Source of the DNA: Basidiobolus meristosporus CBS 931.73
Lineage: Eukaryota; Fungi; Basidiobolomycota
Length of the DNA stretch: 44,413 nt
Assembly (NCBI GenBank): GCA_002104905.1
Contig: MCFE01000695.1
Location: 1 to 44,413 of the forward strand
Reading direction: 5' to 3'
In this document: one piece after another, positions 1 to 44,413 of the stretch
Layout of the letters: the number at the start of each line of letters is the position of its first letter
How positions within the stretch are numbered: position 1 is the stretch's first letter
Position numbers and translations under genes: made by a program
The notes under the pieces: model-generated
What the model saw: the letters and a program-made list of their open reading frames with translations, nothing else
The model's database searches: none
Told to the model about the DNA's origin: nothing

Positions 1-617
1 CGATTGTTCTTAAATAAACGCCTTTGCTGAGTTCGGACTGCTAGTTATGCGGTGGATAAATACGTACTCCACTAAAGTTATAGTATATACTGAGCGTCAA
101 TCGGACTTGGATCAACTTAAACCGCATTAGCATACAACCCATCTACGTAGCCACATAGTCCTCTGGATGTTGGAAATGATCCAATCAATGCTGACCACAA
201 CTGGTTAATCATCTGGATCTCCCGCTTCTGGGGACGATCGGCCATATCGGAGCAGAGTATACTCGAACAACTGATTCAGAATCTGGAGGATTAACCCTTT
301 AGCCAGCGGACTGGAGTTCCTGAATCAATTGCTGGAACAAGAGAAATTTTTTCCCCTTCACACAGCGATTCTCCCTGTAGCCAGTCAGGATGCAGAAAAA
401 TTTGGTAGGCCAGATATAGTCTCCCCGAGAATATCTGGATTGCCCTCTTCCCACTGTACGTGCCGTTCGAGCATCTCTTTGTAGGTAGGATATAATCGAT
501 TGCCATCTATATAGAGTAGTGTCTACATGAGACCGATGCACCTCGATTGTTATCTGTGGAATCATCCTACCCATCCATCTAACGTAGGTTGTTCATTGAC
601 TAGGACAGTGAATTAAA

Positions 618-1169
618 ATGGTCAGATACTCTGCCACTCCAGCCAACAGCGCCAAGTCTGCCCAAACTCGTGGTTCTTACCTTCGTGTTCACTTCAAGAA
701 CACCCGTGAGGCCGCCGCTGCCATCTCTGGCATGAAGTTGCAAAAGGCTATCACTTACCTTGAGGACGTCAAGGCTCATAAGCAGTGCATCCCTTTCCGT
801 CGCTTCGCTGGCGGTATTGGCCGTTGCGCTCAAGCCAAGGCCTTCAACACCACCAAGGGACGCTGGCCTGTCAAGTCGGCTGAATTCTTGTTGGGTCTTC
901 TCAAGAACGCCGAGAGCAACGCCGAGAACAAGGGTTTGGAAGCCGAGACTTTGATCATCAAGCACATCCAAGTCAACCAAGCTCCCAAGCAACGTCGTCG
1001 TACTTACCGTGCCCACGGTAGAATCAATCCATACATGAGCTCCCCCTGCCACATTGAGATCATCGTTTCCGAGGAGGATGCCACCGTCAAGCGTGAGGAT
1101 GATGGAAAGGCCCCCAAGCTTAACAAACGCCAATTGGCTCGCAAGAGATTGGTCGCCAGCCGTCAATAA
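618..1169 (+). CDS. RPL17: 60S ribosomal protein L17 (uL22), intronless CDS
   Basis: 183-aa ORF with [33 protein letters not shown] and [23 protein letters not shown], the eukaryotic uL22 signature. Confidence 0.98.
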
Positions 1170-1269
1170 ATTCCTCGTACATTCGGATGTTCTTGTATGA
1201 AGTACGCATCTACGTACCCTCTCTGCTTTGAAATAAAGTTCCACTCCTGGATTACATCAATAATATTGG

Positions 1270-1640
1270 ATTAGAGTATACTTGCGAGCGTGGCGCCGTC
1301 TTCAGACAGCACACTGCTCGAAGTACAGTTACGCATACGTAACAAACCGCCGGCTGCCACCGAAGATTGCTCATTCCCAACGTATCTACGCCCGTACCAA
1401 TAAACCACCCAACCACACCACCTGCCCTGTAAACTTGTCCCACCTGCATATTGCACTAAAGCATTGGCTTTGAGGGCATGCTCCTTCAAGATTTTCAATG
1501 TATATATATATGTGTGTGTGCACTTGGTTCGCATCAAAGATATCGGCTCCTCCTTTGGGTCGTTGATACATTGAACAGGTGATCTTAACCGACCTTTGTG
1601 CAACCTCATCAGTGAAAGTCCATGATATATTTGTATGTAT
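1270..1640 (+). pseudogene. Possible FHA-domain coding remnant or unresolved spliced gene
   Basis: One frame reads LVRIKDIGSSFGS (about 1524-1562), resembling the FHA IKD.GSS.GT motif, followed by SVKVHDIF. Stops interrupt the frame and I could not build a clean gene model. Confidence 0.25.
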
Positions 1641-2974
1641 GTCGGATGCATTGCATTACTCTCCTTGTGATCAGGTGGCCAAACACCGGATCATTCTCTG
1701 CTTTCCATCCGAAATATACAGCCTGTTGAGACTGCAAGACTTTCGGAGGGTTGGAGGAGTCCGTTTGTTGCGCCCAGGTAATCTCAATACAAAAGAATCG
1801 AGATACCGACACAGTTATGAGTAGCATGCCGAGATTTTCATCAGTTGCACAAACAATGGCTTATCCATATACCCAGAATCCACGCCTGGACAAGTGGGTC
1901 GAAATTCATCAACATCACACATTGGCCGCCTGCCATGAAAATTGGGCCCTCGACTTGCTAGCCATCTGGGGCCCAAATCGGTAGTTGGTTGCCCGAGGTT
2001 TGGTAAGAGATATCAATTCCATTCCTTGACTGGTAGGTGGGGAATCAGTTGAAATGATCGCTATTGCAGGACCATGTCCAAGAAATCGAGTACACACTAT
2101 GGCAGATACTGTGTATGGCACCCAGTTGTTCATAAATGATGGCGGTTTCCCACTCGGTCGACTGGTTGGCCATCAATTTGGACTTCGTGTGATATGCTCC
2201 GAATCCTTTATATTGGTAGCCTACCGGTCCTTAAGCACACCTGTCACGTTCCCCAGCCGAAGATTGTGCTGAGGAAGGTAGGAAATTGGTGAGCATCTTG
2301 TGTTTGATAAAGTGACATCTTTCTAAAGAGGGCTTTGGGACATTCATGGGCATTCTAAGGTTCTTCACTGGAATCCTCATACCATTTCCCAAGAACCCAA
2401 GGCTCTATCAACACAGGGGTACCATCAATTTGGTGAAGTTCACATTGAGGAGAAGAACATTGGTTGATCTTTGTGGTCAGACAGAGTAACATAGGTGGCC
2501 CCAAAACTTGTTTGATATAGGATACTTGCTCTCTGGGTTGAGTTCAGGAACAGAGGAACTTCCCCAAAAGTATTTGCTGGAGCTTCATACAACGGTAATT
2601 TCCTGTGGTTATGTTGTGTAGAATCAACGAGAGCCCCCTCCACTTCCCGTCACTGACCCTTACCCTAAAGTGACCTGACGAAACGTGTTGGCTGGATGTC
2701 AAGATGGTCATTCGTGTCTGGGATCAACGGGAAGACGGCCATGAACGGGTGGGAAGACCGCAGCCGATCGGAATGATTAGTGTGGGGTTTGCGACTGTCC
2801 GAAGGTTATCTACATCAGTGATACACAACAATCATCCCCTAAGGTTGGTGCGAGAATGAACCACACGATCTTCGAGGATCACCGGCACCACCACCATTCA
2901 AATACCCACGCGAAGAAGCCTAGAACTCCTAGGCAGTCGGATCCCCATCAGAAGCGCACCACAAAGAGGGGATA

Positions 2975-3010
2975 GGATTTGGATTTGGATCCGGATCCGG
3001 ATCCGGATCT
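2975..3010. repeat. Hexamer microsatellite (GGATYY)x6
   Basis: GGATTT GGATTT GGATCC GGATCC GGATCC GGATCT read directly. Confidence 0.9.
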
Positions 3011-4080
3011 ATAGCGTCCCTCGAAACCCGTTTGTTCGACCTTGCGCTGGTTACCATCAAGACTCTGCAACCAGTGTAGCAACCACAGGCATCACATGCC
3101 GAGACCGAATGAGAGCGAACCGGTTGGTGTGGTCTTGATACCATTGACCAGATATGATCGACGTAATGATGAGTCGAGTTTGTCTCGTGGTCATGCTGAT
3201 GGAGTGCTCACGCTTCTTTCCCCACGGCACAGAAACCTGACTGGAGATGGCCAGGCAGATGTTCGACACCCTCGGCTTGGTGCGACGTTACTCCCTGCAA
3301 GAGGAGGATCCGGGTCTCAGCATGACACGGCGTCGTTTGGCCTCAGGAAAGAATGTCGGCCAATTTCCAGCGCAAGTGCCCGACCTCGAATGTAACGGGG
3401 CTAACCTGATCTTGATGGGCTGTTTGCAGATGATCCGTAGGGAAGATCAGTATAGTAGAGTAGATGATCTCTCATCTACCAGGAGTGCACCATGTCCCGA
3501 ACACAACGACTCTAGGTATCCTGTCATATGGCTCGGCCGGTTTCGCTGCCCCTGCACACTTGTTTGCTGATCGATAGGAACCGAAACACACATATCACTA
3601 ATCCGGCATTTTCTCAGCTACCCACCAGCTATGTGCGGCACTCGCAGTCATCGAAACTGGCCTGCCTTATCCCTGGTACGAATAGTGCCCGGGCGAAGGG
3701 GGAAGGGAGGGAACGACCAAGGGTTGGGCTGGGACACAACGATCGGTGGATGGGCAGATGCTTGATAATTGATTACTTTAATGGTTTCGTAGAGTGGGCC
3801 AGGGGTTAAAAATAACATAATCTAACAATTCCCGAGGGCTTTAACTATATAGATGCGAGGTGTACACGGTGTGCTCTAACGATGGAGGCACATGAATAGA
3901 TGGGAGTGGCAGGAAGGTGAGCTGTACGAACAAAATTGCAGTGATTCCAAGAAAAATACTCGGGTGTAGTGGAGCTGGGTGCGTACTGTGTTACTTCGAC
4001 GGGTCAGCATACCAGGGGACAAAAGAGGGGCCCAGATATGGCGGGATTTTCCGGGACCCGAGTTGCATCGTCCTGGGTGA

Positions 4081-5620
4081 CTAGGCTTCGATGAGCTCGG
4101 CTGGGAGGAAAGTCCATACTGTGCCAACGATCGCCATGATGCTGCATATGCCGATCAAGCTCCAATCGAACATCTTGCGCCCTCTGGTGAGCTCGTTTTT
4201 GAACAGCTGGAGGTGGCAGGCCAGTGGCAATATGGCAGAGATGGTGAAGCAGGAGAAGGACCCCAACAAGGCCATCACGCGGTGGAAACCTGGTATCAGA
4301 ATGGCCACCATACAGACGAAGAGACAGAGCGCGGTGCGGAACACAATTCGGCGATACTTCGAGGCGCGGATGTTCAGGTTAAACGGGGCGTTGCTAAAGA
4401 ACACCTCCAGAATTAGGTTCGCCGGGTTCAGAGTCAGTCCGAACTTGCTAATTGGGTTGAGCACCACGGTCCACACAACAAGTCGAGTCAGAAACTGATT
4501 GTAATTGGGATTCTCAACCAGGTTCATGATGATCTCGTGTTGAAGTGAGTTGCCAAACATCAAGTAGCCACCACCGGCCATCACAAGGTAGATAACACTG
4601 GTGATGATGTAGGAGTACTTCAGCACAGCAGGGAACTTCTCCGGGCACTTCATGTCGCGATATATGCTGGCAAATACCGCATGACCGGCAAACCCTGCCA
4701 TCAGAAGACCGAAGCTAATAGGGATAGCCCATGGCATAGCGGGCCAGAGAGAAGTGGAGGCTGGCACCAACAGCGACCCGGGGGAAACTGTGGTGGAAAA
4801 TCCGTTTATAACCACCACGGCCACAAGTGCCACGGTAGATATAATCCCAATGATAGAGGTGTAGGCCAAGATACCAAGCGGCACCCATGTAGAAGGGATC
4901 AAAACAAGGATCCCGATCACCTTCAGCAGGTTCAGGTTTGATTCGGGATATAAGGCATGGATAGAGTCGGCAAACACCATCAGCAATGCCACACTTGCTG
5001 CTAGTAGCTCAGCGACCAGAAGTACGGCCATAGCTATTCTTCCCTTGTTTCCGAACGCAGCGTAACCCACGTCGGACAACGAGAGCATGGCGGGGTTCAA
5101 GTCCAGGCACCTACGAAGCAGAATAGCGGTGTAGCGAGTCAGCAGGCAAAAGCATAGCAGCAAGAACAAGCCGAGCACCCAGCCAGTGATCTTGAAGCCA
5201 TAGGGTAAGGATAGAATACCAAGGCCCATAAGTACATTCACTGCATTGAATACGGACTGTGAGAAAGTGCTTGTAGGCTCATCAAAGCCGTCCCCCTCAT
5301 GAGGCGAAGGCAACAAGGGCTTTTCCTCGGGATTCAAGCTACTGGGGAGCTTGGCAATCTGTTCGGACGTGGTGGTAGGAAGACTCATGGTGCATTCCGT
5401 GGGTCGAAGATACTCCTCGCCTACAATATCCTCGGGGCTAGAATTGGGGTAAGTGAAAGAACACAAGCACAGCCAAGGGCAGAAGAGCTTACTCGGGAAA
5501 GGCATTTGCCAGCAAGTGAAGGGTGGTGCTCTTGTGGGAAGAAGATAGCACGCCCTCGGTGATTCTAGAAGTTCTTGAGCGAGCTGACCGAACAGTGTAA
5601 GTTGAGCGGTACGAAGACAT
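4081..5620 (-). CDS. AVT1: Vacuolar amino-acid transporter, Aa_trans/AVT1-like. Exons 5620-5493 and 5437-4081
   Basis: FSQSVFNAVNVLMGLGILSLPY, MAGFAGHAVF and about 11 hydrophobic segments. A 55-nt GTAAGC...CTAG intron (5492-5438) joins an upstream ATG exon in frame. The orthologue name is approximate. Confidence 0.9.
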
Positions 5621-7859
5621 CACGAAGCTAGGGAACAAAGACGAGATAAGAAGACGCTACTAAAGACTCGGCCGAAAGAAAAGACGATTGATTGTCCCGT
5701 AGACAGCACTGACTGACCAGCATGATTGCTTTATAAAGCCAAGGATCACCAGATAGCCGCCTGAAAATATACTAACGTGATGTTACAATGATACAGTATC
5801 TCGCATATCCAGTCCATGATCAAGTAAGGAAATAAAAAGTATTTTAACTGGACAATTATCCGTTTCATGGAGACAAGCCAGCAACCCATGTTACGTCAAT
5901 TCTTATTGCAAGTACATAAATCGTTAATAATTAAACTGAAAACTCCATGGCCGCCGGACTGATATAGATAGGCAACTACAAAAAAGGATGAATTGAATCA
6001 ACTGGATGCTAAAGCCATACAATAGATCAAACACCATAAAGAGTAAATGGGTGATCATTTTGGTCCATCCGATATTATTGTCCTTCCCTGACACTCACAC
6101 TCGCGTATCATCGACAGAAATCAACATGTTAAGGGGGCCTATCACAAGGGAGAAACTCAAACCAGAGTGGTCAGGGAGTAGGGCGTAGGAGAGATTAGGC
6201 CAGAGTGTGTATCCTAGACATACTCCTTGCGCACCCAGTGCTGTCTGAGCCAGCACAAGTGCAACGGTGGTCAGATACAAGATCTCGTCTACACTCGAGT
6301 GCTACGTCCTATGCATCCAGGATGGTGCTTGTGGGGTGCTCGGGCACCGGGGTGAGTGTAGTCATGTCACATACTCGAGGCATGGCTGAGCCTACGGTGA
6401 GCAGGCATACATGCGTTGTTAGAGCTCCTGAGGGATCATGAGGAGCGGCAGTAGTTTCGAAGCGTCAAATGCGGGAAGTTTCACACGCTAATTAGTGATA
6501 CTTGATGACTTCGGTGGATAACTGTTCGGAGCATGTACACTCTATGACTCATGGGAAGCTGACTGAGGATGGTGACACAGTCAGCAGTATAATCATGCCA
6601 TTTACCTAGACTGATCTGGTGGATGGTGGTATTAGTTTGAACGCTGTGTGGCACCTGAAGTTTTCAAGACGAAAGCATTCGAGGTGGCAACCGCTGCATC
6701 AACACGGCAATCTTTCTGGATCGGAAGGGCACATAAATGACCGGTTTAACCAAGTTACTGGCAGGCGGATGGAGCAGAAGGATGGCTTGATCAGTGCGAA
6801 TGCCAATACGTGTCGATACGAAGGCAGCGGCTGTCACATGGGCAGGTAGACATGCTCAGAAGGTGAATGTGCCCGACGCACGCAATGATTTACTACATCA
6901 TTGGCTAGGCATGAGCTGGGCCAGGAATGGTTGGCTGCAGCCCAGCAATCAGACTCAATTGAATGTTGTGAGAGGAGGTGCATGATTGAGACATCGAGGT
7001 AATCTTTGGCTTGTGACTGACAAATGGAATTCCGAGAACCCAAACCACAATCGCCCATCCAGCTGATTTTCACTGATCATTCCTTTATCAAAGCGGTGCT
7101 GCGAGCGACATGTCCCACTCGCTTCCACACCCTACAAATACGGCCATCAAGTGAGTGAGTCCAAGGCCGACCACAGGCCACACCACCCAACAAACCACCA
7201 AGATCAAGAACCCATCTGGCAGCTAGCCAGTAATTTGATACGTACAAGCGTCGAGGGTTGGGCCGTTGTTGAACTGGACTGCAACAGATGCCTGCCAGCC
7301 CATCAATCGATGTTTCTATTTAGATCCAGGATGGTGGTACAATGGTTGTAGAGATTAAACTTCAAATCTAACCAGATCGCTGTTGGAGATTATACTGTGT
7401 TGGAATGGCCACTCTATTGAGTCTCGCCTTCCCATTCAGTATAGAATAAGCAGTATTAATTGGTCCACCTTCGGTGTGGTGGCCTTGTCCATATTTGGAA
7501 GGTTAGATACCACCATCTGGGTGGGAATTTATTGGCCCATGTGAATCGATGATCAGGTGGTATATTCCATGGTGCTTCTCTGCTCCTCTGCTCCTCGCTC
7601 AGTATGTGGAGGCCGGAATATTTGCAGCATTGAGGCGGCCAAGAAAGCATTGGCAGCTAAGTTCTCGGTTCATCCAGTGCAGCTCGCTTTGTGGAACTAG
7701 ACTATACGTGAGGTTGTGGCAAGGGCATGGCATATGCATATCTGATTTCTGATTTTTATGCGTGGTTTTCCACGCCCTCCGATTCTCTGATTCCATATGA
7801 CGTGCTTTCTGTGGCATCCCCAACAAGAGATACAAACTCCCCTTTTCCTAGAGCCGTGC

Positions 7860-8780
7860 AATAGGAATGTGGTTGGTCGCTTCACCAACCGGATTGGCAA
7901 AAGAGGTGTACAGGCCTGCTTGTGAATGCTTTCTGGATATGCCTAAATCGTTAATCGGCACTTTGCGGTGTCCGCTCAGTGCTGCAACACTTTTCAAGGG
8001 TAGTGAGGGTCTTGAGCAAATGGAGATTTATCTTGGGACACCCCCTATGGGTACCACACGGTCTCCTTCCACCCAAGACTTGGCCATTTAGACGATACTA
8101 TGTGGATTCCGGTATTTCCCGCTCCCAGATTTCCTTTCGGGATATAGCCATCGCCAACAATCTTCTTGGGAGTGATTGGCGGACAGGGATGCGAACCTTT
8201 GCTTTTTGACCTGCACATGCGCTGCAGCGAATAATTAGTCCTGCGCCTAATTTTCCACATTGTGGATGTCTCCAACGCTCTTGTCCTTATTTAGCCTTTG
8301 GCAATTTTCAGCCACCCTTTAGTAAATAAAATCATTGGGAATTGGCGGGAGCTGATCTAAAGTCCAAATCCAACCCAAGTCTCTTCATGCTGCACATCAC
8401 TTTCCAGGTTGGGCTAAAGATCCATTCCACTTGTAGATGGGTTACTCTTGATAGGAAAGAAGTGAAAGCGTGCTGGCTGTAAACACTCCTAATCACATAG
8501 GTCAATACAATCAACCCTTGCATAGGGTGCCATGTTACAGCCTCTTGGAGATGAGTGGAAGTGAGGCTGATGTATCATATATCATGATGGATGGCCCATG
8601 AAAAGTGGTTGAAGGCACTGCGGCCACCTTCTCTGCAAGCTTTGCGATTACAGCCCTGATGCATGTGTATCAATGGCCATTTCGGGGTAGTGGACTTTAG
8701 ATATGACATTGCCGCTGCAAACAAACAAGTTATCCAGAGATGTACTTGCCATGAACCACTCAACTTCATCATCATCTAGA
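7860..8780 (+). mobile_element. Highly decayed RT/RNase H remnant, tentatively DIRS/Ngaro-like
   Basis: Broken frames give SWDTPYGYHTVSFHP, FPFGI*PSPTIF and GMRTFAF* (resembling LPFGLS.SP..F and GIR..AYLDD), then PDAC..ISG*W..LQTNKL (resembling RNase H TDAS..G.W..HIN.LE). Many stops and frameshifts. Confidence 0.4.
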
Positions 8781-8930
8781 ATACAGTTTTCTTCATTTGT
8801 TTAACTCAGTTCAAAGCATCACTACTCCTGTGTTATTTGGGAGGCACTTCGAACCCATCCAAACCTACTGCAGATTGGCAGTGAGCGCTTGTCCTTGAGT
8901 TCTTGATGCTTTTTGTGGCCATCTATGTCG

Positions 8931-9280
8931 CCCTAAGAAAAAAAATTAAGAAAAGGCCAGCAGAATGCCGTCATAATATCAGCTGAATTCCAAGTTTTGC
9001 CAAACCTACAACTCTCAATATCTCGGGTACTAGCTATTAGGCAGACCAGCAGACATACTTTCTAGGAGAAGACTAGGCCACCTAGCAATCATGCCAAGTA
9101 TGGTAATTTGCCACCTACTACTAGCACCAAAAATTGCAACTGGAAATTTGAAGGAAAAACACCAGCTGAATGCCAGCAAAATACCATAAGAATACCAGCA
9201 GAGTACCAGTTAAAAATCTAATACTGGCAGAATACCAGCAGATTATCCTATGAATTCCAAGTTTGAGATTTCTCATAGGG
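8931..9280. mobile_element. Candidate 350-bp non-autonomous DNA transposon (MITE-like)
   Basis: The ends CCCTAAGAAAAA and TTTCTCATAGGG are imperfect inverted repeats. The interior has many copies of a ~10-bp CCAGCAGAAT-like motif. The TSD is ambiguous. Confidence 0.3.
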
Positions 9281-9841
9281 GTCTCAACCTACTGAGATGT
9301 TAATCTGCAAGTGCAGCTTTGATCATGGGATTCACCGCACAGATCCATGGCCTGACACTGGTCGAGATGACAGAGTAAATGAAAATCGGTAGGTAGCCGT
9401 TTAGGAACCGTACCCGGGCAATACCTTGCTGTCTCTTAACTCGACAACAGCATGATTGGCACCGCCCTAGTATTGTCAGAAACTTAGTCTGGTTGGTTGG
9501 TCATGCTTTCATGGAGACTATACGACCCCTGCTGCCGCAGGCATTTCCTGAGTGTTTAGGCAGTGTTACCATTGGCCCCAAAAATACGTGAAACACGCTA
9601 GAGTTAGCTACGCTGGCAGCACTTCTAACAAGCCCACCACCCCTTACTTGGAAACCAAAAAAAGACGCGCCTAGGGTGGCGAGCATTGACCAGTGGCAAG
9701 AACACAATGAGCTTTATTCATTTAGCAAGTAGCTAGGGACTAGTAAGAGCGGGCCCCACTTCACCTGTCCACTATTATGGGTGGTAGGCTGTTCCGCGAC
9801 TGGCTACGTGCAGAGAATATAGGGGTTGGGGGGTAAAGTAA

Positions 9842-11796
9842 CTATTCCCATGCGTTGGTCATGAGCTTTTGGACTGCGAGAAGCGCCTGGTATCTGACCT
9901 CGGGGTTTTCGTGTGTCATCAGCTCCATAATACGCTGCTTCGCCCCGATCTCTTGTACCACTCGCTTGCCGTTCACATAATGCTTGACGTATTGGCCAAT
10001 ATCATGGGAGGCAACAGCGAGTACAATAGGGTCGGTGGATGTTGCCAATAGCCTTCCCAGACGTCTTAAAAAAACTCCGAGATCAATAGGCTGGATGTGT
10101 GGATCGAAAACATGGCTGAACGTTACCTCAAGAGCTCATGGTCATTCTCGTTGAAGCGTGCGCTGTTCTGAGTCCAGAACTGCTGCGATTGGTGTGGAGG
10201 TGACCAGGAAAGCTTTCCGGACTCTACCTCACCAATGTACTCGTCCCATGTGCTATTTCCAGGAGCATCGAGGTGTTAGTAAAGAGGAGAAGCATGCGGA
10301 TGAGAAATCGTCCTACGTCAAACTCTGGAAATTCTCCTCAAGTTGGCTCTTCAAAAATTCAATGTCTTCTATGATGTCCGGATCGGACCACTTGCGGGTA
10401 GCAAGGTTTTCGCTGAAATTCAAAAGCTTGTGCACAAGCATGGACGCCATGTTTTCTTCTGGGGCCTTCTCAATCAGATTCTGTCCAACGTGCAGTCGTT
10501 AGCCTTACTATCCAGCAGGGTGGGCTTGTGTATGGAGAGAGAGGTTTTACCTTGAAAGTAGAGATGATCACTCGAATGACCTTTTCTTTGACGGATGCCT
10601 TGGCCACATCAATGAAGATCGGAATAACGTCGTACTTCCTGGAAATGACCGAGGGTTAGCAATTGCTCTGCTTTTGAAGCGTGCTCAAAGTCGATCAACA
10701 TACGCGCCAATTTCACCTGCTATCGACTTTTCAAATGATAAAAGCCAGAAGCAGAAGATCACTTGGTACTGCATCTGGGGGTTGTTGTTATTTCTCTTCA
10801 GGAGATCTAAAAGACTACCAGAAATCGAATCAGCCGCAAGGATGGGTGCTGTCCAGCTAGCTAGTTCTACTTACGACGAAACACCGTTGCGAGTCTCGTA
10901 AAACCTCCGCCTGTAGGCCGACACCTTCAGTAAAGACTCCAGATTTTGGACTGCAATGTCCGATACGCTGATGTTCTTGCTCTGGAGCTGAGCAGCAATC
11001 CATTGAAAGAAATCCCGAAGATCCACGCCTTCATCGCTATCAGCAGTGCTTTAGGCAAGCGCATAGGTTAAGGTTAATGAGAATTACGCTGTATGGGCTA
11101 TCGATAACTCTACCATAGCAAAGTAGTGAGGATTTTGCTTGATTTCAGTGCAATGAAATCATCGTCTTTGGAAAGACACCTGAAAGAAACCTGATTTGAG
11201 ACTCGGTGCGTGCTAGAACCGGCAAGTTGAAACTCACTTCAGAAACGGGGAAAAGGGGTATTTGGGGTTTTCTACGCAAGTTTGGTGGAAATAGATGGCA
11301 TTATTCTCGTTCGCTACACACGAGAGATGCGCTAGTTAAGTAAACGAAGCGGTTTAAACGCACGAGTAATAAGCCCACCATCAAGAATATCGTCGGCGAC
11401 AACTAGGAGTTGTTGAAGAGATTCGACTTTGGCAACCTTGTCAACGAGGTTTACAAGCGCCCCGACTAGTACGGCCCCAACTTCCTTTAAAATGCTTTCT
11501 TAGACATAGAAAATAGGTGGAATTGGAATAAAGAGTACACTACTGGTAAAGGAGCACGTGTCTCTGCAGAAGAGGTGTGATAGCTCTTCAATATCTGATA
11601 CTCCTCCTCTGTGACAAGCTCGGAATTTCGATAATCCTAAAACCTGTTAGACTGGTCGAAAGCGAGTTGTACTGTTCATAGCGGACAATACCTCCCAAGA
11701 GAGTTGTTTTTGGCGGACAGTGGATGTGAGCTCGTCTAGATATACGTTGGAGACGAGAGAGACTGGGAATACGTCGTTCATTGAAGAAGATGACAT
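9842..11796 (-). CDS. VMA13: V-type H+-ATPase V1 subunit H, multi-exon
   Basis: Exons join as MSSSSMNDVFPVSLVSNVYLDELTSTVRQKQLSWE|DYRNSELVTEEEY ... KASVKEKVIRVIISTFK|NLIEKAP ... TWDEYIGEVESGKLSWSPPHQSQQFW ... LAVASHDIGQYVKHY..GKR ... VRYQALLAVQKLMTNAWE, with GT-AG introns. Some middle exons were not resolved exactly. Confidence 0.95.
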
Positions 11797-12369
11797 ACTG
11801 TATGCTTAAGGGAGAGCAAGCTTTGCGTAAAATTGGAGTCAGGGCTATGCTATCAATAAGTATTACTTCACGTATCACAGTTACATCAATATCATTGATC
11901 AATGAAATCCCAACGATGCCCCTAGGCAGTGTATGTTCTACGAATGCGTCTACAATATCACACATGCCGGCTGAGAAATTATATCGGAAATAAGCAGCTT
12001 CCCCCATCCATTTCTCGCCATTTGGGTTCCAAAAAGGAGAATTACGGCGAGCCAAAAACATCCGTTTTGCGATATGATGAATTAACTTAAATTCGAGTGG
12101 CTTGTACGTTCCAACCTTAACCTAGCCAAGGTCGCACAAGCGGTATACTCTGCTGTTTGGTGACGTTGCGGCCAGGTATGAGGTACGCCTCCAAGTCAGC
12201 ACTCGCTCTCCCTTGCCCAAGGCAGCCCTTAGTCAGGTCTTGTCTCTGGGTGGGAGCTTGGTTCAAGGCGGCACTGGCAACTCTAGGCCTTAGCGGAGAT
12301 GCCGTGCAAGTCCTGGCCAGTCGTCCAGGCCATTGCAGAAAAGGCGAAAAACGCAGAAAACAGTAAATG

Positions 12370-12436
12370 ATTGGATTCTGAGGAAAAAGGATGATTGATG
12401 AAATCGGTCTGATTGGCAGACACGCAGGCGAATTGG
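12370..12436. promoter_or_regulatory. Three reverse CCAAT boxes (ATTGG) upstream of RPL38
   Basis: ATTGG at 12370, 12412 and 12432, 110-175 bp before the RPL38 ATG, in the divergent VMA13/RPL38 intergenic region. Confidence 0.35.
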
Positions 12437-12543
12437 CTAGGTGGGCGAATCAAGATGACGGAGAGAGGGAGGGAATAAAAGTTGGATTAAAGGCTCGGAG
12501 GCTCTCTCTTCCAACATATCGACCTACTTGGCCGTTCTTCAAC

Positions 12544-12882
12544 ATGGTTAGCATTTATACCACAGACGCGCGATCTTGTCCAACCACCAGCATCGTGACT
12601 TTCAACTTCGATGGATGGATCCGCGAATTTGCATAGATACGCAACATGAGACTAACCAGCCCTTTTACCCTACAGCCTAAGCAAGTCCAAGACATCAAAA
12701 ACTTCCTTGAAATCGCTCGCCGCAAGGATGCCAGGTCCGCGCGTATCAAGAAGAACGGCGCTGAGGTCAAGTTCAAGATCAGATGCTCCAAGTATCTCTA
12801 CACCCTCGTTGTCGCCGACCTTGACAAGGCCGAGAAGCTCAAGCAATCCCTCCCCCCTTCCCTTACTGTTGCTGAAATCTAA
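12544..12882 (+). CDS. RPL38: 60S ribosomal protein L38 (eL38). ATG exon 12544-12546, intron 12547-12675, exon 12676-12882
   Basis: M|[54 protein letters not shown]. Intron is GTTAGC...ACTAAC...TACAG. Confidence 0.97.
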
Positions 12883-13380
12883 TCTCTGCTACGCTCAATA
12901 AACCTGAAAAAACCAGTTTCGTTTTTTCTCGACCACCATCCAACCTCCATAGAACTCTTTAATCAATTTGTGGTACATTGGCGGGAAGGCCTGAATCTTC
13001 GATGGAAGTGGGTTTCACTGGCCCTGTTGGGACGCCCATTGGAGGCAACCCACTCCCGGCACAAGCAATAGTGGATGGGCTTAGGCTTAGCGTGGCCTCC
13101 TCTTGAAGGGCGCTTAGCCATGATGCATGGCGTGTTGATTTCCAGGTAGTGCAGCATTCCATCATCTTCCATTTGGCCAAATATTTCCGTAGATCATTCT
13201 TGGTCACGAAATCTTGTGACCCGCATCTCAATATTTTTTTAGACATCCAAGCTGCCATGCTATTTTTTTTCCTTTTTCTCTCTTGCTCTTAAATCCCCAG
13301 CATATTAAGCCGATTTACTCTTTAACCTCGAACGCGTATCGTCATTACATAACTTGTCGTGTAGCACTTTACCTAACAAC

Positions 13381-14895
13381 ATGGGATTATTTGATGAAGT
13401 TTTGGGACTTAAGAAGGACCTGAAGAAGGCCATGGAGACCTCCAAGTTCTCGGTGAGCTTCGCAATCTAGACACTTTCTCTTTGTATTCTCTACCATACA
13501 CTTTGATTGGCCCCTGTTTCCCCACTGCCTTTGGTTGAAGTGCTCGTTCGGCTGGATTGCCACGGAGCTTCAGTCTGCTTGCCCATAGGCACTCTTCGAC
13601 CTTCCCCACGCCTTTCTGGTTTCCAGCCCCAAGCTACGCGACGCTGTGTGTGTGCTTAGCCTAAGCGGGGGTTGTGTGGTAGTAGAATACAAGAGAAATC
13701 TCGTTTAGTTTGCCCGTACTTACACCTTTTCTTGTACGTCGTGACTAACCCTACCCCTCCCCGTTGGTGGGCTATTTCTTGAACAGACCGCCATCGATGT
13801 TTTGAACAAGCTGCGCCAGATCCCGGCCAACGAGGACCTGTTAAAGGTTTTTCCTATCACCCGGTATCTTTGGACGAACACGTCAGTTCTAACGGTTTCC
13901 CTCGGGCTTTCTTTTTTTTTTAGAAAACCGAGGTTGGTTTGTTTGTGGGAAAACTTAGAAGTAACCCAAGTGCTGACGTTGCTAAAGCAGCTAAGGAGGT
14001 TGTGAAGAAGTGGAAGGATGATGTTGTAAATAAGAGCAAACAGGAAAAATCCTCCAAACCTTCCTCACCTGTCCACAAAAGACCCGTGGAGGAGAAGCCA
14101 AAGAGTGAGTATTTGCGTAACCCTGGTTTGGGCTCGACCGTTTCTAACTGAAGGATGGTCTTCTAGTTATCACCAAACCTGCTGCCTCCACCCCAACTTC
14201 CCAAAGATCTGCTAGTCCCAAAACTCCCAAGGATGATAAGGAAAGAACGGTGGCCACTGATAGAGTCACTCTCAAGTCCACCGGAAACAAGGCTAGAGAC
14301 AAGTGTGCTGAGATGATTTACGCCGCGCTTGCCACCAACAGCGATGCCGGTGGGTGTTCCTTCTTGGGTTTGGCTCGTTGTAATCTGACTGACATTCTAT
14401 TCCATTGCCAGACTCCGAAATTATCAGCGCCAAGGCCACCAACATCGAAAAGAACGTGTTCGGGGACTTCGAAGCGGTCGATTCCAAGTACAAGGCGAAG
14501 ATGAGATCTCTTTACTTGAACTTGAAGGACCGGAACAATCCAAGCTTGAGAGCAAGCGTTTTGGCTGGGGAGATTTCCGTCGAGAGGTTGTGTACCATGT
14601 CCACTGCAGATATGGCCTCGGAGGAGAGAAAGGCCCAAGACCGCGCGATCCAAGAGGAGAACCTCTTCAAAGCCCGCGGCGCGGGTCCTACTGCTGCCGA
14701 AACAGACGCTTTCAGATGTGGCAAGTGTGGTGGAAGAAAGTGCACCTACTTCCAAATGCAAACCAGATCTGCCGATGAACCTATGACTACATTTGTCACT
14801 TGCACAATATGTCAAAACAAGTGGAAGGTAACCCTCATTCTATTGCACGTGTCCTAAGGGTTTTGTTTAACATTGTTGTTGTGTAGTTCTGCTAA
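13381..14895 (+). CDS. DST1: Transcription elongation factor TFIIS, 6 exons
   Basis: N-terminal domain (KTEVGLFVGKLR, AKEVVKKWKDDV), central domain (RDKCAEMIYAAL, YKAKMRSLYLNLKDRNNPSLR) and Zn ribbon (FRCGKCGGRKCTYFQMQTRSADEPMTTFVTCTICQNKWK|FC*). Five GT-AG introns, the first at 13453-13786. Confidence 0.96.
13475..13698 (+). other. Long base-paired structure inside TFIIS intron 1
   Basis: TTTCTCTTTGTATTCTCTACCATACAC (13475-13501) is the near-perfect reverse complement of 13674-13698. Inner stem 13533-13543 pairs with 13589-13601. Confidence 0.7.
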
Positions 14896-15201
14896 GCCTG
14901 AGCCAATTGGGTTACTTGTGACCATCTTGATGAACCGTTGCCCCCTCCCCCCAAAACCATTGATTTACTGGCTATTATCGTAACGAATAGTCGGCTTATA
15001 GAAAGTGCCGAGAATCATAGCTGAACTTGGTTTTCAGAAGAAACTTTGGCTTTGTTTATACTTTGTGATACTCCTCTACTTTATTACTCTCGGTAAAATA
15101 AATCTTCACGAACATTGGGAATAATAGAGTAGGGAAACCATTTCATTAGTGCACAGAGAGGCGATCAAAATTGATGAATGGAGTCAAGACATTGGGAACA
15201 G

Positions 15202-15720
15202 TCAGCGTCTCTCCTCCTTGACAATAATCAATGGCATGGTCAAGTGGTGTGCGCAGTAGTCGCTAACACTCCCCAGCAGGGCCCGTTTAATGGTGCCCAG
15301 GCCACGAGACCCCATAATAACCAAGTCCGCCTTCACCTCAACGGATTTGCGCAGGATCTCATCTCTGGCATCGCCGCGCATCGCAAAGGCCTGGCTGAGG
15401 ATGTTCCTCTGTTTTAACAGTCGGGTGAACTCGATGAGTAGCTTGTGACTGCCATCGCGATATTGGTCTTCGACCGTGGTTGCGTAGCCGCCCATCTCTA
15501 CATAGCTGGTAGCGAAGTTGCCGCTGCTGGCATACAACGGACGCACATGAATGAGCACCACCATGTCGGTCTCTGGTCTCAGGAAATTTTCGATGGACCA
15601 GTTGATCGCGTATTTGCTGCTCGAAGACTCGTCTACCGGGATGAGAACTACACGGTTGGTTCTGGCGGTGTGTTCATCTTGGTGAACTATATGATCATCA
15701 GCGGCTGGGTCCGAGCTCAT
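15202..15720 (-). CDS. Universal stress protein (UspA) domain protein
   Basis: VVLIPVDESSSSKYAINW, VVLIHV, GDARDEIL, ADLVIMGSRGLGTIKRALLGSVSDYCAHH. Likely start is MSSDP at 15720. Confidence 0.92.
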   Translation of the reverse strand: MSSDPAADDHIVHQDEHTARTNRVVLIPVDESSSSKYAINWSIENFLRPETDMVVLIHVRPLYASSGNFATSYVEMGGYATTVEDQYRDGSHKLLIEFTRLLKQRNILSQAFAMRGDARDEILRKSVEVKADLVIMGSRGLGTIKRALLGSVSDYCAHHLTMPLIIVKEERR

Positions 15721-16245
15721 CAGGAACGGTCGAGTAAAATGGACTCCTATGTGCGTGTAGAGGCGTGCCTTTATCCCAATTTGGCCAGACAAGTGGATTG
15801 CAATTGGATTTGACAGAAGTATCCTGCGTTGCGATGGTGCCTATGGCAACAGCTGGATGAACATTTATCACCTCCAGCCCTTGAGTGGCTCTCACAGCGA
15901 TTTGCGAACACATTCAGATCCCAATCACTAGCGATCGAGAGCCGATTCCTGGCAAGCGCATGTTTCTGAGGGAGCAGCGTCGTTGCCCTCTGTGGTAGGC
16001 CACAATTCGCCTAGTGATTTCCAAGGGGTATGGCTGCGCAATCATGCGCGAGGGCTGATGATGGTTGGTCCGGTTTGTTCCTGATGAGGGGTAGACAAAC
16101 GGGCTTCGCATAGATGTGCATGTTGACCAAAAATAGATCTGTTTATTATACATTCAATGGAGGTCCAGTTACTCCACTGGACACGCCGTGAAGGTGGTGG
16201 TGAAGAATTTTGAAAACATAATTAGACAATTAGTGTAGTGCATGG

Positions 16246-17938
16246 TTACATCTTGGCGCCGAACGCCTTGGCCACCTTGAGGCTTTGTCTCATTCCCAGG
16301 TCAAGCATGATCTCCTCGGAGCCGCCTGGGATAGCATATGCTCGCACTTCACGGTACAGGCGCTCAATCTTTTCGCCTTGACCACCGCGGCTGTATGCAA
16401 GGCCGCCGAAAATTTGTGCAGCCTCGCGCGCGCAAAACTCGAATGTTTGTGTACTCTGGGCCTTGAGAAGGGCAATGGGGCCGCCAAGAGCAACCATCTG
16501 CATATCCTTGGGCATCTCCCGGGTCATGTTGATCAAGGACTCCATCCATGCGTGAACCGCCTCGATCTTTCCGGCCATTCTGGCACATTTGTCGCGGATC
16601 ACTGGGTGGTCGATGAGTTTCTTACCGAAGGTCTTGCGCTTGTTCGCGTATTTGATGGACTCTTCCAGACAAACACGGGAGAATCTGGATGCTTGGATGG
16701 CGATGCCCATCCGTTCGTGGTTGAAATTGTACATGATATACTTGAATCCCTTGTTTTCCTTCCCGATGAGGTGACTCTTGGGAACCTTGACATCCTCAAA
16801 GGTTATGTACGAGGTGCCGGAGCTCCAGACTCCAGAGCAGAGCATTTGTCTAGTGGTGACACCTGGCATTGAGCGCTCGATAAGCAGCAATGATACTCCC
16901 CCCATCCCCTCGCCGCCAGTTCTAACCGCAACGGTGAAGTAGTCAGCCCAGACTCCGTTTGTGATCCACTTCTTCTCGCCGTTGACGATGTAGTGCTCAC
17001 CGTCGTCGCTTAGCTTGGCCTCGCAACGGATGCTCGCCACATCACTGCCGGCATAGGGTTCGGTAATTGCAAGGCAAATGAACTTCTCTCCGGCCAAGCA
17101 GCCTGGTGCTACCCTACGCTTCAGCTCATCGGAGGCAAAGTTCAGGATAGGTGGAAGGCCAATGCCCAAGCCGCCCATGATGCCCCAGAGGACCCCGCCA
17201 CTGCCACATCTGGCCATCTCATCACAGATAATGAACTCGTGGAATGCATCAAACTCCTCTGGACTGACGTCGCCGATGATGTTCTTTGTGCAGGCAAACT
17301 CACTTGGGTAAGGGTGGCCAACCACGCCGCCAAGAATCCCTGCTTTGGCAAGCTTCGTGTACAGCTCCTTGGGAATGGATTTTGCCTCATCCCATTCATG
17401 GGCGAAGGGCATGATCTCCTTGTCAACAAACTCGCGAACCGCTGCTCTGAGGCGCTTGTGACTGTCGTTGTAGTAGGGACTGGGCGAATAGTACCAGGAA
17501 GGATCGCCGAAGGGAACCAGCTCACCGAAGTACTCCGGATTCATTTCGGTGGAGGCGGCAGGCTTCTTGGTGCCGGAAGCCTCACCAATGCTCCCGACAA
17601 GAAGCTTGGGGCCCCACTGGTCAAGGATGGCCTTGTTGTGGAAGTTGTCGAACTGCTTGGAGGCATCGGTGCCCGCCACACGGATTAGAACCTAATGAGA
17701 AGCATGTCAGCGTCAACATCCAGCTTGTGGAGACACCTGGGCTGCAGATACCTTCTTGCCACCGGGGTGCTCGCCCAGGAATTTGCTAACGTCATAAACC
17801 TGCAAAAGACGCGGGGAATCAGTACTGTGCACGGGATGATCGGATGCAGCTGTGCTGTACCTGGCCATGGACAATGATCCAGCAGTCATTCTCACTGTTA
17901 TGCTTCTGAACCTCCTGAATGGTGAAGGATTTGCTCAT
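16246..17938 (-). CDS. Acyl-CoA dehydrogenase with N-terminal cytochrome b5-like domain, 3 exons
   Basis: MSKSFTIQEVQKHNSENDCWIIVHGQ|VYDVSKFLGEHPGGKK|VLIRVAGTDAS (b5), then ACAD motifs CLAITEPYAGSDVA, NGEKKWITNG, FNHER and AYAIPGGSEEIM. Confidence 0.95.
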
Positions 17939-20333
17939 GTTGGCTATAGTTGATGAGTGGGGTGGCAGGGTGGAAGAGATGGAATTAGTTGCTTGACCAG
18001 GGAAGGTCAGGCCGGATTAAATATAGCGTCATGAATTAACTGGCTGGAATTGCTACCTCACGTGAAGAACTGGGCATTCGTTCGGTATCATAGGGTGTGT
18101 GTGGAATTGTTGTGGGGAACCGAAGCATTTCACGTGAGGATCATACTAATCGATCAAGAGTTCTCAGGGCATTAACTGACAGAGCAACAATCGATGGGAA
18201 TATATTGGTAGGCTTTCAGGTGGACAGCCATCAGTCCAAAACAATCACGGTGACAGCGTGGAGTATTACGAGGGGTGAGATCCAGGCGAGCCTGTCATAT
18301 ATCTGAGCTACAATGGTGGAAATCGCTGGCATGATGGGACGTAAGCTTTCGACTGTCACGAAGTGTTGCTGAGGAGACATATGGGCCGCGGTTGGTCGTG
18401 TTGGTGCAGCATGGTGTTCTTCCCTCTGACCAGTGTCGAAGAGAAGTCGCCCCGCTGCCTCATGATCGTATTGCTGCCAAGTCGGACGAAAGCCATGTCC
18501 ACCGTATGCCAGCGGAGATGACCATTACTAATGGTCATTGTCGGTGGTGACCGCACATCCGGTTAGTGAGAGGGTTCATTGAGAGGGGTGAGTTCAGTAG
18601 TGCTAGGTTGCTGTGTAGCCAATCAATACCCAGAGCCTGAATCATATGAAAATCAGTGAGATTGGAACGCTGCAACGGATTAGAGTTGCGTCACAGCTGC
18701 CCTTATTACGCTTATTGGCCTAATCATGTGTTGTGTTTGTTTCCTGATGAAAATCGTTAGAGCACGCTTGAAGGTCACCGGGACACTCATTAGGCTGACC
18801 ATTTAAGCTGACTAAACAGAAACCAGGTGTCTTAAATCTCAGGCAATTAATGGATCACATCGTGATTGATGGTATTGCTGTCCAATAATCCTAGATCAGG
18901 CCAATCATCTGGAGATGCGTATTTCATGATACAAATACCCAAATCACCTTACAACACACTCTATGTCCAGACTTAACACAGATCAACCGCTGAATGCCCC
19001 GATTCCCATCAATGTTCGGTTGTTTGGGAAATAAGCAAGCAAGAATCGCTGTGCCGCACATTGGTGTTTCGAGCGTAGAGGCACGTTGTGCCTGTTTTTG
19101 CAGGGTCATGTGTTATACCCAGAATTTGGTAGAAGCCATTAAGGTTGCCATCAATGAATCGATCATGGTGGAAACCTACAAAGATTCTTTTTTTTTGTAT
19201 TAGACACTTCGATTATTGTATAGTGTAGTTTTTCCATTCATATCCCGGCCAACCTATGTGGCCGATACTTTTCAGTGACTCTATATGGCTTCATTGAACT
19301 AGTCAATTTGTGATGCAGAGCTCAAATGCAGCGATTAATACTTGGTGTTACAAACTACCATGTAACCAAATGTACCAAAGGTAGCATGGCCAGCAAATTA
19401 AATGGCTTGTTGCAGATACTGCTTGTTGCAAACAATTAGTTTGACTCATGGCCATTTGATATCATACTTTTTTCAACATCTGACTGATACTATATACATG
19501 CTTCTTCCCATAAGCTTCTTTGCTCTATAAACTTCCATACTTTGACTCCATCTTCTAAATGAAATGGGAACATTGGAAGAGAATCGGAATATTTAGGTGT
19601 AACTGCAAAATCCATAATATATGGCGCATGATTGCTTTGCCAAGACCATATAAATGTGATATTTGCACATTTATGTTCAATGAATCATTATACAAAAGCT
19701 ACATAATCTACTTATCCTTGAAATCAGTTCTCATATTTCCAACGATTCTACAACAGAAGCAACTCTAGTGGAAAAACCTTAGCCTGTCAAATCAGTAACA
19801 AAACTATCAGTACTTGGAGCTCTCTGAAAGCCTGTATTCCCCTGTAAAATGCATGGTAGACAGCTTGACACCTGTAATACTAATTGTAGCAAGATTCTAG
19901 GCAGTGCCAAAAGCAATCTTGTCAGCTAAAAAGTCCCAAAAGTAGTGTGCATAATTTGAGCACTCTTGTATGAGCTCAAATATCCTGATTACTTCCAGGT
20001 CTTGACTAATTTAAGGAGCAAGACAACTAAATCTTGAGTGAATAAGCAATAAATTTGCCACAGGCTAAATAAAGCTTTATGACATATAAACAGCTTAGAT
20101 GCTAAATATTTGCAACACCAATTTTAAATGAAAGCAAATCCACTAGATGATTCCAATGCTGGAAATCCAATGGTACAATATCATGGAACTAGCAAGGACA
20201 CCATATTCTGGCACTTGATATTACATGAATGTATTGTGTGATTGTCTATGAAGCCACAAGATATGTTCTATAGGCTTTTATTACCTCTTGGATGCTCATA
20301 ATACTAAGGGACTTCCCTGACACATGCCCATAC

Positions 20334-20681
20334 TGTTATAAATTTTGCAATTACACCTAAATATTAACCTAACTTGATTACTTTGATAAAATATCTACTG
20401 ATTTAGAGAATTCTGACCCAATTCTTTGATGGGACTTACTCAGAATATTCTTGCCAAAGTATCAGGCACTCGGATTGTACTACATGTTGAAGTAGTCCAA
20501 ACACCTCCATGCTTTACACAAATGCTTCTGTGACCTTCCTAAGTATATTCCACCTATTTGTATTGCCAAGGCCTTGTCAAAGTAAAAACACTACTTTTAC
20601 AATCAATAAATCATTAAGTGAAAACCACATAATCTGCTTGTCCTCCCAATCCCTGTGATATCTCCCAAAACTCTAACAGCA
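20334..20681 (+). mobile_element. Diverged solo LTR related to the copia LTR at 29195-29543, in the opposite orientation
   Basis: Its reverse complement aligns end to end with the 349-bp copia LTR, sharing GATTATGTGGTTTTCACTTAATGATTTATTGATTGTA and CAAGTTAGGT.AATATTTAGGTG. It has TG...CA ends and is 348 bp. No TSD is visible. Confidence 0.85.
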
Positions 20682-21884
20682 GATGTTTCATTGGCAAACC
20701 ACTGATCAAAAGTAGAATAGCTATTAGAATTTCTAAAGCATTTTCAGTAACTCCTGAAGCAGTGTAATACAATCCACTTTATTTACCCAAAAGATAACTA
20801 TAGAGTGAATGAGGCAAGACTCTCGGGAATGTCCAGAGACTGCTGCTAATGCATTCTTGGCAAACAATCCAATAGAAAGATTTAGGGGAGAACCTGTGAG
20901 CATATTAGTAAATCACAGAATATCTTGATCTGTACGCATGTCAGCATATCAGTTAAGGAGCTGGTAGGAGAGTTATCACACCAAAGACATTACTACCAAA
21001 CCTAGGAGACAACGTCCTGGACTACAATTGATGATCAGGAATGTTCAGTGCACAACCCACATATTAATTTGAGATAATTGATATAAGGTCGGAAATACTT
21101 GGGATTGTATAAGTATTTTGCATGTTAAATCCAAAAACCTCAATAAAACCTCTCCAAATATTCTGCTTCAGGTGATTTGGGGTTTCCAATGCACCGGGAT
21201 TGTAGACAGTCTTGGTCTAGGGAGTAACAGCCATGCTTGTTCCTTGAATGGGGATTCAATATCGCAATACATATTTACGACAAAGCAAACATCGGGATTA
21301 AAGCAGCATCATCCCGGGAATCCTTGACACGTATGATAAGTGGAAAGAAATGGCCACACCCGCCAAACCATTGGCTTTTCTCATGTGATACAACAAATTG
21401 AGTGTCAAGGGAAACAACCACCGTACGTAATTGTATTTTCACGTTGTATTGGTTCCTGGCTGTTAGATCTCAGCTAAATACCGTACGAGAGTATGGATAT
21501 TCAAAATATCTTCAGATTTTTGTTGTTAGATATAGGGCGACTGGACATGGTTGCTGATTATTTTATCAAACACTTATATACTAGATGCTATACACACCTG
21601 GGAGGACTAGTGTTGAATTGATGCGACGAGTAGCGCCGATGTTACCATACGTTTGCTTAGTCAATCTTCCCTGTAGGATTGAGTATGCGCACTTTGACAT
21701 TTAGCGACATTCTCATGGTTTGGTGAACAAGTCCTTCGGTTTGACATGTCAACTTGCAAAAAGGTTCCATGCGATATATCAATGTGTGATCCTGGCATCT
21801 AAAGGATGCTCTAGATCAGAGTTGTAGCTGTAATTTTGTCAACAAAGAACATTCTCGCTCATCATTTAGTTCATTGATTCGTGC

Positions 21885-22046
21885 TTATCTGCCCAATATG
21901 GGCCCGGTTCTTACTTCGCTATCTTCCCAATATGGATACGATTCTGATTTTGTAAAGGCAACTCATTCTTATCTGCTTAGTGCAAGCTTTATTTTTCATT
22001 CGTTATCTTCCTGATTTGGATGGAGTTTGTTCGTATCTTCCCAATG
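21885..22046. promoter_or_regulatory. Cluster of TATCT(G/T)C motifs upstream of the MFS gene
   Basis: Five TATCT cores, three of them as TATCTKCCCAAT, within about 160 bp. Confidence 0.35.
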
Positions 22047-22181
22047 TAAGCATAGCGCAGATATCCTCTACTTCCTGGTTTGGTCGTCTAAACATAGATC
22101 GCAAGGGTAAAATTTTGTCGATTGAGGGGAACTATAAAGGCGTTCGGTTTTCCATGTTGAATTTTTCCTACGAACAATCTA

Positions 22182-23789
22182 ATGTCGTTGCCAAGCACCG
22201 CCCATATCGTAATCAATAAACCCATCGGCAGCTCCCTCGAGCAACAGCCTCAAAAAGAGCTGCCAATCACCGAGACAGTTGCAGAAGTGCCTTATTCTGT
22301 ATTCTCTCGTAACAAGAAGCTGACTATCGTTTTGATTTGCTGTTTCACCGGTATTATGTCGCCACTGTCTAGCAACATATACTTTCCTGCATTGGATACC
22401 ATTCAAAAGGTATGTTTACAGCTAGCAGCAAGGGAGGAATGTTCTTGTTCTAATCATTGCCCATAACAGGATATGAACACCACGACAGAACTTGTCAACT
22501 TGACAGTGACTGTCTACATGATCTTTCAGGGATTGTCTCCTTCCCTGTGGGGATCATTGGCTGATATTTGGGGACGTCGTCCCGTCTATCTAGCCACCCT
22601 CTTGGTCTATGTAGGGTCTTGTGTTGGTCTAGGACTAACTCCCAATTTTACTGCGTTGCTGATTCTTCGGATGTTGCAAGCATGCGGCTCCAGTTCAGTG
22701 ATTGCTATTGGGGCAGGTGTAGTGGGTGACATTGCTGCACCTTCAGAGCGGGGTGGCTACTTTGGGATTTTCTCCCTGGGCCAAATGCTAGGATTAGTTA
22801 TTGGCCCCGTGCTTGGTGGCATCATCGCAGAATATCTAACATGGCGGTGGATATTCTGGATCCTACTCATCATCGGTGCATGCTTTCTTGCAAGCATCTT
22901 CTTCTTGCTTCCCGAGACTCTTCGTAGTCTTGTGGGAAATGGTTCAGGATACGCTAACCCTACGCCTGCTCAATGGTGGCAACGCCGTAAGGCAAAGAAA
23001 TGTAGCCATCTACAAATTGACGGGGATGGGAAGAAGAGTAAGAGCAGATTTCTTCAAATCCCCAATCTGAGTCAGCCATTCTTGTTTCTGCTAGAAAAAG
23101 ATGTGATTGTTGCCTTGATTTATAATGGCATTCATTATGCCACTTACTATTGCTATCTGACATCAACCACTAGTCAATTTACGAAAATTTATAGTTTAAG
23201 TGAAATTCACATTGGCCTATGCTTCCTGTGTCAGGGTGTGGGCTGCATCCTGGGTAGCTACTTCCAGGGCAAATTACTTGACCACAACTTCAAGACTACT
23301 GCTATCAAGTCTGGCTTTGGTGAGGCCAGACGTGGCAATTTGCCTCCCAACTTTCCAATTTTTCGCGCTCGCCTGCGTTCATTGTGGATCAATGTAATCC
23401 CAATTCAAGTAATCACTTTACTATACGGGTGGATGCTTCACATCCGTGCTCCTTTGGCTGTAGTGTTGATGCTGCAGTTCTTCATGGGTGCTGCTAGCAC
23501 GTCTATGATGAATGTCTTCCAGACATTGGTGGTAGATTTGTTTCCTAGCAAAAGCGCCAGTATTACAGCTACAAATAATTTTGTACGCTGTCTATTGGGT
23601 GCAACAGCTACTGTTACTATTGAGCCCGGTATTCGAGGCGTTGGTGTGGGTTGGATTTTCACTATTGTGGGCTTGATATGTATTGTCTCCAATTTGCTCA
23701 TAATTGTACTACTCAAGTTTGGCAATCAGTGGAGACAAGAGCGGATGGCAAGACTAGCAAAGCAAGTAGACAGGGATGCTCAAAGCTAG
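22182..23789 (+). CDS. MFS drug:H+ antiporter (DHA1, QDR-like). Exons 22182-22409 and 22470-23789
   Basis: PLSSNIYFPAL, FQGLSPSLWGSLADIWGRRPVY, GPVLGG, WRWIFWIL, LPETLR. 60-nt intron GTATGT...TAACAG. Confidence 0.94.
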
Positions 23790-24054
23790 ATAATGCAAGC
23801 CCATAGACTTATGTATTCTTTTAGTATAGATCTGTATATTTTGACATAGACATCTCAATGTACTGACAACTAGGAATAATAAATGTAATTGCATTTCGCA
23901 GAGCTCACTCAGTTGAAACCAGAACCTTTACACCAACGTAATTAAATCTTTCCCATGAATACCCATGAAACATCGCATACTTGGAGTTCATTTTATATTC
24001 TGGTGGTATTATGCTGGTGTTTTTCTTCAATTTGTTAGCTGTAAATTATTGTTG

Positions 24055-25680
24055 AAGCAGTGGGTAGCTTCTTACCAAATTTGGTAAGAAGGTTGTTCAC
24101 CAAGGTTCACTATGTAGATCCTCAAGAGCCACTATTTGCTACACTGGCGGAGGAGTTCATCAAGCTTCCGAAGCAATTCTACGGCGAAAACGTTACTGAC
24201 CACTACATTCTGGATCTTTATAATGAATTGTTACCAGCCTCTTCAGATAAGCAATACTTGAAATCCACCACCAAGGCTGTCGTGCACGCACTCAGAAAGG
24301 CCGACAAGAACGCTGTTTGGGTGATGCAGAGTTGATTCTTGACCAGCACTCAGTTCTGGACTCCGGGTGTTACCAAGTCGTTCTTGGATGGGATCTGGGA
24401 GACTGAGGGCAAGGCGTTTGTCATCGATCTTTATTCTGAGGAATTGCTGCAGTGGAAGTATACAGATGGTTACTACGGCATGGATTGGGGATGGAGCATG
24501 TAAGTTATCGGTCGATGGGTGATTTCGGGTCCACTAATGAAAGTCTCCTAGGATCGACAATTTTGCTGGCGGACAAGGAATCTTCGGGGTTCCTCCCACC
24601 GTGTTGGCTGAGCCATTTGCTGGGTACCATCATTCCGCAAAGAGCATGAGGGGAATGGGGGTCACGCCTGACGGGACTAACACCAATGAATTCCTGTACC
24701 ACATAGTAACTGATATCGCTTGGAAGGATCCTAATCAGCCTTTGAGCGGTAAACCATTGGTAGACCAGTTCATCCAGCGGCGCCACGGTCCCAAACAAAC
24801 TACCCCGTTGATGTTGGAGGCCTGGGACCAGATCTCCAAGTCCTTGTGGAACATCACTGGAGAGCCTGACCGGTAAAGCTAAATCATATCTGGACCTCAG
24901 CCCGAAGTTAGATATGGTGGCATATGGATCGAGACCAAGAGGGAGGAAGCGCTCATACCGCTGTTCAGCAGGGGCTGGATGAACTTGCTCAAGAGGACTC
25001 GTTGCTAGAGCTGACTCTAGGATCGAAAGCCAATAATGCATCAACCGGGCTCCGCTTCGATATAATTGACGTGACTCAAGAGGTTTTGTTAAATACAGTA
25101 TTGCCAACATTGCAAAAGGAATTGGTCAAAGGATTTAACCAGACTGATGTGCCTCGGATTACCCTCTATGGCAGTCTAATAGAGGCATTGATACTAGATA
25201 CCAACAGGTTGCTCTCAACGCACACTCAGTCCCACCCTGGTAAATGGTTGGGCTACGCAAAGGCCACGGCCAAGAACATGAAGGTGACTGCCGGTGAGCA
25301 ATTCATCACTCAACAAGTTACTTGGAATTCCAGGCGTGTAACCAAATCACTTGGTGGGGTCCAGCTTCTCATGGAGCCTTAGCCAACTATGCTCCCAAAC
25401 ACTGGGCTGGGCTTGTCAAGACATGCCATCTTCCTAGATGGCAGCATTTCTCAAAGTCCTTGCTACAGGTTGCTCGTGCAATGGCAAGGCCTATGACCAA
25501 GATAGGTTCAATGCCGAGGTTGCTGCATTAGAGAGCAAATGGCAGTATGGTACATGGGGGCGAAACAAAGGGGAGACATGGGACCCTTTACCGCAGGATG
25601 ATATGGTTGTGGTAGCACAGGGAATTTTTGGTAGATGGGGTAAACTGGCTACCAATATTTCCCAAAATAAATCTGCCTAA
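24055..25680 (+). pseudogene. Alpha-N-acetylglucosaminidase (GH89/NAGLU) remnant lacking the N-terminus
   Basis: VDPQEPLF, HYILDLYNE..P, AVWVMQS*F (TGA at a conserved W), VIDLYSE, NFAGGQG, GMGVTPDG..TNEFLY, FDIIDVTQEVL, QITWWGP, NYAPKHWAGLV. Also several frameshifts. Confidence 0.8.
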
Positions 25681-25731
25681 AGCATTTTGTCAATAAAACC
25701 TGGAATACTCCATTATTAGTCATAAAAATGT

Positions 25732-25740
25732 GGGTTAGGG
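25732..25740 (+). repeat. GGGTTAGGG telomere-like target/TSD copy 1
   Basis: Directly abuts the 3' end of LINE element A. Confidence 0.85.
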
Positions 25741-26755
25741 GAGGGAAAGTCACCAAGTTGGTGAAATCTTTATTTGAGTCAAGAGCTAATCTAAGTACAA
25801 ATAAAGAAGTCAATTAAGAGGTCTCGAACCTCTCTAGTAAGTAATCTAACTTATGTTTTGTTTCATTTCTAATGTTTGTTTCAATGAAGTAAAGTTCATC
25901 AGGGGTAAATATAAGATTCAAGGGTTTTGGGGGAAGTACACATTGTAGATGTTTCTGATCAATAATATCCAAGACTGGAACCCAGCCTGGGATTAGGTGT
26001 AGTAGGAAAGGTGTGTGGACTTGTAAGTAGCTCTGCCACATAGATCTTAGATGGCCCTGCACCAGTAGTCTTGGTTTCTCAGCTTTTTGAAGTTTTGAAG
26101 CAAGCTCTGTTACTACAGCAGAGCCAACCAGGGTGTGACAGCAAGAAGATCTCAGAGAGGAGTTAGATTCAAGCCATTGTTTGATGGAGGGGTTATGTGA
26201 TTTCTGATGTTTGACTAGGTAGGAAGCATGAAAATAGACCATTTGGGTTATGTATGGGTAGAACCCAAAGGCTCCATTAGTTGCATGGATATAGGGAGAT
26301 ACTGGAAGATAAGGTACCAAGGATCTGATACACTGATGGAGAAATTTATCCAGGTGGTGATGTTCTCTGGAGGTTAGGGGTATAATGTGGAGACCAAATT
26401 CAAGTACTGGCAGTACATACTGCTTTAGAAGTATAGGGATCTTTTGAATTGGAGTTTCTGGAGTGACTACTACTAGAAGCTTTTTAAGGGCCTGTTGGGC
26501 AAGACAGATCCTATTATTCAGGTGGAGCATTGAGTCAATCCCATGTTGACAAAATGGCAGACCTAGATATATGGCTGTTTGTTGTGGCAGAATGCTAGTG
26601 TTCTGTATAGTTGTAGTGCACCCAATTGTGACTGTCTTGGAAATTGAGAGTGAGAGGTTGTTGGCAGCCTAGTACTTATCAATGATGGCAGTGTCTGTTA
26701 TGGGATTAGGAGTAGCAATCTTGATAACATCCACATAGAGAGTTAGTAGTAGATA
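25741..26755 (-). mobile_element. LINE element A: older 5'-truncated relative of the APE-RT LINE (RT C-terminal part + 3' UTR)
   Basis: Frame reads LTLYVDVIKI...IYLGLPF...HLNNRICLAQQAL...KQYVLPVLEFGL, homologous to the ORF2 C-terminus of the other copies. One in-frame stop near 26670. It has the shared 3' terminal signal. Confidence 0.88.
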
Positions 26756-26764
26756 GGGTTAGGG
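26756..26764 (+). repeat. GGGTTAGGG telomere-like target/TSD copy 2
   Basis: Lies exactly between the truncated 5' end of element A and the 3' end of LINE copy 1. Confidence 0.85.
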
Positions 26765-26822
26765 GGGGAGACAGTCATCAACAGGTGAAATCTTTATTTC
26801 AGCGGAAACAAAGAAGCCAGCA

Positions 26823-29189
26823 CTACTGTTGTAGCTTTGATACAAGAGTGTGTAGCTGAGGGGAATTTGTAGGTAAGTTAATAAGAAGTGATGATAGTTC
26901 TTCAGTGCTCAAGACACTGTTCAGTGGGAAGGGGGGTAGCAAGAGAGGTAAGAATGACTTGTGAACAACATTAATGAGGGGAATATGATAAGGATTGATA
27001 TTCATCATAAAGGGAGTGTGCTGCTGCAGATATTGCTGCCAAAGGTTGGTCAAGTACTTCAGGTAGGCCAGCTTGGGTTTTTCTGACTGCAGAATGTAGT
27101 GAGCAAACTTCTTGACTTCAGGATCTCCAAGTATAGTTCTCCAGCAGGAGCCAGGTGTAGTGCGGTGTGTTCTCTTCCAGGCCTTAATCAGTGGGTTGTT
27201 GCAGTGGTGAAGTCTGAGATATAATCTGGTTCTAAGGTAGAGAAGTCTGATCTTATAGGGCATAAACCCAAAAGCACCAAGAATAGCATGTCTGTAGGGG
27301 CATTCAGGCAAATGAGGCACCAAGGAGGTAATGCACCATACTGCAAACTTGTCAAGCTTAGTGCAGTCTCTAGAAGTAAGAGAGAGAAGTGGTAAGCCAT
27401 ATTCCAGGACAGGGAAGACAAACTGCTTGAGTAGAAGGAGGCAGCTGGGAGCTGAAGTTGTAGGAGGAGTAACAGCCAGTAGCTTGTGGAGTGCCTGTCT
27501 TGCCAGGATAATTCTCTTCTTCAGGTGTGCTCCAGAGTCTAGTCCAGTAGGAAGGAAAGGAAAGCCAAGATATGTAGCAGAAACCTGAGCAGGTAGAGTG
27601 GAGTTCTCCAAGTTGATGGGAGAGCCCAAAGGTGCTGTCTTTGCAATGGAAAGCTGGAGATTATTCTTCTGCAGATACTGGTGGATGGTCTGGGAGTCTT
27701 GTTGCACATTGGAGGAGGATATTCTGATGTCATCAGCAAAGAGAGTAACCAGGCAGTCAGCTGACAGTCTTGGGAAATCATTCAGGAGGATGGCAAACAG
27801 TATAGGACCAAGCACAGAGCCTTGAACCACTCCATTAGGAACTGAGAACACAGCTGATTGCTCACTTGGGTGCAGAATTCTTGCTTGTGGATCCAGAAAC
27901 AGAGACCTGACAAGGAGGGTGAGAGAGGTACTGGAGAAGCATTGCAACTTGGACCAAAGCAGATTTCTGTCAACTGAATCAAAGGCCGTGGTAATATTAA
28001 ACAGAACAGAGGGATACTTGCACTGGAGAGAGTGATCTTGGCTAAGTATGACTGCATATTCCAAGGAGAGGCCAGGAACAAAACCAAACTGTGCAGGATG
28101 AAACTTGAGGGAGTCAGAGTAGAGCTCCTGAGCAAGCAGAAGCTCAAACACCTTTCTGCAGGTGGGCAGCAGAGATATTGGCCTGTAGGAGCTAGGATCC
28201 AGGTGCTTTCCTTTACCCTTGTACAGTGGCAGAACATTTGCAAAAGACCATTCCTCAGGAGTAAAAAGCTGGGCTGAGCATTGCTGAAACAGTGGAAGCA
28301 GAAGTGCAGACATGGCCTTGGTACTAGTCTTCAGAAGCTCATAGGAGATTGTGTCCACACCTGGAGCAGTAGAGTTGGGAAGCCTCTTGAGCACATTATG
28401 GATTCTCCCTTGATCAAGTGCAAGTGGGATGGGCAGAGTCTTGAAGCCAGGATGAAAGCCAGGAGTTGAGTACTGCTTTGTAGAGAAGAAGACGTTAGCC
28501 AGCTGTTCTGTTGAAGGTAACTTCCTGGAAGAGGGCCTCATTGCCCTGTAGAGTCTTGATACTGTTCTTGTTATAGAGTTGGAAGATTGCAGAGGCAAAG
28601 AACTCATAATATGATCCCAGAGCTGAGTATGCAGAGTGTGGTGAATTGCCTTGGAGTGGTGTATTGCTGTCAGGAGGAGTTTCTCTGTTTTTGGGTTAGG
28701 GAAACTCAGGTAGCTTTGTTGCAGGGCTGAAACAATGGATTCCCATTTTCTTGAGGTAACAGCAGTAGTCTTGCATGGCAGTGAGAGGGAGGCAGACACC
28801 AGAATCAGATGCTTCACAAAGAGCCAGGCATAGTTGAGATCATCTGGCAGAGAAAGTAGCAAACTGGCAAGCTTCAAGTAGTTCCCAAAGTCTTTCTTCT
28901 GATTCTTGGTAGCTTTGTGGGTGAGCACAGTAAGTTTTGGCAGCTTCTTCTTCACAACTGGTTGCATAGAAAGGGACCAGGCTGGGTGGTCAGAGGCTCA
29001 CAAGGATCCTAGCTCAGCTCCAGAGAATTGCTTAACTTCATTCACAAAGTAGAGGGCAGCAGCAGAAGGACAGATCCAGTCAACACATCTTTTCTCAGAT
29101 TGAGCACCTAGTGCTAGCAGGTGGCTTTCTCTCAGGAAGTTCAGTAGGAATGTAGACCTTGGCTTCATTCTTGCAGTCAGAGTAGTCTA
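26823..29189 (-). pseudogene. ORF2 of LINE copy 1, downstream part (end of APE + reverse transcriptase), open frame
   Basis: VDWI, SDH, APGVDTISYELL, YRPISLL, QFGF, AFDSVDR, GVVQGSVLGPILF, LFADD. The N-terminal APE part lies at 33882-34283. Confidence 0.93.
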
Positions 29190-29194
29190 GTTCT

Positions 29195-29543
29195 TGTTGT
29201 AAGAGTCTTGGAGATATTGGAAGTGATTGGGAGAACAAGTAGATTATGTGGTTTTCACTTAATGATTTATTGATTGTAGAAGTAGTATTTATACTTTTAC
29301 CTAGTCTTGGCATAACAAACACGTAGAATAGGTTAAGGAAGGTCCCAAGAACATGTGTGCAAAGTTTGGGGCTGTTTGGACAACTTTGAGAATTTTCATG
29401 TTCTGGGTACCTGGTATTTTGGTGAAAATATTCTAAGTAAATCCCAACAAGGAATTTGGTCAGTATTCTCTAGGATTTGAAGGTAATGATCTAAGTGACT
29501 AAGTTAGGTGAATATTTAGGTGGAAATACAAATTTTTACAACA
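29195..29543 (-). repeat. Copia 3' LTR
   Basis: TGTTGTAA...TTACAACA ends, preceded on the - strand by the polypurine tract GAGTGGGAG (29544-29552). Confidence 0.97.
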
Positions 29544-29554
29544 CTCCCACTCAG

Positions 29555-32500
29555 CTAAATGTTCATACTGACTAGTCCTAATTTTGACCTAAGATATTCA
29601 AACTTGTCTCTAGCTAATGGTTTGGTAAATATGTCTGCAATCATTTCATCTGTAGGACAGTAAACTAAGCTAACTAAGTTATTCTCTATAGCTTCACGTA
29701 TGAAATGATGTCTAATATCTATGTGCTTGGTTCTAGCATGAAAAGTTGGATTTCTACCTAATTGTATACATCCTTGATTATCTTGAAATAAAGTAATAGG
29801 CGTTTTTTGACATAGGCCTAAATCTGTAAAGAGCTTTCTTAACCACATTGCTTCTTTTGTAGCTTCACAGGCTGCCATATACTCTGCCTCTGTAGTAGAA
29901 AGTGCTACGGTTGGTTGCTTTCTTGAATCCATGAAATTGCTCCTTTACAGTAAAGAAAGGTGTATCCTGTGGTGGATCTTCTGTCTTCTAAATTTCGTCC
30001 CCAAGCAGCATCAGAGTATCCCACAAGATCCTGTTCTGAATCCTTATAAGTGTATCTTAAGCAGATATCAGCAGTTCCTTTTAGGTATCTAAAAATCCGC
30101 TTAACTGCTGCAATATGATCAGATCCATAATTCTGATTATGTTGGCTGACAACTCCCACTGAATATGAGATATCTGGACGTGTTCCAAGCATGATATACA
30201 TCAGACTGCCGACCATAGATTGATAAGGAAAGTCAGGGCTTTCAGATGGCACCAAGCTCTCTTGATTTGGTTGAGTTTTGACCAAGTTAAGGTTTGTCTC
30301 CATTGGGGTAGCTGCCGGTTTACAGTCTTCCATTTTGTACTTCTTTAGTATATCTTGAATATACTTGGATTGGCTTAGGGTAATAGTCTGGGTACTTCTG
30401 TCTATGGAGAACTTAATCCCTAAGTAGTAACTGAGTTCTCCTAGATTGGACATCTTGAACTCCTTAGATAGGCTGGATTTAGTCTCTTCCAATGTTTCTA
30501 GGTTATTGGCGGCTATAATAAGATCATCCACATATAGAGCTAATAGAACTGGATTTGCTCTATCTGGCTTATAGTATATACTATAGTCAGCATTACTCCT
30601 TTTGAAACTCAAAGATTCCAAATAAGAATCTATCTTGCAATTCCAGGCTCTTGGTGATTGTTTGAGACCATATAGTGACTTTTTAAGCTTGCAGACCAAA
30701 TGGGGGTTATCTTGGTCAACAAACCCATCAGGCTGGTCCATATACACGTCCTCATCAAGTTCTCCATTCAAAAATGCAGTTTTTACATCCATTTGATGAA
30801 TAAAAAACTTATATTTGGCTGCAATAGCCAATATTAATCTGATGGAATTAAACTTGGCTACCGGTGCAAAGGTCTCAGTATAGTGCAAGTCCTTTTGTTT
30901 GAGAGTATCCTTTGGCTACAAGTCTTGCTTTGTATCTTTCAATTGTACCATCAGCCTTGTACTTTTGTCTTGAAGACCCATCTGCATCCAATTGATTTTC
31001 GGTTGATTGGTAATTTGACTAAGTCCCAAGTTTGATTTTCCATCAGGGCCTGATATTCCTCAGTCATTGCAGATCTCCAAAACTTTGTCTGAGGGCTATT
31101 TAGGGCCTCTTTTACAGTCTGGGGTTCATCAATATGGACTGAATAGGCATAGGCTAAGTTTGTACCCTCATTGATATAGTAATTTGGGCTATTTCTTGTC
31201 CGAATTGGATCTCCGGGCATTTGATACTGGAATGATCACTTCTGGGATATTCCTGGGCACTGATTCTGGCTGAACCACGGTTGTAGAGTCCTCTGGAGTG
31301 AAAAAATTTTCATTGTTTTGCTCTGATTCAATCCTGACAATTGGTGGACTTGAGATCAAATTTTCGTCATCATCTGATGTCATTTTTTGTGAAAATTTTG
31401 AATTTTCATCAAACAACACATCCCTGGACTTGATCAGCTTCTTTGCTTTGGTATTGTAGAGTCTGTATGCCTTACTCTCATTGCAGTAGCCCAAAAATAT
31501 GCATTTTACACTTTTTGGCTCAAATTTTGACTGATTTCCGGCCAGTTTTTTGGCATATGCTGTACACCCAAATATTCTTAGATGTTCTGCACTTGGTCTG
31601 TATCCATACCATGCTTCAAATGGAGTAGAATCACAAAGTATTCTGTTATAACTCCTATTTTTAAGATATACAGCAGTGGCAACTGATTCCGCCCAAAAAT
31701 CATAGGATAATTTTTGATCATGGATCATAGATCTTGCCATATCAATTATTGATCTGTTAGCTTGTTCTGCTACTCCATTTTGCTGTGGGGAGTATGGTAC
31801 AGTAGTCTCTTGCTTTATCCCATGAATTTTGCAGAAGTGGATGAAGAGTTTTGAGGTATATTCTCCACCATTGTCAGAGCGTATTTTCTTGATTTTTTCA
31901 CCAGTTTCTCTCTCCACCATGGCTTTAAACTCCCTGAACTTAGACAGAGCTTCTTCCTTTCTCTCCATGAAGTAGACCCATGTGTATCTTGTATAATCAT
32001 CAATAAAAGTGATTAAATACTTCATCCCGCCTAAGGATAAATTTTGCATAGGTCCACACAGATCTGAGTGAATTAGATCTAATTTTTTCTTAGTTTTGAT
32101 TAACCCAGAGCTCTTGAACGGTTGTCTGGCTTGTTTCCCATATATGCAGGCTTCACAGTGCTCCAAATTAGCTGGGGGATCAATTTTCACTCCAGAAATT
32201 AGCTGATCTTTGATCATTTTACGCAAATAATCAAAATTGATGTGTCCAAATCTCCTGTGCCAAAGCATTGGTGTTTCTTCATTTAAGTTACTTATATTGG
32301 CTTCCAGATATGATGGAATATAAGTCAACTTGTATAGATTCTGATCTCTGATGCCCAAAGCAATATGAGCACCATTTTGATCAGTGATCCTGCATCCAGA
32401 ATTGTCAAAACTGAAACTGAGTCCTTCTGCTGTGGCCTTGCTTACAGAGAGTAGGTTCTTGGCTATTTCTGGTACATAGAGTACTTCTTTAAAGGTCAGT

Positions 32501-33528
32501 GTATGGCTTCCTTCACTGCTTCTAAGGTTTACTTGGATAGTTCCTTCTCCCACTGCATCAAGTGTTCTATTGTCACCCATGAAAACCTTCTTAATTGGAA
32601 TTTCTTGATATTGGGTAAAAAGTTCTTTTTGGTGTGTAAAGTGTTGAGAAGCTCCAGAGTCAATATACCACGTCTGAGAATCCTTGTTTGTGGTCATATT
32701 TAGTGCAGATATGAATAGTCTATCTTCAGTTGTTGCAGCATTTCCATATTCAGGCTTCTTTTGCTGATAATCTCTCTTTTTGAGACACCGGTCTGATGTG
32801 TGTCCTTTCCTTTTGCAGTAGTTGCAAAATAGGTTGCTGTTGCCTTTGTAGGGTCTTGGGTACCTCCTTTGTTGGTTATCATTGCTTATTAAAGCATTTT
32901 CTTCTTCCTTCTTATTGGCGCTTGATTTTCTTAATTCTTCATCCAGGAGCCTTCCATATACGTAATTTAAGGTCAAATCTTCAGTTCTGGACTCTAGGGC
33001 TGATACAAGGCCCTGAAACTCGTCTGTCAGGCTATTCAGGATGGTAACTATCACATCCTCATCAGTAGTTGGTACGCCCACAGATTCCATCTCATCTACC
33101 AGCAGGGTAATTCTGTTAATTAGATTTTTCATTTCTTCTCCTGGCAGCATCTTTGTAGTAAAGAATTTTCTTCTCAGATACATTTTCTTGGCAGCTGAAC
33201 ATGACTGGTAGGTGTCTTCTAATGCCTTCCAGGCATTCTTTGCCGTTTTTGCTCTTGAGCATTGAATTAGCAATTTGTCCTTGACATTAAGGCAAATGCA
33301 GTTAAAGGCACTTTGTTCTTTCTTCTGGTACTTCAAGGCTTCCTCTCCCACGTTTTTAGGAGGGCATTCTTCTCCCATGACAATATCCCAAAGGCCTCTT
33401 TCTTGTAGCAGCATCTTCATCTTCACCTTCCACACTTGGTAGTTAGATCCATCCAACTTTTCAGCAGAGGGAAAAATTCCAGTAATAGCAGTAGTAGACA
33501 TTGCAGAGAGTGACAGCTTGGGGCTCAT
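29555..33528 (-). pseudogene. Copia gag-pol polyprotein with four single-base frameshifts
   Basis: KLDGSNYQVWK (gag), CNYCKRKGHTSDRC (zinc knuckle), WYIDSGASQH (protease), LWHRRFGH, HSDLCGP/SDNGGEY/QQNGVAE (integrase), QMDVKTAFLNG/LYVDDL (RT), SDAAW/TEAEY/ADIFTK (RNase H). Shifts near 31205, 30965, 30885 and 29930. Confidence 0.95.
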
Positions 33529-33532
33529 AACC
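33521..33532 (-). other. Primer-binding site GGTTATGAGCCC (initiator tRNA-Met anticodon-arm type)
   Basis: Immediately follows the CA end of the 5' LTR. Complementary to GGGCUCAUAACC of tRNAiMet, as in Ty5 and Drosophila copia. Confidence 0.88.
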
Positions 33533-33881
33533 TGTTGTAAGAGTCTTGGAGATATTGGAAGTGATTGGGAGAACAAGTAGATTATGTGGTTTTCACTTAA
33601 TGATTTATTGATTGTAGAAGTAGTATTTATACTTTTACCTAGTCTTGGCATAACAAACACGTAAAATAGGTTAAGGAAGGTCCCAAGAACATGTGTGCAA
33701 AGTTTGGGGCTGTTTGGACAACTTTGAGAATTTTCATGTTCTGGGTACCTGGTATTTTGGTGAAAATATTCTAAGTAAATCCCGACAAGGAATTTGGTCA
33801 GTATTCTCTAGGATTTGAAGGTAATGATCTAAGTGACTAAGTTAGGTGAATATTTAGGTGGAAATACAAATTTTTACAACA
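33533..33881 (-). repeat. Copia 5' LTR
   Basis: 349 bp, differing from the other LTR at two positions (33664 and 33784). Confidence 0.97.
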
Positions 33882-34393
33882 GTTCTCAGGATGGGGAATG
33901 TTGAGATCTCCAAGCAAGATAACAGGTGTTGATATAGATTGTTGGTATTGCTGAACCTTCTGGCATATAACTTGCACTTCCTGAAGGGCAAGACTTGGAG
34001 GCAGATAGCAGAGCACCAGACTGATAGTTGGCAACTGGAGAGCAGCACAGTAAGGGGAGTAAAGAGGAACACAGAGCTGAGGAGTATTGATGGTAGAAGA
34101 GATGAAGCAGATAGAGGAGGTATTCTTTGTTCTAGGAGTAGAAAAGCAATATAGATTAGTCAAAAGTATAGAGGGTAGCTGGACATCAATCAAGCACAGG
34201 AGGGAAAATCTTGAAAGAAGTCTCTCTAGAGTTGGTCTTGATGGCTGTATGCTGTTGCTGTTAAGCAACAGAACTTCAGGTAGTCAGACAGAGGTTGTAG
34301 CTTCTTCAGAGGCAGCATTGATAATGTGACCTGCAGAGTCCCAGAGCTCTTCAAATGGTGCATCACCTAAGTCAGCAAGGAGGGAAATGGCAT

Positions 34394-34402
34394 GGGTTAG
34401 GG
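34394..34402 (+). repeat. GGGTTAGGG telomere-like target/TSD copy 3
   Basis: At the truncated 5' junction of LINE copy 1, with 2-nt GG microhomology. Confidence 0.85.
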
Positions 34403-34440
34403 TGTAGGTGTTATAGTAAGGGCTAGGAAAAGGTTAGAAG

Positions 34441-34512
34441 AGCAGGGGGTCTGGGGGATGCAGTCTCCTAGAGAATAAAAAAGCAGGGGGTTTGGGGGAT
34501 GCAATCCCCCAT
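34441..34512. repeat. Two direct copies of a GC-rich hairpin motif
   Basis: AGCAGGGGGTCTGGGGGATGCAGTCTCCTAG and AGCAGGGGGTTTGGGGGATGCAATCCCCCAT, 41 bp apart. The second contains TGGGGGAT-GCA-ATCCCCCA. Confidence 0.8.
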
Positions 34513-35042
34513 ACTGCTCCCAAACTCTTTAAATTCACTTTGGATTACTTTTCTCTCATTCTTGGTTCTGGTCCCTTAGGGTTACAAATCCTCCTCCTAA
34601 CCCTTATCACCCTAACCATAAATATTTTTACCCTACAATTGGCACATTGTGTGCCCATATAGTGGGCATGTCTGGGCCAATATTTGTCTCCCTATACTGT
34701 CTATATGCTCCGTATAATTCTTGATGAACATTTAATTGATAAACTGTTACTTTTAATGTATAACTAATAATTAATGGGAATCATCCCAAACTGGCCACAA
34801 TCCCATATTTTGATAAGCTTTGGGCACCATAAATTGCGCGTCCCTAATATGATAAAAAATTCATGGCCAATACAAATTTTCTGTAACCCAATTGCTTTTA
34901 CCCAATATAAAGTGTATCCCAAAGTTCAATATTTATTATGGCTATAATAGAAACTTTATTTGACACCATTGCAACTACTACTTGTGTTCTATGCGCACAT
35001 GTATCCTGCAGGAATTGTCAAACTTAACCACATGGTACAAAA

Positions 35043-35500
35043 GTGCTTTTATTGTTCATCATGATAGTTTTACATGAGTTCCTAATGCACTTTGAAAGTA
35101 CGCAGTAGCCATACCCCAACAGGTTTTAGGATGTCCACTTGCTTTGTCTACTTGTGTCTAGCGGGAGCTATCAATCATCAGCCACGCAATACTGAAATGC
35201 TTTTATTTTTCATCATGCTAGTTTTGTATGAATTCCTAATACACTTTCATAGTGCGCAGTAACCATACCCCAACAGGTTTTAAGGATACCCACTTGCTAC
35301 GTTTACTTGTGTCTAGCAGGAGTCAATAATCATCAGCTGCGTGGTAATAAAGTGCTTTTATTTTTCATCACAATAGTTTTGCATGAGTCCCTGACGCACT
35401 TTTATAGTGCGCAGTAACCATACCCCCAGAAAGTAGTGTAGATGCTTACTTTAAACGCTCACTTGTGTATTGTACGGACTATCAACAAACAGCCGTGTGG
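35043..35500. repeat. Tandem repeat, about 3 units of 154-155 bp
   Basis: Units start TGCTTTTATT at 35044, 35198 and 35353 and share GCAGTA(G/A)CCATACCCC and ACTTGTGT. Confidence 0.9.
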
Positions 35501-35622
35501 GAATGGAACATCATAGAAAAGCATTGCTTTATTGTTAGCAAGTATTGATGCGCAAATAGTGGTACTATGTGAATTATTGAGTAACTATTTACTCTAGTTG
35601 GTTCCAAGATATTCCTAGACAA

Positions 35623-36357
35623 TAGACTTGTTCCTTTGGATAGTGCCACATTGAGCCATGAGTGCCAAATGATGCCATAGTGTGCCAGGGAGGCCAAATA
35701 AACATATACTTGGCCACAAAGTGTGAAACATATATCTGAATCTTCATGCAAATCAGCCCCTCTGTATCACCCATAGTGTTGGAGAAAATCCATTTTTTGA
35801 CCTTTTTTTTTAGGTAAATGTTGTGCGGGATGTGTAAGTGCACAAAAGGATTGAAGACATGCATCAGGTACTCAATACCCATGGCACTCTGAATCTAGCT
35901 CCTGTGGCTTGTAACATGTCACAAAAATGCATGGCACTATCTTGGTCCACTGGTACTATCTGGCACTATATTTAATTATTAGCCCTAAAGTAAGATCTAT
36001 ACAAAGCACTTATAGTGCTAGATAATACCAGTGGACTAAGATAGTGCCATGCATTTTTGTGACATGTTACAAGCCACAGGAGTTAGATTCAGAGTGCCAT
36101 GGGTATTAAGTACCTGATGCATGTCTTCAGTTCTTCTGTGCTCTTACACATCCTGCACAGCATTGACTTAAAAAAAAGGTCAAAAAATGGATTTTCTCCT
36201 GCATCATAGGTGAAACACAGGGGCTGCTTTGCATGAAGATGCATACCTATGTTTCACACTCTGTGGCCTAGTACAGGTTCATTTGGCCTTCCTGGCACAC
36301 TACATTATCATTTGGCACTCATGGCTCAATGTGGCACTATCCAACGGAACAAGTCTA
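35623..36357. repeat. Long inverted repeat (foldback): arms 35623-35970 and 36011-36357, 40-bp spacer
   Basis: The arms are reverse complements along their whole length, for example GTAACATGTCACAAAAATGCATGGCACTATCTT versus AAGATAGTGCCATGCATTTTTGTGACATGTTAC. Confidence 0.95.
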
Positions 36358-36620
36358 ATATGCTCAAAATCAGTATTAGCATCAATAGCTTGCTCTTTGA
36401 TCACTAAACCACCGCACCCAATATGAGGTGGCCTTGATTTGTCTAGCCGTCAAGGAATGAAACCAGAGTACAGTCACAAGCAAGGCAAAAGTGAAATGTG
36501 ATGAAGTAAGTGTATATGAAAGTAATATAAATCTACAGGACAGAAGAGAACAACTAGTAGTTAAGCAGCACTCACTGATACTCCACCAAGTAGAGCACCA
36601 ACACGGACAATAAACAAGCC

Positions 36621-37082
36621 ATGAGGGGAAAGCTTAAGGACCGCTAATCAGGGATCAAGACCAAAAGAGGAAGCTGCCTCTACCATAGCAGTCCTTGTGC
36701 TCCAAAGGAAGACCAAGAGTCTACTATAGACAAAGATTGCGGCAGGAAGATCAGTACAATTACCAGTTCTGGTAGTGGTACCTTTGGAAGTCCCAAATAC
36801 CCGGAGAAAACCTCAAAAAAATTGGCAGATGACTCAGTTGTCCTGAGGAGAAAATAAACCAATGCAATTGAGCAGTTTGGAGACAAACTTCAGCTTAGTT
36901 CTTCTTTGCCTCACTATAAAGTACTCCAAGTGGCTTATTTGGATTTTAAGCGTATGAAGGAGAATCAGGCAGAGACTGATAAATTAAGTGATAGTCAATT
37001 GCATCACTTCTTAGATCAGGTAGAGAAACAGTTGCACAGCCAAGAGATGGAACAAGAATTGACAGTTACAGAAGCTAAATAA
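36621..37082 (+). pseudogene. Decayed ORF of unknown origin (154 codons, two internal TAA)
   Basis: Single frame from ATG to TAA with only two internal stops and a helical, charged C-terminal half. No family recognised. Confidence 0.3.
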
Positions 37083-38290
37083 TTTTGCCAATGTAGTTTT
37101 GCATTTTAATAAAATATAAGGGTGCTAACAAGAACAGAATAAAGTTAACTTATGTGTACATCAAATGATTCAAATACTGGCTAGATGGATGTTACGTAGG
37201 AGCAAGAAGCTCAGTAACCTCAAAGGACAGATATGATGAATGGGCCACCTACATCATCCAAATGAGTATAAAAGTGGAGAAAGTAGACATAATCCTTCAT
37301 AAACAACAAGAAGCATGGAAGCAGGCAGTAGCTGGGTAGATGCCAGGAGTGAAGGTAGAGTACAAAGAGAGCAAGGAAGGGGACAAGGATGTGGAAGAGG
37401 ATGTGGAACTGGGCGCGGAAGGGGAAGAGGGCAAGGAAGTGGCCAAATCCAAGAGGAGCATGAAGGAGGTGTTGCAGAAACGTGAATGATGCAGAGCAAG
37501 TTGCTGTAGTCACTGCCAGGCGGCGGGTCAACCAAGTTTCCCAAGCATTGTCAGAGGTCTGACAAGAACTTCTGGAATATAGGACAACATTGCACCATGA
37601 GATATTGCGATGTATGTGCCAGGAGATTAAACAGAGGAGGGGTGATATTGTAAAGCTAAATCAGGATATTGCTGGACTTCAAGCCCAGATTGATTTCAGT
37701 TTCCACCATTCTACTGAGGCATTAGTGGCACAAATGGTGGAAAAGTTTGCCTGCATCAGGGCAAGCAATGAGCAGGGTGCATCTTCCAACCCAGGTGTAC
37801 TTGTGAGCAACAGTATTGGAGGGGATACTACTTCCTCCCTTGAACCTACCATAAGCCAAGAGACAAGAGCAGAATCCTCCACAACAATGAGAATGGCCCC
37901 CATGCAGGGTGATATGGAAGTGTGCAAAGAAGACATGGAGAAGCAGAGTGGGGATACTATATGCCAACCAGAAACTGTAATGGAGGCGGAGAGACCAAGT
38001 CATATTGTCATCTTAAAAATACCACAGGTTGATTCATTGCTATCACTTCCCCCATCATCACTATCTGTGCCCCCATCACCACTGCCATCCTCTGGCTAAC
38101 TTGAGTAAATAAAGAATTTCCACCATCCCAAATCAATGAATTGACAAGTAATAAGTTGAACTGATAAGATTAACAATTTGCAGACTAATATATGTAAAGT
38201 ATGTAGTACTTAAAAGCTTTCAAGTTGTGGTGTATTATCAAGTATTCACCATCACATAAATCATGCAGTAGTTGTTGTATCCCTATCCCA

Positions 38291-39345
38291 ATGGCATTGG
38301 AAGCCGGCAGTTACAAGGAGCATTGGAAAAGTTTTGGTGTTTACCTGGCAACAGTGGCAGGTGTAACAAAACGCAGCTATTGCTTGATGACCATTACCCT
38401 GTCTATGAGATACTTGCTATTATATGGAGGGTATTCTGTTGAGCACTTTCAAGACAGCAAAATATCCCCGCCTTATGATGAGCGTAGAGCTAAAGAAACA
38501 TCTGGCTGTGGAATACTCTATGAACCCAGCTCAAAGGTTCAAATGATTCACCTTGCAGATTTACATGGTGATGAAGACATCACAGTGACAGTTCTCCCAG
38601 CTCCATACAACATATCAACTACAGAGGCAGCCAAAGGGGTGATTTTAATTGGCAACAGCTGTGCTAGTGACCACAAGAATCTCTACATATATGGTATTTT
38701 GAGCTCAGCCGTAGAGAATACTCAGGGCAACATAAAAGTGCCAAAAAACGGGGGGAAAAAGCAATACAAAGCAAGAGTGGGGAGACAATCAGTAGAAGAC
38801 TGAGCAAGCTGGAGGTAATCACATACAAAGATGGCAATGGATGCTCCAGAGTATTGGAGACAAGGCCATTCTTGAATAATCCGGCAAATGTGCCTTCAGC
38901 AAGAGGTTGGGCAGTTCTTACGTACCCATTTGATTGCTTATTCTTGCTGGGCAGCTATCCTACACCATTGGAACCACCTTATACTCAACCAAATGGGAGT
39001 CTTTTAAACAAGTTCTACTGTTTGAAATTGCAAACTGGTGATTGGGAAAGACAATATGTACACTTAGCAATACAGGAGCTTGGAGAAAACTTTATTGCTG
39101 TGGTAAACAAGTATGGCAACCAAATCCAATACATCAACAATGCAAATGTTACATTCACCTATGATGTCAATAATCAGATCTGGATTTACCCTCCCAATCT
39201 AAGTCAGGAAGAAATGAGTACAAAGCAGCTACTAGGGCACATTCTTAATGAAGTGGCAGCAATCTCTCAGCGGCACAAGAGGGAAGGCAAAGGAAGTGCT
39301 GAGACTGAAAATATCTTGAAGCATAGTGCCCATGGTCTTACTTAG
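38291..39345 (+). CDS. Kelch-like repeat protein, split by one frameshift; ends at the LINE target site
   Basis: RYLLLYGGY, KNLYIYG, VPSARGWAVLT..LFLLG and LLNKFYCLKLQTGDWE resemble Kelch blades. The frame change falls at or near the A6-C-G6-A5 run at about 38743-38760. Confidence 0.5.
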
Positions 39346-39347
39346 GG

Positions 39348-40132
39348 GAGGGAAAGTCACCAAGGTAGGTGAAATCTTTATTTGACTTTAGACAAGTCTA
39401 ACTACAAATAAAGAAGCCAGTTGGGAATAGAATATTCCCAAAGTAAACACTAAGTTGAATATGAATAAATCTAAGCTAAAGTTAAGGCAGTATCCCAGAG
39501 TACACTGGAGTTCAGGTTCATGGGGGAGTGGAGTAGATAAGCTTGAGAGATATGATAATCTTTGAGGAAGTGGGTAACAGCAGGTGAAGGGGAGTTTTTG
39601 ATAAGTGAAGTGAATCTTGAGAGCAGAGATTCCTCTAAGGAGAAGGTCTTGTAAACTGGAGAATCAGGAAACTCTTTGAAGGCATGGTCAGTAGGCTCCC
39701 AGTAAAGCTGGTCAGAGACATTTTGAGAGAACTCTTTAGCAATACTTTTGTCAAGTACTACCTCCAGAGTGTGATGGTTGATAAATCTCATGTTAACAAT
39801 CTTGGATAAGTTGTAACCTTGTTGCTTGAGATACATCCTATGCTCAGATATAGGAATAAACTCCACATTGGCAAAGTAGCAGACAGCCCAGTCAGTAGCA
39901 GGAGGCAAATTGGAAGTGGCAGGAAACTTTCTTTTAGTCTTGGGAGGAGCAGCAGGATGTCTTGAGGAAGCAGGAACAGACTTTTTGACAACTTCAGAGT
40001 AAGAAGAATGAGCAGGAGCAGATGATTCTTGGGGAGTCTTGTTGGCAGGAAGAGTTGGCTCAGGGACAATAGATTCTTGCAGATCAGAGAAGGCAGAAAA
40101 GAGCTTTTGAACTTGTTTCTTGAGTAGGGCAT
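39348..40132 (-). mobile_element. Element B: 5'-truncated ORF1-only LINE derivative with the family 3' end, flanked by TTAGGG (39342-39347 and 40133-40138)
   Basis: Open frame 40132-39471 is homologous to the ORF1 C-terminal half (NLPPATDWAVCYF..PIS..R..L....LSKIVN). It is followed directly by a ~125-nt 3' UTR ending like element A, with no ORF2. Confidence 0.85.
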
Positions 40133-40194
40133 TTAGGGGGAGACAGTCACCAACAGGTGAAATCTTTATTTCAGTTGAAACAAAGAAGCCAGTG

Positions 40195-42961
40195 CTACTG
40201 TTGTAGCTTTGATACAAGAGTGTGTAGCTGAGGGGAATTTGTAGGTAAGTTAATAAGAAGTGATGATAGTTCTTCAGTGCTCAAGACACTGTTCAGTGGG
40301 AAGGGGGGTAGCAAGAGAGGTAAGAATGACTTGTGAACAACATTAATGAGGGGAATGTGATAAGGATTGATATTCATCATAAAGGAAGTGTGCTGCTGCA
40401 GATATTGCTGCCAAAGGTCTGTCAAGTACTTCAGGTAGGCCAGCTTGGGTTTTCTGACTGCAGAATATAGTGAGCAAACTTCTTGACTTCAGGATCTCCA
40501 AGTATAGTTCTCCGGCAGGAGCCAGGTGTTGTGTGGTGTGTTCTCTTCCAGGCCTTAATCAGTGGGTTGTTGCAGTTGTGAAGTCTGAGGTATAATCTGG
40601 TTCTAAGGTAGAGAAGTCTGATCTTATAGGGCATAAACCCAAAAGCACCAAGAATAGCATGTCTGTAGGGGCATTCAGGCAAATGAGGCACCAGGGAGGT
40701 AATGCACCATACTGCAAACTTGTCAAGCTTAGTGCAGTCTCTAGAAGTAAGAGAGAGAAGTGGTAAGCCAAATTCCAGGACAGGGAAGACAAACTGCTTG
40801 AGTAGAAGAAGGCAGCTGGGAGCTGAAGTTGTAGGAGGAGTAACAGCCAGTAGCTTGTGGAGTGCTTGTCTTGCAAGGATAATTCTCTTCTTCAGGTGTG
40901 CTCCAGAGTCTAGTCCAGTAGGAAGGAAAGGAAAGCCAAGATATGTAGCAGAAACCTGAGCAGGTAGAGTGGAGTTCTCTAAGTTGATGGGAGAGCCCAA
41001 AGGTACTGTCTTTGCAATGGAAAGCTGGAGATTATTCTTCTGCAGATACTGGTGGATGGCCTGGGAGTCTTGTTGCACATTGGAGGAGGATATTCTGATG
41101 TCATCAGCAAAGAGAGTAACCAGGCAGTCAGCTGAGAGTCTTGGGAAATCATTCAGGAAGATGGCAAACAGTATAGGACCAGCACAGAGCCTTGAACCAC
41201 TCCATTAGGAACTGAGAACACAGCTGATTGCTCACTTGGGTGCAGAATTCTTGCTTGTGGATCCAGAAACAGAGACCTGACAAGGAGGGTGAGAGAGGTA
41301 CTGGAGAAGCATTGCAACTTAGACCAAAGCAGATTTCTGTCAACAGAATCAAAGGCCTTAGTAATATCAAACAGAACAGAGGGATACTTGCACTGGAGAG
41401 AGTGATCTTGGCTAAGTATGACTGCATATTCCAAGGAGAGGCCAGGAACAAAGCCAAACTGTGCAGGATGAAACTTGAGGGAGTCAGAGTAGAGCTCCTG
41501 AGCAAGCAGAAGCTCAAACACCTTTCTGCAGGTGGGCAGCAGAGATATTGGCCTGTAGGAGCTAGGATCCAGGTGCTTTCCTTTACCCTTGTACAGTGGC
41601 AGAACATTTGCAAAGGACCATTCCTCAGGAGTAGAAAGCTGGGCTGAGCATTGCTGAAACAGTGGAAGCAGAAGTGCAGACATGGCCTTGGTACTAGTCT
41701 TCAGAAGCTCATAAGAGATTGTGTCCACACCTGGAGCAGTAGAGTTGGGAAGCCTCTTGAGCACATTATGGATTCTCCTTTGATCAAGTGCAAGTGGGAT
41801 GGGCAGAGTCTTGAAGTCAGGATGAAAGCCAGGAGTTGAGTACTGCTTTGTAGAGAAGAAGATGTTAGCCAGCTGTTCTGTTGAAGGTAACTTCCTGGAA
41901 GAGGGCCTCATTGCCCTGTAGAGTCTTGATACTGTTCTTGTTATAGAGTTGGAAGATTGCAGAGGCAAGGAACTCATAATATGATCCCAGAGCTGAGTAT
42001 GCAGAGTGTGGTGAATTGCCTTGGAGTGGTGTATTGCTGTCAGGAGGAGTTTCTCTGTTTTTGGGTTAGGGAAACTCAGGTAGCTTTGTTGCAGGGCTGA
42101 AACAATGGATTCCCATTTTCTTGAGGTAACAGCAGTAGTCTTGCATGGCAGTGAGAGGGAGGCAGACACCAGAATCAGATGCTTCACAAAGAGCCAGGCA
42201 TAGTTGAGATCATCTGGCAGAGAAAGTAGCAAACTGGCAAGCTTCAAGTAGTTCCCAAAGTCTTTCTTCTGATTCTTGGTAGCTTTGTGGGTGAGCACAG
42301 TAAGTTTTGGCAGCTTCTTCTTCACAACTGGTTGCATAGAAAGGGACCAGGCTGGGTGGTCAGAGGCTCTCAAGGATCCTAGCTCAGCTCCAGAGAATTG
42401 CTTAACTTCATTCACAAAGTAGAGGGCAGCAGCAGAAGGGCAGATCCAGTCAACACATCTTTTCTCAGATTGAGCACCTAGTGCTAGCAGATGGCTTTCT
42501 CTCAGGAAGTTCAGTAGGAATGTAGACCTTGGCTTCATTCTTGCAGTCAGAGTAGTCTTGTTCTCAGGATGGGGAATGTTGAGATCTCCAAGCAAGATAA
42601 TAGGTGTTGATATAGATTGCTGGTATTGCTGAACTTTCTGGCATATAACTTGCACTTCCTGAAGGGCAAGACTTGGAGGCAGATAGCAGAGCACCAGACT
42701 GATAGTTGGCAACTGGAGAGCAGCACAGTAAGGGGAGTAAAGAGGAACACAGAGCTGAGGAGTATTGATGGTAGAAGAGATGAAGCAGATAGAGGAGGTA
42801 TTCTTTGTTCTAGGAGTAGAAAAGCAATATAGATTAGTCAAAAGTATAGAGGGTAGCTGGACATCAATCAAACACAGGAGGGAAAATCTTGAAAGAAGTC
42901 TCTCTAGAGTTGGTCTTGATGGCTGTATGCTGTTGCAGTTAAGCAACAGAACTTCAGGTAG
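40195..42961 (-). CDS. LINE ORF2: AP-like endonuclease + reverse transcriptase, about 920 codons, two 1-bp deletions relative to copy 1
   Basis: LLLNCNSI, CYLPP, LLGDLN, VDWI and SDH (APE), plus the RT motifs FDITKAFDSVDR, GVVQGSVL and LFADD. Deletions near 41180 and 40450. No RNase H seen. Confidence 0.93.
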
Positions 42962-44278
42962 TCAGGCAGAGGTTGTAGCTTCTTCAGAGGCAGCATTGAC
43001 AATGTGACCTGCAGAGTCCCAGAGCTCTTCAAATGGTGCATCACTTAAGTCAGCAAGGAGGGAAATGGCATGGTTCTTGAGGAAGTATGCCACATCATAG
43101 GAGGGGGCTTGTCTCTTGATGGCAGCAAAGAAAGACAGAATGGCAACATGGGCTGGAGGCTTGTTGAACAGTAGAGAGTCAGAGGATTCAGATTCTTCAG
43201 GCACTATCTTGAAGTCAGTTTTCAGCCAGTTAAGGTTCTTCTCCACAAAGGCAACAAATGGGTCAGCAATGTTTTGGTCTAGGATAACCTCCAGAATCTT
43301 CCCTTTTCTCCAGGCCAGGTTGACAATTCTTGAGAGCTGAATATTGCATGCCTTGAGTGCTTTCCTGATGTTGGAAATGGGAGTCCAGGGAACTTGCTTC
43401 AAGTACACCACAGTCCAGGTAGAAGCTGGTGGTAGGTTTGCTGGGGGCTTGTAAGTCCTTCTGTGTGGCAATGGAGCTGCAGTAGTCAGATTGGAGTCCA
43501 CATTCTCAGTAGAGGGTTTTCTTGATGTGTCTTGCTGAATGGTACTGGAGCTGGATGTGCTGATAATTCTTGCTAGAACCTTGCCTGCATAAGTCTGAGG
43601 TATAGCTGAGGTGACTGTAGAGGTGGTGGCAGCTGGTGCAGGTGGAGAGGCAGAAACTGAAGCAGGAACTGAGGTCACCTGGGAGAAGGCAGTAGAAGCA
43701 GGTTTTCTGGGAGGAACAGAGTTCACTATCCAGTTGTTCTGTAAAACACTGGAGTAGCTTTTCTGTGGAACAGGATCTTGCTCTTGAACAGGAACAGAAG
43801 CAGGAGGCTGGGGCTGAGCAGTAGTGGTAAGGCAGTGGCACTCCAAGGAAGCTTTTTGCAAGGCATCTCTGGCAGTTTTCAGGGCAGTATTGGCTTCATT
43901 CTTGAGCTTCTTGCATTGGGCATCCAGTCTCTTGTTTTCAATAGCCAGGGCAGTATTGGCAGCCTCTAAATCAGCAATTCTCTTCTCAATTGCAAGGAAT
44001 CTCTGAAGAAATGCATCAGTAGAAGTGCTGGCATCTGGGAGAGCAGTGGCAGGAATAGAGTCCATTGACAGTGGGCTTCTTGGAGGCAAGGAAAGTGGAC
44101 TGGCAGATTCAGGCACAAAAGGAGATATCCTGGCAGGAGGAGAAGGAGTATCCAAGGCAGTAACAGAGGCAATTCTTGTTGGTGAAGCAGCAGCAGGGGA
44201 GGCAAGCCTGTTCAGAAACTGGGCAGGAGAGAGTGCTTGAGGAGAGGGAGTCTTCAGCTTGCCAAGCATGTCTTCCAT
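42962..44278 (-). CDS. LINE ORF1 (gag-like): S/P-rich N-terminus, coiled coil, conserved C-terminal domain, no CCHC knuckle seen
   Basis: 438-aa open frame directly upstream of ORF2. Heptad region LAIEKRIADLEAANTALAIENKRLDAQCKKLK. The C-terminal domain is shared with element B. Confidence 0.9.
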   Translation of the reverse strand: MEDMLGKLKTPSPQALSPAQFLNRLASPAAASPTRIASVTALDTPSPPARISPFVPESASPLSLPPRSPLSMDSIPATALPDASTSTDAFLQRFLAIEKRIADLEAANTALAIENKRLDAQCKKLKNEANTALKTARDALQKASLECHCLTTTAQPQPPASVPVQEQDPVPQKSYSSVLQNNWIVNSVPPRKPASTAFSQVTSVPASVSASPPAPAATTSTVTSAIPQTYAGKVLARIISTSSSSTIQQDTSRKPSTENVDSNLTTAAPLPHRRTYKPPANLPPASTWTVVYLKQVPWTPISNIRKALKACNIQLSRIVNLAWRKGKILEVILDQNIADPFVAFVEKNLNWLKTDFKIVPEESESSDSLLFNKPPAHVAILSFFAAIKRQAPSYDVAYFLKNHAISLLADLSDAPFEELWDSAGHIVNAASEEATTSA

Positions 44279-44413
44279 CAGAGTGATACCAATATTCCTG
44301 GTGCATTTGCAGAGAAAAGTAAGCTTCCTGAGTCTGCCAGCTCTTCCATTCCTTCTGATAGTTCCTTTGTTTCCACAGTTGGGGCAAGAAATCTTCTTGA
44401 CAGACTTGTCAAA

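Follow-up and report, generated by a model that had tools for sequence, protein, structure and literature searches.

The TRAS and SART elements carry poly(A) tails and are sited within long (TTAGG)n stretches (PMC5537684, PMC7265360), and the telomeric elements of Drosophila combine a conserved APE with apparent end addition (PMC5537684). According to the part of PMC5537684 that cites Gladyshev and Arkhipova 2007, the endonuclease-deficient Penelope-like elements Athena/Coprina have short 3' telomeric repeats, 5' truncation, and a head-to-tail terminal location. Tx1-1_ACar of the anole lizard is listed as a LINE residing in vertebrate telomeric repeats of the TTAGGG type, and Zepp of Chlorella as a LINE-like element that has built up in telomeric regions (PMC10088271, PMC5537684). 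In fungi, MoTeR (Magnaporthe), FoTeR (Fusarium), and Cnl1 (Cryptococcus) belong to the CRE/SLACS clade, have a C-terminal restriction-like endonuclease (REL), and lie in or beside (TTAGGG)n telomeres, often with telomere-linked helicase genes (PMC12857005); an earlier note on the present DNA had named MoTeR and Cnl1 with this endonuclease, in agreement with that paper, which adds FoTeR.

In this study, we analysed the window, that is, the whole of contig MCFE01000695.1 of Basidiobolus meristosporus (44,413 nt), with features from 24924 to 44413. We consider it likely, jointly with the whole explanation favoured below, that the window is part of a subtelomere, a chromosome-end zone of LINEs piled head-to-tail.

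Retrotransposons and repeats in the window

The window contained two autonomous LINE families, the main or c-type one with copies 1 and 2 and a second one with element A, together with the ORF1-only partner B, a copia insertion, and a subtelomeric repeat with helicase, designated T-R (Table 1).

Table 1 Features of the window from the last recognisable host gene to the distal end
Feature	Position	Strand	Remarks
NAGLU C-terminal domain exon, last recognisable host gene before the array	24924-25382	+	Pfam NAGLU_C, E 6e-12
Host flank/element A junction	25732-25740	+	GGGT common to paralogous flank, then TAGGG
Element A, 5'-truncated copy (about 1 kb) of second autonomous LINE family	25741-26758	-	ORF match to c-type ORF2
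TTAGGG, one unit, between truncated 5' end of A and 3' end of copy 1	26759-26764	+	
Copy 1 of c-type LINE, 3' part	26765-29194	-	RT domain at about 27558-28196; 98.2% identity with copy 2
Copia-type LTR retrotransposon inside copy 1	29195-33881	-	gag, integrase, RVT_2 domains
Copy 1, 5' part, start of APE region	33882-34395	-	truncated at ...GGCATGG
Telomere unit (G)TTAGGG between truncated 5' end of copy 1 and T-R	34396-34402	+	
T-R, proximal part	34403-35624	.	degenerate telomere-like hexamers at start; 155-bp tandem repeats within
High-copy inverted-repeat (MITE-like) insertion in T-R	35625-36356	.	missing from paralogs
T-R, distal part	36357-39341	.	cut at 39341 relative to paralogs
TTAGGG between truncated T-R and B	39342-39347	+	missing from uninterrupted paralogous sequence
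Element B, ORF1-only (gag-only) partner with the family's 3' end	39348-40132	-	ORF match to c-type ORF1
TTAGGG between 5' end of B and 3' end of copy 2	40133-40138	+	
Copy 2 of c-type LINE, nearly full length	40139-44413	-	ORF1 42962-44278+; ORF2 starts 42946
Conserved 3' terminus (copy 2)	40139-40172	-	AAUAAA-containing AAATAAAGATTTCACC, loop, GGTGA, C-run, then TAA
Predicted APE-type endonuclease domain of ORF2 (copy 2)	42302-42946	-	motifs and predicted fold

The c-type copies were 79 to 4414 nt long, with a 3' end common to all and variable 5' truncation. Copy 2 was 99.3% identical to a full-length copy at locus L019 (10688-15101) and left the window about 126 nt short of the 5' end known from that locus. 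The c-type RT was of the non-LTR type (Pfam RVT_1, E 1e-22), and its best match among solved structures was human L1 ORF2p (PDB sequence, E 4e-12). The APE motifs GDLN, RCVDWI, and SDH (plus an N) did not vary among relatives with 43-76% identity, and an AlphaFold model of the endonuclease (pLDDT 62.8) had APE1 (E 4e-7) and the TRAS1 endonuclease 1wdu (E 9e-7) as its best fold matches, those to APE1, TRAS1 EN, and L1 EN having a probability of 1.0. Pfam Exo_endo_phos_2 reached only 21.5 bits on this region, under the cut-off. The REL motif CCHC...RHD...E...R/KPD (PMC12857005) was found neither in the C-terminal 300 aa of ORF2 nor by Pfam scan. Judging from motifs and model, the c-type element is a non-LTR retrotransposon with an RT and a predicted N-terminal APE, as the earlier note had held. 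The position of the catalytic Glu is occupied by Asp (CLIDV), which was counted against our favoured explanation.

Element A had a 238-aa ORF with 42% identity to the C-terminal part of c-type ORF2 (E 2e-46); longer copies of its family were present in L010 (13298-15146) and L011 (2156-6179), the latter about 4 kb long. The ORF of B matched the C-terminal half of c-type ORF1 with 36% identity (E 3e-23), and the 3' UTR came directly after it; the 76-nt 3' end of B was 88% identical to that of A. The conserved 3' terminus was common to c-, A-, and B-type copies and to ENA/Logan relatives, and a poly(A) tract was absent from every copy in the 3'-end census described below. The copia insertion had 349-bp LTRs (99.4% identical) and a 5-bp target duplication. 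The MITE-like insertion showed very high depth and 'opposite strands' joints, and the paralogs L017, L018, and L019 were contiguous across its insertion point; in L017, the T-R paralog ran on into a SNF2-type helicase ORF. The element coordinates of the earlier note stood, but copy 1 proved to be split by the copia element and the sequence right of 34402 to be another repeat; as for A and B, A is a 5'-truncated member of a second autonomous family, and B contains only ORF1.

Telomere units at the LINE 3' ends

TTAGGG was present at 25735-25740, 26759-26764, 39342-39347, and 40133-40138, and on the plus strand the antisense 3' end of a LINE came directly after each unit, all four elements lying on the minus strand. 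Because TTAGGG was not enriched in the window as a whole (19 matches vs 21.65 expected) and yet occurred at 4/4 element ends, its presence there is positional and not compositional. When the flanks of 3'-end copies were tabulated, as the earlier note had suggested, TAA(CCC...) followed in phase after 32 of 36 family 3' ends, against about 1/64 by chance; this census drew on independent ENA/Logan contigs as well as on the window and five B. meristosporus loci. Twelve of the 36 junctions had TAA only, and many had exactly one telomere unit. The genome-wide contig flanks left of the copy-2 3' end (40136) gave the consensus ...TTAGGGTTAG in 52 and 48 contigs. Furthermore, about 46 genome-wide joints showed head-to-tail stacking, and full-length copies from other samples (L003, L004) were stacked likewise. 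The tracts between elements comprised 0.5-3 units, none above about 3, and live telomeres 23-35 units.

The earlier note, which had correctly described the four junctions, the common orientation, the identity of the c-type sense strand with the C-rich strand, the stacking, and three occurrences of GGGTTAGGG, had read them as target duplications. On this reading, a sequence-specific APE nicks any TTAGGG, even a single interstitial one; the unit is duplicated, the target is regenerated, and stacks grow from within. The TTAGGG flanking A, copy 1, and B at either end, the conserved APE domain, and the many one-unit junctions would agree with it, but several observations make it unlikely. The empty site at the T-R/B junction in the paralogs L017, L018, and L019 reads ...GGTCTTAC/TGTCC(C)ACTTAAG, i.e. 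...GGTCTTAC/TGTCCCAC, without TTAGGG, which argues against duplication and regeneration of the unit at each insertion. At the one clean junction of the window that allowed a check, the result was of the kind that the earlier note had named as refuting its reading, and no duplicated unique flank was seen at any junction. The GGGTTAGGG copies (25732, 26756, and 34394) do not bracket A and copy 1 as a duplicated target: their leading G's come from the proximal sequences (GGGT of the host, ATAGGG of A, whose final GGG is its own sequence, and CATGG of copy 1), and the third adjoins not unique DNA but the repeat T-R, at a boundary that is the same in five other loci. The telomere-unit tracts on the two sides of one element were unequal (9 vs 3, 15 vs 9, 3 vs 15), no family copy was seen at TTAGGG sites in the gene-bearing 25 kb of the window, and the arrays finish in telomeres, as described in the next section.

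The host/A junction reads ...AAATGTGGGT/TAGGGGAGGG in the window vs ...AAAGTAGGGT/AAACGAG in L018, a comparison with a single paralog of 91% identity that may itself hold an insertion there.

Position and origin of the arrays

Mapping of the copies relative to chromosome ends, also suggested earlier, placed 5/5 B. meristosporus loci (L010, L011, L017, L018, and L019) at contig ends, with the LINE 5' ends facing the end. L018 ended with ...AACATGGG(TTAGGG)~23 and L019 with (TTAGGG)35, telomeres directly capping the arrays; in both, the telomere TTAGGG was on the same strand as the antisense LINEs, whose 5' ends pointed toward the tip. Since assemblies break at repeats, position at a contig end is weak by itself, and the 5/5 orientation and the two real telomeres carry the argument. 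The arrays are terminal and not interstitial, contrary to the proposed use of a single interstitial unit; for the window, which has no telomere and whose distal end falls inside copy 2, we infer this location from the paralogs. Of the telomere-motif-specific stacking LINE proposed earlier, the APE and RT, the telomere association, and the stacks hold, and the duplication of a single interstitial unit finds no support.

The left boundary of T-R was identical in L010, L011, L017, L018, and L019, with a telomere unit and a different truncated LINE before it. Its cut points were different in the window, L018, and L019, and the remainder past the cut, which starts TGTCCCACTTAAG..., was not found again before the telomere in L018 or L019, nor within the window. 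This loss would represent terminal truncation and not insertion, and was counted for our favoured explanation.

It is also conceivable, though very unlikely, that the arrays arose mostly from chromosome-end recombination (break-induced replication or subtelomere segmental duplication) with little ongoing targeted retrotransposition. The subtelomeres are paralogous, the window and L018 having NAGLU, A, T-R, and c-type in the same order with 91-95% identity (91-94% for the NAGLU gene), and the fixed T-R boundary of degenerate telomere-like hexamers is a plausible invasion site. However, the c-type copies were 98-99% identical mutually vs 91-95% for the surrounding paralogous DNA, and their truncation points were many and their neighbours different, which indicates that elements were recently added many times and independently. 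The spread of T-R is probably due to recombination, which does not account for the LINE junction rule. Most improbable of all is that CCCTAA is a mere element-encoded simple-repeat tail, like the TAA repeat of the I factor, with untargeted integration and nested insertion in a repeat-rich region: the TTAGGG-less empty site, which requires at least one unit to come in with the element or to be added, and the TAA-only junctions would suit it, but it leaves unexplained the uniform orientation at 5/5 loci, the missing split host elements (no distal halves of interrupted copies were found), the position beneath real telomeres, and the genome-wide head-to-tail joints.

The elements are probably a telomere-targeted non-LTR retrotransposon consortium that builds terminal arrays and resembles Bombyx TRAS/SART or Drosophila HeT-A/TART in function. 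The predicted RNA 3' end consists of a small hairpin motif followed by a C-run and UAA, and CCCUAA is complementary to the telomere G-strand. A TTAGGG 3'-OH on the G-strand would pair with the RNA terminus and prime reverse transcription, and the cDNA would lengthen the G-strand, with the element 5' end toward the chromosome tip. The new end, often 5'-truncated at G-rich microhomology, would be recapped with TTAGGG, and the next element would join one to three units further out, giving one-way head-to-tail arrays. By such end addition, the TTAGGG units would be telomere or primer-pairing remnants and not target-site duplications of an interstitial motif.

The priming 3'-OH may be that of a critically short natural chromosome end, for which the chances seem nearly even, or may be generated where the APE nicks close to the base of the telomere tract, plausible but rather below even. 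The conserved APE argues for nicking, and fits end-priming no better than a TRAS/SART-type mechanism. More tentatively, a hybrid end maintenance can be envisaged, in which CCCUAA-ended LINE RNA is copied onto the exposed end of a telomere reduced to one to three units and telomerase recaps it, an APE trimming nick being optional. If so, the two autonomous LINEs, their gag-only partner, and the other passengers of the consortium would together form a fungal counterpart of the Drosophila telomere, with telomerase still present.

Comparison with described telomeric elements

TRAS1 and SART1 (R1 clade; Bombyx and other insects) are likewise APE+RT LINEs at telomerase-type repeats of chromosome ends, with the repeats retained by the host. 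The endonuclease fold predicted here matches TRAS1 EN, the C-rich strand is the sense strand of the c-type element, and the 3' junction to the host telomeric repeat, TTAGGG in this case, is in fixed orientation, as at 32/36 junctions. Unlike TRAS/SART, the Basidiobolus elements have no poly(A), have tracts of only 0.5-3 units, reside in a fungus, and include an ORF1-only partner.

The Drosophila elements HeT-A/TART/TAHRE share one-way terminal head-to-tail arrays with 5' ends tipward, variable 5' truncation, and a gag-only element, here B, beside APE+RT elements. They have poly(A) tails and belong to an unrelated lineage, and their arrays have no telomerase repeats, whereas here TTAGGG lies between elements and (TTAGGG)23-35 caps the arrays. 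For Athena/Coprina, as treated in the cited part of PMC5537684, similar features suggest that the RNA 3' end pairs with the G-overhang of an uncapped chromosome end; those elements have no endonuclease and a Penelope/TERT-like RT, in contrast to the predicted N-terminal APE and the RT closest to L1 ORF2p among solved structures. Tx1-1_ACar and Zepp, as described, may be likened to the present elements in location, and differ in host (an animal and a green alga).

MoTeR, FoTeR, and Cnl1 are also fungal non-LTR elements at TTAGGG telomeres, often with helicase genes near. They differ in the endonuclease, which here is a predicted N-terminal APE, with no CCHC...RHD motif in the ORF2 C-terminus. 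The fungal telomeric non-LTR elements covered by PMC12857005 carry REL, whereas the telomere-associated LINEs of Basidiobolus carry a predicted APE instead.

Coding capacity of the non-LTR elements

The main family in the window, the c-type, is represented by copies 1 and 2, which are 98% identical. Its layout comprises an upstream ORF1 and an ORF2 with an RT domain and an N-terminal endonuclease. The RT domain matched RVT_1 (E 1e-22), and human L1 ORF2p was its nearest solved relative (E 4e-12), which is the sole pointer to a clade, few LINE RTs being present in the PDB. The endonuclease was too divergent to reach the Pfam threshold (21.5 bits), and sequence and profile searches of this region against the PDB gave nothing beyond marginal matches to ExoIII motifs. 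Hence, a fold comparison was required. The predicted endonuclease model (pLDDT 62.8) matched APE1 (E 4e-7), the TRAS1 endonuclease (1wdu, E 9e-7), and L1 EN. Furthermore, the motifs GDLN, RCVDWI, and SDH were invariant among relatives of 43-76% identity, and the c-type enzyme has Asp at the position of the catalytic Glu. Taken together with the RT domain, the conserved motifs and fold matches indicate that the elements were correctly called APE-type LINEs in the earlier note. No C-terminal restriction-like endonuclease domain was present in ORF2.

The ORF of element A corresponded to the C-terminal portion of an ORF2 and was 42% identical to the c-type. Longer copies of the A family extend to about 4 kb and have an ORF of 700 aa (2156-6179 of L011, a related locus at a contig end); accordingly, A belongs to a second autonomous family, of which it is a truncated copy. 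The ORF of element B was homologous (36% identity, E 3e-23) to the C-terminal half of the c-type ORF1; it continued directly into the 3' UTR, and B is an ORF1-only (gag-only) partner. Basidiobolus meristosporus CBS 931.73 (GCA_002104905.1) supplied the closest proteins and every long locus, and relatives at 44-79% protein identity were found in ENA and Logan contigs of other samples. Relatives in L001-L009 and L012 suggest that the family occurs widely within Basidiobolus. The copia-type LTR element within copy 1 is young; its gag-integrase ORF (823 aa) lies apart from its RT ORF (327 aa).

Features of the LINE array and neighbouring repeats in the window
Feature	Position	Strand	Description
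Solo LTR-like copy	20334-20682		diverged; 76% to the copia-type LTR
Element A	25741-26758	minus	non-LTR element, 3' end at low coordinate
Copy 1	26765-29194 plus 33882-34395	minus	non-LTR element, c-type
Copia-type LTR element	29195-33881		in copy 1; 349-bp LTRs 99.4% identical, 5-bp duplication
T-R	34403-35624 plus 36357-39341		subtelomeric repeat, split by MITE-like insertion
MITE- or foldback-like element	35625-36356		732 bp; very high-copy, internal inverted-repeat joints
Element B	39348-40132	minus	non-LTR element
Copy 2	40139 to window end	minus	non-LTR element, c-type

Telomere units at the 3' junctions

As the earlier note had described, TTAGGG adjoined the 3' ends of all four LINEs in the window, each of which lies on the minus strand with its 3' end at the low coordinate, and GGGTTAGGG was present at 25732, 26756, and 34394. 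Across the whole window, the hexamer showed no over-representation (19 observed against 21.65 expected); accordingly, its association with the 3' ends is positional. Every family member shared the same 3' architecture, namely AAATAAAGATT(T/A)CACC, a loop, GGTG, a run of C, and TAA. The sense strand of the elements is the C-strand, and the C-run plus TAA gives CCCTAA. The elements have no poly(A) tail, and an AAUAAA located about 28 nt upstream of the boundary between the C-run and TAA may define the RNA 3' end. The CACC/GGTG stem was invariant or just broken in variants; as compensatory changes were absent, a structured stem-loop in the 3' terminus is not claimed.

An in-phase TAA(CCC(TAA...)) followed the 3' end in 32 of 36 cases drawn from the window, from five genomic loci, and from independent contigs. 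Beyond the C-run, the tract measured 3 nt at 12 junctions, 5-8 nt at 10, 9-11 nt at seven, and 15 nt and 19 nt at one each. The genome-wide flanks were obtained from Logan contigs as consensus flanks; in the organism's own runs, 52 and 48 contigs diverged to the left of 40136, with a consensus end of ...TTAGGGTTAG. Furthermore, about 46 joints in Logan contigs went back or skipped to a 3' end, with TAG, TAGGG, AGGTTAG, or CTTAGGGTTAG in between, and the proposed head-to-tail stacking was thereby borne out genome-wide. The association between TTAGGG and the 3' ends is thus confirmed as real and far beyond chance.

Related full-length elements (64% protein identity) also formed head-to-tail stacks in contigs from other samples (L003, 1-5665; L004, 1-5075), where one CCCTAA(CCC) unit separates the 3' end from the next 5' UTR (TGCATCCATCCATCC...). 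Hence, the stacking habit is older than the divergence of these families. When metagenomes were scanned for the 3' terminal motif, the four hits were all chance matches, three of them on ciliate-like contigs. One contig among the chance hits L014-L016, L014, ends in GGGGTTTT repeats (G4T4); it is a short molecule of gene size with a ciliate-type telomere and has no relation to the LINE arrays.

Chromosome-end loci and target-site duplication

Two B. meristosporus loci, L018 and L019, terminate at the contig end in ...AACATGGG(TTAGGG)~23 and (TTAGGG)35, respectively. In both, the LINEs are antisense on the G-strand, so that their 5' ends face the tip, and the telomere directly caps a 5'-truncated LINE or other element. 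The LINEs have this orientation in three further loci as well (L010, L011, and L017), all of which are located at contig ends. The order in L018 is that of the window (NAGLU paralog, then A, then T-R and c-type copies), and therefore the window is a paralogous subtelomere. NAGLU is the last host gene in the window, 350 bp before the first junction. Its block (24098-25735) was 91-94% identical to positions 163-1908 of L018, beside another telomere; accordingly, subtelomeric gene blocks have been duplicated between chromosome ends. The analysis identifies the subtelomeres of Basidiobolus as paralogous mosaics that undergo recombination.

A full-length c-type copy in L019 (4414 nt) was 99.3% identical to copy 2, and beyond its 5' end lay TTAGGGTTAGGG and then another element; the earlier note had predicted this outcome for copy 2, and a sister copy displays it. 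Frameshifts were present in this copy, and homopolymer indels typical of long-read error were observed on the same contig. Short non-coding elements, possibly SINE-like passengers, lie between telomere units of the terminal array of L019 (15114-15878 and 18981-19752), one of them beginning with TTGCGCGCTGTGACTGC on the G-strand.

The proximal boundary of T-R was the same in L010, L011, L017, L018, and L019. In every case a telomere unit came before it together with a truncated LINE, a different one at each locus; the distal cut points varied between chromosome ends. At this boundary, degenerate telomere-like hexamers (TGTAGG TGTTATAG TAAGGG CTAGG) are followed by 155-bp tandem repeats. T-R may be a Y'-like repeat of subtelomeres that spread by recombination, or else a retroelement. 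The former reading is consistent with the degenerate hexamers and with a + strand ORF in the T-R copy of L017 (2819-14430), an ORF encoding the C-terminal lobe of an SNF2-type helicase (Helicase_C E 6e-14; Chd1 and Fft3 as best PDB matches); the latter is consistent with the fixed position of the proximal end and with very short fragments (30-55 nt) truncated distally. The MITE- or foldback-like insertion was missing in the paralogs, L017, L018, and L019 being contiguous across its site. A 3.4-kb insertion in T-R of L017 contains a DDE_Tnp_4 (Harbinger/PIF-like) transposase ORF (8112-8996).

Filled and empty sites were compared using the three paralogous chromosome-end loci L017, L018, and L019. 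The B 3' junction in the window reads ...CATGGTCTTAC|TTAGGGGAGGG, and in all three loci the site was uninterrupted, reading ...CATG(G)TCTTAC|TGTCC(C)ACTTAAGAACC with no TTAGGG. T-R is cut off at this junction in the window; the rest of the repeat, which reads TGTCCCACTTAAG..., was not found anywhere else in the window. T-R in L018 is cut at ...GGATGGGT|TAGGGGGAGACAG, and L017 runs on as ...GGATGGGT|GCAAATACC. In L018 and L019, the missing distal T-R was not found again before the telomere; hence, these arrays grew on truncated chromosome ends and did not arise by insertion into intact DNA.

For the three GGGTTAGGG, the leading G's were traced to proximal sequences, suggestively so at 25732. 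GGG at 26756 is A's own, longer A copies reading GATAGGG|AGAGTC, and GG at 34394 is that of copy 1, copy 2 reading GGCATGG|TTCTTG. GGGT at 25732 is common to the paralogous host flank (one paralog, 91% identity), suggesting that it belongs to this flank and is not a duplicated target. To the right of 34402 lies T-R and not unique flank, and tract lengths on either side of an element showed no correspondence. With an empty site lacking TTAGGG, G's of proximal origin, and unequal flanking tracts, the proposal that each insertion duplicates and regenerates TTAGGG fails, and the empty-site comparisons do not support the use of a single interstitial unit. Thus, the observation in the earlier note and its telomere-targeted APE LINEs stand, but its interstitial target with duplication does not.

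Proposed mode of addition and known systems

Any sequence could be the proximal partner at a junction; it often ended in G, GG, GGG, GGGT, TT, or TTA in the repeat register, and sometimes had no homology. The inter-element tracts were no longer than about 3 units, against 23-35 units in live telomeres. A G-strand 3'-OH with telomere sequence would pair with the CCCUAA terminus of the RNA and prime reverse transcription; the new end would then be recapped before the next element is added. Random nicking of a tract of 23-35 units should commonly leave proximal tracts of 4 to 30 units. None was found among the 36 junctions, which favours priming on short ends or nicking limited to the tract base. 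Priming on critically short ends, which parallels Athena, HeT-A, and endonuclease-independent L1, has in our judgement close to an even chance of being correct. APE nicking confined to the base of the telomere tract stays viable because the APE domain is conserved, and we consider it only slightly less likely.

The window is a subtelomere with a telomere-targeted APE-LINE consortium. Telomere-specialised retrotransposons occur in insects, a lizard, Giardia, Chlorella, rotifers, and a few fungi of the Ascomycota and Basidiomycota; our full-text literature searches on Basidiobolus telomeres or retrotransposons found no account of this system. If correct, an early-diverging fungus carries at its TTAGGG telomeres an APE-type consortium unlike described fungal LINEs, which lacks a poly(A) tail and has a gag-only partner and an RNA terminus complementary to the telomere, and the lifestyle of retrotransposons at chromosome ends would have had an independent, convergent origin. 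The short inter-element tracts beside telomeres of 23-35 units make the need for an endonuclease versus the use of deprotected ends an old question that can now be tested in a culturable fungus, and the system is of interest to those who study telomeres or transposons.

Among fungi, the telomeric non-LTR elements described (MoTeR, FoTeR, and Cnl1) are members of the CRE/SLACS clade whose restriction-like endonuclease is C-terminal (PMC12857005); the Basidiobolus LINEs lack this domain. In Bombyx, TRAS and SART are likewise APE LINEs in telomeric repeats, and Tx1-1_ACar of a lizard, listed as a LINE of TTAGGG telomeres (PMC10088271), is functionally alike. Athena and Coprina share the short telomeric repeat at the 3' end (PMC5537684). 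Drosophila HeT-A/TART/TAHRE share the one-way terminal arrays and the gag-only partner, and their APE is conserved despite end addition (PMC5537684).

Follow-up and report, generated by a model that had tools for sequence, protein, structure and literature searches.

Two Copies of a LINE-Like Element in the Window

The window, i.e., the whole stretch of 44,413 nucleotides analysed here (contig MCFE01000695.1 of Basidiobolus meristosporus CBS 931.73), harbors two copies of one retroelement, both on the minus strand. In copy 2, ORF1 (42965..44413) is still open at the window end, with a candidate ATG at 44278, and encodes a gag-like protein that combines a coiled coil with a conserved C-terminal domain, as deduced from its translation and from six homologues (38–60% identity). 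The last 8–17 residues of ORF1 are variable in the C-terminal alignment, rich in Ser/Thr/Ala/Glu, and end in Ser-Ala. ORF1 is terminated by a TGA (42962..42964), the proposed readthrough site, followed by CTA (42959..42961), the Leu codon that opens ORF2. The N-terminal part of ORF2 (42242..42961) was assigned to an endonuclease (APE-fold) domain using Pfam, AlphaFold, and Foldseek, and the remainder (40198..42241) to a reverse transcriptase (RT) followed by a C-terminal region, based on RVT_1, alignment with copy 1, and tblastn. The same alignment revealed two 1-bp deletions interrupting ORF2 of copy 2, near 41181 and 40453, and self-blast placed the 3' end of the element at 40136.

Re-reading of the ORF1-stop-ORF2 junction confirmed every sequence statement of the original prediction. 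The minus strand of copy 2 reads ACC TCT GCC TGA CTA CCT GAA GTT CTG TTG CTT AAC TGC AAC AGC, so that the in-frame peptide across the junction is ...EEATTSA*LPEVLLLNCNS, and the first Met of ORF2 is found at about codon 143, beyond GDLN (codons 125–128). A hairpin (42930..42949) begins 12 nt past the stop and consists of a 7-bp stem, CTGTTGC (42949-42943) and GCAACAG (42936-42930), with the 6-nt loop TTAACT.

Copy 1 lacks its 5' part, with the truncation at 34395, and is interrupted by an inserted LTR element (29195-33881). Its junction (34252..34395) comprises the 3' end of ORF1 (34395-34287), the TGA (34286-34284), and the CTA (34283-34281), i.e., the predicted TGA-CTA at 34286-34281, followed by the predicted 8-bp stem CTGTTGCT-TAAC-AGCAACAG at 34271-34252. 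Beyond the insertion, ORF2 resumes (26764..29194) with an intact 714-codon stretch and a TAG at 26825-26823. Both copies are dead, and protein searches were done with uninterrupted pieces, i.e., with the halves of copy 1 ORF2 unjoined, the frameshifts of copy 2 uncorrected, and no consensus. Since the two copies are about 98% identical, agreement between them alone is uninformative, and the weight of the analysis has to come from diverged relatives. Runs of the (TTAGGG)2 type are present at the element ends, which suggests telomere-repeat targeting.

Endonuclease Fold Directly Downstream of the Stop

Sequence comparison of the endonuclease region gave a weak Pfam match (Exo_endo_phos_2) and, for a profile search against the PDB, marginal matches only (E = 0.27), so that the fold had to come from a predicted model. 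The first 240 residues of ORF2 were modelled as an APE endonuclease by AlphaFold (pLDDT 87.4, pTM 0.84). The top Foldseek match of this model was the TRAS1 endonuclease (1WDU, E = 2e-10), and the folds of TRAS1, L1-EN, and APE1 all matched at a probability of 1.00. The RT domain was detected directly (RVT_1, E = 1e-22), with L1 ORF2p as best sequence match among solved structures (E = 1e-15). As judged from the model, the element is an APE-type non-LTR retrotransposon (LINE) with a predicted N-terminal APE-like endonuclease fold followed by the RT.

In the model, beta strand 1 corresponds to residues 3–8 past the stop, and the catalytic Asn8 of this strand, GDLN, and SDH are invariant. There is in-frame selection on the ORF2 N-terminus, and the predicted fold indicates that the region directly past the stop is translated in the frame of ORF1. 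Leu1 is also invariant; as it is placed outside strand 1 and beside the variable residues 2–6, its conservation points to a constraint on CU at the nucleotide level.

A start codon for this region could not be traced through the family. The first Met of ORF2 was found 58–143 codons in for seven of the nine lineages compared (see below), and in L004, L005, and L013 there is neither an AUG nor a near-cognate codon from the stop to Asn8. An AUG near the stop, which would have spoken against the original prediction, was identified in two of nine lineages, at different codons: two codons past the stop in L002 and five codons past it in L001, a dead copy whose ORF2 stops at codon 255. Thus, no AUG is conserved in the family, in presence or in position.

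Conservation of the Stop and Its Context

For comparison, we used the element of the window together with eight diverged relatives, giving nine lineages with 11 sequences. Searches of JGI metagenome contigs with profiles of the APE and ORF1 domains, and of viral contigs, revealed no additional relatives. Amino-acid identity of ORF2 among the lineages ranged from 32 to 76%, and 4-fold degenerate sites were 28–48% identical between lineages versus 29% expected at random. Neutral sites are thus saturated, and the lineages can be treated as close to independent.

All nine lineages (11/11 sequences) have a TGA at the end of ORF1, followed with zero spacer by a Leu codon CTN and by ORF2 in frame, and none carries a sense codon at the position of the stop. 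Conservation in more diverged members, proposed as a check of the original prediction, is therefore found for stop, frame, and layout. The predicted UGA-CUA context held for its first five bases, TGACT (alignment columns 1–5, with C at +4 and U at +5), which are invariant in the family. The base at +6 is A in five lineages, T in two, and C in two, so that conservation covers UGA-CU and not the full UGA-CUA. CTA as first codon is nevertheless overrepresented, occurring in 5/9 lineages versus 15% expected for Leu codons (P = 0.006). The choice of stop differs between the two ORFs, as ORF2 is terminated by TAG (4) or TAA (1) and by TGA in 0/5 cases versus 9/9 for ORF1 (Fisher P = 5e-4). Since both flanks are coding, the in-frame layout of ORF1 and ORF2 is partly inherited.

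Intact ORF2s of 923–960 codons were identified in L002, L007 (together with near-identical contigs from five samples), L012, and L013, which indicates that these lineages replicated with the stop in place. ORF1 comprises 491–517 aa in L003, L004, L007, and L012. In relatives, it starts about 60 codons upstream of the ATG at 44278 (B. ranarum contig L006), so that the length of a fusion protein, originally predicted as ~1360 aa, has to be corrected to ~1,420 aa.

A sliding same-codon profile over the nine lineages revealed no family-wide excess of synonymous conservation just 3' of the stop. It displayed a modest peak about 45–65 codons upstream of the stop, within ORF1; as this peak falls on a conserved peptide with amino acids encoded by two codons each, it was not counted as an RNA element. 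DNA contigs of run X1 aligned over 42300-43600 were free of variants and joints at the stop; they probably derive from the sample used for the assembly of the window and thus are not independent evidence.

Hairpin Downstream of the Stop

The hairpin was compared with 2000 synonymous recodings of the same peptide, generated with the codon usage of the family. It was more stable than expected in copy 2 (P = 0.011 for MFE and 0.018 for stem length) and in copy 1 (P = 0.0045), and throughout the subclade consisting of the window element, L002, L007/L010, and L012, for which P values for MFE ranged from <0.0005 to 0.011. RNAalifold recovered the same 7 pairs for this subclade, and the pair of columns 18/33 switches between G-C, A-U, and G-U, with a covariation score exceeding 500/500 shuffles. 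The predicted hairpin thus proved to be real, in excess of coding chance, and, as judged from recodings and covariation, is under selection in this subclade. It is weak in L001 and missing from L003, L004, L005, and L013, for which folding of 60 nt past the stop revealed no convincing alternative structure; L003, L004, and L013 have small hairpins further downstream (about +40 to +56), which were unaligned and had weak z-scores. Being kept in one subclade only, the hairpin cannot be a general requirement. The family and its outgroups form a natural series, in which CUA occurs without hairpin (L013), CUC is followed by a strong hairpin of 10 bp (L007), and the outgroups have UAAUG.

Comparison with Known Readthrough Systems and LINEs

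UGA followed by CU suffices for efficient readthrough in Ustilago maydis and HeLa cells, with further stimulation by an A directly after the CU (PMC4207609). Among viruses, the type II readthrough context is UGA-CUA, frequently accompanied by a 3' stem beyond a spacer of 7–12 nt (PMC3159437). The Basidiobolus LINEs resemble known cases of this kind (U. maydis Tpi1, Art1, and Rpe1; human LDHB and MDH1; Sindbis) in having UGA, CU that is mostly CUA, and a selected in-frame extension, and one subclade shares with alphaviruses a 3' stem at a spacing of 9–12 nt (PMC3159437). Unlike in these cases, which have short targeting tails or viral replicases as extensions, the extension is a complete retrotransposon enzyme ORF of 923–960 codons, and the base following CU is variable. 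The hairpin is compact and local, with 7–10 bp and a 6-nt loop, and thus differs from the long-range stem of alphaviruses. G at +7, which is favoured in mammals, is absent from the family.

With respect to gene layout, there is a close likeness to the gammaretrovirus MuLV and to Tj1, an LTR retrotransposon of Schizosaccharomyces japonicus (PMC5911963), in which structural and enzymatic ORFs lie in one frame with a single stop between them. Start codons are lacking from their downstream ORFs, and a minority fusion sets the stoichiometry, as we propose for the Basidiobolus LINE. MuLV differs in using UAG and a pseudoknot 8 nt downstream. Moreover, MuLV and Tj1 are retroviral or LTR elements whose fusion is cut by a protease, whereas the Basidiobolus element is a non-LTR LINE without protease, so that its fusion would have to work uncut.

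As SART1 and TRAS1, the telomere-repeat-specific elements of Bombyx mori, the element is an APE-type LINE, and the TRAS1 endonuclease is its best structural match; this kinship is read from likeness rather than from a phylogeny with reference elements, at 13–17% identity to solved endonucleases. In SART1, ORF2 is in another frame, begins with AUG, and is made by coupling through a UAAUG stop-start overlap, whereas the Basidiobolus family is in frame. The same type of UAAUG overlap is found in L014 and L015, the nearest outgroups among LINEs, and the ancestor therefore probably used coupling. With human and mouse L1 the family shares a bicistronic RNA, AUG-independent ORF2 translation as an option, and the RT, which matches L1 ORF2p best. 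L1 ORF2 is translated by unconventional termination-reinitiation or, in mouse, from an IRES. L1 differs in a 63-nt spacer with in-frame stops, an AUG for ORF2, and ORF2 translation that depends neither on the frame nor on which stop is used (PMC5972666). TRE3 of Dictyostelium was considered as a precedent for an in-frame stop and rejected because TRE5-A and TRE3-A require a -1 frameshift (PMC5911963). In the literature searched, we found no description of stop-codon readthrough in a non-LTR element, nor of an ORF1-ORF2 fusion as the active form of a LINE. In some Arabidopsis LINEs (ATLN-L), an in-frame amber codon has reportedly been proposed.

Proposed Mechanism and Alternative Explanations

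Programmed readthrough yielding an ORF1-ORF2 fusion is probably the best explanation of these sequence data, and most likely the ORF2 enzyme is made as a rare fusion across a leaky UGA-CU. A single mRNA would hold ORF1 and ORF2 in one frame with the UGA as sole separator. The majority of ribosomes would stop there and free ORF1p, and in a small fraction the UGA would be decoded by a near-cognate tRNA, because termination at UGA before CU(A) is inefficient. The hairpin 9–12 nt downstream probably increases this fraction in one subclade. Ribosomes reading through would produce an ORF1p-ORF2p fusion of ~1,420 aa, with the variable Ser/Thr/Ala-rich tail of ORF1 as linker, and a high ratio of ORF1p to ORF2p would result, comparable to gag and gag-pol in gammaretroviruses. 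The sequences themselves show the layout, its conservation, the in-frame selection on the ORF2 N-terminus, and the excess stability and covariation of the hairpin, whereas ribosomal readthrough, its rate, and the fusion as the active form are inferred. A search of sequencing runs revealed no RNA library with the element. Somewhat more tentatively, and by a narrow balance, we favor the wider reading that this LINE family makes its endonuclease-RT only as an uncleaved fusion via UGA-CU readthrough, with ancestors that used UAAUG coupling.

The main competitor, which we regard as rather unlikely, is termination-reinitiation free of a start codon, in which some of the 40S or 80S particles would remain on the RNA after the UGA and start again on the following codon or close to it. 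ORF1p and ORF2p would then be separate products, as proposed for human L1 and, from an AUG, for SART1. Coupling or reinitiation is the route of characterised LINEs, and human L1 ORF2 can begin without AUG after termination of ORF1, a LINE precedent for codon-independent reinitiation (PMC5972666). Also the SART1-type UAAUG overlap of the outgroups L014 and L015 and the AUGs two and five codons past the stop in L002 and L001 would suit such a route, and since SART1 coupling also requires a downstream structure, the hairpin is not specific to readthrough. Yet reinitiation needs neither UGA as the stop, nor CU, nor ORF2 in frame, and all three occur in 9/9 saturated lineages. The AUGs near the stop are conserved neither in presence nor in position, that of L001 belonging to a dead copy, and in three lineages neither an AUG nor a near-cognate codon precedes the essential Asn8. 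The particular modes known from LINEs do not describe the family either: instead of the inter-ORF spacer and the independence from frame and stop identity of L1, there is zero spacer with frame and stop conserved, and a stop-start overlap of the SART1 type (UAAUG or AUGA) and a conserved AUG are both absent from the family.

That the stop is removed in another way, i.e., by selenocysteine at the UGA, RNA editing, or a small in-frame intron, appears highly improbable. Sec is encoded by UGA, the hairpin closely following this codon is reminiscent of Sec redefinition elements, and Sec is used by nine early-diverging fungal species, seven of them Harpellales; Basidiobolus is not mentioned among these nine in the part of that report consulted (PMC10386755). 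An Rfam scan of the full elements L002, L007, L012, and L013 (E up to 1) gave neither a SECIS nor any other match except for one chance lncRNA match, and a tRNA scan of the window revealed no tRNA. By inspection of the sequence, no plausible GT...AG intron covers the stop and spares the conserved LLNCNS strand, and DNA contigs showed no joints at the stop. Slighter still is the chance that the stop is a defect, with active masters having one continuous ORF, as known from some LINE clades, and the observed copies being dead relics with a nonsense mutation inherited in common. The dead state of both window copies would agree with this. The stop is found, however, at the same codon in nine synonymously saturated lineages with purifying selection on both ORFs, several lineages have fully open ORF1s (437–500 aa) and ORF2s (923–960 codons), no copy has a sense codon at the stop, and the X1 DNA contigs contain no variant.

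Implications for LINE Translation

How LINEs obtain the ORF2 protein from their bicistronic RNA is understood only in part, and each of the few cases characterised, i.e., L1 of human and mouse and SART1, takes an unconventional route of its own. If programmed readthrough holds for the Basidiobolus family, it would represent a fourth route to ORF2, a simple one with a known cis signal, and the family would be the first LINE with the gag-pol readthrough strategy of retroviruses. It would also provide a natural example of one recoding mechanism supplanting another, from UAAUG coupling to readthrough, and its comparative series is ready mutational material on the trade-off between context and structure in readthrough. 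An ORF1p-ORF2p fusion would then be capable of target-primed reverse transcription, which bears on the stoichiometry of ORF1p and ORF2p, and the physical joining of the RNA-binding protein to the enzyme would offer a built-in explanation of cis-preference.

Junction and state of the window copies

Both window copies of the APE-type LINE lie on the minus strand and comprise a gag-like gene (ORF1) and a gene for an APE-fold endonuclease and a reverse transcriptase (ORF2). The junction of copy 2 reads ...GAA GAA GCT ACA ACC TCT GCC TGA CTA CCT GAA GTT CTG TTG CTT AAC TGC AAC AGC..., with the ORF1 stop TGA at 42964-42962, the following codon CTA at 42961-42959, and a stem of CTGTTGC (42949-42943) and GCAACAG (42936-42930) around the loop TTAACT, all on the minus strand. 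Translation revealed ORF1 to be open on the same strand from 44413 (window end) to the stop, and a single frame across the junction (...EEATTSA*LPEVLLLNCNS...). The post-stop ORF remains open for 602 codons, to 41156, with a weak match to Exo_endo_phos_2 and a match to RVT_1, and its first Met lies at about codon 143, past the GDLN motif. Copy 1 displays a junction like that of copy 2 (34286-34281) and an 8-bp version of the stem (34271-34252), also on the minus strand. On re-reading, everything that the original prediction of UGA-CUA readthrough had stated about the sequence was correct (TGA, CTA, stem, frame, first Met, copy 1 junction), and DNA contigs covering the junction confirmed the window sequence there; among the sequencing runs searched, no RNA library contained the element. 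Since the copies share about 98% identity, their agreement alone carries no weight.

The structure of the copies was worked out by self-comparison of the window. Copy 1 is 5'-truncated at 34395, and its ORF2 is interrupted at 29195-33881 by a ~4.7-kb LTR retrotransposon, flanked by a 5-bp target duplication. The direct LTRs of this insert (29195-29543 and 33533-33881) are each about 349 bp long and were 99% identical across the 300 nt compared; this near identity suggests a recent insertion. The inserted element carries an 823-codon ORF (31189-33660, minus strand), and its translation revealed copia-like RT motifs at about 30000-31100 (ORF 29905-30888). The remainder of copy 1 extends from 29194 to 26764 on the minus strand, including an intact ORF2 stretch of 714 codons that terminates in TAG (26825-26823). 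Copy 2 lacks 1 bp relative to copy 1 at each of two places, near 41181 and 40453. The copies share one 3' terminus (at 40136 in copy 2 and 26764 in copy 1), neither has a poly(A) tail, and both are dead. Directly downstream of the copies (39486-40121 and 25871-26734) are fragments of other LINEs more distantly related to the element, namely an ORF1-like segment (31% identity to ORF1) and an ORF2 C-terminal segment (41% identity), an arrangement that would fit head-to-tail stacking. Upstream of copy 1, at 35036-35437, a unit of about 155 bp occurs three times in tandem, the repeats being 77-86% identical.

Relatives of the element

A protein search with ORF1 resulted in six homologues at 38-60% identity, one of them annotated as Basidiobolus ranarum, and a search with intact ORF2 added three further family members. 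In the ORF2 search, scores fell steeply after the family, from 784 to 145 bits, and below this fall were LINEs 31-34% identical across about half of the query. With DNA fetched for all relatives, nine lineages were distinguished: the window, L001, L002, L003, L004, L005, L007 (with L008-L011), L012, and L013. In the ORF2 tree, the window grouped with L001, adjoining L002 and L007, then L012; L003, L004, and L013 formed a second clade, and L005 stood alone. Pairwise ORF2 identity among lineages was 32-76%, while 4-fold degenerate sites were 28-48% identical between lineages compared with 29% expected from base composition, so that neutral sites appear essentially saturated. ORF2 was fully open in L002, L007, L012, and L013 (923-960 codons), and in L005 it was open for 870 codons or more. 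Contigs of five different samples carried the L007 form, each with the same 821-residue ORF2 product as called from the first AUG.

A Cys-rich N-terminal segment of ORF1 (CPNCGNKG...FLCKC) was seen upstream of the gene-caller Met in the window (44279-44413) and in the B. ranarum contig L006 (229-420). Its conservation in L006, whose ORF begins with a more upstream Met (MPPKPKQD...), indicates that the ORF1 protein probably has an N-terminal zinc-finger-like module; for the window ORF1, the start probably lies past the window end, about 60 codons before the 44278 ATG. Short (TTAGGG)2 or (CCCTAA)2 runs were detected at element ends in contigs of other samples (L007 5508, L009 4269, L012 4499, L006 147), which is consistent with telomere-repeat target sites.

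Conservation of stop codon and frame

In all nine lineages, TGA closes ORF1 and is followed immediately by a CTN Leu codon, with which ORF2 begins in the same frame and without a spacer. The LNC motif lies at a constant distance from the stop, with Asn as codon 8; Leu1 is invariant and residues 2-6 are variable. ORF2 itself terminates in TAG (window copy 1, L002, L007, L013) or TAA (L012) and never in TGA (9/9 vs. 0/5; Fisher P = 5e-4). Stop, CU, and frame are thus kept across near-saturated lineages, and of the UGA-CUA context first proposed the UGA-CU part stands, while the third base does not: the codon is CTA in the window, L002, L003, L005, and L013, CTT in L001 and L004, and CTC in L007 and L012. 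CTA accounts for 15% of the Leu codons across these ORFs, yet occupies the post-stop position in five of nine lineages (P = 0.006).

Start of ORF2

The first ORF2 Met lies 58-143 codons in for seven lineages. L002 has an ATG at codon 2 and L001 at codon 5, i.e., at different positions, and the ORF2 of L001 is broken at codon 255, which marks it by sequence as a dead copy. Neither an ATG nor a near-cognate codon occurs from the stop to Asn8 in L004, L005, and L013. When the first 240 ORF2 residues were modelled with AlphaFold on the nine-lineage alignment (mean pLDDT 87.4, pTM 0.84), the first beta strand fell at residues 3-8. In a Foldseek search, this model matched the TRAS1 endonuclease (1WDU, top), the L1 endonuclease, and APE1, with probability 1.00 in each case. 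Asn8, GDLN, and SDH are also invariant across the alignment. These features point to translation in this frame directly after the stop, and translation must, according to the model, be under way in ORF2 by about codon 3; a start at the internal Mets would remove the endonuclease core.

Hairpin downstream of the stop

A hairpin (7-10 bp stem, 6-nt loop) that starts 9-12 nt past the stop was present in the window, L002, L007/L010, and L012, being strongest in L002 and L007 (-20 to -23 kcal/mol in a 60-nt fold, z-scores -5.5 to -7). Tested against 2000 synonymous versions of the peptide's coding sequence drawn with family codon usage, the native fold was more stable in copy 2 (P = 0.011), copy 1 (P = 0.0045), L002 (P = 0.002), and L007, L010, and L012 (P < 0.0005 each). 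RNAalifold independently predicted the 7-bp core; 90% of cells in the 10-bp helix were paired, columns 18/33 pair as G-C, A-U, or G-U via synonymous changes in a Leu and an Asn codon, and the covariation score exceeded 500/500 shuffles and every slid register. L001 showed only a shifted 6-bp pairing by inspection and five pairs in the computed fold. Folding and the recoding test revealed no stem at this position in L003, L004, L005, and L013, and no family-wide excess of synonymous conservation was found downstream of the stop. The hairpin of the original prediction is therefore real in the window subclade, where stability and covariation mark it as a selected trait, but its absence elsewhere argues against a family-wide requirement. 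Both CTC lineages have strong hairpins and three of four hairpin-less lineages have CTA, which hints at compensation between codon and hairpin, though the sample is too small to claim it.

Probable readthrough and alternative explanations

In Ustilago maydis and HeLa cells, UGA followed by CU suffices for efficient readthrough, which is stimulated by A at the next position and lowered by replacement with TAA/TAG or by other downstream bases (Stiebler et al., PMC4207609). The type II viral context comprises UGA-CUA and UGA-CGG, and 3' stems with spacers of 7-12 nt raise readthrough 3- to 14-fold (Firth et al., PMC3159437). Readthrough predicts stop identity, the two next bases, and frame, exactly what is conserved, and also accounts for the missing ORF2 start codon. 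Codon-independent reinitiation after ORF1 termination, a possible alternative with a precedent in human L1, would likewise explain an ORF2 without a start codon, and the outgroups use coupling, but it explains none of the three conserved features. An inherited defect is poorly supported, the strongest counter-evidence being intact ORFs in saturated lineages; selenocysteine at the UGA and removal of the stop by splicing or editing are poorly supported as well.

According to reviews, L1 and SART1 use reinitiation or coupling (PMC5972666) and Dictyostelium TRE elements a -1 frameshift, gag stop suppression being mentioned in the latter review for the LTR element Tj1 only (PMC5911963); in the literature searched, we found no description of readthrough in any non-LTR element. 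In L014 and L015, the nearest LINEs fetched from outside the family, ORF1 ends and ORF2 starts within TAATG, the same overlap that was experimentally shown to give translational coupling in SART1 (PMC5972666). L014 (1-10393), on a 3-Mb JGI contig, consists of units of about 4.95 kb (ORF1 314-319 aa, ORF2 1130-1133 aa) that follow one another head to tail in a perfect tandem array, with no TTAGGG runs between them. The called ORF1 of L015 (1586-1647) ends in a TAA within a CAA-repeat (poly-Gln) stretch, and its frame runs on for another 55 nt to reach the TAATG overlap; the TAA probably arose from CAA by a nonsense mutation as the copy decayed.

As both outgroups have TAATG, the in-frame UGA-CU junction appears to be a derived trait of the Basidiobolus family. 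The B. ranarum label, the TRAS1-like endonuclease fold, and the end runs are consistent with telomere-repeat-targeting LINEs of a Basidiobolus. In this family, ORF2 is likely made by UGA readthrough, and the predicted fusion, initially put at ~1360 aa, would come to about 1,420 aa, given ORF1 lengths of 491-517 aa in the relatives.
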